DNA of 64,000 bases from Candidatus Krumholzibacteriia bacterium (GCA_041484665.1 JBGPIA010000012.1:65914-129913); one strand, 5' to 3'. Numbered from the stretch's first letter, positions 1 through 64,000 are shown. Numbers and translations: made by a program. The notes: generated by a model not told the origin, from the sequence alone.

Positions 1-2714
1 CCATGGAGTACGTCGCGGGCGAGCCCCTCACCCGGTACTGCGACGAGCGGCGCATGGACTTGCGCCGCAGGATCGAGCTCTTTCTTTCCGTCTGCGACGC
101 GGTGCAGCACGCCCACCAGAGCCTGGTGGTCCACCGCGATCTAAAGCCCGCCAACATCCTGGTCACCGCGACGGGCGAGGTGAAGCTTCTGGACTTCGGC
201 ATCGCGGCGCTGCTGGAGCACGATGACGCATTCGCGCAGCAGACGCAGCAGATGCTGCGCCTGACTCCGGAGTACGCGTCACCCGAGCAGCTGCGCGCCG
301 AGCCGGTCACGACCGCCACCGATGTCTATAACCTGGGGCTGATCCTCTACGATCTGCTGACAGGGTGCCGTCCCCATGCAGCGCGGAGCTCCTCCCTGCT
401 GGCCCTGCAGCATGCGATCCTCGAGCAGGATCCGTTGCCGCCCAGCCGGACCGTTCGTGCGGCCGCAGCCCGCGGACACGCGGAGGGCGCGCGCCCGGCT
501 GAATCCGGTGAGGAGATCGCGGCGCGGCGCGCAACGACCCCCCTCGCGCTGGAGCGCCACCTGCGCGGAGACCTGGACAATATCCTGCTCATGACCCTGC
601 GGCGGGAGCCTCGAGAGCGTTATGCCTCCGCAGAGGCGCTGCGGCACGACCTGGACCGCTACCTCACGCACCAGCCGGTGACGGCCAGCGGTGGCTCCAC
701 TGCCTATCGGCTTCGCAAGTACTACCGTCGCCATCGCGCCTCGATGGTGGCGCTCGCGGCGGTCTTCGCCTCGCTCGTGGCCGGTCTGCTCGGCATGAAC
801 TGGCAGGCCCGCCGCGCTGCCCGTGAGCGCGACCGCGCCCGCCAGGCCGAAGCGCGGGCCGTCGCCATCAACGAGTTCCTCGTCGACGAGATGCTCGAAG
901 GCGCGTCGCCCGAGCAGGCGCGCGGGCGCGAGCTCACCGTGCACGAGGTGCTGGGCACGGCGGCGCGACGCGTCGAGCAGGCGTTCGCCGGGGACCCCGC
1001 GCTGGAGGCGTCGCTGCGCGAAACGATCGGGCAGACCTACTCGGCCCTGGGGGACTACGAGGCGGCGCAGGCGCATCTGGAGCGATCCGTCGCCATCCTG
1101 ACCGCGACCCGCGGCGAAGAGGATCCGCAAACCCTGGCAGCGGCCGCGCTGCTGGGCCAGGTGCTGGCGCGGCGTGGAGATTACGTCCGGGCCAGCGCGA
1201 TCCTCACCACCACACTCGAGCGGCAGCGGCGCCTTCTGGGAGGAGAGCATCTCGACACGCTCGGCAGCGAGGGGATGCTGGCCGGGTTGCTCATCAGCCA
1301 GGGTGAGTATCTCGCCGCGGAGCGACGCCTCAGGCCGCTGATCGAGCAGCTGCGACGGCTGCATCCAGAGGAATGGCACCTGATCACCACCAACGGGAGG
1401 CGCCTCGCCGGCGCGCTGGACATGCAGCGCAAGAGCGCGGAGGCGGAGGCGGTCTGTCGCGAGACCCTCGCGCTGCAGCGGGAGAAGCTCGGTGCGGATC
1501 ATCCCGACGTCTCGGGCACGATGGAGCTGCTCGCCAGCATCCTGATGCGCCTCGACCGGTTCGCGGAGAGCGTCCGGCTGGAAGAGGAGGTGTTCGCGCG
1601 CAACCAACGCGTGCTGGGCGAGGAGCACCCGGGGACGCTGCGCTCCGCTCGCGTGCTGTCCAACGGCTATTGGCAACAGGGAAAGCCCGCCCGCGCCGAG
1701 TCGTTGGCACGGCGGACGGTGGAGGTCAGTACGCGCGTCCTGGGACCGGAGCACCCCGAGACCGTCTCGGTCATGACGAACCTGGGGATCTTTCTCCGCT
1801 ACGAGAACCGCCTCGGGGAGGCGGAGCGCATCTACCGGCAGGTCCTGGACATCAACCGCCGCACGTTGGGCGAGGAGCATCCTTCGGCCATCAAGGCGCT
1901 GAAGAACCTCAATATCCTCCTCCTCCGCGCCGGACGCGAACGGGAGGCCGCGCAGGTCACCGAACAGATCATCGCGGTCAGCAGCCGGGTCGTAGCGCGG
2001 CCCGACTGCGACGCGACTGCCCTCAACGACTTTGCGTGGTTCCTGCTGGAGGGCGACTTGCCGCAGTACCGCGACCCCGCCCGGGCTCTGCAGCTTGCCG
2101 AGCGGGCGGTCACGCTCAGCGAGCACAAGCAGATCGAGTTCCTCGACACGCTGTCGCATGCCTGTCAACGCACCGGCGACCTGGCGCGCGCCATCGCCAT
2201 CCAGCGGGAGGCCATGGCGCTCCCGGATGCCGTCCATCGCAATGGGCTGGAGGCGTGGATGATCCAGCTCCTCGAGCAGGCGGGGGACCCTGCGGCGGTG
2301 GAGGATTTCCTGCGCGAGAATCTGAAGAGGCGCAGGGAGCTGCGCTCGCCCGACGATCTGCTCATCGCGATGTCGCTGCGCCTGCTGGGCAGGCACGAAC
2401 TGCAGCAGCGCCGTTTCGAGGAGGCGCGGCGGCAGTTCGCCGCAGCCATGGAGCAGTTCCGCAAGACGCTGCCCGAGGCGCACTGGCAGGTGGCCCGCGC
2501 GCGCAACGAGCTGGGCGCCGCGTTGCTGGGCCTGGGCCGCACCGCCGAAGCGGAAACGCTATTGGTACGATCCTGCGAGACGCTGACTGCCAATCCGGCC
2601 GCGGTCCAAAGCGCCGGGGAGGAAGCCATCGAGCGCGTCATCGGCTTGTACGAGCTGCTGCAGCGCCCGGAGCGGGTCGCCTTCTGGCAGTCCCGCCGCG
2701 GGCGGCCACGCTGA
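1..2714 (+). CDS. Hanks-type Ser/Thr protein kinase with TM segment and TPR repeats (5' end outside window)
   Basis: HRDLKPAN, DFG and TPEYASPE kinase motifs; hydrophobic segment SMVALAAVFASLVAGLLGM; repeated LGxEHPxT TPR units; ORF begins at kinase subdomain V (MEYV), so it is N-truncated. Confidence 0.93.
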   Translation, partial: MEYVAGEPLTRYCDERRMDLRRRIELFLSVCDAVQHAHQSLVVHRDLKPANILVTATGEVKLLDFGIAALLEHDDAFAQQTQQMLRLTPEYASPEQLRAEPVTTATDVYNLGLILYDLLTGCRPHAARSSSLLALQHAILEQDPLPPSRTVRAAAARGHAEGARPAESGEEIAARRATTPLALERHLRGDLDNILLMTLRREPRERYASAEALRHDLDRYLTHQPVTASGGSTAYRLRKYYRRHRASMVALAAVFASLVAGLLGMNWQARRAARERDRARQAEARAVAINEFLVDEMLEGASPEQARGRELTVHEVLGTAARRVEQAFAGDPALEASLRETIGQTYSALGDYEAAQAHLERSVAILTATRGEEDPQTLAAAALLGQVLARRGDYVRASAILTTTLERQRRLLGGEHLDTLGSEGMLAGLLISQGEYLAAERRLRPLIEQLRRLHPEEWHLITTNGRRLAGALDMQRKSAEAEAVCRETLALQREKLGADHPDVSGTMELLASILMRLDRFAESVRLEEEVFARNQRVLGEEHPGTLRSARVLSNGYWQQGKPARAESLARRTVEVSTRVLGPEHPETVSVMTNLGIFLRYENRLGEAERIYRQVLDINRRTLGEEHPSAIKALKNLNILLLRAGREREAAQVTEQIIAVSSRVVARPDCDATALNDFAWFLLEGDLPQYRDPARALQLAERAVTLSEHKQIEFLDTLSHACQRTGDLARAIAIQREAMALPDAVHRNGLEAWMIQLLEQAGDPAAVEDFLRENLKRRRELRSPDDLLIAMSLRLLGRHELQQRRFEEARRQFAAAMEQFRKTLPEAHWQVARARNELGAALLGLGRTAEAETLLVRSCETLTANPAAVQSAGEEAIERVIGLYELLQRPERVAFWQSRRGRPR

Positions 2715-2797
2715 TCGATCGCGGGCGCCGGCACAGTCGTGCGCGACCGGGGCAGTGGACTTGCGAGTTCGATCGGTCGTCCGCAGCCGCCGCCCGG

Positions 2798-3370
2798 TCA
2801 CGCCACATCGCGATCGTTCAGCTCGCGGTAAAGGAACATGCGCGCCTTGCGCCAGTCGCGCTCGACGGTACGGCTGTCGACGCCGAGCGCTTCGGCGGTC
2901 TCCTCCACGGACAATCCGCCGAAGAAGCGCAGCTCCACGACCTGGTTGAGCCGCTCGCTCACGGCACGCAGGCGCCGCATCGCCTGGTCGAGCTCGATGA
3001 TCTCGGCGGCGCGCGCTTCGACGCGCAGCTCGTTGTCGTCGATGGCCGTCTCGTGGACGCCACCGCCCCGCTTCAGCGCGAGCTGCCGGCGCGCGTAGTC
3101 GATGAGGATCTGCCGCATGGCCGTTGCCGCGACGGCGTAGAAGTGGCCGCGGTCCTTCCAGGTCGTCTGCGCGTGATTGACCAGCTTGAGGTAGGCCTCG
3201 TGCACCACAGCCGTCGGGCTCAGGGTGTGACCGCTGGCGCGCGGCCCGAGCTGGCGGCGCGCGATGGCGCGCAACTCGGCGTAGACGTGGGGAAGGAGCT
3301 GATCGAGCGCCTGCGCATCCCCCTCGCGGGAAGCGATCAGCAGCTGCGTGATGTCGTGGCTTGTTTCCAT
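2798..3370 (-). CDS. ECF sigma-70 factor of the kinase-associated type (TIGR02999-like)
   Basis: ITQLL...LLPHVYAELRAIARRQL, HTLSPTAVVHEAYLKL, LKRGG, VELRFFGGLSVEETAEAL...TVERDW. Confidence 0.92.
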   Translation of the reverse strand: METSHDITQLLIASREGDAQALDQLLPHVYAELRAIARRQLGPRASGHTLSPTAVVHEAYLKLVNHAQTTWKDRGHFYAVAATAMRQILIDYARRQLALKRGGGVHETAIDDNELRVEARAAEIIELDQAMRRLRAVSERLNQVVELRFFGGLSVEETAEALGVDSRTVERDWRKARMFLYRELNDRDVA

Positions 3371-3388
3371 CGGGATGCGCCTGGATCG

Positions 3389-3910
3389 TCACGCAACCTC
3401 TATACAATCCCACCGTGGTTCCGGCCGCCCCATCCAAAGCCAAGCGATGAAGTCCGTCATGGGCGGCTCCCCTCCCGCGAGGCGCAACATGGTAGCGACC
3501 TGCCCGCGGTGATGGGTCGTATGCAGCACGATCTGGAGAATCGTCTCACCCATGGTGGCTGGCCCCGCGCTACCGAAGCGCTTCACCACCTGTGCAGCCC
3601 ACGGGATCTCGACGGTCTGGCGGAGCGTCGGCTCTTGGAGCGTTCCCGCGTACGTCCGCAGCTCACGATAGTAGCCGCGTGCCCACCGGCCAAGCGAGCG
3701 CAAGTCCGAGAAACTCGACAGCTCGAGGATGGACAGCGCTTCGCCGCGCCACATCTGCAGGTAGGCCCGCTGCGTCGAATGGAAGTGATGCAGACGCTCG
3801 CGTAGCTGCCGTTCCTGCTCCAACGAGGCGACGCCGAGAGCCGCCTTCCAGATGAGCGCGTCTGCCCACTCCATGTGATGGATCAGGCTCGCAACCTCGC
3901 CCGGCGTCAT
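3389..3910 (-). CDS. DinB/YfiT-family putative metalloprotein
   Basis: HMEWAD, LHHFHSTQ and HTTHHRGQVATMLR His motifs; ATG at 3910 after GAGGGGG RBS. Confidence 0.85.
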   Translation of the reverse strand: MTPGEVASLIHHMEWADALIWKAALGVASLEQERQLRERLHHFHSTQRAYLQMWRGEALSILELSSFSDLRSLGRWARGYYRELRTYAGTLQEPTLRQTVEIPWAAQVVKRFGSAGPATMGETILQIVLHTTHHRGQVATMLRLAGGEPPMTDFIAWLWMGRPEPRWDCIEVA

Positions 3911-4004
3911 TGCAGCCCCCTCGAATGCTGCGTCCAGCCCTGTGGCCAGCCCTGTGGCCAGCCTAGCGGGCCGCTGAAACCGCACATGTCGGTGAGCGAT
4001 GCGC

Positions 4005-4211
4005 TCACCTGTGCTTCTCGCCGGCGAATAACAGCCACGCGGCCCAGACGCAGTAGCCGGTCGCAGCGGGGAGGCCGACGAAGGACAAGGCAACGGGGAT
4101 CGTCGTCGTGCCGACTACGATACGCCAATGGTACAGCAGCCTCAAGAGATGGAAGATCCCCACCAGAAGGAAGATCGTGCCGGAGAGCGCCAGATACAGC
4201 TTCTTGCTCAT
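4005..4211 (-). CDS. Small two-TM membrane protein
   Basis: MSKKLYLALSGTIFLLVGIFHLLRL... two hydrophobic helices; GGAG upstream of ATG 4211. Confidence 0.65.
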   Translation of the reverse strand: MSKKLYLALSGTIFLLVGIFHLLRLLYHWRIVVGTTTIPVALSFVGLPAATGYCVWAAWLLFAGEKHR

Positions 4212-4628
4212 CTCATCGCTCCAAACCGTCGTTTGACACGCGGTCCAGGGGGGAACGCTCCGCGATGCACGCCCGGCTGCGCTGCGCAGGCTCTTCGGGG
4301 CGACGCCGAAGCCCGCCGGGAAAGATAGGGCGCTCGAGCGCGCGGGTCGAGCGCAGCTGTTCAAATGTCGCCGACCGCAGCCGGGAAAGGATCGGTGCGC
4401 TCATCGCCTGCGCGACCGCGCCGAGAAGGAAGTTAGTGAAATAGCTCGTTTTGTAGTCGAGGGGGCGGCCTCTGCCGGCCAAATCGCCGCAGGGCACCGT
4501 CCTGGGCGTGGCACTTTCTCCCAGCTGGTGCGACAGACCAAGGTGTACACTTCGCAGGGGCGCGAGCCTTCTGCTCCCAGACGTCCGCCCCGGGCGCGCT
4601 TTGCTCCTGCATAAAGGAGTTCTCGAGC

Positions 4629-6059
4629 ATGATTCCTCAGGCACCCGGCCGGCGCGATCCAATCGCTCGGCTCCTCCTAAGCGCTTCCCTCTTGGCGCTC
4701 GCGCTCGCGCTCGGCCTAGCCAGCGCCACCGGGCCGGCCTCAGCGCAGGTCTTGCCGCTGATCCAGTTCGCATCGCCTGGCTTTCCGATCCTCGAGGGCA
4801 GTACAGGCGTGGAGATCAACGTCACCGTTGTCGGCCCGCGTGCGGGATCGGTAAGCGTCACCTACACGATGGTCGATCGCTCCGCCCAGGCCTATGTGGA
4901 CTATTCGCCGGAATCCGGCACGCTTGTCTGGGGCAGCGGGGATCCCGATTTGAAGCTCATCCACACCGGGGCGCTCAGCGATGCCGTCCCCGAGTCGACC
5001 GAGTCCTTCCAAGTCCTCCTGTCGTCGCCCATCGGAGCCACGATCGGCACGCCCAACCCCATTACGATGCAGATCGTGGATGTTCCTCCTCCGCCCGTGA
5101 CGGCGGCGATCGTGATCCCCCCAAATATGCCTCTCGATGTCAATGGGCAGTATGTCCTGTTCGGCAACGCGAGCACCGGCATGGACATTCCCGTCCACGT
5201 CGCCAACGCCACGTCTTGGCCGCTCACGGTGCCCTACTCGCTCGACGGATCACCCCCGTCCCACTCGCTCATCTTCCAGCAGGGCGAAACCGACCTGCCC
5301 ATCACCCTGCCCGCGGAGGTGGTTCCGCCGGGCGCGACCCAGGTGTCCCACCTGGTGGCGCTGAGCACGCCGGCGGCGGGGAAGACAGACGTCACCGCGG
5401 CCGTCGCGTCAGAGCAGGGCCTTGCCCAGATCCAACAAGAGACCGGAGCGTCCGGAGCTGGCTGCGCCTGGACGGTTGTCTGCTTCATAGATAAGATTTT
5501 TCACCTGTGTCCCTGCACTTCTTTGACGATCAATTGCCATTCTTTAACCAAAGCGCTCGCGTCGGGGACGTCATCGTCTCGGCCGGCACAGCCGACCGTG
5601 GATCCGATCACTACCCTTCAGCAGTATCGCGACCAGATCCTGACGCCCACGGCGGTGGGCAGGTACTACGTCAACCTGTACCAGCAGCTCAGCCCCGACG
5701 CCGAAGTCGCCCTCCTTCGCCAGCCGTTTTTCCTCTACGAGTTCTTCAGCGCTTCGCAGCCCTGGGTCGACGGGATCTCAGCCCTCCTGGCCGGAACGGG
5801 GGACTCTTTCGTCATTTCGACCGACATGGTGCAGGGACTCGAGGCTCTGCTCGCGGATTTCGTGACCTACGGGAGCCCGGGGTTGGGCGCAGCCCTGCAG
5901 CAGGAGTGGAGCCGCTTGGACGTGGCGAATCTCCCGGGCCAGAACATGACCCAGTTCCAGCAACAGGTGCAGGCGCTGGGTGGGCGCGTCCCGGACCCCG
6001 CCCGGAGCTGGGGTTCGGTCAAGGCGACATTCGGTAGTACATCGGTCACGAAGCACTAG
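4629..6059 (+). CDS. Secreted protein: Calx-beta-like domain, CFI-box-CTERM-like region, C-terminal SWGSVK tail
   Basis: Signal peptide; DYSPESGTLVW and DAVPESTESFQVLLSSPIGATIG (Calx-beta-like); CFI...LQQYRDQILTPTAVGRYYVNLYQQLSP; ends RSWGSVKATF; AAGGAG RBS. Confidence 0.8.
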   Translation: MIPQAPGRRDPIARLLLSASLLALALALGLASATGPASAQVLPLIQFASPGFPILEGSTGVEINVTVVGPRAGSVSVTYTMVDRSAQAYVDYSPESGTLVWGSGDPDLKLIHTGALSDAVPESTESFQVLLSSPIGATIGTPNPITMQIVDVPPPPVTAAIVIPPNMPLDVNGQYVLFGNASTGMDIPVHVANATSWPLTVPYSLDGSPPSHSLIFQQGETDLPITLPAEVVPPGATQVSHLVALSTPAAGKTDVTAAVASEQGLAQIQQETGASGAGCAWTVVCFIDKIFHLCPCTSLTINCHSLTKALASGTSSSRPAQPTVDPITTLQQYRDQILTPTAVGRYYVNLYQQLSPDAEVALLRQPFFLYEFFSASQPWVDGISALLAGTGDSFVISTDMVQGLEALLADFVTYGSPGLGAALQQEWSRLDVANLPGQNMTQFQQQVQALGGRVPDPARSWGSVKATFGSTSVTKH

Positions 6060-6143
6060 CGCGTCGCGGGACGCCCAGCCCCTCTCGGGGGGGCTCAGCT
6101 CAATGCGATCGCGCTGTCTCCCACGCCGCCCGATTCCCCTACC

Positions 6144-8357
6144 GTAGAGTGGGCGCCCGGCGCGGTGCCCGGCTCGTCGCCGGGTCCGTTTCCGAGCGCC
6201 CCTCACCGAACCCGGCGTGCGCCTTTCGTTACGCACCGGGCTCTCCATCCGCGATGGCGAAGCGAGGTGGCCGCAGCCACCCGAGCTTGAAGTAGTGCAC
6301 CGGCGTCGCCGAGAGCTCGAACGGCTGGACGTTTCCGTCGCACCATTTGAGACTTCGACAGCCAGGCTTGCGCCTGACGTAACGTCGTTTCAGCTCCTTC
6401 ATCGTCGTGGTTGGGTGCTTCTTCCTGAGCCATCTGTAGATGGTCCACCACACGTAGTGATCGATTGCGTCGAAGACGTGCTTCGCCCCCCACGCATGGC
6501 GGTAGAAGTTGCACCAACCGCGAAGGATCGGGTTGAGATGTTCGAGACGGTTCTTGAGAGATTCCGTGAGCGTCGAGCGCTGGAAGAGGTCCTTGATGCG
6601 CTCCCGCAGTCGATGACTGCGGTCCTTTGGAATCACCGCCGCGCTGACGAGCCTCCCGTTCGACGGGTGCACGCGCACGCGGACGTGATGTCCGAGGAAA
6701 CGGAGGGGGCGCGTCACAGGCGTGACGAGCGTCTTCGTCTCCGACAACTCCAGGTTTATCTCCTTCAGCGCCGCCGCGATCGCGGCCTTTTCCTTGTTCG
6801 CGACCTCTTCAGCTCGGAGCAACTGCTCTTCGCCGGGAGGGACGCTCACGAGAATGATGAAGTCATCCGCGTACCGAATGGGCATGTAGATCGCGCGTCC
6901 GCATCGCCGGTCGTAATTCCGGGCGAGGAGCGCGCGCTGCGTGATCGCTGCCGGGTCGGAAAGAATCGTCGGCGTGTGGCGAGGCCACACGTGACGTTCG
7001 TACCGTTCCTCGATCGCGGCGAGCGCGATGTTGGCCAGCAGGGGTGAAAGAATCCCGCCCTGGGGTGCGCCGGCGTCCGTGCGGAAGAACTGCTCCTCCG
7101 CGAGAACCCCGGATTTCAAGAAGGCGAGCACAAGGTCATTGACCTTGGCGTCGCCAATGCGACGGCGAACGCGGACCATCAACACGTGATGGTCGATGTT
7201 GTCGAAGCATCCCTTGATGTCCCCTTCGATCGCCCACTGATACGGGAGCCGACGCTCCCCCCGGACCTCCCGCGGACGCAGAAGCATCCGAAGATGCTCC
7301 AGCGCGCCGTGGGCGGATTTCCCCGGGCGGAAGCCATACGAGACGGGATAGAAGTCCGCCTCGAAGATCGGCTCCAGAATGTTCTTCGTCGCCGCTTGCG
7401 CGACCCGATCTGCGACAGTGGGGATTCCCAGGGGGCGAAACTTCCCCGGGCTGCCGACCTTCGGGATGAGTACGCGCCTCGCCGGACTCGGCCCGTACGC
7501 TCGGGATCGCAGCGCACTTCGCAGTCCATCGAGGAACGCCTCTGGCCCTGGGTCGGACAGCAGGTCCCTCACCGTCTTTCCGTCTACGCCCGGTGTGCGT
7601 CGTCCCTTGTTGCGGGCGACGCGCGCCAGTGCGATCCGCAGGTTTCGGGGATCGGTGACCAACCCCCAAAGCTTGCGGAACACGTAGTCGGAGCTCTCGT
7701 GACTTCGCTCGTACAGCTTCCGTTGCTCGGTCAGGAGCCACGCCTTATCGAGGGTGGATGCCGCATACACGGCTTTCCCCTGCGGCCCGGACGCCGCACG
7801 CGCAGACTGCCCCCCTTCGCCATGTGCACGGCTCTCCCGTGCTCCGACTACTACGGAGGCTCCGCCCCCCGTCCGAGACATCACCGGACTTGGCGGCTTG
7901 CCGGGCTTCGCGATGCCCGGCGCTCGGATCGGGGTTCCTGTGTTCAAGAGTGGATCCCTTGGTGCTGTAGGCGGTCGGCTGTATCCCTGGCTGCACGGGC
8001 ACGCTCCCGATTCGGGGCGGGGGAGCAGCGCGCCCATGACGGGCGTACCCAGTCGCTAGACCCAACGACCAGGCTCTGGCAGCAGTCCCCGCCGCGAACG
8101 ACGGGGTTGGCTATTCATACAGAGACGTCCAACACCGACTTCAACATGCTGGACCTTCATCCACGCGGTTTCGCCATGGCACCTGCGGTAGCCCGCCTCG
8201 GACGCACGCGCGTCGTCGCGGACATTTCAGGCCGTTCGGCTCTTGCAGGTCGCCGTTCCAATCTCGGCGACGTTCACGGCCCCCTTCTCTACCCGGCCCG
8301 ACCCGGGCAAGGATGACGTTCTCAGGTCATCGGATCCTCCCTTGCTTCACAGCGCAC
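6144..8357 (-). mobile_element. Full-length group II intron (~2.2 kb)
   Basis: 5' GTGCG at 8357; domain V GAGCCCGGTGCG...GAAA...GCACGCCGGGTTC (6208-6243) with AGC triad and AC bulge; domain VI bulged A seven nt from the terminal ...CTCTAC (6144); EBS1 GGGTCT (8058-8063) pairs with 5'-exon AGATCC. Confidence 0.92.
6229..7770 (-). CDS. ltrA: Group II intron reverse transcriptase/maturase, no endonuclease domain
   Basis: RPLGIPTVADR, SYGFRPGKSAH, DIKGCFDNI, PQGGILSPLLAN, RYADDF, FLG, maturase LNPILRGWCNFY; likely GTG start at 7770; TAA stop lies inside domain V. Confidence 0.95.
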   Translation of the reverse strand: MYAASTLDKAWLLTEQRKLYERSHESSDYVFRKLWGLVTDPRNLRIALARVARNKGRRTPGVDGKTVRDLLSDPGPEAFLDGLRSALRSRAYGPSPARRVLIPKVGSPGKFRPLGIPTVADRVAQAATKNILEPIFEADFYPVSYGFRPGKSAHGALEHLRMLLRPREVRGERRLPYQWAIEGDIKGCFDNIDHHVLMVRVRRRIGDAKVNDLVLAFLKSGVLAEEQFFRTDAGAPQGGILSPLLANIALAAIEERYERHVWPRHTPTILSDPAAITQRALLARNYDRRCGRAIYMPIRYADDFIILVSVPPGEEQLLRAEEVANKEKAAIAAALKEINLELSETKTLVTPVTRPLRFLGHHVRVRVHPSNGRLVSAAVIPKDRSHRLRERIKDLFQRSTLTESLKNRLEHLNPILRGWCNFYRHAWGAKHVFDAIDHYVWWTIYRWLRKKHPTTTMKELKRRYVRRKPGCRSLKWCDGNVQPFELSATPVHYFKLGWLRPPRFAIADGEPGA

Positions 8358-8368
8358 GGATCTACTTG

Positions 8369-8463
8369 CCCTCGATGATCAATACGCCGGTGACCGGGAG
8401 GCGCGCCTCGCGTGCTTCCCAACGAGCACGGCCGCTGGGTACTGCGGCTTGCGGGTCGGCGCC
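8369..8463. repeat. Copy A of a ~95-bp degenerate duplicated segment (copy B at 10600-10694)
   Basis: 26-bp identical core cgcgcctcgcgtgcttcccaacgagc; both copies translate on the minus strand to DP..A.P.GRARWEAREAR.P...V.I.EG. Confidence 0.8.
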
Positions 8464-8655
8464 GGCAGCGCACTCGGTGGAGTCGCGACGCTCGCAAACG
8501 CCGGTGACGGGCGGCCCGAAGGATACGTGGTAGGGACGCCGAGGGTCAGGAAGGCCGTCGAGTGCCTGTCCAACGGTAAGACCTTCACGGTGACCGTGGC
8601 GGGCGTGTCGCAGCAGAAGGTGTACGTGAAGCCGGCGCGGGAACGGGCGATCGGC

Positions 8656-10335
8656 TCAGCGCGAGCGGATTACCTTGATTGACCTCGGGTCGCCCCCGGC
8701 AACCAGCCGAACCAGATACGTTCCTTCGGGCACCGTGCTCCCTTCGTCGTCCTTTCCGTCCCAGAGCGCGCTGTGCGGCCCTGCGTCCTGGTCCGACTCC
8801 ATCAGCGAGCGCACCAGCCGGCCGCGCATGTCGAACACCTTGAGCGTCACCGGAGTCGCGGCCGGGAGCGAGTAGCTCAGAGCCGTCGAGCTGTTGAACG
8901 GGTTGGGTCGATTGGGAAGCAGAAGCAGCCCGCGCTCCATCCCGGGTGGGGCATTGGTCGAGATCGGAACCGTGCTCGTGTTGCCGGCGTCGTCCACCAG
9001 CATGACCTCCAATGTCGGGGGTGGGACCGTCCCCGGCGGAAAAGTCACCCGGAAATTGGTGATGTCCCCGTCAGCGGACGGAGCGTCGTACGGCATGGGC
9101 AGCTCGACCACCTGCGTGCCGACCGTGTAGCGCACGGTCGCTCCGATCGCCATGGAGGTCGCGTCTGTCGCCCGGACCGCTAGCTCGTAGAGGCCCGACG
9201 CCGCGTTCTGGGTCAGCGCTTGCGACACCAGGTAGGGCGCGTCTCCATCGGAGCCCTCCTGCACGTGGATTCCGTACATGAAGTCCCCCGGCGCGTACAT
9301 CACCGCGCCGCTCGGAAAGTAGACATAATCCCGCGCTACGACCTGCCCGAGAAACTCCATCACCTGGCCCTGCGGCAGCGCGGAACACTCGCGTTGCGTG
9401 AAGCTCCAACGCAAGAACGTGTGCTCGTTGGGGTCGTCCTCGCCCAGCAGCGGGGTGATCTGGAAGGGGATCTGGACCACGAGTGGATCCCCGACGCAAC
9501 CTTGCCCGGGAACGACGAACTGCTGGCTTCCGGCGCCGGTGGAGGGAGGGAAGTCGAATTGGACGACCGCGCCGCCGGGCGCGTCGCGCAATTGACCCAG
9601 CAGCATCGCGGGAAAGGTCAGCTGGTTGAAGCCCATCGAGTACCAGTTACCGGTGCTCCACCCGGCCACCCCGGATTGTAGGGGTCCCGAAGGACAGCAG
9701 CCGCCGGTCACGACCCACCAGCTCGAGGTCCCCGTCGGTCCAACACCATCCCCTGGGGTCAGGAACTTGTCCGTGTGATTGAACACCGCATCGCAGCCCA
9801 CGAAGCCCCCCGGGCAGTCTATCGCCAGATCGAGATAGGGCGCCATGAGATCGGCGTCGGTGAACGCCACGCTCAGGTTGACAGTCGCATCGAAGCTGAT
9901 GTTGTCGTGCCAGTTGTTGCCGGCGTGCAGATGGATCCGCTTGCAGCCGAAATGGTAGTTGGGATACCACGAAACCTGACCGCTGGGGGTGCACGTCCAC
10001 TGTCCTGCCGCGACGTTGGCGTGGTATGCGTCCATCAGGACCTTGGGCTTGTTGACATTGATCATGGCACAGACGACCAGCCTTACGTCGTCGCCGGGCA
10101 GCGGATTCTTGAGGGACATGTCGTACCAGAAGTGCACCGATGTCCCCGCTCCAGGACTCTTCTGGTAGCCAGCCCGCCATTTGAGGGTCTTCCCGGGGGC
10201 CCCCGGGATGGCCGACTCGCCATTCTTGAAGATGTCCGCTCTCGAGCGGGCAGGCAGCAGCAGGAAGAGGAACACGAGCAGAGCGAGCGGCCGGCCCAGC
10301 TCGTGGAGCTGCCCGGCAAGAGCGCGGCGCGTCAT
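8656..10335 (-). CDS. Secreted protein with C-terminal FlgD-Ig/T9SS-type sorting domain
   Basis: ATG 10335 after GAGGT; signal LALLVFLFLLLPARSRA; C-term PNPFNSST...VFDMRGRLVRSL...WDGKDDEG...GTYLVRL. Confidence 0.85.
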   Translation of the reverse strand: MTRRALAGQLHELGRPLALLVFLFLLLPARSRADIFKNGESAIPGAPGKTLKWRAGYQKSPGAGTSVHFWYDMSLKNPLPGDDVRLVVCAMINVNKPKVLMDAYHANVAAGQWTCTPSGQVSWYPNYHFGCKRIHLHAGNNWHDNISFDATVNLSVAFTDADLMAPYLDLAIDCPGGFVGCDAVFNHTDKFLTPGDGVGPTGTSSWWVVTGGCCPSGPLQSGVAGWSTGNWYSMGFNQLTFPAMLLGQLRDAPGGAVVQFDFPPSTGAGSQQFVVPGQGCVGDPLVVQIPFQITPLLGEDDPNEHTFLRWSFTQRECSALPQGQVMEFLGQVVARDYVYFPSGAVMYAPGDFMYGIHVQEGSDGDAPYLVSQALTQNAASGLYELAVRATDATSMAIGATVRYTVGTQVVELPMPYDAPSADGDITNFRVTFPPGTVPPPTLEVMLVDDAGNTSTVPISTNAPPGMERGLLLLPNRPNPFNSSTALSYSLPAATPVTLKVFDMRGRLVRSLMESDQDAGPHSALWDGKDDEGSTVPEGTYLVRLVAGGDPRSIKVIRSR

Positions 10336-10599
10336 GGTGGGGACCTCGTGGCGTCGAGGGGGTTGCCCATAGGCTATTCCTCCTCGCTCGTGAATGTCAA
10401 TCTCGCCGGGCTGCCGATGCGCTGACGGTGACTCGAGGCTAATGTGGCAGGCCGCCCGCCCCACTACCACTCGTCCTTTCACCTCATCGCCCAATTGCTC
10501 CGTCTGCGGATTCGGGTTAGTCGCCGGGGCGCGGGCCGCCCATGGCTCAGTTCCGCACGGTTTCCCACGCCGCCTTGGTCGCGTACACGCATGTGCTGG

Positions 10600-10694
10600 C
10601 CCTCGAGGATGACCACGTCGTTGGCGGGCCGCCGCGCCTCGCGTGCTTCCCAACGAGCCCGGCCGGTGGGGGGCGCGACGTTCGGGTCGGAGCC
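10600..10694. repeat. Copy B of ~95-bp degenerate duplicated segment
   Basis: 52/62 identity to 8402-8463 by manual alignment over 10633-10694. Confidence 0.8.
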
Positions 10695-10734
10695 AGGTTC
10701 GCGCGATGACCTTCTCCGCCGGCCGGGCCGGACT

Positions 10735-10944
10735 GAGCTGGTCCATGATCTCGCGCAGCAGGCGCGGATCGGTGATGGACGCCAGCTCGGCGGCCAGCCG
10801 GTCCGCGATGGAGAGAATCCGATCGCGCACCAGACGGAACTGGTGGAATGCCGCAGCCTTTGCGGTCGCGGGAGCCGCTCGGGCGGAGCGCTTGGCTCCA
10901 GCTGCAGGGTGCTCGCGCCGCGTCGCGCGCAATGACTTGCTCAA
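10735..10944 (-). pseudogene. Possible remnant of a phage terminase small-subunit (Nu1-like) gene
   Basis: AAFHQFRLVRDRILSIADRLAAELASITDPRLLREIM resembles the C-terminal helices of Nu1-like packaging proteins (from memory); no complete gene. Confidence 0.4.
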
Positions 10945-10986
10945 GGCGTGCCCGCGGGTTGCCCCGCGACGTGAGGCCGCTGCAGA

Positions 10987-11607
10987 TCAACGGACAATCG
11001 CCATCGAGCGCGATACTTCCGCGTCCAGCGTCGTCAGGCGTGCTTCGTAGACGCCCGAGGCGACCCGTGGGCCATCCACATCCCGCCCATCCCAAGTCAC
11101 CACGAGCGTGCCTGCCAGCGCTGGTCCATCCAGCAGCGTCGTCACCAGCCGCCCGCGCGCGTCGTAGATGCGCACGTTCACACCGCCGGCGGCCGGGAGC
11201 GTACACACGATCTTGGTCGAGGGATTGAACGGGTTAGGAGCAATCGACACGATCGCCAGGCGCGCGGGCAGTGGGGTGGGCGGGGCACCCCAGCGCGCTG
11301 TCACCGTCTCGGATTGGAGGATCTGGTCATTGCCCTGCATTTCGATCTGGTTCTGGTAGCTTACGCCTGCCGTGGCCGTGCTGTCGGTCCAGGAAGTTAG
11401 CGATGCCGCCTGCTGCTCCGTCCAGCGGATGCGCTCCGCCAGCGGATTATCCCCCGATCCTCGAAGCAGGATCAGACGCCGCAGCCCTTCCGTCCAGGGG
11501 AGCTGCCACGAGAGCGCAATCGCCTGCTGAACCGCCTGCACGGTCAGCTGCGGGCGCACCACAGGTTCTGCCCGAAATCGTCGACCGGAATCGGATGCGA
11601 TCTGCAC
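10987..11607 (-). CDS. FlgD-Ig/T9SS-type CTD protein, apparently N-truncated (no signal peptide)
   Basis: PNPFNPST...IYDARGRLVTTL...WDGRDVDG..VASGVY; starts immediately after a strong hairpin. Confidence 0.65.
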   Translation of the reverse strand: MQIASDSGRRFRAEPVVRPQLTVQAVQQAIALSWQLPWTEGLRRLILLRGSGDNPLAERIRWTEQQAASLTSWTDSTATAGVSYQNQIEMQGNDQILQSETVTARWGAPPTPLPARLAIVSIAPNPFNPSTKIVCTLPAAGGVNVRIYDARGRLVTTLLDGPALAGTLVVTWDGRDVDGPRVASGVYEARLTTLDAEVSRSMAIVR

Positions 11608-11612
11608 GGCGC

Positions 11613-11643
11613 GGGCCTCCGCCGGCGATTCCGGCGGAGGCCC
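11613..11643. terminator. Perfect 13-bp inverted repeat downstream of 11659-14151
   Basis: gggcctccgccgg-cgatt-ccggcggaggccc; no U-tract. Confidence 0.6.
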
Positions 11644-11658
11644 TGCGGAGCTCGAAGA

Positions 11659-14151
11659 TCAGTGCACGAAGACGGCCCTGGCCGAGCGCACGGTCGTACG
11701 GCCTCCCGATTCGATCACCGCACGTGCGTAGTACGCGCCGCTCGACAGGTGGCCGGCGCCGTGCCCTTGGAGCTCGAGGCGATGCCGACCTGCCCCGAGT
11801 GTTCCGTTGTAGAGCGTCGCTGTTTCCCGTCCCGCGACGTCGTACAGCTTCACCTGCACAGTGGCCGCCTCGGGCAGATCGAGGGCGAATGCCAGGGTTG
11901 AGAGCCCGCCGGCCGGTGCGAAACGGAGTTGGGTCGACGCCGCGGTATCCGCGCCGGGATCCACGCCGGTCGCGGCGTTGACCACAACGCGCACGCGTCT
12001 GGGCGTGTAGATCACGCTCGCTTGGCTGCCCAGCGGGCTGCCGTTCCAGGTTACGGCGCTGAAGGTGCCGGTGCGCGACGTACACGAGAGGACCGTGAAC
12101 GTGTCGGTCGGCGAGTGGACGAAGCCGGCCTCGAGCCGCAGGTCGAGCGTACCGGTGAGGGTGGCTGGACCGTTCACGACCAAGCTATCGCAGTGCGCGC
12201 CTCCAAGCGTGCCGAGGTCCGACGCGTAGTGGCCCTGGGCGTACTGCGTGTAGTTGCCCGGCACGTGCAGCGCTCCGCCGGGGCCGCTGGCGGAGTACGG
12301 ATCGATGCGGCCGGTGTTCTGGAGCATGGTCACCAGCCGACCCCAGCCGGCAAGACTGCCGGAGATCGGCATGTTGAGGGCATCGATCTCTCCGCCCTGG
12401 ATGTTGACGGCTCCAGCGTTCAATACGGTACCGGTGGTGGTGAGGCGCCCGCCACTCGCGAGCGTGAGCGATCCACCCGGTGAGTAGATAGTCGTGAACG
12501 CTGGATTGATGCCGGTGACATGCAGGACGTTGATCGTGGCGCTCGAGTCGGCGACCACCGATCCGGTGCCGCCCGCCGTCAACCCGCCTCCCAACCAGAA
12601 ATTGTCGCGGCATTGAAGCAGCGAGCCCGCGCCACGGACCAGCACGTTGCCAACTCCGGTCGCGCCGGCGCCGAGCGACAGCGCACCCATATCCGCGAAC
12701 GACCCGCGCAGCACGTCCAATTCGCCGCCGCCACGGACTGCCAGGTTCATGCCCCCGCCACTCGAGAACGTAGCCATGGAGTCCACGAGGATCTTGCCGA
12801 AGCCGCCCAGGGAGTCCCCCAAGGTGGTCGAGCCGGGGCCCATAGCGAATACCGTGCCTGGCTGGCTGAGGTGCAGGGTCCCGGATCCGCCGCGGCCGAC
12901 GAAGAGCTGGGCGTTGCCGTTGAGCGTGTTCGGGCCCGTGCTGGTGACCCCGTCGCTGATCGCAAGCTCCGGTGTACCGACCTGGCTGTTGATCGGGAGG
13001 TACTTCCCCGCCGGCCACAAGAACGCTCCGCCGCGGACGTGCAACAAGCCGCCGCGAAGATCCAGCCCCGGTCCAGCTGTGGGCCAGATCTTGATCCCGC
13101 CATTGACGCGGAATAGCCCGCCCTGCGTGATCCGCAGCACGCTGCTGGCGTCGTTGTCCGGGTCCCCGACGTCGCAGCGGCCGCCCACGCGGACCGCGGC
13201 ACGATCGCGCACCGTGAGCTCTCCATGCCCCGCGACCACGGTGTCGTAGAAATTGAATCCGATCCACAGGTGGTTGTGGACATTCATGGAGGAGTTGCGG
13301 GAGATCCCGGTAGAGGGTCCGATCGTGACCCATCCCCCAGAGCCCGCATCCTGACCGAGCACGGTGGTGCCCGCGATATCCAGGTACCCGCCGTTGTAGG
13401 CGAACAAATTCGCCGCCCCAGCGCCGCCGATGATCATCCCCTCCCCCAGCTCGGAGCCTGTTACGTGGAGCCCGCTAGGGAGGCGGGCGGGGCCAACGTC
13501 GGCGCCGGCCACCCTCAGCGTGGTCGCAGAGGACGCAAGGGGGGCCATCTCGAAGGGCCACGAGGCGACATCCGTGCGCTCGCAGTAGTATTGCGCTCCC
13601 CCAAACACATCCAACTCCGAGATGCCGCCATAGCCGATGACGTCTCCGCCAGAGCCGCTGAAGTAGGGGTTGCCCATCGACTTGGAGTGGAACTGGGCCG
13701 GCGGCAAGAAGAGACCCCCATTGGTCAACGTCATCGTGGTCAAGCTGCCGGGATATCCGAGGTTCAGACAGGTGACGTTCATCGTGCCCGTGTTGACGGT
13801 GAGCTGCGGCGCTCCCGAGCCCGCCCCTACTTCGAGGATGTACGTCGTATGGGGGCTGGACAGGCTGAAGGTCACGTTTCCGCCGCCGCAGCTAAGCGAG
13901 TTCGTAATGGGGACGGTTGCTGGGAACGTGACGGTGTAGGTCCCGCTCACGTCGAAAAAGCCAGTGTCGAGGTAGCCGGGCGTGCCGGCGGGGTTCCACT
14001 TGGTCGGGTCATCCGCCGAGCCGCTCACGGGCGATTTCCAGAAGAAGTAGATGAACGCCCCTGCCGGGGCCGGCAGGGTCGCAGGGAGCATGAGAATCAA
14101 CGACAGGCCGCAGAGCGTTCTCGCGGCCGGCAGGAATCGGGCGCGTTTCAT
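11659..14151 (-). CDS. Secreted Gly-rich beta-helix (autotransporter-passenger-like) protein with T9SS-type CTD
   Basis: ATG 14151 after GGAGG; signal peptide; xxGxxGxGxLxVxxG repeats; GNYTQ...DSLVVNGPATLTGTL junction-like region; C-term LYDVAGRETATL...SSGAYYAR. Confidence 0.8.
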   Translation of the reverse strand: MKRARFLPAARTLCGLSLILMLPATLPAPAGAFIYFFWKSPVSGSADDPTKWNPAGTPGYLDTGFFDVSGTYTVTFPATVPITNSLSCGGGNVTFSLSSPHTTYILEVGAGSGAPQLTVNTGTMNVTCLNLGYPGSLTTMTLTNGGLFLPPAQFHSKSMGNPYFSGSGGDVIGYGGISELDVFGGAQYYCERTDVASWPFEMAPLASSATTLRVAGADVGPARLPSGLHVTGSELGEGMIIGGAGAANLFAYNGGYLDIAGTTVLGQDAGSGGWVTIGPSTGISRNSSMNVHNHLWIGFNFYDTVVAGHGELTVRDRAAVRVGGRCDVGDPDNDASSVLRITQGGLFRVNGGIKIWPTAGPGLDLRGGLLHVRGGAFLWPAGKYLPINSQVGTPELAISDGVTSTGPNTLNGNAQLFVGRGGSGTLHLSQPGTVFAMGPGSTTLGDSLGGFGKILVDSMATFSSGGGMNLAVRGGGELDVLRGSFADMGALSLGAGATGVGNVLVRGAGSLLQCRDNFWLGGGLTAGGTGSVVADSSATINVLHVTGINPAFTTIYSPGGSLTLASGGRLTTTGTVLNAGAVNIQGGEIDALNMPISGSLAGWGRLVTMLQNTGRIDPYSASGPGGALHVPGNYTQYAQGHYASDLGTLGGAHCDSLVVNGPATLTGTLDLRLEAGFVHSPTDTFTVLSCTSRTGTFSAVTWNGSPLGSQASVIYTPRRVRVVVNAATGVDPGADTAASTQLRFAPAGGLSTLAFALDLPEAATVQVKLYDVAGRETATLYNGTLGAGRHRLELQGHGAGHLSSGAYYARAVIESGGRTTVRSARAVFVH

Positions 14152-14506
14152 GGTGGCCTCCGGAAGGGCGTGGAAGGGCCGACACCCTTCTCTACGTCCG
14201 AAGGCTGCGAACTGAACCGCCGAAAGCGCTGGGCCGGTGGCCGCGCGTCCTGCGGTGATCACAAACGATTGGCGAACAAGGAGTTCTATCTGTCCGGGCC
14301 CCGCAAACCGCGCCGTTGCGCTGCCTGAGGCACGTGCTGCGACCTGGCCCCACGCGTGACCAAGTGGTGAGGATCCTCGCGTGGCGTGCGGGGCCGCAGG
14401 ACCGGGTGGACGAGGCGTCGCTCGACAAGGCGCCGGCCAAGCAGCTCACGTGGCTGCGGGTCCAGTGTTCTTCCGAGCGACGCCGCGCAGGGTCGCTGCC
14501 GAGAAA

Positions 14507-15097
14507 CTAGCAGTGGTGCCCGATATGTGCGCTGAACACGCCGACGTCTGCCAGGTTTACGAAGCCATCCGAGTTGAAGTCCGCACAGGCATTATAGGCG
14601 CCATTGAGGGCAGCCGAAAACACGCCGACATCCGCCAGATTGACGAACAGGTCGCCCGTCATGTCCACACTGACGACCGTGATGGGGAGCGGCGATCCGG
14701 CAATGGCGGGCGGGCTGGTCCATATAAAGACGCTGACGGCCCCGCCGCAACCTCCTGCTGCCAACGAGCCGCTGATGGTCGTCTTACCGAACAGATCGGT
14801 CGGCGCATCAGCGATCAGCGGGTTGGCAGGGCACGCGGTCGGAGCCGCGGCCCAGATACCGGCCGCTGGCTCCCCAACATCCGGCCCGAGAAACGCACCG
14901 AAAAGCCCGACGGAGATCCTGAGCCCCCTACTCGCGAGCGTCGGGCCGTCGCCCGCGGGGCAGACGAAGATCCTGCCCGCGGCAGATATGCAGGTGCTGA
15001 ACACCGGGACTGGGGGCCACTGAGCGTCGGCGGGAGTGCTCAGGCACAACCAGGCGAGCGCAGCGAGGATCAGAGCGACGTGTGGCTTCACATTCAT
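14507..15097 (-). CDS. Small secreted protein with two dockerin/EF-hand-like Ca-binding repeats
   Basis: AGGAGG RBS; signal peptide; DMTGDLFVNLADVGVFS and DFNSDGFVNLADVGVFS. Confidence 0.8.
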   Translation of the reverse strand: MNVKPHVALILAALAWLCLSTPADAQWPPVPVFSTCISAAGRIFVCPAGDGPTLASRGLRISVGLFGAFLGPDVGEPAAGIWAAAPTACPANPLIADAPTDLFGKTTISGSLAAGGCGGAVSVFIWTSPPAIAGSPLPITVVSVDMTGDLFVNLADVGVFSAALNGAYNACADFNSDGFVNLADVGVFSAHIGHHC

Positions 15098-15449
15098 AGT
15101 TGCCACCTCCTGGCGTTTGGGACCGCGGTAACGCGCTCTTGCGTGGCGAGGACAGTGGGCGCGTACCGTGTCGGGGATCATAGGTCACGCATCGCCAGCG
15201 GAGCAAGCCTTGCGCGACGGCGCAGCTCGGTGCCTGTGGCGAAGGGCCGCCGGGCGGGACTCCCGAGCTTGGGTCTCAGCCACTCAGATTTCATGGTCGC
15301 CGGCAGGCAGAAGCGTCGGCGGGCACGGATGCAAACAGGTCGGGAGCCCACCTCGCCTCTCGACGCCCGCCCCGTCGTCTCCTCCCCGACCCACTCCGCT
15401 GCGCCCACCGCGCGCCACCGCGCGCCACCGCGCAACTCGCGGCCACGGA

Positions 15450-16034
15450 TCAGCGCGCCGGCGTTTCTCCCGATCGCGCTTCTCGCTTCGCCAGCGCTCG
15501 AAGGTAGTCGACGATGTTGCGGATCTTCCGCTCGTTGAGCGTGCGGCCCCACGGTGGCATTGCGGTCGAGAGCCCGACGCTGCCGCCGCCGGCGCGAATG
15601 GCCGCGGCCAGGTCGTCATCGGAGTGGGTGGCCTGGAAAGTGGAGTCGGCCAGCGCGCGCGGACGCGGGTCGAGGTTGTAGGCGTTGAAGCCGTCCCCCT
15701 TGCCCTCCTCACCGTGGCAGTTCATGCAGTAATGGTGAAATAGGGCGCGCCCTTCGCGGGCGTTGTAGCCCAGGTCTGGGATCGGCAACGTCGGCACTGC
15801 GTAACCCTGGGCTGTGGAGTCGGCGGCCGTTGGAGCAGTGGTGACCGGCGAAGCGGTCGTAGCAGCAGACGCGCTTTGCATTGTCGAGTCGGCCGGAGCG
15901 CCCATTCCCGTGTTGATCGTCGCAAGAACCGCGGCCAACACCAGGGCACCGCCGATCAGCCCGCCCCGGATCGCTGCGCTGCGATTCCTTGCGCCGATCG
16001 CGAGCCCCGCCCAGACCATCCGCACCCGCCTCAC
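15450..16034 (-). CDS. Membrane-anchored monoheme cytochrome c
   Basis: CMNCH, GDG...PRPR, distal Met in AMPPW; GTGA overlap with upstream gene. Confidence 0.88.
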   Translation of the reverse strand: MRRVRMVWAGLAIGARNRSAAIRGGLIGGALVLAAVLATINTGMGAPADSTMQSASAATTASPVTTAPTAADSTAQGYAVPTLPIPDLGYNAREGRALFHHYCMNCHGEEGKGDGFNAYNLDPRPRALADSTFQATHSDDDLAAAIRAGGGSVGLSTAMPPWGRTLNERKIRNIVDYLRALAKREARSGETPAR

Positions 16035-18229
16035 GGCTTGCGCCCCTTTCCCCGCTTCGTGCCCGTGGCCGCCTTCCCGGAGTTTCCGGCGCTCCCCGCG
16101 CTTCCCGCATCCCGCCCTAATCCCGAGCCCTCCGGCGGCGGGATCGACGCCACGTAGGCGGTCAGATCGCGGGCATCGGTATCATCCAGGCCGTAGTCGG
16201 GCTCGCGCACGTCGGCGCGCCACCGCTGCGGGCCCTTGAGCCACCAGTAGATCCACCCCGTCTTCAGGCGGGCCGCGGCTCCGTCGAGCAGGGGTCCATA
16301 GTAGCCACCCCTGCCCCCCACCATGTGGCAGGCCTGGCATCCATATCTCTCATAGAAGAGCTTGCGGCCGCGCTCGATCTGCTCGTACGCCGCCCCGGCG
16401 GGAAAGATCTCCTCTGGAATCCGGTCGTCTCGCAGGACGTTCTCGACGAAGTTGGCCATGAAGGCCGCTTGGTCGTCGGGAATCTGCAGCGGGATCATCC
16501 TCTCCTCGAGGATCGGGCGCAGGGTGGTGGGCAGCTTCAGGTAGCTCGCGAGCCAGGCCTCCTTGACCTTGCTTCCCTCGGCGCCCAGGGGCGCCGTCGA
16601 GATGTCACCGCCGGCGCCGTTGATCTGATGGCATGACAGACACCGATACTCGCCAGCCAGCTGCCCGAAATGTCCGGGAGGCGTGTAGTCGTGCTGCGGC
16701 GCCTCCATGACATAGGCAGCGGGCAGGGGATCGCGGCCCAACGACAGCAGCGCCGTCACCAGCGCCTCGACCTGGTGTTCGGTGAGATTGAACTGCGGCA
16801 TCCGCAGGCCTTGGCGGAACGAGCGTGGGTCGGAGACCTTGGCGGCCAGCCAGTCGGGCAGCCGGCGCGGCAGATCCTCGCGCATTCCGAAATCCAGCTG
16901 CGCAGCCGGCTTGTCGGCGATGCCGGTGAGCTCGGGGCCGATCGGCACCGCGATCCCCTCGCCGTTGATGCGGTGGCAGCTGCCGCAGCCGAGTCTCTTG
17001 TAGATCTCCTTGCCTGCCTCGATCGCTTTCTCCGCCGGCCGCACGCCGGGCGAGGGGGTCGCAACCGACGGCTCCGGAATCGACGGATCGGTGAGCTCTT
17101 CCATCATATAGGCGCTGAGATCGGCAAGATCATGGGGGCTGAAGTGGTAGCGCGGCATGCGGATCCCTGGGTAGAACCGCTGGGGGTCGCCCAGGAACGC
17201 CACCAGCCAGCGACGGTTGACCTCGGAGGCGATTCCGGACAGCTCGGGCGCACTGCCGTTGCCTCGGCCCTCGACCGTATGGCAGGAGATGCAACGCGAG
17301 GCCGAAAACAAGACCTTCCCATGGTCAACGTCCCCGCCCTGGCTCGCGGTCCGCGACTGGTCAGCGTCTTCGCCCTGGCTGGCGACTTGCGCATGCTCGG
17401 CGTGCGCGCCGTGATCGACCTCTCTGCTCGCGGTCCCGCCCGCTGTTTCTGCGCCCAGCTCCACGATCGGCGGTCGCGTCCACAGGAACGCCGTGAGCGA
17501 GTCGATCTCGCCGTCGCTCAGCGCGAAGTTGGGCATCCAGGTTGCCGGTCGCAGCGAGCGTGGCGCATGCAGCCACGCCTTGAGCCAGGCCGGGTTGGTC
17601 TTCTGCGCCAAACCGGCCAGATCCGGCGCCTCGGTCTTCCATCCTTCCTGCCCGGCCACCTTGTGACATCCGTAGCAACCCACGCGCGTCATCAGAGCCC
17701 GGCCCTCCGACAGCAGCGAAGCTTCCGGCACCTCATCACCCCGGTGACACCGTCCGCAGGCCGCCTCGGTGTAGCGCAGCGGCAGCAGCGGCGAGCTCCA
17801 GTCGGGGACGCTTCCGTGCGCCTCGGCAACGGTCGTGGCACGCCCCTGCCCCTGGTGGCAGATCACGCAGCCGAAGCGTGGAATGTCGCCGGGCGTGTGC
17901 GGGGTGCGTGGGTGCTGGCGGAATGGCTCGGTTACCTTCGCCATCCGCGGATCCTCGAGCCCCAAATGACACGTGACGCAGCGGTCCACACGGCCGTCGA
18001 AACCCGGAAGCCAGATCTGGTGGATCCCGATGTGCTGGGCCCGCGCCTGCTTCAGCTCCTTGAGCGATCCCGCGCTGCGCGTAAGCAGGCTGCGATACTG
18101 CGTCTGGTAGCGACGATAGCCGCGGAAGTAGTCCTTCACTGGCGAGATCGCCAGCACGATCAGGAAGGCGACGCTCGATACGGCGAACCAGAACCACAAG
18201 CGGTCGGAGGATGGCTCTTTCGGACTCAT
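16031..18229 (-). CDS. Octaheme c-type cytochrome with N-terminal membrane anchor
   Basis: Eight CxxCH motifs (CVTCH, CVICH, CGRCH, CYGCH, CISCH, CGSCH, CLSCH, CQACH); ATG 18229 in TGATG overlap. Confidence 0.92.
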   Translation of the reverse strand: MSPKEPSSDRLWFWFAVSSVAFLIVLAISPVKDYFRGYRRYQTQYRSLLTRSAGSLKELKQARAQHIGIHQIWLPGFDGRVDRCVTCHLGLEDPRMAKVTEPFRQHPRTPHTPGDIPRFGCVICHQGQGRATTVAEAHGSVPDWSSPLLPLRYTEAACGRCHRGDEVPEASLLSEGRALMTRVGCYGCHKVAGQEGWKTEAPDLAGLAQKTNPAWLKAWLHAPRSLRPATWMPNFALSDGEIDSLTAFLWTRPPIVELGAETAGGTASREVDHGAHAEHAQVASQGEDADQSRTASQGGDVDHGKVLFSASRCISCHTVEGRGNGSAPELSGIASEVNRRWLVAFLGDPQRFYPGIRMPRYHFSPHDLADLSAYMMEELTDPSIPEPSVATPSPGVRPAEKAIEAGKEIYKRLGCGSCHRINGEGIAVPIGPELTGIADKPAAQLDFGMREDLPRRLPDWLAAKVSDPRSFRQGLRMPQFNLTEHQVEALVTALLSLGRDPLPAAYVMEAPQHDYTPPGHFGQLAGEYRCLSCHQINGAGGDISTAPLGAEGSKVKEAWLASYLKLPTTLRPILEERMIPLQIPDDQAAFMANFVENVLRDDRIPEEIFPAGAAYEQIERGRKLFYERYGCQACHMVGGRGGYYGPLLDGAAARLKTGWIYWWLKGPQRWRADVREPDYGLDDTDARDLTAYVASIPPPEGSGLGRDAGSAGSAGNSGKAATGTKRGKGRKP

Positions 18230-18927
18230 CAGTGTGCACCAGGATGCCAGGGCCAGACCCATTTCCAACCGGGGCCGCGGAACAGCACCCCGATCAGGGT
18301 GAGGACGACGGTGACCGACACGAACCAGGTCATGATCCAGTTGGAGAGCGGCACCTTCGCAAGGCGCCCGCGCCAGTCCGGTGGGCAGGCCGGTATGGCC
18401 GGTAGAGCCATCGCCAGGGTCACCAGTAGCGTGGGCACCAGCACCGCCCACACTCGGAAACCCACCAGGAGCGCCGCGAGCGCCGCGCTCACGACCAAGA
18501 GCGTCGCGAGCTTCTTGCGCCGCGGCTCCGCGAGGAAGCCGGCGTTGTCCAGGTTCACCCTGAAGTAGGGGATCGCGACCATCGCAATGACAACCAGCCC
18601 CGGGATGAGGACGCCGGCGACGATCGGCGGAAAATAGTGGAGCAACTCCTGCAGGCCCAGGAAGTACCAGGGGGCCTTGGTCGGGTTGGGCGTATTGGAG
18701 GGGTCGGCGATTCCCTCCAGCGGGGCGTCGAAGAACAGCGAGATGAGCGACAGGACGACGACGCACACCTGGATGAGAATGATCTCGCGCAGCAACAGGT
18801 GCGGCGCCGTCATCACCAGTTCTTCTTGATCGACGAGCACCCGCGCCGGGGTATCCCGCCGGATCAGCGCCACCCGCTTGGGCGTAGCTTTGGCATCGCT
18901 GTCGCGCCCGACCTCGAACTCGGTCAC
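18229..18927 (-). CDS. Cytochrome b C-terminal part (subunit IV-like) of Rieske/cytb complex
   Basis: [23 protein letters not shown] (PEWY-equivalent); multiple TM helices; GTG start overlapping upstream stop. Confidence 0.88.
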
Positions 18928-19670
18928 GGCTGGCCTCCTCGGCTGCGACCCGATCCCGCAGAGCCCGCCAGTCCTCCGTCCTTGCGCACTCGCCACAGGT
19001 GCAGCGCCACGCCCAGCACCAGTCCCACGGGCAGCAACGCGCAGTGGAGCACGTAGAACCTCAGCAGCGCGTTCTCACCGACGATGGTTCCACCCAGCAG
19101 CAGGTACCGCATCGGACCTCCCAGCACCGGCACGGCCCGTACCATATTCGTCCCCACCGAGACACCCCAGAGCGCCAACTGATCCCAAGGCAACAGATAG
19201 CCGGTGTAGCTCAGCAGAAGCGTCATCAGCAGCAGGACCACACCCACGACCCAGTTGAACTCGCGCGGGGGGCGGTAAGCCTTGTGGTAGAAGACCCGCA
19301 GCATGTGGAGGAACACCACCAGGACCATCATGTGCGCGGCCCAGCGGTGCAGATTGCGCAGGAACAGCCCGTTGCCCACCACGAACTGCAGCTCCTTCAT
19401 GTCGTGGTAGGCCTGTGGTACCGAGGGGTGGTAGTAGAGCATGAGCATGAGGCCGGTGGCGGTCAGGAGCGCGAAAAGGATGAGGCTGATCGCTCCGAGA
19501 AAGTAGGTGCTGGAGGCCTCGAGGCTGCGCCGGCGCACCTTGGCCGAGTGGAGATGGAGGATCACGCTCTCCATAACCAGCATGACGCGGTTGCGATTGG
19601 TGGGCCGCACGCCGTGCCGCACGATCGAGCGCCAGACCCGATTGTCCGTGGCTGTCTGCAAGAAGCTCAT
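18924..19670 (-). CDS. Cytochrome b N-terminal part (cytochrome b6-like)
   Basis: [38 protein letters not shown]...ALHLW (four heme b His); start may be GTG 19703. Confidence 0.93.
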
Positions 19671-19709
19671 GCTCGCGCCTCGATTGCGGTTGGTGGGCCG
19701 CACGTTGCG

Positions 19710-20189
19710 TCAGAACCGGTAGACCGTCCCGGCCGGCACCTCGATCGATGTGTCCACGATCAGCTCGCCTTTGTCCGAGAGGCTCATCTGCACCCAGCGC
19801 AGCGGCCGCGGCGCTGGCCCTGCCATGACGTCACCCTCCAGCGAGAAGCGGCTGCCGTGGCAGGGGCATGCGATGAGGTTCTTGTCGGGCTGGAAGCGGG
19901 CGATGCAGCCCAGATGGGTGCACACCGACGAGAGAGCCCGGAAGCCGTCGGCCAACCGGATGACGAACACCCGGTGCGCGGCGTCCTCGAGCACCGCGCC
20001 GACACCAATGGCCTCGGGCTGGCCGGCCGAGAATGACGTGGCCGGCTCGAACAGCACCCGGGGACGAAGGAAATCGGCCATCACCGCGCTGGCTCCGCCG
20101 CCGGCGAGCCCGCAGGCGATCAGGCCGGTTGCCTGACAGAAGAGCCGGCGGGTCAGGACCGGCTTTCCCGCGTCGCCGGTCTCAGACAT
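19710..20189 (-). CDS. Rieske [2Fe-2S] protein
   Basis: CTHLGC and CPCHGSRF; Tat-like TRRLF N-terminus; GPAPRPL. Confidence 0.95.
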   Translation of the reverse strand: MSETGDAGKPVLTRRLFCQATGLIACGLAGGGASAVMADFLRPRVLFEPATSFSAGQPEAIGVGAVLEDAAHRVFVIRLADGFRALSSVCTHLGCIARFQPDKNLIACPCHGSRFSLEGDVMAGPAPRPLRWVQMSLSDKGELIVDTSIEVPAGTVYRF

Positions 20190-22182
20190 GGCTCGCCTCC
20201 AATGCGCTCGGCTGCGGTCGGCCGTGGTCCAGTCCGCTCGGCTGCGGTCGGCCTTGTTCCAGTCGGCTCGGCTCCAATGGGCTCGACTCCAATTGGCTCG
20301 GCTCCAATTGGCTCGGTTCCGTGAGGAAGAACTGCTCCATGGTGATGGTGCCGGCGGGGCAGCGCAGTGCGCACAGTCCGCATCGGATGCAGATCGTCTC
20401 GTCCTTGATCAGCGCGGTTCCGCTGGGAACGTCCTGCTCGACGAGCGCGGCGGCAGCTGCGCCACATTCGGCCACCAGGTCGTCACGCAGCGCTCCATCG
20501 GCTGAGAGCGCCGACAGCGGCACGAACTCGATGCATTTCTCAGGACAGACGTCGGCGCAGCCGCCGCACAGGATGCACTCGGTGCCTCGCTGCGGGTCCT
20601 CGTGGAACACCGTGTTCACCCAGCAATGCAGGCAGCGCGACGCCTCGAGCTTGGCCGATGTCTCGGACAGACACTGCTCGATCTCGGCGATGCCGATACG
20701 GCGCTCGATGGGCAGCGCCGGCAGCTTCTGCCGCGGCACCCCCTCGTAATCCAGCGTCCGGCGGTAACCCGGGAGCGGCTGGATCACGATCTCCACCGTC
20801 TCCAGAGCGGCCTGCGCACCGCGCAGGTGGGCGTGGATGGAGGACGCCGCGCGGCGGCCGTCCGCGATGGCGTTGATGGCGATGCGCGGGCCGAACGCCA
20901 CATCCCCGCCGGCGTAGACTCCCGGCGCGGTGGTGGCCAGCGTGTCGGCATCGATGCGGATCGTCCCGCGGGGGGTGGTCTCGACGCCATCCTCGGGCCG
21001 CAGGAACGACAGGTCGCAGGCCTGGCCGATGGCCAGGATGACCGTATCGGCCGCCAGCGCCAGCTCGCTGCCCGGCACGAACGTCGGATTGAAGCGGTGC
21101 TGTGCGTCGAAGACCGCGGAGCAGTCGATAGTCTCCAGCCCCGTCACGCGGCCGTTCTCGCCGAGGATGCGCTGGGGTCCCTTGCCGGCATGGATCACGA
21201 TCCCTTCGTGCTGCGCCTCGAGGATCTCGCTGCGGTCGGCCGGCATCTCATCGAAGCCCTCCAGGCAGACGATGTGGACCTCCTTGGCGCCGAAACGGAT
21301 GGCCGACCGCGCCACATCCAGGGCGGTCACGATGTTGAGACTGGGATTCACCACGTCGTCACGCACCGCAGTGCGCAGCGCCGTGCGCGCCACGTCGAGC
21401 GCCACGTTTCCGCCACCGACCACGAGCACCCGCTTGCCGAGCTCCAGGCGGTAGCCCATGTTCATATTGAGCAGGAAGTCGACGCCCTTCAGCACACCGT
21501 CCAGATCGGTGCCCGGGATCTGAAGATCGCGGCTCTTGTGCGCACCCGTGGCCACGAACACGGCCCGGTATCCCTGGCTGCGCAGGTCGGCCAGCAGGAA
21601 ATCGCGACCCAGCCTCGCTCCCAGCTTCAGCTCCACGCCCAGGCTGAGAATGGCGTTGATCTCCAGCTTGATCAGCTCGCGCGGGAGTCGGTACTCCGGG
21701 ATGCCCAAGCGCAGCATGCCGCCCGCGACCGGCTGGGCCTCGAAGATCGTGACCGGGTAACCGAGCAACGCCAGATCGTGCGCCGCCGCCAGGCCCGCGG
21801 GCCCGGCGCCCACGATCGCCACACGGTCCTGGGGATGGCGCACCGGCCTGTCGCCGTAGATCTCCCGCAGCGCGTCGAGGTCGATCATGCTCTCGACGCC
21901 AAAGCGCTCGGTGATGAAGCGCTTCAACGCCCGGATGGCGATCGGCTGGTCGAGCGCGCCCCGCCGGCAGGCGGGCTCGCATGGCGCGGCGCAGATCCGT
22001 CCGCAAATCGACGCGAGCGGATTCGGCCGGCGGGCCACCGCGTAGGCCTCGCGGAAGCGCCCCTCGGCGATGAGCGCTACGTAGCGTCCGGCTTCGGTGC
22101 CGACCGGGCAGGCCTTGAAGCAAGGGAAATTGCTCTCCAGCCACACCCGGTCCACCAGGGTCGTCTCGGCCACGGTCGCCAA
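20182..22182 (-). CDS. GltD/NfnB-like FAD- and NAD(P)-dependent oxidoreductase with N-terminal Fe-S domain and C-terminal 2x[4Fe-4S] domain
   Basis: CFKACP, CGRICAAPCEPAC, GAGPAG, GIPEYRLP, GGGNVA, GGD, CILCGGCADVCP, CIRCGLCALRCP; no signal peptide. Confidence 0.92.
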   Translation of the reverse strand: MATVAETTLVDRVWLESNFPCFKACPVGTEAGRYVALIAEGRFREAYAVARRPNPLASICGRICAAPCEPACRRGALDQPIAIRALKRFITERFGVESMIDLDALREIYGDRPVRHPQDRVAIVGAGPAGLAAAHDLALLGYPVTIFEAQPVAGGMLRLGIPEYRLPRELIKLEINAILSLGVELKLGARLGRDFLLADLRSQGYRAVFVATGAHKSRDLQIPGTDLDGVLKGVDFLLNMNMGYRLELGKRVLVVGGGNVALDVARTALRTAVRDDVVNPSLNIVTALDVARSAIRFGAKEVHIVCLEGFDEMPADRSEILEAQHEGIVIHAGKGPQRILGENGRVTGLETIDCSAVFDAQHRFNPTFVPGSELALAADTVILAIGQACDLSFLRPEDGVETTPRGTIRIDADTLATTAPGVYAGGDVAFGPRIAINAIADGRRAASSIHAHLRGAQAALETVEIVIQPLPGYRRTLDYEGVPRQKLPALPIERRIGIAEIEQCLSETSAKLEASRCLHCWVNTVFHEDPQRGTECILCGGCADVCPEKCIEFVPLSALSADGALRDDLVAECGAAAAALVEQDVPSGTALIKDETICIRCGLCALRCPAGTITMEQFFLTEPSQLEPSQLESSPLEPSRLEQGRPQPSGLDHGRPQPSALEASHV

Positions 22183-22287
22183 CCTGCTTCCGGTTCCTGC
22201 TTCGTGCGCCTACGACTTGTGCCCGTTTCGCGCGCCTGCTTCGTGGTGCTGAGTCGTGTTCTTGCCTCTCGCGACCGCGTCTGCTTC

Positions 22288-22887
22288 CTACTTCTTGAGC
22301 TCGAGATCGGCGGTGGTCGACCCGGCAACCGTCACAGCTTTGCTCGCCTCCGTCTTGAACTTGGGATGCCACACCTTCACGGTGTACGCGCCGTCGGGCA
22401 GATCCTTGATCACGTACGCACCCGTCTTGTCGGTCACGGCAAACCACGGAGTCGGCAAGGCCAGGACGAAGCCTTCCATCTCCGGATGCACCTTGCACAG
22501 GAGGGTGGCCGCGCAGCGCGCCTTGAACGTGTAGCCACGAGTCTGCCCCTTGGGCCAACTGCCGAGATTGAACGTCTCGCAACACTTGTCCGGCGAGAAG
22601 ACGTTGTGGAGTACGGCGTCGCTGTTGAGGAAGTCCACCGTCGTCCCCACCAACACCGGCAGGACGTGGGGGACGAACACCAGGTTCTTTTGATCGATCT
22701 GGGCGTGGGCCGTCGGCGGCGGGAAGGTTTTCCCAGCGATCGCGTCGACGTAGACGACCGCATCGGCATTCGTCTTGACTCCGGGCACCTTGACGACGCC
22801 CTTCAGCTCGCCCGCCGGCGCCACGGCTGGGACGATCAGCACGACCGAGAGCAATGTGACAGCGCAGAAGAGCTTCACGAGCTTCAT
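22288..22887 (-). CDS. Periplasmic cupredoxin-like protein (type-1 Cu ligands) with carboxypeptidase-regulatory-like domain
   Basis: Signal peptide; DQKNLVFVP, NSDAVLHNVFS, CKVHPEM (His...Cys-x2-His-x2-Met). Confidence 0.82.
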   Translation of the reverse strand: MKLVKLFCAVTLLSVVLIVPAVAPAGELKGVVKVPGVKTNADAVVYVDAIAGKTFPPPTAHAQIDQKNLVFVPHVLPVLVGTTVDFLNSDAVLHNVFSPDKCCETFNLGSWPKGQTRGYTFKARCAATLLCKVHPEMEGFVLALPTPWFAVTDKTGAYVIKDLPDGAYTVKVWHPKFKTEASKAVTVAGSTTADLELKK

Positions 22888-22992
22888 ACGTTCGACCTTT
22901 CTTGCTTGCTCGAGCCGGCGCGCGCGGGTGTTGTCGGGGCCTTCTGCAGGGCCCGCTCCAGCACCCTCTTGCGGGCCTGCTCGAGGCCCTTC

Positions 22993-24384
22993 TCAAAATC
23001 CAATGACCACGCCGCCCGAGACTTCCTCGTACTGGAACTTGCCGCCCGTTGCCTTGAGCCAGTCGGTGGCGATGAAGGACTTGATGTTGGCGCGGACCAG
23101 GCAATCAATCGTCAGCGAGACGCGGTCGACCTTCTCGTCCCCGAACTTGAAGGACTCCCAGCGACCGGCGGGGATCAGCCACGGGTAGGCCACCCAGGCG
23201 ACCTCGGCAAACTGGCTGTTGGTGGAGATGTCGGTGGGCTCGGTGTCATCCAGGAAGGGGCGGTCGTCCTTGCGCGCGATCAATCCGGCATGGGCCAGCA
23301 GGTCGAGGTAGTTGACCGCCACGTCGCCGCCCACAACGTGGAATGGATCCTCGGGGCCGGGATCTCCATTGGGCAGCGCGCCGATGCGCCCGGGGTTGTG
23401 GATCGGCCCGCCAACCTTAGGCAGCACAGCGTCTGGAAGCGGGATCGATCCCTTGCCCGTGTACGCGAACGCCGACACAGCGACCGACTTCTCACTCCAC
23501 GGCTTGGGATTCGCCGGCAGACCTTCCGCTGCGCCACTGCGGGGGACGCCGTCGGACTCCAGACCGCCGACCTTGTAGGAAGCCCGGGCGTAGACGTCCT
23601 TCGACTTGTCGCCGACGCTGCCCGCTCCTTCCACGACGCCGGCGTTGTACGAAAGCCGGTGCGCCACGACGCCATAGGCCTCGATCCCCTGCTGGAATGG
23701 CTCGGCGGACCAGGTGTTGTCACCCACCGGCTCGGTGAGCGCGAAGTACTCCTGGTCCATCAGCGACCGGTGCGTGCTCACCAGCATCAGGCCTGGCTCG
23801 AACGAGCCGACCTTGAACTGCAGCTCGGGAGTATCGAGCGGGCGCACCAGCAGATTGAGGCGCTCCATTTCCGTGGCAATGCTGCCGCCATCGCGGGCAA
23901 AGACCACCGAGCCCCAGAAGGAGAAATGTTCGCCGAGCGTGCCAGCGCCCAGAATCTCGAATTCTCCACCCATTCCGCCGAAGGAGAACGTCTCCCCTGC
24001 GCGGTCGTACGCCATCGTGCTTGTGATGAGCACGGCGACCGGGGGAAGCCCGGAGATCTCTCCCGGCCAGACGGACTTGGGCCAGAGCTTCTTGTAGCCC
24101 TCGGCGCCCAGCGACACTGGTTGATCCTTGGAGATGCTCGCATCCGTACCGGCCGGGAATCGGTAACCGTTCGCGCGGAACGCTTCGCCGAACGGAGTGA
24201 GGCCCGGAAACGCCACGTGGCACGTCTGGCAGCTCGTCTGGTACTTCCGGGCGAACGCCGGAATGGCTCCAGCCTCATTCGGCCAGATCGCCACGCAGGC
24301 CAGGACGACGAGCACCAGCGCGCCCGCCGAGCGGAGCTGACTCCACGCATCTCGCCACATTCTATTGGTTCTGTCGCGCCGCAT
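22993..24384 (-). CDS. Cyc2-like fused monoheme cytochrome-porin (outer membrane)
   Basis: Signal peptide, then IPAFARKYQTSCQTCHVAFPGLTPFGEAFRANGY (Cyc2-type heme motif); amphipathic beta-strands; C-terminal Phe (VVIGF); GGGAGG RBS. Confidence 0.8.
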   Translation of the reverse strand: MRRDRTNRMWRDAWSQLRSAGALVLVVLACVAIWPNEAGAIPAFARKYQTSCQTCHVAFPGLTPFGEAFRANGYRFPAGTDASISKDQPVSLGAEGYKKLWPKSVWPGEISGLPPVAVLITSTMAYDRAGETFSFGGMGGEFEILGAGTLGEHFSFWGSVVFARDGGSIATEMERLNLLVRPLDTPELQFKVGSFEPGLMLVSTHRSLMDQEYFALTEPVGDNTWSAEPFQQGIEAYGVVAHRLSYNAGVVEGAGSVGDKSKDVYARASYKVGGLESDGVPRSGAAEGLPANPKPWSEKSVAVSAFAYTGKGSIPLPDAVLPKVGGPIHNPGRIGALPNGDPGPEDPFHVVGGDVAVNYLDLLAHAGLIARKDDRPFLDDTEPTDISTNSQFAEVAWVAYPWLIPAGRWESFKFGDEKVDRVSLTIDCLVRANIKSFIATDWLKATGGKFQYEEVSGGVVIGF

Positions 24385-24473
24385 GACACCTCCCGATGGT
24401 TCCGAGGAAATGCCGAACGGGCCCAGAGTGCGCGAGCGCGCCCCGCTCTACAATCCACGGAACGGATCATTTT

Positions 24474-24493
24474 CCTGATTCAATTGCATCAGG
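24474..24493. promoter_or_regulatory. 20-bp near-perfect palindrome upstream of the porin-cytochrome operon (candidate LuxR-family operator)
   Basis: CCTGATTCAATTGCATCAGG, 9 of 10 symmetric pairs, AT-rich against a GC-rich background. Confidence 0.6.
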
Positions 24494-24526
24494 GGCTGCG
24501 CAGGCCATCGGGCTGACGTCGCGGGA

Positions 24527-24650
24527 TTCCCGGCGGGAATCGCGGGGGTTCAGGCAGGAAATGCGGAGGCTCAGGCAGGAAATGCAGATGCGCAGGTGGG
24601 AGCTGCGGGGGCTGCGGGGGCTCTGACTGGAAGTGCGAGAGCTCGGACGG
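24527..24650. repeat. Degenerate 21-bp tandem repeat (~5 units)
   Basis: gttcaggcaggaaatgcggag / gctcaggcaggaaatgcagat / gcgcaggtgggagctgcgggg / gctctgactggaagtgcgaga. Confidence 0.65.
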
Positions 24651-24653
24651 CGA

Positions 24654-25304
24654 TCAGAGCAGATGCTGGCGCAAGGCCAGCGAGACGGCCTCCAGCTTGC
24701 TGTGGACGTCGAGTTTGCGCAGGATGTTCTGGATGTGATTGCGCGTGGTGGTCACGCTGATGAAGAGCGAGTCGGCAATCTCGCGGGTGCTGGTGCCGTC
24801 GGCGAGCATGCGCAGGACCTGCACCTCGCGCACCGTGAGCGGCACCGGCGGCCCCGGCGCGGGATCTCCCTGGCCCTGCCGATCCACGACCGGCGCGGGC
24901 GAATCGGCCAAGATCCGGCGGATGAGCTCGGTGACATCCCGCCGGCGATCGACCGGCTGCAGAAAGTGGATCACGGAGTACTGCGACGCTCGCGGACCCG
25001 GAACCACGACGATGGAGAAGCTGGCCGCCATCGTCTCGCCCGATTCCTTGCGAACCTCCAGCTCGAAGTGCCGCACCGTCTCATGACGGCGGACCATGTT
25101 GATGAGAGCGCACTGCTGGTCGCAGTAGCGATTGCCGAACACGTCAACCCCGCACAGGATATCGTGGCATGGTTTGCCTAGGACGCCGGCCGCGGAGTAG
25201 CCCAGCAGCTCTTCGGCGCTCCTGTTCCAGATGACGACGCGCCCCTGCTCGTCGCTGGCGAATGCGGCGGCGCCGGTGCGGGCGATCAGGTCGAGGGGAT
25301 CCAC
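24654..25304 (-). CDS. PAS-domain LuxR-family transcriptional regulator (Cys-rich PAS)
   Basis: WNRSAEELLGYSA PAS motif; C-x4-C-x9-C-x3-C; LTVREVQVL...IADSLFISVTTTRNHIQNILRKL HTH. Confidence 0.92.
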   Translation of the reverse strand: MDPLDLIARTGAAAFASDEQGRVVIWNRSAEELLGYSAAGVLGKPCHDILCGVDVFGNRYCDQQCALINMVRRHETVRHFELEVRKESGETMAASFSIVVVPGPRASQYSVIHFLQPVDRRRDVTELIRRILADSPAPVVDRQGQGDPAPGPPVPLTVREVQVLRMLADGTSTREIADSLFISVTTTRNHIQNILRKLDVHSKLEAVSLALRQHLL

Positions 25305-25530
25305 GGGGCCACCTTCTGCCGACCTGCGGCAAGACAGCTTCTTGGCGGGCCCGCACGTCCCAGAGCATCACCCTGGGCAGACTGGCGGGCGAGCTGAAGA
25401 CGGGTCGAACCAGGGGATGCAGATTCGAAGCGAACGGGCCTGGGTCGAAGCCGCCGCAAACCGGCGCCCCGACGCTTGAGATCGTATCCCCGTGGCGGGA
25501 TCTTGAACAGGGGTCACTCGGTGCCTGCCT

Positions 25531-27243
25531 CTACCTGGTGGCGGCCAGAATCGTATCGCCAATCGCCGCGATCCCCCTCCAGACCAGGTGCCCACCGTGC
25601 AGTCTCACGACATGCGCCAGTCCGGGCGGGAGGTCGGGGCAGAGCGTGTCCTTCTCCGAGGCGCCGTAGATGCACAGCAGCTTGCGTCCGCGCAGCTTCT
25701 CCACCTCGGGTAGAACGGGCAGCGCGGTGGGGCGCGGGTGGGTGCCCAGCCACTCGGAGATGTGGAACTCGAAGTCCGCCATGTGCGCGGGGCCAAGCAG
25801 GACGATCGAGCGCACGCGGTCGAGCAGGTCGGGTGGAAGCCGGTTGGCCATGAACGCCAGCACATCCGCCCCCAGCGAATAGCCGATGAGGATGGCGTGG
25901 TCCTTGTTCCAGGCCGTCATGTAGCTGCGCAGGATGCGCTCGAGGTCCTTGGACGCCTCGTCGGGTGTGCGGCGCTTCCAGAAGTAGTGCAGCGAGCTGA
26001 GTCCCACCACGGGGATGCCCTGCCGCACGAAGGCCTTGCTGAGCCCGCGCTCGGTGATGCTCCAGCCTCCGTCGCCGGTGACGATCACTGCCAGCTCGTC
26101 ACTCGCGGCGTGGCCAGCACCAGCGAGTCCCCGCGTGCCTGCTGTGTCCGCCGCGCCTGTCGCGCCTGCGGCGGCCGCCGCGTTCCCCGCGCCCCCGTCT
26201 GCGGTCTCCGGCTCGACCTCCGTCAACGGCAAGTCGCTCAGGTCGTTCGCGCTCGGCGACGGCTGCCCGCCTGCCTGTTGCTCGCCGGACGGCTGCTGGC
26301 CTGAAGGCTGCTCACCCGACCGCTGCTCACCTGACCGCTGCTCAACAGACTGCTCGCCGCTGCTTTGTTGCCCGCCCGACTGCCCGCCCGACCGCTCCCC
26401 GCCCTCGTGCTGGGACGGCGGTTGCCGCACGCCCAGCTGCTCCGCCCCCGGCTCCTGCGCGCCTGACCGGCCGTGGGCCAGCCGATCGAACGCCTGCTTG
26501 AACTGTGGCTCCCAGTTGCGTGGCACGGAGAACCCGTGGCCGACCTTGGGCAACGACACGACCTCGCCGTGGGGAACCTGCGACACATACGCCCCGACGG
26601 CGGCTGGATCGCACACCTGATCGATCGTGCCCTGCAGCGCGATCCAGGGAACCTCGAGCGACTTGGCTGGCAGGAAGCTGACCCCTTTGCCCTGCGGTCC
26701 GGGGCCCCACTCCAAGCCGCTCCCCTTGCACATCGGCTTGGTCAACGGCAGATCCGGGCAGAAGCCCATGCTGATCGCCCCGCCGAAGGTATTCGACGGT
26801 GCCTGCACGAGTGCCGCGTAGACGAGCGTCGCCCCCGACGAGTACCCCACCAGGATCGGCGTGATGTAGTCGGGGAACCCCATCTCCTTCTGCGCGAACT
26901 TGCTGAGCAGCTCGAAGTCCGACGCCGGATACGAGCATGGCTCGTCGCTTGACTCCAACGCATGCAGGTAGTGGGTGATGTTGACGCCGACGACGAGCGC
27001 GTCCAGGCCGGCCAGCGTGCGTGCCATGTCGACCACGCCGAGGTTCCAGCCGCCGTCACCCGAGACGAACAAGACGACGGCGCTGGGCTGGGGGACCTGC
27101 GAGTAGAGCGTCACCGTCCCGAAGCGCCCGAACTCCAGCGTCTTCTCCGTTGCGCGGGCACGCGACGGGCCGCACAGCGCGATCGGCGCAGTCAGCAGCA
27201 ACGCACCCAGCAGCCCCCACCAGCGCCTACGCGTCGGTTCCAC
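25531..27243 (-). CDS. AcvB/VirJ-family aminoacyl-phosphatidylglycerol hydrolase (two alpha/beta-hydrolase domains)
   Basis: SGDGGW and TGDGGW; GYSSGA and GYSLGAD nucleophile motifs; signal peptide; low-complexity linker. Confidence 0.88.
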   Translation of the reverse strand: MEPTRRRWWGLLGALLLTAPIALCGPSRARATEKTLEFGRFGTVTLYSQVPQPSAVVLFVSGDGGWNLGVVDMARTLAGLDALVVGVNITHYLHALESSDEPCSYPASDFELLSKFAQKEMGFPDYITPILVGYSSGATLVYAALVQAPSNTFGGAISMGFCPDLPLTKPMCKGSGLEWGPGPQGKGVSFLPAKSLEVPWIALQGTIDQVCDPAAVGAYVSQVPHGEVVSLPKVGHGFSVPRNWEPQFKQAFDRLAHGRSGAQEPGAEQLGVRQPPSQHEGGERSGGQSGGQQSSGEQSVEQRSGEQRSGEQPSGQQPSGEQQAGGQPSPSANDLSDLPLTEVEPETADGGAGNAAAAAGATGAADTAGTRGLAGAGHAASDELAVIVTGDGGWSITERGLSKAFVRQGIPVVGLSSLHYFWKRRTPDEASKDLERILRSYMTAWNKDHAILIGYSLGADVLAFMANRLPPDLLDRVRSIVLLGPAHMADFEFHISEWLGTHPRPTALPVLPEVEKLRGRKLLCIYGASEKDTLCPDLPPGLAHVVRLHGGHLVWRGIAAIGDTILAATR

Positions 27244-27564
27244 GAGTCCCCCTCCTTGCCGTACCGCCCGTCATCCCGGGTCCCGGTCGCGGGTGTACCA
27301 GCGTGCTCGGGTCACGCCGCAGACCGTGCCCGGAACACCCTGCCGACCCGCGTCCATGCCGCGCCGTCGGTCACGCCCCAGCCCCCCACGCTAGCACGCC
27401 AGCGGCTCGTGCGCCGCCTCGGGCTTGAAGGGGTTGAACGACTTCCTGCGCGGATCGTTCCCCCCGCGGATTCGCCGACCCACGCCGGGACGACCGACGG
27501 GGCACGACCGACGGGGCTCCTGGCAGAGGTGGCTCTCCTGGGGTAGTCTCGCCCCTGCAGGAGG

Positions 27565-30387
27565 ATGGCCTTGGAGAAGACTCTCGCCCACTACACGGTT
27601 TTCGAGCAGATCGGTGCCGGTGGCATGGGCGCTGTGTACCGTGCGCGTGACACGCGCCTGGGACGCGACGTCGCCCTCAAGCTCCTGCCTCCCGAGATGT
27701 TCGCTGACGAGCGAGCCCGCGCGCGCCTGCTGCAGGAGGCCCGCCTCGCTTCGGCGCTGAACCACCCCCACATCTGCACGATCTACGAGGTCGGCGAGGC
27801 GGACGGTCAGACCTACATCGCGATGGAACTGGTACGGGGCCGCCCGTTGAGCGAGCAGATCCCTCCGGAGGGGCTGGCCGCCGAGTCGGTGCTGCGCTAC
27901 GGCGCGCAGGTCGCCGATGCGCTGGCGCACGCGCACGACCACGGCATCGTGCACCGCGATCTCAAGGGCGCCAACGTCGTGATCACGGCGGACGGGCGCG
28001 CCAAGGTGCTCGATTTCGGCCTCGCCAAACGCACGGTCGCCGAGTCCGGTGACGAGCCGCTCGGACCCCAGCGCACCGCGCCACCGCCGTGGCCCAGCTC
28101 GCCGGAGCCGCAGCCTACCTCGCCACAGCCGCGGCCCGTGTTCACAGGATCGCCGCCCAATCCCACCGACAGCGGCCTGGTGGTGGGCACGCCGCAGTAC
28201 TGGGCGCCCGAGACTTTGCGCGGCGAGGGGGCAAGCGAGCGCAGCGATATCTGGGCGTTGGGTGTCCTGCTCCACCGGATGGCGACGGGCGGGATGCCGT
28301 TCCAGGGGCGCACCCCGTACGACCTCAGCGCCGCGATCCTGCACGAGCAGCTGCCTGCGTTGCCCGCGCGCGTTCCGGCCGGGTTGCGGGCTGTCATCCA
28401 ACGCTGCCTGGAGAAGGAGCCCGCGCAGCGTTTCCAGCGCGCGAGCGAGGTCAGAGCGACGCTCGAGATCCTGCAGCACGATCTGCGGGTGCCGGCGCAG
28501 GAGGTGCCTTCGGCGGGGAGGCCGGCGGCGGGGAGGCCCGTTGCCGAGCAGCCAGCCGCGGACCGCCGCTCTCGGATGCGAAGGGGGGTGCCACTTTTCG
28601 CCGCGGCCGTGCTGTTGGTAGTGGTGGCCACGGGCGCGGGCTGGCTCGTTTGGCGGCAGTCTGGGCGGCCGCGGGAGCTCAAGCAACGCCAGCTGACCAC
28701 CGACAGCTCGGACCCGTCCAGCCTCGCGTTCATCTCACCCGATGGCAAGTATCTCGCGGCCGTCGGTCACGCCGGCCTTTCCCTGCGCGCGATCGACTCT
28801 GGCGAGAGCCATCCCCTGACGCTGCCCGAAGGGTTCTCGTTCTCGGGCCTGTTTCCCTTCGCAAGCTGGTTTCCGGACGGGAGCCAGCTGCTGGTCAGCG
28901 GCCACATGGCGGACGAGACGCCCTGCATCTGGGCCATCCCCGTGCTCGGCGGGCGAGCACGCAAGATCCGCGGCGATGGCAGCTTCGCCACGCTTTCCCG
29001 CGATGGCTCGCGCATCGCCTACATGCGCCAGGGGAAGAACGGCGCCGAAATCTGGTGTGCGCGCGTAAGCGGCGAGGACCCGCGGCGTGTCATCGCCAGC
29101 GACTCGACCGGAATGATCCCCGCCTGCCCGGTGTGGTCGCCCAGCGGACAGCGCCTGGCCTATGCCAGGGCCGTGACGGGGCCGCAAGGCCTCGAGATGC
29201 AACTCGAGAGCTGCGACCTCGAGGGGCACCGCCGCCACATCTTCTCGGCCCCGCCCGGGCAGCGGATGCACTACTTCACGGTTCCAGCCTGGTTGCCCGA
29301 TGGTCGCCTCGTCTTCGGCCTCTCCGACCCGCCTCCCAGCCAGGGGGATATGAACCTCTGGTCGATGCGGGTGGATCCGCGCTCCGGCGCTCCTTCTGGC
29401 AAGCCGCGCCGCGTCACGCAGTGGCTTAGACTCTCGCTGGTCTGCCCAACCGGGTTCTCGGCAGACGGAAAGCGGCTCACGGTCGGTATCGTTGCGTATC
29501 AGAGCGACTGCTACATCGGCAGGATCGCGGGCGGCGACTCGCTCTTGCAGGACATCAAGCGATTGACCCGCAGCGATCGGATGGACTGGCAGCCAGCCTG
29601 GACGCCGGACAGCAAGGCGATCCTGTTCGCCTCCAACCGCAACGGCAGCTCGGACATCTTCAGGCAGGCGCTGGACGCGAGTGAGGCCGAGCCGCTGGTG
29701 ACGGGACCGGGGGACCAGAGCTGGCCGTGCATCAGCCCCGATGGGAGGTGGATCCTCTACGAGGACTTGGGAAGCGCCAGTGCCGGTAATCCTGCGCCCA
29801 CGGCGCGCCTGATGCGCTTGCCGGTCGCCGGGGGTCCACCGGAAGCCGTACTCGACATGCAGCCCACCGCAGGGTATTGCTGCGCGGCGCACCCGGCTCC
29901 GGGCGCCACGCGGGCTTCGCTCTGCGTGCTGAGCGAGATGCAGGGCGCAGACATGGTCTTCATGGCCTTCGATCCGCTGCTCGGCCGGGGACGGGAGCTG
30001 ACGCGCGTCCGTGCGGAGGTCGGCTCACCCTGGGATCTCTCGCCGGATGGGGCCGCCCTGGCGATCGTGGTGCAGGACTCGGTGGCACACATCCGGGTCG
30101 TCTCGCTGCGCGATGGCGCGACGCACGACGTGAGGCCGAACCCGCAGTTTGGTATCGAGAGCCTGGCATGGGCGGCCGACAGCGGAAGTTGGTTGGCCAC
30201 CGGCATGGTCGGCCGCGCTGGCGCGGAGGAGTGGCGCTTGGTTCGCGTTGCTCCCGGCGGCAAGGCGACCGCGCTTGTGCCTCCGCAGTTCTGGATGTAC
30301 AGCTCGGCGGCATCACCCGACGGCCGTCGCGTCGCCTACACGAACAATACCGGTGAGAGCAGTGTCTGGCTGCTTGAGGATTTCTGA
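27565..30387 (+). CDS. Ser/Thr protein kinase with TM segment and TolB/PD40-like beta-propeller
   Basis: GAGGMG, VALK, HRDLKGAN, DFG, GTPQYWAPE; TM segment; repeated (W/I)SPDG; GGAGG RBS. Confidence 0.94.
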   Translation: MALEKTLAHYTVFEQIGAGGMGAVYRARDTRLGRDVALKLLPPEMFADERARARLLQEARLASALNHPHICTIYEVGEADGQTYIAMELVRGRPLSEQIPPEGLAAESVLRYGAQVADALAHAHDHGIVHRDLKGANVVITADGRAKVLDFGLAKRTVAESGDEPLGPQRTAPPPWPSSPEPQPTSPQPRPVFTGSPPNPTDSGLVVGTPQYWAPETLRGEGASERSDIWALGVLLHRMATGGMPFQGRTPYDLSAAILHEQLPALPARVPAGLRAVIQRCLEKEPAQRFQRASEVRATLEILQHDLRVPAQEVPSAGRPAAGRPVAEQPAADRRSRMRRGVPLFAAAVLLVVVATGAGWLVWRQSGRPRELKQRQLTTDSSDPSSLAFISPDGKYLAAVGHAGLSLRAIDSGESHPLTLPEGFSFSGLFPFASWFPDGSQLLVSGHMADETPCIWAIPVLGGRARKIRGDGSFATLSRDGSRIAYMRQGKNGAEIWCARVSGEDPRRVIASDSTGMIPACPVWSPSGQRLAYARAVTGPQGLEMQLESCDLEGHRRHIFSAPPGQRMHYFTVPAWLPDGRLVFGLSDPPPSQGDMNLWSMRVDPRSGAPSGKPRRVTQWLRLSLVCPTGFSADGKRLTVGIVAYQSDCYIGRIAGGDSLLQDIKRLTRSDRMDWQPAWTPDSKAILFASNRNGSSDIFRQALDASEAEPLVTGPGDQSWPCISPDGRWILYEDLGSASAGNPAPTARLMRLPVAGGPPEAVLDMQPTAGYCCAAHPAPGATRASLCVLSEMQGADMVFMAFDPLLGRGRELTRVRAEVGSPWDLSPDGAALAIVVQDSVAHIRVVSLRDGATHDVRPNPQFGIESLAWAADSGSWLATGMVGRAGAEEWRLVRVAPGGKATALVPPQFWMYSSAASPDGRRVAYTNNTGESSVWLLEDF

Positions 30388-30411
30388 GCCGCCGGGCGTC
30401 GTGTTGCCCCG

Positions 30412-30444
30412 TCGCATGGGAGTTCCGCCGTCGCCGCGAGGCTA
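30412..30444. repeat. 33-bp direct repeat, left copy
   Basis: tcgcatgggagttccgccgtcgccgcgaggcta, also found at 34203-34254. Confidence 0.85.
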
Positions 30445-30493
30445 AGGTTGTGATATGACGACCCACAACGCGCGGTCCTGCTTGGGACGCTGG

Positions 30494-31384
30494 TCAGCCT
30501 GCAGCGTGGGGGATGCGGCCGCTGTAGAGACTCGGCACCAGCCACGGCTTCTTCCGCAGCAGCTCGACGATGGGCGGTGGCGCGAGGCCCTTGGAGGCGT
30601 TTCGAGCCTGGGCCGGCGACTGCGGCCACTGGAAGGGCAGCTCCACATAGCTGTCGGGCCCGGTCGCGCTCGCAAGCAGCTCCAGCATCGCGCGCAGCAC
30701 GGCGCGCTGGCCGTCAGCGTCGTGCGGTCGGCCCAGGGGCCGGCCCATCGGGTAGCTGATGCCCGCCAGCCGGGGCACGCCGACGGCGCGGGTCAGCTCG
30801 GGGATCATGGAGAGCGCCACCGTGGGAATGCCGCTCGCCTCGAGGACGCGTTGAACCAGCCCTACGGACCGGCAGCAGAACGGTCAGCCGGGCACCAGCG
30901 CCGCCGCGTCGACACGCTCGGCGCGCATGCGCTCGGCGATGGCCGGCGCCGTCTTCTCGACTAACTCCTTCGGCTGGAGGATGTAGCCCATCATAGAGTA
31001 GTGGGTGGGCGCGGGGCGGCCGACGACACCGTCGCCCGCGAGCTCGGCCAGCCGGCGCATCGGTAGCACGACGTCGAGATCGGCCTCGCCGAAGCGCGGG
31101 TCGATGTGCATGTGGTACAGCCGGACGTCCCGTTCCGTGGTACCGAGGGGGATCGCGCGGAAGCTCGGGTCGCCCCACCAAGGGTCACGCCGCTCGCCGT
31201 CCTGGTCGAAGGGCTGGTCGTCGTTGCGCGCCACACCGGCGGTCGAGACGAGCGCCACGGTGCACTCGCGCAGCGGCTTCGCGAGCGGCGTAAAGGGGAT
31301 CGCGCCGGGCTCCTGCCGCGCGGCCCAGGCCTTCATGATCTGTCGCGTTGCCAAGTCGAGGAAGCGGTACGAGTCAATGGTCAT
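30494..31384 (-). CDS. GrdB/PrdB-family selenoprotein (in-frame UGA at 30884-30886 read as Sec, UxxC)
   Basis: ORFs 30884-31387 and 30494-30820 are in frame; LVPG-UGA-PFCCRSVGLVQRVLEASGIPTV; N-terminal TVALVSTAGV/GDPSFRAIP/VVLPMRRL family motifs; SECIS-like hairpin. Confidence 0.88.
30855..30873 (-). promoter_or_regulatory. Bacterial SECIS-like hairpin
   Basis: GCCGG-U-CC-GUAG-GG-CUGGU beginning 11 nt after UGA; bulged U and GU in apical loop. Confidence 0.7.
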
Positions 31385-31763
31385 CAATGTCAGCCTTGAG
31401 CCGCCGATGGGCCGGTTGAGGCGTCCGACAGAACCGGACGCACGGTCTTTGCGCGTCCAGATCTAGGGTGGATTTGCAGTTCGAACGCACAACCGTCTTG
31501 GCGACGGATTGGGGGTCTGCCGGTGCTCTGGGGCGCGCTGCCTCCAACCACGCGGCCGCGGGCCTGAAATGACCGGCTCCTGTTGGGACTCAGAGGGGCG
31601 ATGAGCGCGGTGCAGTTGCACCGGATGAAGCAGCGCCTCGTAGAAGCGATGCGCTCGACGGCCGTCCGTGGCGAGTTCCGCATTCCAGACACCCACGCAA
31701 TCACAATCTTGCATTACCCGGCCGAAGGACAAGTCGTGCGCCATGCCAGGCGCAACAATGAAA

Positions 31764-31793
31764 GCGCCGCGCTCCGAGATGCGAGCGCGGCGC
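31764..31793 (-). terminator. Intrinsic terminator after 31814 gene
   Basis: 11-bp perfect stem gcgccgcgctc/gagcgcggcgc followed by TTTCATT on the minus strand. Confidence 0.7.
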
Positions 31794-31813
31794 GTTTCAA
31801 GCGAAGTCGGACG

Positions 31814-32574
31814 CTACCGATAGAGCCCCTTCACCCTCCCCCATGTGTCGGGCACTGTGGGCACGGGCGCACAGCAGTCGGCATCCACCCACTGGCGGAG
31901 ATTGCCCGGCCAGCCGTCCGCGCACATTTCGCGGGGCGGGGAAAACGGGAACGCGATGAACGAGCGGCAGGAGATGCAGTCTTGGGCGGCTTCAAAGCCA
32001 ATGCCAAGCTCGGTCCGGTCGCACGTGCCACTGTCCACGAGCTTCACGCTCAGGAATGCGGGCCCGTTGATGCAACAACGATCCGGGAGGGGAAACGAGG
32101 CTGTGAAGCTCTGGAACGAGATGGAGGTCGCGAAGTAGTTGTACGTTTGCGGCCCGCACAGCACGACGCTGGGATCCGGCTCCAGGCACGCCGGGCCGGG
32201 CGTCGCGCCGATGATGCTCACTTCCACCGTGAAGGTGCAACCACCAGGCACGATGTATCTCCCCAGCACATTTGCGATCGTCAGCTGAAGGGCGCCGCCC
32301 TGACACCCCGCGCAGTCAGTTGGATTCAGTAACGTGTAGTAGTTGACGCCTGGAGTCGTGACCCCTCCCCCCCAAAAATGTTGTTGGTGGTCCGCAACTC
32401 ACCCACCGAGCAGGTAGCGGACACCGCAGCCGGCCCGGCTTGGCGATCGGACGAATGTTGTTCGGGAACGACCTGGCTCGATCCCGCCGAGACCCCAGCC
32501 CGCGAGACACCAACGGGGAGCGTCGCGAACCACCATACGAGGAGGAGGCAAGTGCAAGCGTAGCGCCAAGGCAT
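31814..32574 (-). pseudogene. Cys-rich secreted protein with C-terminal TWGRVKGLYR tail, frameshifted at a G7 tract
   Basis: Signal-peptide ORF (ATG 32574) and ORF 31814-32269 fuse if G7 (plus-strand C7, 32367-32373) becomes G8: IFGGGGVTTPGVNYYTLLNPTDCAGC... Confidence 0.78.
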
Positions 32575-33012
32575 GGTGACCCCCTTTGAAGCGCGGCTCC
32601 GAGGGCTGCCCCATGGCCTCAAGTGAGACCTCCCCCGGGGCCCGGGTGAGGCTGCCCGCGAGGGGGGCGTGTGGCCGAAATCCTATCAGCTCACCGAGGC
32701 CCCAACAGCGCGAAAGTTTTTCCACGGTAACGATCGGTTGCAGGTGGGGATGCCCGCCACGAGTCTCCGCCGTGGGAACCAGTCGACTCAAATCTCGAGG
32801 CGCTTGGCGTGGCAAGCCTCGTCACGACGGGTAATGCACAGACGCGGGTACCGCTCCAGTGGCTCGCAGATGAAGGGCAGATCGGGATCGAGTCGGCTCC
32901 ACACCGCGCCGCGGCTTCCGCGGCGCGCGCGAGAATCATCTTGACTCGGCCCCGCACGCGACGGGACGATTTGCTCGCATCGCTGGCGCCCACCCCCGAG
33001 GAGGATGAAGAA

Positions 33013-33966
33013 ATGCTACGGTCCCGCTCGGTCGCTCGCCACCACGTCCCGCTCGTCGTTGCCGCGGCGCTCATCGTCACGTGTTCGGCGGCCCTCGCCA
33101 AAGATGCCGACACGAACAAGGACGCGAAGGATCCCGAATGTCCCGTCTGCGAGAAGAAGATCGGCACGTTGTCCGTGGTGGAACCTGAGCAGAAGTGGTG
33201 GACGCAGTACAATCTCGAATCCCCTGAGGCGCTGATCAAAGTGTTCGTCGCGCAGAGCAAGTGCTTCACGTTGGTCGATCGCGGTAAAGGACTCGCAGCC
33301 GCGGAGAAAGAGCGCGCCCTCGCCTCGAGCGGCGAAACGCGCGTCGGCTCGAACGTCGGCAAAGGACAAATGAAGGCTACGGACTACGTGCTGGTGCCAG
33401 ACATCGCCAACCAAAACGCGAAGTCGGGCGGCAAGAAAATCGGTGGTGCGATCGGCGGACTGCTCGGACACAAGGCGGGGGCGGTGTTGGGAGGTGTGAG
33501 CCTGAAGAGCAAGACGGCGGACGTCGTGCTGTCGCTGACCGACGTGCGGTCGACGGAGCAGGTGGCGGTCGTGCAAGGCCACGCCAAGAAGACCGACCTG
33601 GGCTGGGGGGCGGGGGGCGGAGCGTTCTGGGGAGCATTCGCCGCGGCAGGAGCGAGCAGCTACGCGAATACCGAGATCGGGCAAGTCGTCGCGATGGCGT
33701 ACCTCGATGCGTACAAGAAGCTCGTCGAGGAAGTCCAAGCGAACACGCCCGACGCGAAGGCCGACAACGTCTCGCAATCGGTCACGATGTCGAAGCCGGG
33801 GCGGATGTACGCAAAGCCCGACACAAAGGCAACCGTGGTGCGCGAGCTTGAGGTGGGCATGATGCTGTACCCGAGCGGCGAGAAAGAAGGGATTTGGTGG
33901 AAGGCCTCCGACGAACTCGGCAATGAGGGCTGGGTACCGTCGACGCTCTTCAACTTGGCTAAGTAG
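33013..33966 (+). CDS. CsgG/HfaB-family protein with C-terminal SH3-like domain
   Basis: SKCFTLVDRGKGLAAAEKERALA, ADVVLSLTDVRSTEQ; C-term WWKASDELGNEGWVPS; GAGGAGG RBS. Confidence 0.82.
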   Translation: MLRSRSVARHHVPLVVAAALIVTCSAALAKDADTNKDAKDPECPVCEKKIGTLSVVEPEQKWWTQYNLESPEALIKVFVAQSKCFTLVDRGKGLAAAEKERALASSGETRVGSNVGKGQMKATDYVLVPDIANQNAKSGGKKIGGAIGGLLGHKAGAVLGGVSLKSKTADVVLSLTDVRSTEQVAVVQGHAKKTDLGWGAGGGAFWGAFAAAGASSYANTEIGQVVAMAYLDAYKKLVEEVQANTPDAKADNVSQSVTMSKPGRMYAKPDTKATVVRELEVGMMLYPSGEKEGIWWKASDELGNEGWVPSTLFNLAK

Positions 33967-34202
33967 GGTCAGCAACCACGGCGCGTGGCGCGGCGTGCAT
34001 CGTTCTGTCCCGACGCGGCAGTTGCTCCGCGTGATGCTTGATGATGCGCGCGCGTCACCCACAACACGCCGCAGGCAAGCGGGCGCGCGTTCACGGCCCC
34101 ACCCGCTCGATGGCAGCCCGGATGACCTGCTCGTCAGCTGCGCCGCTCAACCCGGCGCTGCTCCGGTACACGCGGCAGCGCAAGCCGTACGGGCCGGCCT
34201 CC

Positions 34203-34254
34203 TCGCATGGGAGTTCCGCCGTCGCCGCGAAGTTCCGCCGTCGCCGCGAGGCTA
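34203..34254. repeat. 33-bp direct repeat, right copy, with internal 19-bp tandem duplication
   Basis: agttccgccgtcgccgcga occurs twice; the copy includes the stop codon of 34252-36633. Confidence 0.85.
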
Positions 34255-36633
34255 CCGAGCGAGGGTTACCCTCAAGCTGCGTTGCCCGTAGGGTGTCACT
34301 AGCCGCGCATAATAGACCCCGGACGACACCGCGGCCCCTCGCGCATCGAGGCCCAGCCACTTTGCGCCGTGCTCCCCCGCCTCTTGCTCGGCGTCCACCA
34401 AGGTCGATACGCGGGAGCCGCGGGCGTCGTAGATCGCCAGCGTGACCTGGCCGGGCGCGGGGATGACGTAGCGCAACGTTGTCGCCGGATTGAACGGATT
34501 GGGGAAGTTCTGCTGCAGCGCCAGCGTCCTGGGCTGCACCGCCGTGCCGTTGCCCGGACGTACGCCGGTCGAACTCCCGTGGAGCAGGTACTCGTCGAGC
34601 ACGTTGCGAACGATTCGTTGGAGCGCGGGGTCGATGACCAGGCTCCCGCCGAAACTGATCGAGCCAGCCGCGAACACGCCGCCGCCAGCCGGCGTCTGGT
34701 AGTAGGTCATGTCGGCACCGTAGCCGCCGGCGTTGGTTCCGCGGGCGAGCAGCTCGATATTCGCCGGCGGGCTCCCCCGGTCGTCGGCACCGTTGGCGGA
34801 CACGATCACGCCATCCGGCGCCAGTCCCGCAATGGACGTATCCATCTCCCACCCGCTTGCGCCACCGCCGTTGATCCCGGCGGCGCCGACCAGGCTGCCG
34901 TTCACGACGCCGGTCCCGGCGAAGAAGCGGTGACCGGCCTGCAACACCTCAAACGGCGCGAAGGTCAGATACCCTTCGTACCGAAACGCGATTCCCAGCA
35001 CCGCGCGCTCGGGGCGCGGCGGAACCAGATTGCGGAAGTAGGACTCCGACCGATCGAGGCTCACGCCCTCCGGGAACATGGTGAGCGTGTTCGCGTCCGG
35101 TGAGAAAATGACCTTCTCGAAGATGCCGTTGCCCGACATGTAGACGAGCGATCCACCGCCGGCGAGGTAGGCCTCCAGGTTGTCGAGCATCTCCAGCGAC
35201 CAGTACTCGTTGTGCGTGTCCAGGATCAGCCCCTTGTACTGACTCAAGTCGGGGATGCCCCGGTGCATGTCGGTGTCCGTATACACGTCGACGTGGTAGC
35301 CGCACGAGGTCAGCCAGTCGAGCACCCATAGCTCCGCACGCGCCAGGTGATTGAGCCCGCCGGCGTCGATGGGCGCGGCGGCGGGGTTCGGCCGCAGGAA
35401 GCTCAGGTACTGCCCCGGAGGACTGGTGTACTTGGACCGGCCGTCCCAGTCGTTGTAGGCGTTCCAGGTATTGGTGTTCGCCAGCACCGCGAAGTCGCCC
35501 CGGGCCTGCGGGCTTGGCTTCACGATGAAGACGATCCGGAACGTGCGGGAGCGACCGTCGGTGCATTCGGCCGCGTAGATGCCCGATGGCCAGGCCGGTG
35601 GGATCCGCAGATCGAAGCTCGAGCTCCAGCCGCATCCGTTCGCCCATGCTTGCGCCGGGAGACCCTGCAGACCGGCCGCCTCTGCCTGCGGCGCGGTCAT
35701 GGGAATCGCCGCGTTCTGATCGCCCTGACGCTGGAACCGGCTGAACGTGACTTCATATGCCGACGGGCTGGAGACCATGAACGAGACGTTTTCGCCGGGG
35801 GCAGCGGAGAGCGGCGAGCAGTACCCTTCGAGCGGCGCCGCGACGGCAAAGGCGTGCAGCGAGGACCACCCGGTGTCCACCGCGGCGGGGCCGTCCCACA
35901 GGTTGCCGCCGTCCAGGTAACCCCGGTGCTTGTACCACAGCAGGGTGCCGCCGGGCGTGACGGCGTAGATGACACCGTCCGCGCTGGCAAAAACATGCTG
36001 AAAGCCGTTCCAGCCCGCGCCAACTGCAATGGGGCCTTGCCAGTTGAAGCTGCCATCGTTGCGGCCGAGATGCTTGTACCACAGGAGCGTGCCGTCTGGC
36101 TGGATGCCGTAGATGGCGCCGTCCTCGCCGGCAAAGACAGACAGGAAGCTCTGCCAGCCGACGCCCACCGCCAGGGGACCGTCCCAGGCGCTGCTGCCGT
36201 CGAGGTGGCCGCGATGCTTGTACCAGAGGAGCACGCCGTCGTTCTGGATCGCGTAGATGATTCCGTCCCCACCGGAGAAGACGGCCTTGAAGGTCTGCCA
36301 GCTATTGCCGACGATGTTGGGACCCGCCCAGGTGAAGCTCCCGTCACGGTAGCCGAGATGCTTGTACCACAGCAGGGTGCCGTCGGTCTGGATCGCGTAG
36401 ATCACACCGTCCCCGCCAGGGAAAGCATCCTTGAAGCTCTGCCATCCGGAGCCAGGCTGTTGCACGGCTGACCAGGAGGCGCTGCCATCCACGCCCCCCA
36501 GATGCTCGCGCCAGCGCAGCACTCCGTCGGACTGGACCGCGTAGATGTACTGTGCCCATGTCGACGCAGGGACAGAGGCGATAACGGCGAACAAGAGCAA
36601 GGCGATGATGCGGGAGACGGTCCCACGGTGCAT
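34252..36633 (-). CDS. Secreted tachylectin-like propeller + N,N-dimethylformamidase beta-subunit-like domain + FlgD-Ig/T9SS-type CTD
   Basis: Five IYA..DG.LLWYKH.G..DGS..W repeats; NTNTWNAYNDWDGRSKY, HNEYWS, MSGNG, GWEMD, VFAAGSI; QNFPNPFNP CTD. Confidence 0.88.
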   Translation of the reverse strand: MHRGTVSRIIALLLFAVIASVPASTWAQYIYAVQSDGVLRWREHLGGVDGSASWSAVQQPGSGWQSFKDAFPGGDGVIYAIQTDGTLLWYKHLGYRDGSFTWAGPNIVGNSWQTFKAVFSGGDGIIYAIQNDGVLLWYKHRGHLDGSSAWDGPLAVGVGWQSFLSVFAGEDGAIYGIQPDGTLLWYKHLGRNDGSFNWQGPIAVGAGWNGFQHVFASADGVIYAVTPGGTLLWYKHRGYLDGGNLWDGPAAVDTGWSSLHAFAVAAPLEGYCSPLSAAPGENVSFMVSSPSAYEVTFSRFQRQGDQNAAIPMTAPQAEAAGLQGLPAQAWANGCGWSSSFDLRIPPAWPSGIYAAECTDGRSRTFRIVFIVKPSPQARGDFAVLANTNTWNAYNDWDGRSKYTSPPGQYLSFLRPNPAAAPIDAGGLNHLARAELWVLDWLTSCGYHVDVYTDTDMHRGIPDLSQYKGLILDTHNEYWSLEMLDNLEAYLAGGGSLVYMSGNGIFEKVIFSPDANTLTMFPEGVSLDRSESYFRNLVPPRPERAVLGIAFRYEGYLTFAPFEVLQAGHRFFAGTGVVNGSLVGAAGINGGGASGWEMDTSIAGLAPDGVIVSANGADDRGSPPANIELLARGTNAGGYGADMTYYQTPAGGGVFAAGSISFGGSLVIDPALQRIVRNVLDEYLLHGSSTGVRPGNGTAVQPRTLALQQNFPNPFNPATTLRYVIPAPGQVTLAIYDARGSRVSTLVDAEQEAGEHGAKWLGLDARGAAVSSGVYYARLVTPYGQRSLRVTLAR

Positions 36634-37092
36634 GACGTTCCTCCATATGACGGAGGCGCGGTGGGTGCGTACCGCGCGAAGAAAGGCGCGTACTCGGAGT
36701 CACGGAGAGTCGAGAGGATCGATCTGTGACCGGGGACGGGGCGTGACGGACTTCAGGGGGTGTCGTTCGCGCCGACGATGGTAGCACAACCGGCCGTGGT
36801 TCGCACGAATGATGCGGAGGGGGCTGCGCTCCGATGGGTGAACAGTCCCCGTTCGACGTGGGCGTCCTTAGTTCCGCTTGGCGATCGCTCGTACCCGCCC
36901 GAGGGCCAAGCACTTTGTCGAGTCAGGCGATTGGCTTCCCTGACCTCGACCGTTCCGCCAAGAGCGCCGTGCTAGGCCAGCGGTTGCAGCGTATGGCGGC
37001 GTCCGAGCCTCCCCGCGAGCGGTGCGGTCCCAGCACGCGGAACGGAAGCCCGATTCGCCCGAGGTTCGCGGACTGTCCTACCGTTGTGGCGT

Positions 37093-37116
37093 GGGGCCGC
37101 CCCGTTGGGCGGCCCC
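37093..37116. terminator. Hairpin downstream of 37170 gene
   Basis: ggggccgccc-cgtt-gggcggcccc. Confidence 0.55.
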
Positions 37117-37169
37117 GAGTGTAGGGATTCGTCGCACCTGGTGGAGTCCATCTGCGACTGGCCGGTGCC

Positions 37170-38057
37170 TTATCGGAGCAGGAGTAGCCTCTGGATGTCG
37201 GATGCTCCCGTGGCCAGCAATCGCACATGGTAGACTCCCGCGGCGACGGCGTGGTCGGCGTCATCGCGGCCGTCCCATGCGGCGCTGTGCGGTCCGGCCG
37301 TTAGTACTTCGTTGACGAGCGTTCGCACTTTGCGGCCGCGCGCATCGTAGATCGTCAGGGAGACCCGCTCGTTGGATGCGAGCGTATATGCGATTGCGCT
37401 GCCGGAATGTGACGGATTCGGTGCCGCGCCGAGCAGTGCTGTCCGCGCTGCGGCCGCCGACGCGGCGCCGACCGGTGCCCAACTGGACGCGGTCGAATAG
37501 GCAGCCTGTGGCGCTTCCTGCACTTCGATCGCTAGTTGGAGCCCTCGCTCCAAGCCGTCGAAGCTTGCGCCGCCATCTGCACTCACCAAGCAGGCTGACT
37601 CGGTTTCGGGCGGCATGCGTCGATAGCCGATGCCCGCTCCGCCGCCCGCGCTGACGTCGCGGTTGGGGTTTCCGAGCTGGTATTCGGCTCCCACCCACGT
37701 CCGGCCGCTGCCGATGCCACTGGTAGAGACCGTCGCGTACTGCAGCCAGTTGCTCCCCTCGCCTGCGACGCTCTCCGTCAGCGTCACCGCCTGATCGAGC
37801 GCCGGCATTCCGAGCGCGTTTGAGGGAGCCACCAGCACGTGCAACGGGGGCGTTGCCGGATCGTTGTTGTACACGCGCACGCCAACCACCGTCATTCCCG
37901 CCGGTACGTCGTACGCGAGTAGATAGATCGGGTGGGTTGCGTGTTCATCGAAGCTCAGCACGCCCTCCACGTCCGCGACACCAGCAATCGTGGCCTCTGC
38001 CGTGAGAGCCCACCCCAAGATGAGCCCGATGAGCATGGACATCTGTATGCGTGTCAT
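37170..38057 (-). CDS. Secreted protein with FlgD-Ig/T9SS-type CTD
   Basis: Signal MTRIQMSMLIGLILGWALTAEA; PNP...IYDARGRKVRTL...WDGRDD...GVYHVRL. Confidence 0.82.
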   Translation of the reverse strand: MTRIQMSMLIGLILGWALTAEATIAGVADVEGVLSFDEHATHPIYLLAYDVPAGMTVVGVRVYNNDPATPPLHVLVAPSNALGMPALDQAVTLTESVAGEGSNWLQYATVSTSGIGSGRTWVGAEYQLGNPNRDVSAGGGAGIGYRRMPPETESACLVSADGGASFDGLERGLQLAIEVQEAPQAAYSTASSWAPVGAASAAAARTALLGAAPNPSHSGSAIAYTLASNERVSLTIYDARGRKVRTLVNEVLTAGPHSAAWDGRDDADHAVAAGVYHVRLLATGASDIQRLLLLR

Positions 38058-38062
38058 TCTGA

Positions 38063-40016
38063 TCACCCCCCGATGCAGGACGTAATTTTCACCGTGTGTT
38101 TCTGGCTCCACGACGTTGCAACCCCGTTGTCTGCCGTGATCTTGTATTCGAACCAGCAGTTGGGATGGCATGGTTGGGTGGACCAGGAAAAGGTGCAGGC
38201 ATAGCCGCCGGTCGTCTTGGTCTGCGCAAAGGCGCAGCCCAGCGACTGTGGCGTCAGCGTTGTCTCGTAGTCGTGGCACTCTGAACCGCCGGACTTGTAC
38301 GTGAGGTCCAGCTTGACGGTCGTGGCGGGGCCGCCGTCCATCCAGCTCCAAATGAACGTGACGATCCCAGGGCCAAAGTATTTTGCGCACGTCACCGTGG
38401 CATCCTTGACGTACGGGATGCTCTGGTCCGCGATGGTCACGGTCTGGTTCGGCAGGTACGTGCCCTCAGTCGTTTCGATGCCGTTGGGCCAACGAACAAC
38501 GACCGTACCCAGCGTGGAGCTACCTAGCCCGAACAGCAGCGGTACCGATGCTCCCGTGGAGTTGCCCGAGCTTCCCTGTACCCACTGCGCCACGCCGGTC
38601 TGGTTGACCGTTACGCGAGTGCCGATCAGGTCCGAGTTGGCAACCTTGTCCGTGAGGTACTGCCCGTAGGGTGTGCCCACGAGCTGCACCTTGAGCCAGC
38701 CGTTGTACGGATTATCGCCACCCGACGGGCAGGGCCCCGATGGACCCCACGGCGGCGGGCAGATGGTTGCGTCGCTGTAGAAGTTCTCAAGGAAGATGGT
38801 GCCTGGTACGCCCCCGGAGATAGTATCGCCCTGCAGGAGATCGGTATCGCCGTCGTAGTCGAAGTCGGCGGCAATGGCGCTGCGCACTCCTTGTGCTTCA
38901 ACGAGAGCAGGACCCGTGACGTCGGTCCAGTTCCCGTTCGACTCTTGGCGCAAGAGCGTCGCATTCAGCCCGGCGTATGCCGAATAGAATATCGCTTCCA
39001 TTCGCCCGTCGGTGTCGTAGTCGAGGAGCTGCGCCTCTCCCGCAGGGTCGGCCAATTCCGCCGTGTTGGCGTAGGTCGTCTGGTACCCAGCTGCGCCGAG
39101 ACCCTTGAGGATCCTTTCGTACCGCCCGCCCATTACCAAGTCGGGGTATGCGGATGCCTCGGGGACCAATCTGCCATAGGCAAGGCTTCCCACTTGGATC
39201 GGGCTGGTAAAGGCGGTCCACGGATTCCCGCTGACCGCAGTGAAGCCTGGCGGGGATTCGCCGTCGTTGAGCAGCACCAATCCGAGCGAACACACGCCAA
39301 TGCCCAGGTCCGCGTCTCGTTGCGAGACCAGGAGGTCTTGATCTCCATCGCCGTCGACATCTATCCACGCCACCGGGCCCACAATCCCCGGCCGGCATCC
39401 TTCCGGCGCTTCGCCGCTGTACCACGGGCCGTCGAAGGTTCCTATGCCGGCGGTTCCCCGATTATGCCGCACCTCCGCGTAGTGCCCTCCCGTTGCGGCG
39501 GCCAGGTCTACCCACCCGTCAGCGTCGTAGTCACCCCAAGCCGCCCAGTACAGGGCTGCGGAGGATTCGAGGCCGGCTGCCACGTGGCGCTCAATGAAGT
39601 TTGTGCCGGCCTGGTTCTCGTAGAGTTTCACCGATGTGCCTGGGCCCGGGCAGAAGACATCGACGTACCCGTCGTTGTTGTAGTCTGCCGGCGTCGGCTC
39701 CCCCTGATTTGCTGAAGGGGGGGGTGCCCCCAAACACCTGGAGGGTACTGTTCGTAAAGCTCGGCAAGCCACGGCTTAGTCCGGTGCCTCTGAACATGTA
39801 ACCTGTGCGATTTACGAGGTGGATTTGGACGTCCATCCACTGATCGTTGTCGTAGTTCAAGGCCGTCTCGAACAACGGCGTGCCATCGTAGTTCAAGCCG
39901 TTGTCCATGACTTCCTGGCTTCGATTCCAGAAGGCGGTGCCCGCTTGGGCGCCCGAGATGCAGTACGCCGATGCCAGCGCCGTGAGGAACACGATCCAAG
40001 TCTTCCATTTCCGCAT
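38063..40016 (-). pseudogene. FG-GAP/CRTAC1-like + ASPIC/UnbV-like secreted protein, frameshifted at a C8 tract
   Basis: Signal-peptide ORF 39591-40016 joins 38063-39772 if C8 (plus-strand G8, 39717-39724) is C7; DYNNDGYVD, DYDADGWVD, DFDYDGDTD repeats; WLKVQLVG...LLFGLG...VRWPNG. Confidence 0.8.
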
Positions 40017-40019
40017 GGG

Positions 40020-41306
40020 CTACCTCCCTGATTGACTGAATCGCGCTTTCACCTCTCCAATCGATTTCTTGGGGGTGGGTACAGAGTGGGTCACGATCGG
40101 CCAGAACGACACGAACCCATGGGGGTTCTCCCTTGGATCGTCGTGCCCGTCGAAGATGCTCTGCGCGATCGCTACGGAGTCCGTAAGGCCCCAGTAGTTA
40201 CCCACCAGGTCCAGCACAACATCGTCCGGTCCCAGGTAGCTGAGCATCTTGACGGAACTATTCGTCCAGTTGGTGATCTGGGAATCTCGTAGCGTGACTC
40301 GGCTTTGGAACATGGCCAGAATCCCAGCGTAGCAGCCATCGATAAGCAAGCTGTCGCCGACAATGGTGGAGTAAGCATCTGGGGCCAGCCCGATAGGGGT
40401 ACTTGGCTGGGGCCCTATGGCCTTGCCATGGATCCGAAGGTTGCGGGCTTCGATTGTTGCTCCAGGCCAGAGCGTCTGCAGTACATCACTGGCAGCGTCC
40501 ACGACGATGCAGTTACGGACGAGGCCGCTTGAGGGGCCTTGGACTTCAAGCACCTCAGAGTTCCTGAACTGGCAGTCCGCGATCAGTCCTCTAGAATTGC
40601 GAATCACTAGCATCGCGGTGTCGACCAGTGGCTGGCTACTGTAATTGCAGCGTCGCATATCGGCCATGGCGTGGTCGACGACCGTTACGCCGACTCCGCG
40701 CATGCGATTGAACGTGCAGTCGCGGATCCACAGGCGGCCAGTGGGAGACCCGACGACGAGCCCGATGAATTGCTTGTCGAACGCGCAGTGGTCTACGAGC
40801 GTGTGCCCGTCTGCCCGGATGCCTGAGTCCATGTCCTGCACAAGCAGTCCGGAAAACGTGAGGCTGTCGCTGATCATCGAGAAGAACGCCCAGGTATCCG
40901 CGTCGGTCCCGGCGCGGAAGACGGGCAATCCCTCACCGAGAATCGTCAGTGGCTTCTCGACCCAGCCCACGGCGCGGCGGTAGGTGTGATCGGCATAGCG
41001 CTGTGTCGTGGTCGTGTAGGTGCCCTGCATGATGACAAGCGTGTCGGACGGTGCCGCAGCGTCCAAGGCAGCCTGGACGTTTGTGAACTGCCCGGCGCCA
41101 CGGGACGACACGCGCAGGACAGCTGCGTTCGACAGGGGGCAATGTGACTGGAGCGCGAGAAGGACAACCAGCACGACCCATGCGCGGTTGAGACCGCGGA
41201 GCAACCAGTGCTCTGACGTGGTGTCGTGAGCGTGGGTCCTGGCTTCAGACTTGGCCCTGCGAGGTGGCCGGCTGGAGTCAAAGAACCGCGGGGGAAGCGG
41301 CGCCAT
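40020..41306 (-). CDS. Right-handed beta-helix (pectin-lyase-fold) secreted protein with SIGEVKARF tail; start uncertain
   Basis: QFTNVQAALDAAAPSDTLVIMQGTY, KPLTILG, Cys-containing beta-helix repeats, GNYWG; C-term variant of the WGxVK motif. Confidence 0.75.
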   Translation of the reverse strand: MAPLPPRFFDSSRPPRRAKSEARTHAHDTTSEHWLLRGLNRAWVVLVVLLALQSHCPLSNAAVLRVSSRGAGQFTNVQAALDAAAPSDTLVIMQGTYTTTTQRYADHTYRRAVGWVEKPLTILGEGLPVFRAGTDADTWAFFSMISDSLTFSGLLVQDMDSGIRADGHTLVDHCAFDKQFIGLVVGSPTGRLWIRDCTFNRMRGVGVTVVDHAMADMRRCNYSSQPLVDTAMLVIRNSRGLIADCQFRNSEVLEVQGPSSGLVRNCIVVDAASDVLQTLWPGATIEARNLRIHGKAIGPQPSTPIGLAPDAYSTIVGDSLLIDGCYAGILAMFQSRVTLRDSQITNWTNSSVKMLSYLGPDDVVLDLVGNYWGLTDSVAIAQSIFDGHDDPRENPHGFVSFWPIVTHSVPTPKKSIGEVKARFSQSGR

Positions 41307-41762
41307 TGCGTGCCCTTTCGCTCACGCTTGGGCCCCTGCGCGCATTCTGACTGAATCAGGCGACTCGCCCGCGTGACGAGGTCGCGTTGCCGCAGAGTTT
41401 GTGTGCCCGCAGGCCCGGGCACGGGCTGGAGCCGATAGGTACACAAGGCAATCGCGCCGGGGACGTCAAGTCTGGACTTGTGACTTATGGGCTGATGATT
41501 TTGTGACCTCATGATCCTGGGGTCCCGGTCGCTCAGCCTGCCAGCACGTGCGCGGCGGAGCTGCTCTGAGCAGGCGTTCGCGCGCCGGGGATCCAGCCGT
41601 GGGTTCACGCGAATTCATATCAGCCAATCGGACCGTTGGTTCAGCGCAAGCTCCGGGCCCTCGAATGCGGGTCGTGCTCCGTCCGGCTCGGCATGGACCG
41701 ACGCCGGAAAGAACGCCGCCGCGAATTGCTGGGCTGCCATCTGGCGCAGGCTGCCTAGCGGC

Positions 41763-42010
41763 TGTCAATGCCGCTCGAAATCTCAGCAGAAGTCGCGGTC
41801 GTGGATTCACCCACCTCCTGGGCTCGGGGGATCAGCTGGTGGCGGATGCCGCGAGTTCCCTTTCGGGCCAGCCCGGCCTGCGCCGGGACGCAGCCTCCTC
41901 GGCCTCGGCTGGTTTGGTGAGCGCTTCTGGGAGCAGCGCGGCGTGCTCGCGCAGCCGGCACGAGCTCCCTTCGAGCTGGACCGCCACCGCGTGGTGTAGG
42001 AGTCGGCCAG
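41763..42010 (-). mobile_element. IS21-family remnant: istB 3' fragment plus terminal inverted repeat
   Basis: RLLHHAVAVQLEGSSCRLREHAALLP matches the IstB C-terminal pattern (DRLLHH...GxSYRL); terminus TGTCAATGCC... at 41763. Confidence 0.7.
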
Positions 42011-42235
42011 CTCTTGTCCAGCGGTCCATCAGCTTTGCGCCCGGGGCATGACGACGCACGGGGTGCGCACCAAGCACAGCGCCCCAGGCCATCCGGCCTG
42101 GGGCGCTGCCGTTTCCTGTCGGCTGTGCCGGCTGGTCGTCACCGCAGAGCAGGCCCAGCGCGTTGCGGCTCGCGGCAGATCAGCCCGCAGCCTTCCCGCT
42201 GGAGCCCGTTCGGCTTGCGACTCCGGCTCCGGCGA

Positions 42236-42544
42236 CTAGTACCGCGAACCGCGATCGAAGCGCTCGCGGCCGCCGCCGAAGCCACCGCGAGGACGCTCCT
42301 CGCGCGGCTTCGCCTCGTTCACGCGCACCTCGCGGCCCGCGATCGTCTTGCCGTTGACAGCCTCGATCGCGCGCAGGCCCGCCTCGCGGTCCTCCATCTC
42401 GACAAAGCCGAAACCGCGGGAGCGGCCCGTCTCCTTGTCCATGATGATGGCGGCCTTGGTAACGACCCCGTGGGGCTCGAACGCCGAACGCAGATCGGCG
42501 TCGGAGGCATTGAACGACAGATTGCCGACGTAGATATTGATCAT
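42236..42544 (-). CDS. RRM-domain RNA-binding protein with Gly/Arg tail
   Basis: IYVGNL (RNP2), RGFGFVEM (RNP1), VNEAKPR. Confidence 0.95.
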   Translation of the reverse strand: MINIYVGNLSFNASDADLRSAFEPHGVVTKAAIIMDKETGRSRGFGFVEMEDREAGLRAIEAVNGKTIAGREVRVNEAKPREERPRGGFGGGRERFDRGSRY

Positions 42545-42784
42545 CTCGAGGATCTCCTTCTGCCCGACCATTCTTTCACGAGAGCCAAGTCCAAACAGGC
42601 GGGGCAGAAGACCGGGATCCTGTCGCAACCGGGCCGTCGGGGCTGCGGCACCACAGACTACGCCGCAGCCAGGTCTCTCCAGCGCGATCTATCCAACGGG
42701 GGATGCCCACATGGGCTCCGAGGGGCACTGTCGAACACGGATGGAAGGACCGGCCCACGGGATCGGCGATGGAGGGGATGCCCA

Positions 42785-42813
42785 AGTGTAGCAGAATCCG
42801 GGCCAGGGGCAAA
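42785..42813 (-). promoter_or_regulatory. Putative sigma70 promoter of the RRM gene
   Basis: TTGCCC-N16-TACACT with extended -10 TG; implies a 5' UTR of ~235 nt. Confidence 0.45.
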
Positions 42814-43138
42814 CTACCGGCGGGGCTAGGCGGGGTCCGCGAGCTCGCCCGAGCCTAAGAAAAAGGCCCATAGCTACCGGGCGGTGCCTGGCGAGCGCCC
42901 GGGCTGCAAAACCAAGCGCAGCGCGCGGCTAGCCGTGGTCCGGCAGGCCGCCCTCGGCACGACCGCAGGGCAGCAGGGGGCGTGGCCGATACCGCAGCCC
43001 CGCGCCCAGTCAATCGAGGCGGGAACCCCCGCCCAGCGACCCGGGCCCGGCCGCGCAGCCGGGGGCTCCACCGCGCAGGCGCTCGCATCGGGGCACCCGG
43101 CACCGCTCGTGCGAGCCTGCTCCAGGACGCGTGCGGGC

Positions 43139-44878
43139 CTACTGCAGGATCAGGATGTCGATCCGCCGGTTCTTGGCCCGGCCATCGGGCGCCGCATTGG
43201 AGGCGATGGGCTTCTCGGCCCCGTAGCCGATCGCCTTGATCCGGTCGGCAGGGATGGACAGCCCTTGCCGCAGGTACTGCATCAGCGCGAACGCGCGCTT
43301 CTCGGAGAGCTGCTGGTTGGCCACCCCTTCGCCTGAGGCGTCGGTGTGCCCCTCGACGACGTAGGTTGCGTCGGGGTAGAGCTTGAAGATGCTCTCGACC
43401 TTCTGCAGCAGCGGCACGTGAGCGTCCTTGATGTCGGCCTTGCCGGGGTCGAACGAGATCCCGCTCAGGCGCAGCACGACGTCGCCGTTGGCGTTGAGCA
43501 GGATCTCGCCCTCGGAGGGATTGAGGGTCTGCTTCGCCTTGGTGAAGCGGTCGTCCTTGGCCTGGCGCGCCTGCAGCTGTGCGGAAGCCTCCTGGTGCAC
43601 CGTGGTCAGCTCGGCAAGCTTCAGCTCGGTGGCCTTCGACTTCTCGCTGTTGGCGGCCTTTTCGGCCACGAGCTCGCCGACTTTCTGGTCCACCAGCTGC
43701 GCCAGCTTCACCGGATCGTTCTCCTCGCTGGCGACGGCCAGCCGCGCCAGCACTTGCTGCAGCTGCTGCGACACGCCCCCGCGCAGCTGCTGCATCTGCC
43801 CGGTCAGCTGCGCACTGTTCTCGGCCTTCTCGCTCTTGGTGCGCGCGGTCTCGCCCTGGAGCTTCTCGATGAACGCCACGACCGAGTCGGTCGCCGCGAT
43901 GGGCCCGTTGTCGAAGGGCAGGTACTCCCAGCCCATCTTCTGCCCGAACCGGTTCATCTGGATCTCGTAGAGCAGCATGAGCTTTTCCCACGCCTGGTCG
44001 TTGCGATTGAGCGACCGGACCGACGTGGCGATGTTGGAGGCGTGGCGCGCCTCGTACTCGGCGTGCTTGGCCTCCTTGACCGACTCGGTGCGGTTGTAGC
44101 GGTCCTTGGTGAGGACGGCGTCCCCACGCTTGCGCGCGCTGCGCGCCGCGTCCAGCGTCGAGGGCGCGTATTTCACCGCCTCGTCGACCACGGCCTTGTC
44201 GATCAACTTGTCGGCCGGGCCCAGGATCTCCACCCGGATGGCGGCATCCTCGGCCTTGTCGAACAGCGGAGTCGCCTCGGCAGCACGCCGCAAGCCGCCT
44301 TTCACGTCGCCACCCTCGACCTTGGCCGTGGCTTCCAGGAACTTCGTCTCGGCCAGCGTGTACAGATCGGTCACGAGCAGCGGCGCCTTGGCCGCCTTGG
44401 CCTTGTTGCGCGGCTCGAGGTACTGCTGAAGCGAGAGCTTGCCCACCTGCGTAGCCTTGCCGGCGTTCTCGGCATACTCGCGGGCCTCGGCCACGACCTT
44501 GTCGATGTCCGACTGCTTGCGGCTCTGCTCGAGCAGCGTACGCGCGGAGGCGAAGCGCTCGGACGCCTTGGCCCAGGCCTTCGGCGCGAAAACGTCGGCT
44601 TCGGCGGCCTTTCCGGTGTCCATGATCTTGGCGAGCTCGTCGAACTTCGCGCGGTCGGCGGCGCAGGCGTCCCGCGCCGGCAGCGTGACTGCGAGCGCGA
44701 GGGCCAGCGCGGTGGCCAGCGTGAGGGCCGGCGCGAGCGTCGCAGCGATCGCCGGCGCGAGCGTCGGTACCAATCGCTGCACCAGCCGCGGCGCGCGCGT
44801 CGACCTGAGGACCGGCGCGGCATGGCGTGCGCGTTGCGCAAGCGACCGGGCCGGAATGCGATGGAAGCGACCGTTCAT
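43139..44878 (-). CDS. OmpA-family peptidoglycan-binding protein with long coiled coil
   Basis: VEGHTD, NQQLSEKRA, GYGAEKPIASN, GRAKNRRIDI; helical N-terminal region; signal peptide. Confidence 0.9.
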   Translation of the reverse strand: MNGRFHRIPARSLAQRARHAAPVLRSTRAPRLVQRLVPTLAPAIAATLAPALTLATALALALAVTLPARDACAADRAKFDELAKIMDTGKAAEADVFAPKAWAKASERFASARTLLEQSRKQSDIDKVVAEAREYAENAGKATQVGKLSLQQYLEPRNKAKAAKAPLLVTDLYTLAETKFLEATAKVEGGDVKGGLRRAAEATPLFDKAEDAAIRVEILGPADKLIDKAVVDEAVKYAPSTLDAARSARKRGDAVLTKDRYNRTESVKEAKHAEYEARHASNIATSVRSLNRNDQAWEKLMLLYEIQMNRFGQKMGWEYLPFDNGPIAATDSVVAFIEKLQGETARTKSEKAENSAQLTGQMQQLRGGVSQQLQQVLARLAVASEENDPVKLAQLVDQKVGELVAEKAANSEKSKATELKLAELTTVHQEASAQLQARQAKDDRFTKAKQTLNPSEGEILLNANGDVVLRLSGISFDPGKADIKDAHVPLLQKVESIFKLYPDATYVVEGHTDASGEGVANQQLSEKRAFALMQYLRQGLSIPADRIKAIGYGAEKPIASNAAPDGRAKNRRIDILILQ

Positions 44879-45061
44879 CGTGGGGTTCCTCCAGGGATCG
44901 GGCCTCTCACGCGGTGAACAAAGGAGACGCCCAGAGCTGCGGGGACAGTAGACACGCCAGCCCCGGGTGTGGCAAGAAGATCAGCATCCCCGGCCCAACC
45001 GCAGGGACGCTGCCGCGCGCGCGCAGTGTACCCGGAACGCACTCGATCCGCAGCGCACTAT

Positions 45062-45982
45062 ATGATGAAGGCCGCCACGCACCCTACAGCCGCGTTCGCC
45101 CACCATGGGCGCGCGGCCTGCGTTCAACGCCCGACCGCTGCACTCGTTGTAACTCTCGTGTCGTTGCTGGGTTGGAGCGCCGGGCCTGGGGCAGCATCCG
45201 CGCGGGCCCACGAGTTCTGGCTGTCTCCCGCGACCTATCAGCCAGCGCCCGCGGAGACCGTGGCCGTCCAGGCCTTCACCGGCACCGGCTTCCGTGGTGA
45301 GCTCAAGCCGTACACGCTGACCCGAGTGGTCCGCCTGGATCTGGTAGGGTGGGAGACGGTCGACCTTTCCAGGAGCGCCAGCACCGGCGACCTGGTCTTT
45401 GCTCGCTTCGCCCCGCCTGACGACGGCGGAGCCCTGGTGGTCTATCAATCGATCTTCACGTACCTCGACCTGCCGGGCGACCGGTTCGGCGAGTATCTGC
45501 TGCAGGAAGGGCTCGACAACGCGCGCTCGGTGCGCGATCGCGACGGTCAGCAGGCCGAGATCGGCCACGAGCGTTACCGCCGCTGCGCCAAGGCGTGGCT
45601 GGCGGGCAGGGACCCGTCGCGCGCTCAGCAGCGCGTCGATCTGCCGCTGGAGATCGTGCCGCTGGCCGATCCGTCGAAGGCGAAGAAGCTCCCGGTTCTG
45701 GTGCTTTGGGATGGCAAACCGCTGGAAGGCGCGCTGCTCAAGGCGTGGCGCCAGGCGCTGGATGCGGGCCACGCGGGCGCTGCACCACGCAGCGCCGCCA
45801 CGCGCGACTCGGTGCCGCCCGTCTTCCGGGGCCGCACTGACCGCACTGGCAAGATCACGGTCAGCGTCGATCAGCCCGGCGAATGGATGCTCAACACCGT
45901 GCACATGGAGCCCAGCGCCGACGATCAGGCGCAGTGGGAGAGCACCTGGGCGTCGTTCACTTTCGCTCGCAAGCGCAGGTAA
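45062..45982 (+). CDS. DUF4198-family periplasmic protein (putative Ni/Co uptake)
   Basis: Signal then AHEFWL, YLLQEGL, ERYRRCAK, LEIVPLADP, WESTWASFTF. Confidence 0.82.
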   Translation: MMKAATHPTAAFAHHGRAACVQRPTAALVVTLVSLLGWSAGPGAASARAHEFWLSPATYQPAPAETVAVQAFTGTGFRGELKPYTLTRVVRLDLVGWETVDLSRSASTGDLVFARFAPPDDGGALVVYQSIFTYLDLPGDRFGEYLLQEGLDNARSVRDRDGQQAEIGHERYRRCAKAWLAGRDPSRAQQRVDLPLEIVPLADPSKAKKLPVLVLWDGKPLEGALLKAWRQALDAGHAGAAPRSAATRDSVPPVFRGRTDRTGKITVSVDQPGEWMLNTVHMEPSADDQAQWESTWASFTFARKRR

Positions 45983-46191
45983 TGCGGCGCGCCCACGCGC
46001 CACGCCGTTGACCGGCTCCCACGAGCGGGCCTAGACTCCCCCGGGGTCGTTCCCGCGAGCTGCCAACCAGATCGCGCCGGGCTCCCCGCGAGCTTGCAAC
46101 CAGCTGCCCGCGGGCTTGCAAAGCGCCGCGTGAAGAGCGCACAAGGAGCTGGGCCGCGTCAGCCAACGGGCGCGGCCGCGCACCGATCCAC

Positions 46192-47586
46192 ATGAGCGCT
46201 TCCACTCCTCCAGGCCGCCGCGCCGCGGGTGCGGCCGGACGCCCGGCGCCTCGACCCGGCCGGCAGCCCGTGCACACCGTGTACGGCGGCGCGCACCTGT
46301 TCACGGCGCGCACGGCCGTCAAGCTGGGCGAGCTGGCCCGCAGCGCGCTCGCCGAGCACGCCCCCGACGCCTTCACCTTCGCCCGCGCGCTGGAGCTGCC
46401 CGGTTGTCACGAGCTGGCGTTGCCCGCCGCCGATCGCCGCCGCCTCGTGCAGCGCTTCGCCCGCGCGCCGCAGACGCTGCGCGCCTCAGAGCCCGCCGCC
46501 TGGCTGGCGCTCGCCATCCATGGGCGCGTCCAGGACAAGCTCCAGCGCGAGCCCGTTGAGGACTACCGCATCGACTTCGAGGACGGATACGGCGTGCGCT
46601 CCGATGCCGAGGAGGACGCCGACGCCCAGCGCGTCGCGGTGGAGATCGCGCAGGGACTGGAGCAGGGCACGTTGCCCCCGTCCATCGGCATCCGCATCAA
46701 GCCCCTGAGCGGCGCCTCGCGGCCCCGTGCCGAGCGCACGCTGGAGCTCGTCCTGCACACTCTCGCCGCGCAGCCGGGCGGGCGCATCCCCGGGCCATTC
46801 CTCGTGACGCTGCCTAAGGTCACAGCGGTGGGGCAGGTGGGTGACCTCACGCGCCTGCTGCAGCGCCACGAGCAGACCCTCGGTCTGTCGGTGGGCACGC
46901 TGCGCCTGGAGTTGATGATCGAGGCGCCACAGGTGATCGTCGATCCGCACGGTCGCTGCACCCTGCCCGTGCTGCGCGACGCCGCCGAGGGCCGCTGCGC
47001 CGCCGCCCACTTCGGCCCCTACGACTACACGGCGGCGTGCGGGATCGCCGCCGCGCACCAGACCCTTGATCATCCGCTGTGCGACTTCGCCCGCGCGACC
47101 ATGCTCAACGCGTTCGCCGGCACCGGCGTCTTCCTTGCCGACGGGCCCACGAACGTATTGCCCATTGGGCCACACCGCGCGCCGGCGCGCAAAAAGACGG
47201 CGCGGAGCTCTGCCTCTGCGAGGTTGACCCGAGCGCAGCAGCGCGAGAACACCGCCGCCGTGCACCATGCCTGGCGAAGTTCCTCCCACAACATCCGCCA
47301 CGCCCTGACCACAGGGTTCTACCAGGGCTGGGACCTGCATCCCGCGCAGCTCCCGGCGCGCTTTGGCGTCACCTACGCCTTCTTCCTCGAAGGGCTCAGC
47401 GCGGCGGCCGGGCGGCTGCGCAACCTGCTGGACGCCCAGGTGCAGGCGACGCGCGTCGGCGCCGCGTTCGATGACGCGGCGACGGGGCGGGGTCTTTCAG
47501 GCTTCCTGCGGCGCGCGCTGGAGTGCGGGGCGGTGACGGTCGAGGAGCTGGCGGCGGCTGGGATTGGTGAGGATCGATTGGCCTGA
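46192..47586 (+). CDS. DUF6986 / HpcH-HpaI aldolase-citrate lyase superfamily protein
   Basis: RQPVHTVYGGAHLF, DYRIDFEDGYG, HFGPYDY, DGPTNVLP, FYQGWDLHPAQLP, FDDAATG. Confidence 0.82.
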   Translation: MSASTPPGRRAAGAAGRPAPRPGRQPVHTVYGGAHLFTARTAVKLGELARSALAEHAPDAFTFARALELPGCHELALPAADRRRLVQRFARAPQTLRASEPAAWLALAIHGRVQDKLQREPVEDYRIDFEDGYGVRSDAEEDADAQRVAVEIAQGLEQGTLPPSIGIRIKPLSGASRPRAERTLELVLHTLAAQPGGRIPGPFLVTLPKVTAVGQVGDLTRLLQRHEQTLGLSVGTLRLELMIEAPQVIVDPHGRCTLPVLRDAAEGRCAAAHFGPYDYTAACGIAAAHQTLDHPLCDFARATMLNAFAGTGVFLADGPTNVLPIGPHRAPARKKTARSSASARLTRAQQRENTAAVHHAWRSSSHNIRHALTTGFYQGWDLHPAQLPARFGVTYAFFLEGLSAAAGRLRNLLDAQVQATRVGAAFDDAATGRGLSGFLRRALECGAVTVEELAAAGIGEDRLA

Positions 47587-47706
47587 GCGCGCGGCGCTCG
47601 TTGCTGGCGGATCGCGATCTCCGTATCGTTGCGTTTTGACACCGCACGCACCCCAAGGGAGCGCCCACGCGTGAGCTTCACGAGCCGCCGGCCCGCCACG
47701 CAGTAC

Positions 47707-47958
47707 ATGGTGATGACGCTAGCCGCAGCCGGGCTGACGCTCGTCTTCCGCCCGGGCTGAGGGCTCTGGCGGGCCGTCCTGGGAGGACTGTCGATGCTGG
47801 TGTTCCCCGCGATGGTGATCGCCCACTCCGTTGGCGATCTCCGGCAGGGGTACAGACGTGGCCTACGCTTGGGCTATCTCGGGACCAGCCTGGCGCTGAT
47901 CGTGTACTTCCTGGCGATCTACATGCACCAGCAAGCCTCGTGCGTGCGATCCGGGTAA
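47707..47958 (+). pseudogene. Small membrane-protein remnant with internal in-frame TGA
   Basis: Hydrophobic reading frame interrupted by TGA at 47758-47760. Confidence 0.3.
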
Positions 47959-48025
47959 GGCGGCAACCCTGCGCCGCATCGCGGCTCGCGCGCTTCCACG
48001 CGCTACCTCAACGAATGGAAAACCC

Positions 48026-48466
48026 ATGGTTCTCTTCGCAGCCTGCCTTCTCGCCAGCATGCTCGTCCAGGAGCCCAACGCTGCAGCAGCGCCGGCCGAC
48101 GGCGCAACGGAGTTGGCGCGGTTAGAGACGGTATGGAATGACGCCCACACACATGCCGATGCCAATGCGCTGGATCGCCTGTGGGCCGACGACCTCTTGG
48201 TTGTGGTTCCCAGAATGCCGGTCATGAGGAAAGTGGATGCTGTCGGCATGATGCGGTCTGGTCGGATGACCTTCCGCCGCTATGAAACGTCCGACCTGAA
48301 CATCCGCATTTACGGTGATGCGGCGGTCGTGACGGGACGATTGCGGAGATCTCGTCTGATCAACGATCGACCCGTGGATGACAACTGGCAATTCACGAAG
48401 GTCTACATTCGAAACAGTGGACAATGGCGGGTAGTCTCGTTCCATGCGTCGGAGTCACCCCAGTAG
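48026..48466 (+). CDS. NTF2-like/DUF4440 protein
   Basis: DANALDRLWADD, IRIYGDAAVVTG, FTKVYIRNSGQWRVVSFHAS. Confidence 0.85.
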   Translation: MVLFAACLLASMLVQEPNAAAAPADGATELARLETVWNDAHTHADANALDRLWADDLLVVVPRMPVMRKVDAVGMMRSGRMTFRRYETSDLNIRIYGDAAVVTGRLRRSRLINDRPVDDNWQFTKVYIRNSGQWRVVSFHASESPQ

Positions 48467-48475
48467 GCCTGGCAG

Positions 48476-48657
48476 ATGCAACTTGCAGTCTTCGGCGCGT
48501 CGGGCCGTACGGGACAAGCATTGATCGACTTAGCTCTCTCGCGGGGGTGGGGTCTGCGCGCTCTGGTCCGGCCTGCGTCCCGTTTTCAGGCGCGGTCAGG
48601 CGTGGAGATTGTTCGCGGGACGCTGGACTCGGCACCTGCGCACTCGTGCCGCCTGCT
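48476..48657 (+). pseudogene. Truncated NAD(P)H-binding (Rossmann) protein
   Basis: MQLAVFGASGRTGQALI...RALVR...VEIVRG, then runs into the convergent gene. Confidence 0.7.
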
Positions 48658-49650
48658 CTACGCCGTCTCCTCCCAGAACTGCGCGAGGAGATTCGCCGTG
48701 ACGCGCCGCCGATAGGCGGCGCTGCTGCGCACGTCATCGATCGGCGCGATCTCGTTCTGGAGAACGCGCTGCGCCGCTTCGATGGGACCGCCGGCGGCCA
48801 GCAGAGCCTCGGTCTTGGGCGCGCGCACGACGGTCGGGGCGACGCTGCCCAGCGCGATGCGCACCACGGGTTGCCGCACGGATTTCTCTTCGGGGGCTGC
48901 GCCATGCCCGGCCTGCGCTGCTCGCGCTGCCCGCGCTGGGTGGGCTGGCTGGGCTGCCTGCACGGCTCGCGCTTTCGGCCCGCGTTGCGCTCTTGGCCCG
49001 TCGCTGCCCGCGCGCCCGCCCGCATCCTGGACAGACGGCGGTCCCCACACGCCCGCGAACACGATCTTGGAGATCGCCTGCGCGGCGCGCGTACCCACCT
49101 TGCGGAACCACTGGCGACCCAAGACGGGCGGCACCTCCACGGCCACGATGAGCTCGTCTTGGCGCATCACGCTCTGGCGGTAACCCGTGTAGAACTTCGT
49201 GAACGCCACGCGGCGGCTGCCGGCAACGCTCTGCAGCACGACCGTGGCCTCGGCTGCCGCGAGCACCGGCAAGGTGTCACCCGCCGGCGATCCATTGGCA
49301 ATGTTGCCACCGATCGTGCCGCGATTCTGGATTTGGTGACCTCCGACCTGACGCGCCGCCTCGCACAACATCGGCAGCCGCTCCCGCACCACGTCACTGC
49401 GCAGCAGCTGCGTATAGGTGATCAGGGCGCCGATCACCAGCGCCTCCTCGCGCAGCTCGATCTGGCGCAGCTCGTCCAGACCCCACAGGTTCAGCAAGCT
49501 CCGCTGCGGAAGCGTTCCGAAGTTGAGGCTGACGTACAGGTCGGTGGCGCCGGCCAGCGGGGTCAGTGGCCCCTTGTCATGCAACATCGCCAGCGCCTCG
49601 CGCAGCGAGCGCGGCTCGAGCAATGTAAGCGCCGAGATGGCGGTGCGCAT
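48658..49650 (-). CDS. Xanthine dehydrogenase/CoxM-family FAD subunit
   Basis: PLAGATDL, QIQNRGTIGGNIANGSPAGD, PIDDVRSSAAYR. Confidence 0.92.
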   Translation of the reverse strand: MRTAISALTLLEPRSLREALAMLHDKGPLTPLAGATDLYVSLNFGTLPQRSLLNLWGLDELRQIELREEALVIGALITYTQLLRSDVVRERLPMLCEAARQVGGHQIQNRGTIGGNIANGSPAGDTLPVLAAAEATVVLQSVAGSRRVAFTKFYTGYRQSVMRQDELIVAVEVPPVLGRQWFRKVGTRAAQAISKIVFAGVWGPPSVQDAGGRAGSDGPRAQRGPKARAVQAAQPAHPARAARAAQAGHGAAPEEKSVRQPVVRIALGSVAPTVVRAPKTEALLAAGGPIEAAQRVLQNEIAPIDDVRSSAAYRRRVTANLLAQFWEETA

Positions 49651-49657
49651 GGCAGTG

Positions 49658-50209
49658 TCAGCTCCGCTTGGCCCCGGCACGGGCGGGCGACTTGCGCGGG
49701 GCTGCCGCGCGGCGGGCCGCCTTGCCCTTGGTCGGCGCATCTGCCACGGCGAGCTGCGCTTTCTGCACCGCGCGGTAGATCCCCTCGTAGCCCGTGCATC
49801 GACAGAGATTGCCCGCGAGGCCTTCGCGAATCTGCTCCAGCGTCGCGCCGGCCGGCAGCGCTGCGGCCGCCATGACCATCCCCGGCGTACAGATGCCGCA
49901 CTGCGCGCCACCCTCGGTGACGAAGGCCTCCTGCAGCGGATGCAGCCGGTGCAAAGCATCGCCATCGCGCTCGCGGCCGGCCGTGATCCCTTCAATCGTC
50001 TGCACGCTCGCGCCTCGCGCCTGCGCGAAGGGCAGCAGGCACGAGTTCACGGGCTGCCCGTCCAGTAGCACCGTGCACGCGCCGCATTCACCCTCGCCGC
50101 AGCCCTCCTTGGTGCCGGTGAGGCCGCACTCTTCGCGCAGCACGTCGAGCAGGCGCCTCAGCGGGTGTGCATCGACGTCGACCGGCTTGCCGTTGAGGGT
50201 GAATCGCAT
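49658..50209 (-). CDS. Xanthine dehydrogenase/CoxS-family 2x[2Fe-2S] subunit
   Basis: GCGEGECGAC, QCGICTPG, GNLCRCTGY. Confidence 0.95.
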   Translation of the reverse strand: MRFTLNGKPVDVDAHPLRRLLDVLREECGLTGTKEGCGEGECGACTVLLDGQPVNSCLLPFAQARGASVQTIEGITAGRERDGDALHRLHPLQEAFVTEGGAQCGICTPGMVMAAAALPAGATLEQIREGLAGNLCRCTGYEGIYRAVQKAQLAVADAPTKGKAARRAAAPRKSPARAGAKRS

Positions 50210-50229
50210 CGCGATGCTTCCCTACTTCT

Positions 50230-52608
50230 TCACTTCTTCTTGGGCCCGCTCTTACGCGCCGCGCTCGGTTTGGCCGCTGCCGTGCTCCCAGCCTTGCTGC
50301 CGGGTTTCCCACCGGTCTTGCCGCCGGACTTCCCGCCGGCCTTGGCGCCACGCTTGGCGCCGGACTTGGCACCGGGCTTGGCACCGGCCTTCTCGCCGGC
50401 CGGGCTGGCGGACGTGCCACCAGCTTCCCCACCAGCCTTGCCAGTTGCCGTGCCGCCAGTCGTTGCAGCGGCAACCCCAGCGAGCGAACCCAGCGGAAGC
50501 GACGCGCCCTCGGGCACCAGCTCCACGATGCGCTCGGGCAGCGCCGGCACCTCGCGAAGATCCAGTCCCAGGGAACGCAGCGCGTTCACCACGGCGGGGG
50601 CCGGCCCATCCATGGGCAACTCGCCCACGCCCTTGGCGCCGTGCGGGCCGTGGGCGTAGGGGCTCTCCAGGATGGCCACGTCCATGGGCGGCGTGTCGAG
50701 CGTGGTCGGCACGATGTAGTTGGTGAGCTGCGCGTTGGACATACGCCCGTCGCGCAGGTCGACGCGCTCCAGCAGCGCAAAGCCCAGCCCTTGTGCGGTG
50801 CCCCCCTCGATCTGCCCGCGCGCGAGCACCGGGTGGATCGCCTTGCCGATCTCGGCCACGGCGGTGAGCCTCACGGGCCGGACCTCGTAGGTCACCGGGT
50901 CGACCTCCACCTCGGCCACGTTGCAGCCCCACGCGTAGGCGCCGTAGGCATCGCCGCGGTAGGTCTCGTCGCTCCACTCGATCTCGGCGGGTTTCTCGTA
51001 CTGCTTGGTGATCGTAAGCGGGCCGTGTTGGCGGAGATAGTCACGCGGCGCCAAGCCACGCAGCTTCTTCTTCATCTCGAGGGCGGCCTGCTCGAGGATG
51101 CGGCCCACCACCATGCAGGTGCGCGACGCGACGGTCGGCCCGCTGTCGGGGACCTCGGCCGTATCGACGGCAGCGACCTCCACGTGCTCGTAGGGGATCC
51201 CCAGCGCATCGGCCACGATCTGGGCGTGCATCGTGCGCGTCCCCTGGCCGATCTCGGTGCTTGCGACACGGATGCGCACCCCGTCCGGAGTCAGCTCGAG
51301 GGCGGCCTTGCTGGCGAGCTTGACCTCCCCACCACCCGTGAACCCCGCACCGTGGAAGACCAACGAAAGGCCGATTCCGCGGCGGGTCCCGGCCAGCTCG
51401 CGGCGGCGCCGGTCGAAGTCGGTGCGCTGGACCGCTTCGCGCAGGACGTCCAAAGCGCTGGCGTCGCCTCCGAGCTTCTGCCCGGTCGCCGTCGTGTCGC
51501 CGGGGCGCAACGCGTTGACTTCGCGCACGCGCACCGGATCGAGGCCCAGTTGCTCGGCGATGCGCTCCATGTGCACCTCGGCCGCGAACAAGGTCTGCGG
51601 CGCGCCGAATCCGCGGAAAGCCCCGTTGGGCGGGGTGTTGGTCATCACCACCCGCCCGTGCACACGCACATTGTCGCAGCGGTACGGCCCGGTGGCATGG
51701 ATGCAGCCGCGCGAGAGCACCACCGGCGAGAGCGTGCAGTACGCGCCGCCGTCCAGCAGCACATCGATCTCGATGGCCGTCAGCCGCCCATCGCGCGTGA
51801 CACCGGTGCGGTGGCGCACGATGGAGGGGTGCCGCTTGGTGGTAGCGAGCATGTCCTCGACCCGGTCGTAGACGATCTTCACCGGCCGGCCCGACTTCAG
51901 GGCCAGCAGCGCCGCGTGGCCGGCGATCATCGAGGGGTACTCTTCCTTGCCGCCAAAGCCGCCGCCAGTCTCGGTCTGCACGACGCGCACCTTTTCGGCG
52001 GGCAGGCCCAGCAGCACCATGAGCGCACGATGCACGTAGTACGGGCACTGCAGCGAGCCGTAGACGATGATGCCGCCGTCATCCGGCACCGCGATCACAC
52101 CCTGCGGCTCGATGTAGATGTGCTCCTGGTGGCCGGTGCGGTACTCGCCCTCGACGATCGCGTCCGCCGCGGCAAAGCCGGCCCGCAGTTCACCCTTGGC
52201 GATCGTGATCTCCTTGAACACGCGCGTCGAGGCGCGCGGATCGAAGACCGGCGTGGTCGGCTTGACGCCGATGCGCACCTGCGCCTGCAGGAGCTGCTCG
52301 CGGTCCTCGTGGGCCAGCAGCAGGATGGGCTCCTCGGCGTGGCGGATTTCGCGTTGCACGAGGCAGGGCTGATCGTCCTCGATCAGGGCGATGACATTGC
52401 GGCCGGGGATGTCGCGGTCCTCGACCACCGTGAAGCCGGCGGCGTCGAAGTCGAGGTCGACGCGCGTGACGGTGCCGCAGGGGACCGACGAACGGATCGT
52501 CCGCCCGTAGAGCATCCCGGGAAAGCGCAGGTCGTCGATGTAGAGGGCGCTGCCCGTGACCTTGGCAGCCCCTTCCTTGCGCGGGACGTTGTGGCCGACG
52601 GAAGGCAT
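50230..52608 (-). CDS. Xanthine dehydrogenase-family molybdopterin-binding subunit with Gly/Ala/Lys tail
   Basis: GGGFGGK, AFRGFG, EIGQG, TVASR, GQIEGG, GAKGVGE; ATG 52608. Confidence 0.94.
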   Translation of the reverse strand: MPSVGHNVPRKEGAAKVTGSALYIDDLRFPGMLYGRTIRSSVPCGTVTRVDLDFDAAGFTVVEDRDIPGRNVIALIEDDQPCLVQREIRHAEEPILLLAHEDREQLLQAQVRIGVKPTTPVFDPRASTRVFKEITIAKGELRAGFAAADAIVEGEYRTGHQEHIYIEPQGVIAVPDDGGIIVYGSLQCPYYVHRALMVLLGLPAEKVRVVQTETGGGFGGKEEYPSMIAGHAALLALKSGRPVKIVYDRVEDMLATTKRHPSIVRHRTGVTRDGRLTAIEIDVLLDGGAYCTLSPVVLSRGCIHATGPYRCDNVRVHGRVVMTNTPPNGAFRGFGAPQTLFAAEVHMERIAEQLGLDPVRVREVNALRPGDTTATGQKLGGDASALDVLREAVQRTDFDRRRRELAGTRRGIGLSLVFHGAGFTGGGEVKLASKAALELTPDGVRIRVASTEIGQGTRTMHAQIVADALGIPYEHVEVAAVDTAEVPDSGPTVASRTCMVVGRILEQAALEMKKKLRGLAPRDYLRQHGPLTITKQYEKPAEIEWSDETYRGDAYGAYAWGCNVAEVEVDPVTYEVRPVRLTAVAEIGKAIHPVLARGQIEGGTAQGLGFALLERVDLRDGRMSNAQLTNYIVPTTLDTPPMDVAILESPYAHGPHGAKGVGELPMDGPAPAVVNALRSLGLDLREVPALPERIVELVPEGASLPLGSLAGVAAATTGGTATGKAGGEAGGTSASPAGEKAGAKPGAKSGAKRGAKAGGKSGGKTGGKPGSKAGSTAAAKPSAARKSGPKKK

Positions 52609-52847
52609 GGGTCGGGCTCCACCTCGCGCAGGGCCGCTGCGATCGGCCAACGGAAGACCGGGGTCGGATCGGCGGCACGCCAGGCGCGGCTGGCCACCGA
52701 CCCGCCGGCGGCGGGCGCCAAGGATGGCATGGGGGATACCGCTTAGCAAGAACGCCTCAGGCGCCTCAGGCGGTCCTTGCGTCCGGGCGGGCCGCTCCCC
52801 ATCGTGAGGGCAGGCTCCATTCACCCTCGCTCCCGCGAGGTGCCCGG

Positions 52848-54578
52848 ATGCGTGTGCTCTTCGTCTTCCCGGACCTGTCTCCGGATGTGACGAGCTACAC
52901 GGGCGTCGCGTCCTATGGCATTGCCGTGCTGTCGGCGGAGCTCAAGCGGGCCGGGCACGAGGTCGCTCTCCTCCATCTGACATCCCCGCCATCGCGCGAT
53001 GACTTCTGCGCACGCGTGCGGGCCGCCGCGCCCGACCTCATCGCATTCTCGGCCAACAGCCACTACGCGCGCCGGCTTCCCGAGTGGGCCGCCTGGGCGC
53101 GCTCGGCGAGCCCCGCTGCCATCGCCGCCGGCGGCATCCACGCCACCCTGGCCCCCGAGCAGGTGTCGGGCATCCCGCAGGTCGACTTCACCTGCGTTGG
53201 CGAGGGGGAGTCCGCCCTGCTGGAGCTGTGCGACGCGCTGGAGAGCGGTCGCGATCCTACGGGAATCGCGAGCATCTGGGCGCGCCGCGGCGACAGCATC
53301 GTGCGCAATCCGGTGCGCTCACTTTGCGCGGATCTCGATGGGCTTCCCGATCCCGATCTGGGGCTTTTCGACTTCGACCGCCTCTATCCTGTACGCCTGG
53401 GCCGCTTCCCGTACCTGATGTCGCGTGGATGCGCCTACGGGTGCTCGTACTGCTGCGCGCACACTCTGCGCAAGCTCGCATCGCGCGCCTCGCCCGGGAT
53501 CCCGGCCCGGGCGGCGACGGCCGGAGTGCCAGCCGGACCCGCGGGCTTCGGACCGTCCGTCGCGACCCGCACGCCCTACTGGCGTTTCTTGTCGCCCCCG
53601 CGCGCGGCCGCGCAGCTCGCCACGTTGCTCGAGCGCCACATGCCCAACGCGCCCGAGATCCACTTCCTCGACGCCATCTTCTTCCCAAACCGCGAATGGC
53701 TACGGCCCTTCGCCGCCCACTACAAGCAGCTCGTCGGCAGGCCCTTCTCGTGCAACCTGCGCGCGGATCTGGTCGACGAAGAGGCCGCGGAGATCCTCGC
53801 CGACATGGGCTGTACGGCTGCTCGCCTCGGCGTGGAATCGGGCGATGAGGAGATCACCCGGCTCGTGCTGACGCGCGGTCTGGACATCGACAGCATCCGC
53901 CGCGCGTTCGGGCTGCTGCGCGCGCACGGCATCGCGCGCTGGTCCTACAACATGGTCGGACTGCCCACCGAGACCCTGGGTAAGGCCCTGCAGACCGTCC
54001 GCCTCAATGCCGAGCTCGACCCCGAGCTGGCGATCCCCTTCATCTTCTATCCGTACCCCGGCACGCGGCTGCACACGGTCTGTGAGCGTGAGGGCTTCCT
54101 GACCGAGCGCGAGTACGACCACTACTTCTTGGGCGTCACGACCAGGCTGCCGACCTTCAAGGAGGCCGACATCCTGTTCGTCCACCGCTTTTTCTCCCCA
54201 CTGGTCCGGCTGTACGCCGTAGCGCGGCCGTGGCCGCCTGCGGCCCGCCGCCGCTGGGAGAGCGCGGTCACCGCCGTGCTGACCAGCCCGCTGTTTCCGC
54301 GCGCCGCGATCCTCGCCGTCCGCGAGCGCTACAAGCGGATGCGACACGTCGTGGGCGAGCGGCTCATCCGCCGCTCGCCCGCGCTCTATCGTCGGCTGGG
54401 GGGACGAGCTCCCGGGGCGGGGATCGCGGCTGCGCCACACGTTGCCGGGGCGCGGGCAGTCGCGACGCTTGCTTCCGGGGCGGGCGCTGCAACGACACGC
54501 GCCGCCGAGTGCAACGCACCCGCAGCGCGCGCTGGCGCAACGCGGGCCACCCGATCCGCCGCCAACGGGTCACCATGA
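52848..54578 (+). CDS. B12-binding-domain radical SAM protein
   Basis: GGIHAT, VGEGE, SRGCAYGCSYC (CxxxCxxC), LGVESG, MVGLPTET, PYPGT. Confidence 0.92.
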   Translation: MRVLFVFPDLSPDVTSYTGVASYGIAVLSAELKRAGHEVALLHLTSPPSRDDFCARVRAAAPDLIAFSANSHYARRLPEWAAWARSASPAAIAAGGIHATLAPEQVSGIPQVDFTCVGEGESALLELCDALESGRDPTGIASIWARRGDSIVRNPVRSLCADLDGLPDPDLGLFDFDRLYPVRLGRFPYLMSRGCAYGCSYCCAHTLRKLASRASPGIPARAATAGVPAGPAGFGPSVATRTPYWRFLSPPRAAAQLATLLERHMPNAPEIHFLDAIFFPNREWLRPFAAHYKQLVGRPFSCNLRADLVDEEAAEILADMGCTAARLGVESGDEEITRLVLTRGLDIDSIRRAFGLLRAHGIARWSYNMVGLPTETLGKALQTVRLNAELDPELAIPFIFYPYPGTRLHTVCEREGFLTEREYDHYFLGVTTRLPTFKEADILFVHRFFSPLVRLYAVARPWPPAARRRWESAVTAVLTSPLFPRAAILAVRERYKRMRHVVGERLIRRSPALYRRLGGRAPGAGIAAAPHVAGARAVATLASGAGAATTRAAECNAPAARAGATRATRSAANGSP

Positions 54579-55672
54579 AGGTGCGGCGCATTCCGCTTTC
54601 CAGGCTCCCGCCCGGTGCGATCGACCGGCTCGTCGGGGATCACTTCTTTGCCTCCGAGGCATTCGCCCAGCTGTGGCGCGCCAAGGGGGGCCGGCCCGTG
54701 GTGTGGGCGGTGGTGGGCGATGGCCCGGGCGGCGGCGCAGCCAGTCGGGGTGGCACGCCGGGTCCCAGTGGCACCGCGGTTCTGAGCGGCATGCCCGGCC
54801 CGCGTGGCGCTGCGGGTCCGGGCGGCGGGGCGGGCCCGGGCGATGCGGCGGGTCCGCGCGGCGCGGCGGCCGCCATCGTCGCGATCGTCCCCGGCGTCGA
54901 GTTCGGCCGCGGGCCCATCGCCCGCTTCGCGTCGATGCCGGACGGTTGCTACGGCGGCGTCTTCTTCGCCGAAGGTCGCGACGACGGCCCGGCGGCGGCG
55001 TTATCTGCCGAGCACGAGCGCCTCGCGCGCATGCTCCTGGATGCCGTAGCACGCCGACGCTACCTGCGCGCTCACCTGTTCGACTTCTACGGGACGCTCC
55101 CTGCGGATCCACGATTCGAGACCTTTACCTGCACCACGACGCTCGTGGACATCTCCGATCCCCGCTGGGACCCGCCCGACAAGACGCTGCTCGCGCAGAT
55201 TCGCAAGGCGCGCCGCGAGGGGATCCACGTCGAGCCGTTCGATTGGAGTCGTCACCGGGACAGCTTCCTGCAGCTCATGCGCGCCACCGAGCGGCGTCAC
55301 GGCCAGCGGCCGCGCTTCTCCAGACGTTTCTTCGCCCGGCTCGCCGCTCTGGCGCAGCGCGACGAGCGCGTGCAATGGCTATGGTGCGAGCACGACGGCC
55401 ATCCTGCCGCCTCGCATATCTACGTTCTCGAGCATGGCGTGCTGCAGGGCTGGCAGATCTACTTCGACAAGGCGTTCTCGTTCCTCAAGCCCAATCAGTA
55501 CATGCGCTTCACGACCTGCCGCGCGATGCTGCAGCGCGGAATCCACTGGTTGAACCTGGGCGGTACGCCCGAGAACGCGCCGGGGCTTGCGTCCTACAAG
55601 CGCCGCTGGGGCGGCGAGGTCATACGCTATCCGGGGTACGTGCGCAGCTGCGGGCCGGGACGGTGGCTATAG
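54575..55672 (+). CDS. GNAT/FemAB-like acyltransferase, translationally coupled to the radical SAM gene
   Basis: ATGA overlap; YGG, QIRKARREG, LKPNQYM, LNLGGT...GLASYKRRWGG. Confidence 0.82.
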   Translation: MKVRRIPLSRLPPGAIDRLVGDHFFASEAFAQLWRAKGGRPVVWAVVGDGPGGGAASRGGTPGPSGTAVLSGMPGPRGAAGPGGGAGPGDAAGPRGAAAAIVAIVPGVEFGRGPIARFASMPDGCYGGVFFAEGRDDGPAAALSAEHERLARMLLDAVARRRYLRAHLFDFYGTLPADPRFETFTCTTTLVDISDPRWDPPDKTLLAQIRKARREGIHVEPFDWSRHRDSFLQLMRATERRHGQRPRFSRRFFARLAALAQRDERVQWLWCEHDGHPAASHIYVLEHGVLQGWQIYFDKAFSFLKPNQYMRFTTCRAMLQRGIHWLNLGGTPENAPGLASYKRRWGGEVIRYPGYVRSCGPGRWL

Positions 55673-55783
55673 GCTCCATGGATCGGCTACGCAGAGACGG
55701 AACCCCTCGGCGGGGGCAACGCTCCCGCCCCGCAATGCCGGCAACTGTCTGCGTGCGCTGGGGTGGACTGCAGCGGCGCGCCG

Positions 55784-57211
55784 CTACTCATCCTCATCGC
55801 CCGCCACCACATCCCCCACCCGCTTCCAGACCAGCACCCCGCCCGTCCATGTCCAGTCAAGCCGCGCGATCGCGCCATCCGCGCCACGCACGATCGAAAC
55901 ATCCCCGTAGCCTTGGGGCGAGAAGAACGTGGTCGCCGACGTCGGAACGAGCGCCCGCTCCCCCGCAAACGCGGTCCCGCGCTTCACGCGCAGCGTGAAC
56001 TCCTGGCCGCTATCCGCGCGGTACTTGCCCTCGTAGCGGCGCAGCACACTGTCGGCGACCGCCACGGCTTTGACGTTGAGCCGCCTGGTTGCGGGCACGT
56101 CCTCGCCATTGATGATCTTGGGCAGCGCGTCGCGCATGCGGTCGATCGCCCCAGTGTGCAGGTTGCTGGTGAAAATCACCTCCACCGCGGTATCGGCGTA
56201 GTAATCGGCGAAGGCGATGTATCCGTTCGTGTTGCCGTTCCAGCGCAGGCCATTGTCACGCAGCAGCGCGGTCTTGGCCGTTTCGCCAAGTGCGCTCGCC
56301 AGCAGCGCCTGGATCAACTTGTGGAGGTCGTCGGGCGTCGAGAAGACGGCACCCGCGCCCACCAGGAACGAGTAATCCTTCAGGGGAGCTTTGCGGATCG
56401 CCCCAAGCCCGGGCAGATAGCTCGCGGCGCGGTCGTGGATGAGGGTCCACCCGTCGGGATGTACGGAGTGCGTCATTGCGGCGCGGCGGAAGAGCCGCTC
56501 GTCGATCGCCTGCCCGTACGTCTGCCCGGTCGCCAGCTCGATGATCCGCGCCAGGACGCTGTAGCCGGCCGAGCTGTAGACCGACTTCTCCCCCGGCGCG
56601 AACATCAGCTGCGCCTTTTTCACGTACTCGACCATCTCCGCCGCGGTCGTCGGCCGGATCTCATCGCACGCTCTCGTGACCCGATGCGGGATGCCGGCCC
56701 GGTGGTTCAGCAGGTGGGAGATGGTAATCTGGTCGCCGCACGGGAATCCCGGGATCCACTGGTCGACCGTCTGGTCGGGCGAGAGCTTCTTCTCGTCGAC
56801 GAGCTGGCAGACCGGAGCGATCGTCATCGGCGTGTTGATGGAGGCCACGCAGAAGCGCGTCTGCGGCGTGTTGGGCACGCCCGTCTCGTAGTCGGCCATG
56901 CCGTAGGAGCGCTCGAGCAGCACCTCTCCCTTGCGCGCGATCAGCAGCGTGCCCGACAGGTGACCGTCCTGCAGGTAGGGGTCCAGGTAGGCCTCGATCC
57001 GGGGGGCGAGCTCGCGCGCAGAGAGCGCGGCGGCCTGCGGTGCCGCCCCCACAGGCGCGGCAGCCGCGGACGCAGGGGTTGGGGATGCGGGGGTTGGGAA
57101 TGCGGGGGCCGACGCCGGAGCGGATGGAGAGGTCGCGCCGACGCCGGCAGAGGTCGAGACGGGTACGGATGCGAGCACCGCGACGGCGATGACCGCGACG
57201 AACCGCAGTAC
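55784..57211 (-). CDS. Serine hydrolase (class C beta-lactamase family), possibly decaying
   Basis: SYGMAD, FCVASINT (SxxK position is SxxT), LLNHRAGI, APGEKSVYSSAGY; RBS GGAGG is followed by GTA rather than GTG. Confidence 0.75.
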   Translation of the reverse strand, partial: VLRFVAVIAVAVLASVPVSTSAGVGATSPSAPASAPAFPTPASPTPASAAAAPVGAAPQAAALSARELAPRIEAYLDPYLQDGHLSGTLLIARKGEVLLERSYGMADYETGVPNTPQTRFCVASINTPMTIAPVCQLVDEKKLSPDQTVDQWIPGFPCGDQITISHLLNHRAGIPHRVTRACDEIRPTTAAEMVEYVKKAQLMFAPGEKSVYSSAGYSVLARIIELATGQTYGQAIDERLFRRAAMTHSVHPDGWTLIHDRAASYLPGLGAIRKAPLKDYSFLVGAGAVFSTPDDLHKLIQALLASALGETAKTALLRDNGLRWNGNTNGYIAFADYYADTAVEVIFTSNLHTGAIDRMRDALPKIINGEDVPATRRLNVKAVAVADSVLRRYEGKYRADSGQEFTLRVKRGTAFAGERALVPTSATTFFSPQGYGDVSIVRGADGAIARLDWTWTGGVLVWKRVGDVVAGDEDE

Positions 57212-57639
57212 GGTGGAACCTCCCCTGGTGGACGGCGATCTCAAGCAAGGGCCGGCGCGCGCCCGCTGTTTGGTCGTCAGTTGCCCAGTTGACAGTGCGT
57301 CGGGCGTCCATCGGGCGACGGCCGCTCCGGCGGCGGCCCGGCGAGCAGGAAGTTGCATCGGCGCAGCGCGCCGATCTCACCTGTTGGACGGTCGTGCGGG
57401 CCGGATGGTTGCTGAGGATCGGGGGCCCCGGGGCTGCCGGAAGAAGCGACGGCGTGGTCCTTCCAGGATGCGGGGGCTTAGACGGCAGCTGGACGCCGCC
57501 CGCCGCGGTACCAGCTCAGCTGTAGCCCGCGTTCCTTGACCGAGGCAGCTCCGGATGAACCCTCGAGATTGTGGTGCTCAACCCGCGGTTAGGCCGGTGA
57601 TCAACGGTGGTGCGGACATCATGGTTGGCAGCATCACGC

Positions 57640-57668
57640 TTGACGTTGCTAACGCATGGCGTTACTAT
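57640..57668 (+). promoter_or_regulatory. higBA promoter with overlapping palindromic operator
   Basis: TTGACG-N17-TACTAT; TAACGC-ATG-GCGTTA at 57650-57664; ATG only 6 nt after the -10. Confidence 0.8.
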
Positions 57669-57674
57669 GTCGGC

Positions 57675-57953
57675 ATGATCGTCTCGTTCCGCGATCGGGA
57701 CACCGAGCGCCTCGCCCAAGGGCAACGTGTCAAGCGGTTCGGGGGCATTGCCACGGTCGCCAGGCGGAAGCTCAGGCAGCTGGAGATCGCCGGGGTGCTC
57801 GAGGACCTTCGCGTTCCCCCTGGAAATCGGCTCGAGACCCTCAAGGGCGATCGGGCGGGCCAGTACAGCATTCGGGTGAACGATCAGTTCCGGGTCTGCT
57901 TCCGATGGACGCCGGCAGGTCCAGCAGATGTCGAGATCGTGGACTATCACTGA
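57675..57953 (+). CDS. higB: HigB toxin (RelE/ParE superfamily)
   Basis: MIVSFRDRDTE...DLRVPPGNRLETLKGDRAGQYSIRVNDQFRVCFRW...VEIVDYH. Confidence 0.95.
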   Translation: MIVSFRDRDTERLAQGQRVKRFGGIATVARRKLRQLEIAGVLEDLRVPPGNRLETLKGDRAGQYSIRVNDQFRVCFRWTPAGPADVEIVDYH

Positions 57954-57961
57954 GGACGCCA

Positions 57962-58285
57962 ATGTCGAAGACGAAGCACAAGCCCGTGACGCCGGGTGAG
58001 CTCCTGCTCGAGGAGTTCCTGAAGCCGATGGGGATCTCCCAGTACCGCCTTGCGAAGGAGATCGGGGTGCCGGCTCAGCGGATTGGCGAGATCATCGCGG
58101 GCAGGCGGTCGGTGACCGCGGATACGGACCTGAGACTCTGCCGGTTCTTCGGGCTCTCGAACGGATACTGGCTCCGGGCCCAGGCGGCCTACGACACGGA
58201 CATCGCGGCCGACGCCCTATCGGCCACGCTCCGAAAGATCAAGCCGTGGGCTGGGTCGGGCCGCCCGGTCGGTCACACGGCCTAA
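57962..58285 (+). CDS. higA: HigA antitoxin (HTH Xre)
   Basis: PGELLLEEFLKPMGISQYRLAKEIGVP..RI.EI..GRRSVTADTDLRL..FFG...YWL. Confidence 0.95.
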   Translation: MSKTKHKPVTPGELLLEEFLKPMGISQYRLAKEIGVPAQRIGEIIAGRRSVTADTDLRLCRFFGLSNGYWLRAQAAYDTDIAADALSATLRKIKPWAGSGRPVGHTA

Positions 58286-58417
58286 CCGGCCGTTTCAGCA
58301 GTCGGCCGCCTTCGCCGGCCGCTGCTGAACGGCACCCCGATATCACTCTGAAGATCGTCGAAAAGCGCTCTCCTCCCGGCCATCGCCCACGCGTCAGTTT
58401 ACACGGGCCACTTCATG

Positions 58418-61400
58418 TCATCTGACCAGTGCCATCCGATGCTTCACTTTGCCTTCGGCTGTCTCGAGTCGGTACACATAGACTCCACTCGCCACGCTGA
58501 TTCCTCCATCGTCTCGGCCATCGAAATCAGTCGCATGCACCCCCGCATCGAGCTCCGCGTCCACGAGCGTTCGCACGAGCCGCCCCCGCAGGTCGAAGAT
58601 CAGCAGCCGAACTCGTTGAAGTTCGGGAAGCTCGAAGACGATCCGTGTCCGTGCATTGAACGGGTTCGGAAAGTTCTGCCCGAGCGCAAACCGGCGTTGG
58701 ATCGGGGCTAGCCCGGTCGGATTTGCGCCTGCTGCCAGTCCAAACCCATGCAGCAGTTCTCCGAGCAGAACCGCGCGGCTGGAACGCCCGCTCCCATCGG
58801 CCATATCTCCATGCCGGATGGCCGCAAAGCTGTATGGGAACGTCACCGCGACCCGCCGCCACGTCGTTCCCTGCGCCACCACGGAGTATTCCCGCCACAC
58901 CGACGCCGCGACCCCCATGTACCCATTTCCCTCTGAGTCGGAAAAGAAGTGGCCTGTCACGGCCCCGGACCCACTACTCGGCACGACATAGTCGAAGACC
59001 TCCAGGCCAGGGCACCCGCCGAAGCTCACGTAATCAGTCGTGAAGATGCCCGTCACGATCCCGGAAGGCATGACGCGCGGTGCTACCTGCCCCGCAATAA
59101 CATCCGCCACATTGTACCCTCTATAATCCACGCCCATTGTGTCCCATAGGTAGCTTCTGCTGTTGGACGAAGTCCAGTACAGCTCGCGGGCCAGCTTGTC
59201 ACCGAAGTATGCGATAAACCGCTCACCGCTCAGGGCACTCCATTCGTTCAGTGTCCGCAGGTCATTTCCATTGCCGTGACTCCCATCGCTCAGCGTGTCG
59301 AACCAAGTTGCCCCGGACGTGTAGAGAATCACCCTGTAGCCCCCGAGTTGGTTCCCGGTAGCCCCATGTAGGCCCGGTGTCCCGATCCCATTTCCCGCCC
59401 CGCTGTCCGGGCTTTGCACCATGTATACGTCGAAGTCCATCCCCTCCACAAATCCGTTCTGGCTCAGTGCACGCACCGCAGCTTCCCGTTCGTGGCTAGA
59501 CCCCGAATCATCAATTACTAGAATTCCTGGTTGGACAATCTGACCCCCAGGGTCTTGCCTGAGACTTGGGAGGGCCCGAACGGTAAAGATCCTGTCGTAC
59601 CCCCCCATCACACTGAATCCCGAAGTGTCGGCCGGCAGAATACTCGTGTCGCCTGCGCTGTCGCGTGCCTCGATGAAGAAGTGTAGCTCGTCTCCTGGAA
59701 AGAAGAATCGGGGCTCGTCGGGTTCTGAGAAACCAAGTGGTCCCTTTCTGGCCGGACCGTCCCCGGGGATGTCGAACGGGAACCTGACGCGTCCGGCCGG
59801 TCCCGGGAGCGCAGGGAGAGAGCCTGCGTAGATCGTCCACCCTGCATTGGTCCTCCCAATCGCTGTTACGCCGTCAGGCACTTGTCTGGTTGTTTCGAAC
59901 AGCGGGTTACCAAAGAGAACGAACGACAGTGCTGGAGCACCTGCCACGCTAGTTCCTGGAACCACCGGCACAACATACACGCTAATGGAATCGCCGGCGA
60001 TTGGCGTTCTTCCAGGGTTGCTATTGATGGCCCAGGCGCAGTCGAAGCGCACTGCCGACGCCTCTGCATCGGGGTCGCTGCCGATGGCGCCGCTGTTTGA
60101 AAAGCTGTCTTGGAATAATTGGCTTCTGAGTGCGACCATCTCCGGCGCGCCGCCGTGTACTTTGAGCACCGCCACGTTATCGAATACTGGCGCCGGGGTG
60201 GCGTCGTTGCCTGGCACTTCCCACTCCCGAGCCATGTCAAAGACGCCCAAGGCAACCTGGATCTTTACTGGTCGGAGCGGCAGGAAGTGCCTGATTTCAA
60301 AATCCGATGAGACCCAGAGTGGCGCCGTGAAGGTGTCCGTCCAGTCATCGCCGCTCCAAGGTCCCCAGGACGTGCCGTCGAAGCTGCGGACTTGCCACCG
60401 CCAGAAGATCCCGTTCATGGAGGGGAAATGTTGCCAGACGGATAGGCGCAATATCGCGCTGCCGACGTCGAAGTCGTCGGACGTCGTGGTCGGGTCATCC
60501 CATAGAATTTCTGGCGACCACACTTCGTTCGCCAGTTCCTTCGTGCCGCCCGAGAGTCCTCCAGTGTAGTTGACGACCCAGCCTCCCGGGACGCCGTATG
60601 TCCACGTTGACGATTGGCTCCCGCCGGTGCTATCCCCTGCCCCGTTGGTTGGCGGTGTCGCGTCGTCAATGAATGACATCGCTGGCGTTGGGTTCTCAGA
60701 GCACGGATCGGGATCGCGAAAGCCAGTGATTACCTTTGAAAAGTCGCCGACGAACGGTGTCTGACTGATTGTCCAGCCCCCGTTGTTTCCGCCTTCAAAG
60801 TCGGCGACCCGGCTCGCCTCAGTTCCTGTATTGATCTGCACGCCGTTCAAGGCGACCGCGACGTTATCGATTTGCAAAATGGCTTGGGGTTTGCCGTCAA
60901 TCTCTGTTGCCGGTGCTTCTGCGGTGCCGTCATAAGCTGTGAGTCGGAGGTGGATGAAGTCATTCTGGTCGCCGATGTATGCGCACCGGGGGATGTCGAA
61001 AGCGGTAGTGACATGTGTGACTTCACACCGATCGTTGTCCTCGATGGGTGACGCTGGGGTAGTGCGCGCCGTCTTGATCGTCCCGGCCGAGTCCCACTGC
61101 ACTTCGAATCCGGGCCATTCTGGGACTGCCTTGAAGTAAAGGTCAAATGAGATCGAGACAGACGTGGGCCGATTCGGATCCGGGACCGGACGCCACCAGT
61201 CGACATCGTGCTCGGTGCTGGAGCTGAGTGACGCCGTAGATGGGTCCTTTGGGGGTCGCTGCGCAAAGACCAGCGTCAAGGCGTGATTCGTGGAGCCCTT
61301 TGCGGGCTCGTGAGGATTATAGGTCGTGATCCGCCAGGAGGGCGTGGCCTGGGTGAGGTCTACTCCGGTCCAACCCTGTCGGTCGGGAAGCCCGGCGCTC

Positions 61401-61618
61401 GTTTCGAATTTGCCTTGAAGGCTGTGTGGTCCGCCGTAGAGGAAGAACGTGTCCGGAAGCGCTTTGCTGCTGGGTTGCCCGCAAGCTTGGACGTAGTACC
61501 TGTCGGGGCCGGCGCGGGCGTCGTGCGAGGTGCCGGCTTGGGCAGCCATGGAGGAGACGTACACGGGCGCAATCGCGAAGACCGCACACGCCGCTACGGT
61601 CGATTTCGACCATCGCAT
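58418..61618 (-). CDS. Large (1066 aa) secreted protein with FlgD-Ig/T9SS-type CTD
   Basis: Signal peptide; QNFPNPFNART...IFDLRGRLVRTL...GRDDGG..VASGVYVYRL; visibly more AT-rich than the flanks. Confidence 0.88.
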   Translation of the reverse strand: MRWSKSTVAACAVFAIAPVYVSSMAAQAGTSHDARAGPDRYYVQACGQPSSKALPDTFFLYGGPHSLQGKFETSAGLPDRQGWTGVDLTQATPSWRITTYNPHEPAKGSTNHALTLVFAQRPPKDPSTASLSSSTEHDVDWWRPVPDPNRPTSVSISFDLYFKAVPEWPGFEVQWDSAGTIKTARTTPASPIEDNDRCEVTHVTTAFDIPRCAYIGDQNDFIHLRLTAYDGTAEAPATEIDGKPQAILQIDNVAVALNGVQINTGTEASRVADFEGGNNGGWTISQTPFVGDFSKVITGFRDPDPCSENPTPAMSFIDDATPPTNGAGDSTGGSQSSTWTYGVPGGWVVNYTGGLSGGTKELANEVWSPEILWDDPTTTSDDFDVGSAILRLSVWQHFPSMNGIFWRWQVRSFDGTSWGPWSGDDWTDTFTAPLWVSSDFEIRHFLPLRPVKIQVALGVFDMAREWEVPGNDATPAPVFDNVAVLKVHGGAPEMVALRSQLFQDSFSNSGAIGSDPDAEASAVRFDCAWAINSNPGRTPIAGDSISVYVVPVVPGTSVAGAPALSFVLFGNPLFETTRQVPDGVTAIGRTNAGWTIYAGSLPALPGPAGRVRFPFDIPGDGPARKGPLGFSEPDEPRFFFPGDELHFFIEARDSAGDTSILPADTSGFSVMGGYDRIFTVRALPSLRQDPGGQIVQPGILVIDDSGSSHEREAAVRALSQNGFVEGMDFDVYMVQSPDSGAGNGIGTPGLHGATGNQLGGYRVILYTSGATWFDTLSDGSHGNGNDLRTLNEWSALSGERFIAYFGDKLARELYWTSSNSRSYLWDTMGVDYRGYNVADVIAGQVAPRVMPSGIVTGIFTTDYVSFGGCPGLEVFDYVVPSSGSGAVTGHFFSDSEGNGYMGVAASVWREYSVVAQGTTWRRVAVTFPYSFAAIRHGDMADGSGRSSRAVLLGELLHGFGLAAGANPTGLAPIQRRFALGQNFPNPFNARTRIVFELPELQRVRLLIFDLRGRLVRTLVDAELDAGVHATDFDGRDDGGISVASGVYVYRLETAEGKVKHRMALVR

Positions 61619-62014
61619 GGAGGATCACCCCGGTTCGAGACGGGGCGCCTGGCCTACTCCTCAAGTGTGGGCGCTGCGGTCGCTGGGGGCAAGGCGGCGC
61701 TCGCAGGTAGGCACCCCCGGCGTACCTCCCCGAGGGGCCATGTCCCCGCTCACACGCGCGGTGGCCCGCCCTCTCCCGGGGCGTTATCGCCCCCAAAGCG
61801 CGCTTTGAGTTCGCCGACGCTGACGGAAGGCGTCGGAACCGTCCACCCGTCCGTCAGGCGTCTGTCAGGCGACGGCCGCTGGACGCCGCCCGCCCCAGGA
61901 GTCTGTTCCCTGCCCGCCCCTGGACCCGCTCCGCGCCGCTGCCTAGCTTTGCCCCGCCCGGGCGCCCACCGTCCGCACGCTCACCCCAACACCCCAACCC
62001 AGTATCGCGTGGCC

Positions 62015-63721
62015 ATGAACCCTACCTCGAAAGTGCGCGAGCCACGAACCCTCGGCGCGGCCTCCTCCCTTGCACCTGCCGGACCCGCTGCGCCCGCGCG
62101 GCCCTCCGCGCCAGCCAGGCCGGCCGCGCCAGCCAGACCGGGCACGCCCTCCGCAGCTTCCGCGCCCTCCGCACCCGCCGCACCCTCCGCACCCGCCGCA
62201 CCCTCGGCGTCCCCCGCTTCCGTCCCGAAGACCCTCGACGAGCTCGTCGAGTTCATTCGCGCCCGCGGAATCCGCCTCATCAGCCTGATGCACGTGGGGT
62301 GCGACGGCTGGCCCAAGACGTTGGACTTCGCTCCCCGCAGCGACGAGCACCTGCGCGATATCCTGCTGGGCGGCGAGCGGGCCGATGGCTCGAGTCTTTT
62401 CCCAGATGCCGGAATCGATCCGCGCGCTTCCGACGTGCTGCTGCGACCGCGCCTGGACCGCGCGTTCATCGATCCGTTCTCCCAGGTCCCCACCCTCGTC
62501 GTGCTGTGCAGCCACGCCATGCGCGACGGGCGGCCGCTGCCCCAGTCGCCCGACACCATCGTGCGTGCAGCCCACGGGCGCTTGCTGCAGGAGGCTGGCG
62601 TCGACCTGTGGGCGCTGGGCGAGGTGGAGTTCTTCCTGGGCCGCACGCCCAGCGACGCCGACGTCTACGGCCGTGACGACCGGGGCTACCACGCCAGCGC
62701 GCCGTTCGTGTTCGGACAGCAACTGCGCCGGCGCGCGCTGAGCCTGCTCGTGGAAATGGGCGTGGCCGTGAAGTACGCGCACAGCGAGGTGGGTTACGTG
62801 CAGCCGGAGGATTGGCGCGGCCGCGTGTGGGAGCAGCACGAGATCGAGCTCGCGCTGGCGCCCTTGCCCGACGCCGCCGACGCCGTGATGCTCACGCAGT
62901 GGGTGCTGCGAAACCTCGCCCGCCAGGAGTGCATGGTCTACAGCTTCGAGCCGGTCGTGGCCGCCGGCCACGCGGGCAGCGGGCTGCACGTCCACCTGTC
63001 GCCGGTCGTCGATGGTGAGCCCCGCGGTGGCCGCGACGTGCAGGGCCTGTTGTACCCCCAGTCGCAGTGGCTGATCGCCGGCCTGGTGCAGCTGGGCGGA
63101 GCGCTGATGGCGTTCGGCAACCGCGCCGAGAGCTCGTTCACGCGCCTCATCCAGGGCAAGGAGACCCCTGCGGCGCTCACCTGGGGCGAGTACGACCGCG
63201 GCGCGCTGGTACGGCTGCCCGCCCTCGCCCGCACGCCCGACGGACGCGCGGTCAGCCCGCCGACCGTCGAGCTGCGGCTGCCCGACGGCTCGGCTCACCC
63301 GCATCTGCTGTTGGCCGGTATCGCGCAGGCGGAGCTGCAGGGCCGTGCGCTCGGGGGCGGCGACGGGCTCGACGAGCTGCTGCGCCGCACGCGCGCCACG
63401 CGCGCTGCGGGCGCCACAAGCGTTGCGCGCGTCGCGCACCTTGACGACGTCCAGGGCGTGACCGCCGGCGTGCCCGCCAACGCGTCTGCCAACGCGCCCG
63501 CGAAACCGGGGGCACAGCCGAGGCCACACTCGGGAATCACGGCGGCGCCTCACGCACAGGAGCCCGCCCTCGAAGCCGTTCCGCGGTCCTTTCCCGAGGT
63601 TGCCGCGGCGCTGGCGCGCTCCCGCCGGATCTTCGAAGAGGGAGGCGTTTTCCCCGCCTCCCTCCTCGATCGGACTCTGCGCGCCCTCAGCGAAGCTGGG
63701 GGCAGCACTCGAACGCGCTGA
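62015..63721 (+). CDS. Glutamine synthetase-family protein with Pro/Ala/Ser-rich N-terminal extension
   Basis: DGSS, EVEFF, HSEVG, QHEIEL, HAGSGLHVHLS, RGALVRLP, ELRLPDG.A.PHL. Confidence 0.88.
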   Translation: MNPTSKVREPRTLGAASSLAPAGPAAPARPSAPARPAAPARPGTPSAASAPSAPAAPSAPAAPSASPASVPKTLDELVEFIRARGIRLISLMHVGCDGWPKTLDFAPRSDEHLRDILLGGERADGSSLFPDAGIDPRASDVLLRPRLDRAFIDPFSQVPTLVVLCSHAMRDGRPLPQSPDTIVRAAHGRLLQEAGVDLWALGEVEFFLGRTPSDADVYGRDDRGYHASAPFVFGQQLRRRALSLLVEMGVAVKYAHSEVGYVQPEDWRGRVWEQHEIELALAPLPDAADAVMLTQWVLRNLARQECMVYSFEPVVAAGHAGSGLHVHLSPVVDGEPRGGRDVQGLLYPQSQWLIAGLVQLGGALMAFGNRAESSFTRLIQGKETPAALTWGEYDRGALVRLPALARTPDGRAVSPPTVELRLPDGSAHPHLLLAGIAQAELQGRALGGGDGLDELLRRTRATRAAGATSVARVAHLDDVQGVTAGVPANASANAPAKPGAQPRPHSGITAAPHAQEPALEAVPRSFPEVAAALARSRRIFEEGGVFPASLLDRTLRALSEAGGSTRTR

Positions 63722-63786
63722 CTTCGCCTGGACGGAGTCGCCCGGCCTGGCCACGCACTTCGGACCCGGCCAGCTCGTCGCGTCAG

Positions 63787-64000
63787 CTACTTCGCCAGGA
63801 CGATCTTCTGGGTCGCCACGTCCTCGCCCGCGATCAGCCGCACCATGTACGCGCCCGAGGCGACGGTTCCACCGTCCACATCACGGCCGTCCCAGCGCAC
63901 CGCATGCGTCCCCGCCGGCTCCATCGCGTCGACCAGGACCGCCACCTCGCGCCCGCGCACGTCGAGGATGGACAGCCTCACCTGAGCGCTTGCTTCCAGC
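63787..64000 (-). CDS. C-terminal FlgD-Ig/T9SS-type domain of a gene extending beyond the window
   Basis: ILDVRGREVAVL...WDGRDVDGGTVASGAYMVRL. Confidence 0.8.
   Translation of the reverse strand, partial: LEASAQVRLSILDVRGREVAVLVDAMEPAGTHAVRWDGRDVDGGTVASGAYMVRLIAGEDVATQKIVLAK

Follow-up and report, generated by a model that had tools for sequence, protein, structure and literature searches.

The closest described relatives of the inner-membrane part of the locus reported here are the Rieske/cytochrome b complexes of Kuenenia stuttgartiensis (Kuste4569-4574 and Kustd1480-1485), which, as described, combine a serine-type Rieske protein, a b6-like cytochrome b, a separate five-helix subunit IV, a multiheme cytochrome c replacing cytochrome f and a cytoplasmic FAD/four-cluster NAD(P) oxidoreductase (PMC12954380). 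The Kuste4569 Rieske protein was measured at 303 mV and its complex was suggested to generate NAD(P)H through bifurcation; bifurcation to NAD+ in anammox bacteria is itself presented there as a proposal (PMC12954380). The outer-membrane part resembles the Cyc2 systems of Acidithiobacillus and of neutrophilic bacteria, in which, in the accounts available, a monoheme cytochrome is fused to a 16-strand OprP-like porin, a characteristic motif precedes the heme and a blue-copper carrier adjoins (10.1101/228056, PMC10654088, PMC8790237, PMC13692758, PMC13741234). In Acidithiobacillus, as reported, cyc2 is accompanied by genes for an aa3 oxidase, and those for bc1 are found at a separate site. Two further clusters join an outer-membrane conduit to a Rieske/cytochrome b complex. 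The Geobacter cluster extHIJKLMNOPQS contains a porin, multiheme cytochromes, a Rieske protein, a cytochrome b and a subunit IV-like protein, but ExtI is described as a porin, not a cytochrome, and the description lists no cupredoxin or NAD flavoprotein (PMC5877670). In Zixibacteria RBG-1, MtrAB is co-encoded with PetAB and the direction of flow was left open; the conduit is a decaheme MtrAB and not a monoheme Cyc2, and the account mentions no NAD oxidoreductase (PMC3903129).

The locus lies on the minus strand of a 64,000-nt stretch of DNA (the window) from Candidatus Krumholzibacteriia bacterium (GCA_041484665.1, JBGPIA010000012.1:65914-129913), and all coordinates are positions in the whole window. 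An earlier note on this DNA had claimed nine co-directional genes, several joined by overlapping stop and start codons. All nine open reading frames were found at 15450..25304 in the claimed order, from a PAS-LuxR regulator to a monoheme cytochrome c, with four overlapping junctions (flavoprotein/Rieske -8, cytochrome b/subunit IV -4, subunit IV/multiheme -1, multiheme/monoheme -4), and CxxCH motifs number eight in the multiheme protein and one each in the porin-cytochrome and the last cytochrome. The remaining spacings are 39 bp (Rieske-cytochrome b), 105 bp (Cyc2-cupredoxin and again cupredoxin-flavoprotein) and 269 bp (LuxR-Cyc2). The likely start codons of cytochrome b, subunit IV and the multiheme protein are at 19670, 18927 and 18229, the last giving 732 and not 911 residues. 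Since the 269-bp gap contains a conserved palindrome and promoter-like spacing, the conserved unit is regarded as eight genes, presumably co-transcribed, with an upstream regulator. Named records from four lineages show the identical gene order, their flavoproteins being 55-88% identical, and the arrangement is far beyond chance. The combination of Cyc2, a cupredoxin and an NAD-linked Rieske/cytochrome b complex was not found in the literature searched.

Cyc2 proteins are recognised by the motif AxPxFAR[Q/K][T/Y] just before a single CxxCH, with PxL four residues after it (10.1101/228056, in the part consulted); a length of at least 365 aa and a 16-strand OprO/OprP-like barrel were used as further criteria. 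The 463-aa porin-cytochrome (22993..24384) contains the motif at residues 40-48, CxxCH at 52-56 and PxL at 60-62, and its AlphaFold2 model (mean pLDDT 85.9) predicts 16 barrel strands with an N-terminal heme domain, the best fold match being OprP 2o4v (Z 25.1, rmsd 3.2, 304 aligned). The Cyc2-like label and the predicted heme-plugged β-barrel of the earlier note were thus both upheld, the latter as a model, and the protein matched none of the Pfam and NCBIfam models. Inspection of the N-terminus showed hydrophobic residues 17-35 followed by AxA ahead of the motif, a possible signal peptide. The heme motif is invariant in the alignment. His205, which lies in the long loop that follows strand 5, occurs in 98% and 88% of the sequences in two alignments and is a candidate second heme ligand; the alignments contain no conserved Met beyond the start Met. 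A second Cyc2-like gene of the host is flanked by genes for a CusA-type pump and a copper P-type ATPase, and other Cyc2-type genes are paired with ExtKL-like pentahemes or diheme peroxidases.

The adjoining gene (22288..22887) encodes a secreted 199-aa type-1 copper cupredoxin with a CarboxypepD_reg-like domain, assigned from its ligands and a Pfam CarboxypepD_reg match. Ligands C131, H134 and M137 are invariant in 67/67 aligned sequences and H94 is present in at least 90%; the His...Cys-His-Met pattern of type-1 copper proteins was found in 66/72 homologues. Rusticyanin is a single-domain protein with a long Cys-x4-His-x4-Met ligand loop. The loop here is Cys-x2-His-x2-Met and an additional domain is present, so rusticyanin was rejected; the protein gave weak matches to amicyanin, plastocyanin and blue-copper domains, and 21 PDB matches up to E 1 included amicyanin and plastocyanin and no rusticyanin. 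The likeness to rusticyanin drawn in the earlier note therefore gave way to an assignment to the amicyanin/plastocyanin type of cupredoxin, here linked to a CarboxypepD_reg-like domain. Four paralogues occur elsewhere in the host genome, one of which (G000:C14) adjoins a histidine kinase and a heme-less possible barrel protein.

The cytoplasmic FAD/4x[4Fe-4S] oxidoreductase (20182..22182) was assigned from Pfam/NCBIfam and PDB matches and is GltD/NfnB/DsrL-like, with sixteen cluster-type cysteines. It shares with DsrL and NfnB, as these are described, the FAD and NAD(P) Rossmann domains, four [4Fe-4S] clusters and the C-terminal ferredoxin domain (PMC7596348). It differs in that its first cluster motif is permuted, lying after the FAD domain, in the lack of a YRR motif, and in being tied to cytochrome b genes, while DsrL and NfnB are tied in that source to DsrAB or NfnA (PMC7596348). 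The YRR motif is given there as the mark of NADP-specific NfnB and DsrL-2 (PMC7596348). The flavoprotein of the window has CLE at this site and its homologues have xLE, xIE or xVE; the acidic residue was found in 35/35 among the matches listed of 37 (40 examined) and in 36/36 further homologues. The enzyme is probably NAD(H)-specific, judging by this site, and NADP, named earlier as a cofactor, was not borne out because the YRR motif is lacking.

The Rieske [2Fe-2S] protein (19710..20189) has a twin-arginine motif, and its best solved match is 9rk4, Kuste4569 of Kuenenia (E 1e-30). The potential-raising second-sphere serine of CPCHGS was present in 54/54 loci, which suggests a high-potential Rieske center. 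The cytochrome b6-like subunit (18924..19670; Pfam Cytochrome_B) contains four heme histidines, and the subunit IV-like protein (18229..18927), identified by Pfam Cytochrom_B_C, hydropathy and alignment, has five predicted membrane helices and a KAPWY sequence that aligns as the equivalent of the PEWY motif of the quinol-oxidation site. The split b6-like cytochrome b with a five-helix subunit IV, which marks the anammox type in the available description (PMC12954380), is thus present, together with a co-encoded FAD/four-cluster NAD(P) oxidoreductase and a cytochrome c of the hexa- or octaheme kind. The heme cN cysteine was found in 0/51 Cyc2-anchored and 1/52 multiheme-anchored aligned cytochrome b sequences, the sole exception (L188) being a locus without Cyc2. 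An extra histidine, His39, is invariant (51/51 and 55/55) and R229-K230 is conserved; this N-terminal His and C-terminal RK may match the dimer-interface heme site predicted for Kuenenia (PMC12954380, as described). Compared by His-to-Arg spacing, the protein of the window has 190, its paralogues 202 and 209, and Kuenenia 204. Seventeen loci without the flavoprotein also lack the cysteine and keep His39, so neither trait is specific to the flavoprotein. The anammox-type likeness claimed in the earlier note accordingly stands for the layout, the serine and the Rieske match, and fails for heme cN and for the cofactor, which looks like NAD(H). Unlike the Kuenenia complexes, the cassette lacks an HAO-like partner and includes Cyc2, a cupredoxin and a monoheme cytochrome, and its hosts are not anammox bacteria. 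ExtP, ExtQ and ExtS were among the top NCBIfam matches, all below cut-off (253.8 against 290, 57.5 against 150 and 83.4 against 100), and membership of the Geobacter Ext cluster was rejected on these scores.

The membrane-anchored octaheme cytochrome c (16031..18229, 732 aa) consists of three closely spaced hemes followed by five class I-like domains; M358 and M477 are invariant and M232 and M578 occur in at least 90% of 46 sequences. Its model (pLDDT 80.3) gave only weak, single-domain cytochrome c matches in Foldseek. The monoheme class I cytochrome c (15450..16034; Pfam Cytochrome_CBB3/Cytochrom_C) has an N-terminal hydrophobic segment and is present in 31/31 full cassettes.

The PAS-LuxR regulator (24654..25304; Pfam GerE and PAS, GerE-type HTH) was counted earlier as a core gene of the operon, but it occurs in only 10/80 Cyc2-anchored loci and is better described as an accessory upstream regulator with a putative operator of its own, and as a probable activator of the eight genes. 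The palindrome TGATGCA-N2-TGCATCA, conserved in the alignment of upstream regions, lies at 24476..24491 with one mismatch and is a candidate binding site of the regulator: with up to two mismatches it was found in 8/10 LuxR-bearing loci, in L007, which ends with its contig, and in 0/69 other loci, and the host genome has only two sites with up to one mismatch. A putative sigma70-type promoter (24425..24453), proposed from its conserved position in the same alignment, would have its -35 element at 24448-24453, a 17-bp spacer and a weak -10 at 24425-24430; a consensus promoter scan made no call there. This single, putative shared promoter region precedes cyc2.

The claim that other genomes, too, keep the porin-cytochrome and cupredoxin together with the bc genes was checked from both anchors and held. 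Among 80 Cyc2-anchored loci, 31 contain the full eight-gene cassette, 12 are colinear to the contig end and 17 lack the flavoprotein part only; 20/25 multiheme-anchored loci with enough upstream DNA begin with a Cyc2-motif gene. Nine of these first-slot genes belong to a distant subfamily and 11 to the other, with 18% profile-level identity between the two. In L189 and L192 the slot is filled by a heme-less barrel-like protein (a weak assignment) and a separate monoheme cytochrome. Because either Cyc2 subfamily or a split barrel and cytochrome fills the first slot, its function appears to be kept while the gene changes. The converse replacement was found in L002, whose Cyc2 is the closest to that of the window (70%): Cyc2, cupredoxin, octaheme and monoheme are kept and the quinone module is replaced by a Qrc/ACIII-like one. 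In the host genome itself, a paralogous flavoprotein-Rieske-cytochrome b-hexaheme chassis (G000:C7) leads into a type II DMSO-reductase enzyme, so that Cyc2 occupies the position that a terminal enzyme holds there.

A functional link between Cyc2 and the bc module, in either direction, is likely. As to the direction, the reading we favour, at somewhat below even probability, is outward: quinol would be bifurcated, with NAD+ receiving one electron and a soluble oxidant outside the cell receiving the other by way of Cyc2. The mobile eight-gene operon would then build a trans-envelope electron path in which menaquinol is oxidised at the anammox-type Rieske/cytochrome b complex. The high-potential electron would pass from the Rieske protein to the octaheme, then by the monoheme cytochrome c or the type-1 cupredoxin, through presumed contacts, to the Cyc2 heme in the barrel, and on to a small soluble oxidant entering the pore, such as an Fe(III) chelate or an organic shuttle in its oxidised form; the other, low-potential electron would run from the b hemes through four Fe-S clusters and FAD to NAD+. 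This is supported by the two-way synteny, the slot and module swaps, the G000:C7 chassis, the 303 mV Rieske protein, the menaquinone-pathway genes of the host and the scarcity of autotrophy markers, and Cyc2 has been proposed as a terminal Fe(III) reductase for A. ferrooxidans (PMC8790237, as far as consulted). Counting against it are seven long-flanked loci with Cyc2 and cupredoxin but no bc genes, the heme-copper oxidase-family gene in 30/30 carriers, the 17 flavoprotein-less loci that share the cytochrome b traits, and the Fe(II) oxidation by every Cyc2 assayed in the cited studies, as they report it. Qrc is a menaquinone reductase, which also weighs against an outward reading of L002. A narrower proposal is doubtful: that of a self-contained, horizontally moved respiratory cassette whose Rieske/cytochrome b dimer, lacking heme cN, would bifurcate menaquinol, form NADH via a dimer-interface heme and the four-cluster flavoprotein, and send the other electron out of the cell by Cyc2.

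The main rival to outward flow is mixotrophic uptake, in which Cyc2 would take electrons from Fe(II) or reduced organic shuttles and hand them on, through cupredoxin and cytochrome c, to O2 or NO reductases whose genes lie outside the cassette; the bc complex would feed the same high-potential pool from quinol and recover NADH. We consider it possible though unlikely. Apart from the assayed proteins and the Qrc-like module of L002, it draws on the 30/30 oxidase carriers, the host having two heme-copper oxidase-family genes and cytochrome bd, and on potential: reported Cyc2 values range from -130 to +560 mV in the sources consulted, and the conserved His205 suggests a His/His heme, whose potential might be lower than those of the copper and class I hemes, which would make flow from Cyc2 to copper downhill. 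Yet the oxidase background in the host's phylum is already 85/121, the genes that recur around the 80 loci include no terminal oxidase subunit, family f5, which has no heme-copper oxidase (0/25), often has distant Cyc2-type genes (37/43), and Fe(II) and quinol would be competing electron sources for the same carriers. It is improbable that Cyc2 and cupredoxin form a separate surface module for metal handling, redox sensing or small-substrate uptake, co-regulated with the bc genes but unwired to them. The adjacency of cupredoxin to Cyc2 in 71/80 loci, more often than the bc genes, would suit this, as would the surroundings of the G000:C14 paralogue and of the other Cyc2-like genes, but the link outlasts replacement of both the Cyc2 subfamily and the quinone module, copper ligands and heme motif are invariant, and one putative shared promoter region lies ahead of cyc2. 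The Acidithiobacillus-like pathway of the earlier note, from Fe(II) by Cyc2, copper protein and reverse bc flow to NAD(P)H and carbon fixation, is very improbable, even if the genes in their order reach from the outer membrane to NAD(H) and recall the rus and pet operons. RuBisCO was found in 0/30 carrier genomes, which makes a lithoautotrophic flow unlikely, acetyl-CoA synthase in 2/30 and weak partial citrate-lyase matches in 2/30; the host genome (93.65% complete) gave no RuBisCO, CODH/prismane or citrate-lyase match, the citrate-lyase control giving no signal. The carriers are apparently non-autotrophic, the heme cN cysteine for a reverse Q-cycle is absent and NAD(H) rather than NADP(H) seems to be the cofactor. 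The cassette further departs from Acidithiobacillus in having no oxidase, a non-rusticyanin copper protein, and bc genes with an NAD enzyme in the operon. The overall reading of the earlier note is thus kept for the cluster, the Cyc2 barrel and the synteny, and lost for rusticyanin, the LuxR gene as core, NADP and the Acidithiobacillus-like pathway.

Cyc2 is the most widely used metagenomic marker of Fe(II) oxidation, and uncertainty about what it does in clades beyond the tested ones is acknowledged. In the present cassette, a widespread Cyc2 clade shares a fixed operon with a complex on the quinol and NADH side; the carriers have no RuBisCO and the cassette no oxidase. This provides a rule, based on neighbouring genes, by which many Cyc2 assignments can be reinterpreted, and a direct way of testing whether Cyc2 acts as a reductase. 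The cassette also offers, in eight genes and outside the anammox bacteria, a version of the quinol-bifurcating NAD+ reductase that was proposed for them; heme cN is named as the main leak risk by the authors of the anammox work (PMC12954380, as described), and its absence makes the bifurcation proposal easier to test. If the narrower proposal of a horizontally moved, bifurcating cassette is true, heterotrophs from four or more lineages would use Cyc2 as a reductase, and the reduction of NAD+ driven by quinol would not be confined to anammox bacteria.

All nine open reading frames listed in the earlier note were recovered on the minus strand and in the same order: an upstream PAS-LuxR gene, then the Cyc2 porin-cytochrome, cupredoxin, flavoprotein, Rieske protein, cytochrome b, subunit IV, multiheme (octaheme) and monoheme cytochromes. 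The overlapping stop/start junctions were also recovered, numbering four (-8, -4, -1 and -4) once the starts had been corrected to 19670 (cytochrome b), 18927 (subunit IV) and 18229 (multiheme); the other gaps measured 39, 105, 105 and 269 bp. Family scans recognised PAS-LuxR, a CarboxypepD_reg-containing protein, an FAD/Fe-S oxidoreductase, Rieske, the N- and C-terminal parts of cytochrome b and two c-type cytochromes. A 911-aa octaheme reading frame was discarded, its N-terminal 179 residues overlapping subunit IV and being missing in homologues. The flavoprotein is 663-666 aa long here versus about 624 aa in most homologues, and its C-terminus is a low-complexity short-repeat tail (window 20182-20330, minus strand) overlapping the start of the Rieske gene. 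The GC content of the cassette (0.65-0.69) is similar to that of the remainder of the window. Elsewhere in the window are a group II intron reverse transcriptase/maturase with RVT_1 and GIIM domains (6229-8037, minus strand), a three-subunit molybdo-enzyme of the xanthine dehydrogenase/aldehyde oxidase type (48658-52824, minus strand) and a GrdB/PrdB-like selenoprotein of 297 aa (30494-31387, minus strand), formed by two reading frames joined over an in-frame TGA, with U168 in UxxC; the host genome also encodes tRNA-Sec.

Synteny was analysed from both ends of the cassette. On the Cyc2 side, the best 80 of 493 confirmed relatives in representative genomes were kept, so that the counts are biased towards close kin. 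The joint conservation of porin-cytochrome and cupredoxin with the bc genes, implied by the earlier note, was borne out, all eight genes occurring in order in 31 of these 80 loci (21 labelled Bacteroidota/Ignavibacteria, of which two share a genome, with 5 Eisenbacteria, 4 Acidobacteriota and 1 Calditrichaceae). A further 12 loci were colinear as far as the contig end, and 17, mostly from Myxococcota, contained Rieske, cytochrome b and multiheme genes without the flavoprotein; the remainder comprised one locus with another quinone module (L002), seven with Cyc2 and cupredoxin only and 12 whose sequence was too short for a verdict. The cupredoxin adjoined Cyc2 in 71/80. The upstream neighbours of the cassette, a two-domain VirJ-family hydrolase with a Q/S/G-rich linker (25531-27243, minus strand) and a Ser/Thr kinase with a PD40 propeller (27565-30387, plus strand), were absent from the recurring neighbours in the 80 loci.

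On the multiheme side, metagenomes searched with the octaheme sequence by itself gave no relatives; the best 80 of 561 confirmed relatives were kept from an alignment-based scan, and the 25 loci with at least 6.3 kb upstream were counted, the other 55 being excluded. A Cyc2-motif gene started 20 of the 25, with the flavoprotein in 19 of those 20, and nine of the starting genes belonged to a distant Cyc2 subfamily (18% identity by profile comparison). Such a starting gene was absent from five loci. L184 and L191 also lacked the flavoprotein; L188 carried the heme cN cysteine and a flavoprotein labelled Nitrospinota; L189 (1022-8187) and L192 (3598-10631) were hexaheme variants of the flavoprotein-Rieske-cytochrome b-multiheme chassis, with a heme-less, weakly porin-like protein and a separate monoheme cytochrome. 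Another hexaheme chassis variant (L186:1411-4382) has a Cyc2-motif gene downstream.

The 463-aa porin-cytochrome bears the motif described by Keffer et al. (10.1101/228056) as unique to Cyc2, together with a single CxxCH and a PxL downstream. Pfam and NCBIfam searches gave no match, a PDB sequence search gave nothing up to E 1, and the ESM Atlas returned unnamed clusters plus one with Porin_O_P on 12% of its members. The proposed beta-barrel was reproduced by an AlphaFold2 model (111 homologues, mean pLDDT 85.9), in which 16 strands follow a small helical heme domain. The closest structures were 16-strand porins, headed by OprP (Z 25.1, rmsd 3.2, 304 aligned), the template reported for Cyc2, and from the model we infer that the heme would sit within the barrel. 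His205 lies in the long loop that follows strand 5 and is kept in two alignments (98% and 88% of the sequences), neither of which contains a conserved methionine; a His/His heme is therefore plausible. Prediction of a complex of Cyc2 (40-463), cupredoxin (25-199) and heme scored 0.17 (mark 0.32) and carries no weight in the reading below.

The window's Cyc2 subfamily gave strong matches in only 2 of 208 genomes of the host's phylum, some Cyc2-type match being found in 117 of the 208, and this patchy distribution fits horizontal movement. The host has one more Cyc2-motif gene, highly divergent and flanked by a CusA/CzcA efflux system on one side and a copper P-type ATPase on the other (L113:10185-11387). 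At L087, L099 and about 15 more of the loci L083-L110, a distant Cyc2-type gene lies right behind an ExtKL-like pentaheme cytochrome or a MauG/peroxidase-like diheme protein; these loci are spread over the host's phylum, including a family without heme-copper oxidase.

The cupredoxin retains the copper ligands His94, Cys131, His134 and Met137 and is weakly similar to amicyanin and plastocyanin. Its likeness to rusticyanin, drawn in the earlier note, was not recovered: none of 21 PDB matches up to E 1 was a rusticyanin. Four host paralogues share its ligands, one lying within another Rieske/cytochrome b cluster and one adjoining a histidine kinase. The protein is a general carrier type rather than a marker of iron oxidation.

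Among solved structures, the Rieske protein was matched best by 9rk4, Kuste4569 of Kuenenia (E 1e-30), which has been measured at 303 mV (PMC12954380); the potential-raising serine was present in all 54 homologues. Five helices are predicted for subunit IV, the number reported for the anammox complexes (PMC12954380), and in the alignment its KAPWY quinol-site motif is conserved. The flavoprotein contains sixteen cluster-type cysteines, equivalent to four [4Fe-4S] clusters, and lacks a hydrophobic signal. Of the NAD(P) cofactor previously proposed for it, NAD(H) stands as likely and NADP does not, since an acidic residue replaces the YRR site of the NADP-specific NfnB and DsrL-2 (PMC7596348). 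A role as in NfnAB or glutamate synthase was dropped, the partner subunit being absent nearby. An extra His39 in cytochrome b is invariant, occurs also in variants without the flavoprotein, and may be the counterpart of the Kuenenia histidine binding a predicted dimer-interface heme. The anammox feature that fails is the cysteine attaching heme cN, lacking in 51/51 Cyc2-anchored and 51/52 multiheme-anchored sequences. Therefore the inner module is predicted to work like the anammox complexes, yet is not classed as a member. Foldseek found no match to the octaheme model at E 0.001.

The PAS-LuxR gene, taken in the earlier note as part of the operon, is separated from cyc2 by the 269-bp gap and is instead an exchangeable upstream regulator. 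A palindrome upstream of cyc2, TGATGCA-N2-TGCATCA (window 24476-24491), tracks it, occurring in 8/10 PAS-LuxR loci, also in L007, which is cut off by a contig end, and in 0/69 others; a sequence cluster of sigma54 regulators and histidine kinases (two members verified) accompanies 46/80 loci. After the palindrome come promoter-like hexamers set 17 bp apart; a sigma70/terminator consensus scan called no promoter, these hexamers included, and no minus-strand terminator.

The nearest relative of the window's Cyc2 was that of L002 (70%), in a quick tree with SH-aLRT support only, from which rows with fewer than 300 aligned residues were omitted and in which no known Cyc2 was included. In L002 (11944-20880) the place of flavoprotein, Rieske and cytochrome b is taken by a pentaheme cytochrome, a subunit of the molybdopterin family, an Fe-S subunit and an NrfD protein, whose best matches were QrcA, QrcB, QrcC and DsrP, each under cut-off. 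This Qrc/ACIII-like module lies behind Cyc2 and cupredoxin and is accompanied by tetraheme, octaheme and monoheme cytochromes. In a host paralogue (L111, G000:C7:133500-148500), flavoprotein, Rieske, fused cytochrome b and hexaheme lead into a type II DMSO-reductase enzyme of four subunits, of which alpha and beta scored above cut-off. The swap and the paralogue together indicate that the surface pair of Cyc2 and cupredoxin would fit various quinone modules, and the quinone module various terminal parts. The run in L111 also includes a NapH-like protein. A third Rieske/cytochrome b cluster of the host (L112, G000:C4:126000-138500) does have the heme cN cysteine and includes a cupredoxin and an octaheme of 953 aa, but neither a flavoprotein nor Cyc2.

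Oxidases encoded in the host genome (completeness 93.65%) include two of the heme-copper family and cytochrome bd; the genome also carries genes for alternative complex III, subunits of the complex I family, a pair of NiFe hydrogenases, the menaquinone pathway and numerous multiheme cytochromes. RuBisCO, CODH/prismane and citrate lyase gave no match in it, the citrate-lyase control giving no signal. Among 30 incomplete genomes carrying the full cassette, RuBisCO occurred in none, acetyl-CoA synthase in two and weak partial citrate-lyase matches in two, and from these gene contents the carriers do not look autotrophic. A heme-copper oxidase-family gene was found in 30/30 carriers versus 85/121 background genomes of the host's phylum. 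Further host loci encode a predicted 42-heme cytochrome alongside several proteins with 6-12 hemes each, an NrfD module and one more Rieske/cytochrome b pair (a large multiheme region, G000:C2:704000-738000), and 19-, 23- and 27-heme proteins (contigs C10 and C11). At L115 (G000:C6:14000-27000), an 1125-aa fusion of HdrA with a GltD-like domain is encoded together with HdrB and a NiFe hydrogenase of the Vhu type, a set that may act as a flavin-bifurcating module.

The direction of electron flow was left open in the earlier note. Outward flow with bifurcation is favoured, at somewhat short of even confidence, because the carriers are apparently non-autotrophic and no oxidase recurs in the cassette, because the paralogous chassis ends in a terminal enzyme, and because the closest complex, that of anammox bacteria, has been proposed to split the electrons of quinol between NAD(P)+ and an acceptor of high potential (PMC12954380). 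A monoheme barrel would contact just small soluble partners (10.1101/228056). Fe(II) oxidation by every assayed Cyc2 in the surveyed literature (potentials -130 to +560 mV) speaks against outward flow, as does a plausible His/His heme, which could render outward transfer uphill. Inward flow to oxidases is the main rival, though judged rather unlikely. Reversible use of Cyc2, proposed for A. ferrooxidans (PMC8790237), is compatible with both outward bifurcation and inward flow to oxidases. It is improbable that Cyc2 and cupredoxin form a co-regulated surface module not wired to the bc complex, and very improbable, in carriers of such gene content, that the cassette serves lithoautotrophic reverse flow.

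Cyc2 has been reported in genomes of Ignavibacteriaceae, Bacteroidetes and Krumholzibacteria, where the cassette context is not known to have been described. Clusters of a porin with Rieske/cytochrome b are known from Geobacter (PMC5877670) and RBG-1 (PMC3903129), and Caldithrix has a Rieske/cytochrome b pair inside a Nap cluster. A full-text literature search, with subscription journals and bioRxiv supplements outside its scope, gave no title, abstract opening or text passage in which Cyc2 is described alongside an NAD-linked Rieske/cytochrome b complex. The cassette is real and conserved, and joins two known kinds, each module being already known; as read from the sequence, its parts would make an unbroken redox chain from the outer membrane to NAD(H).
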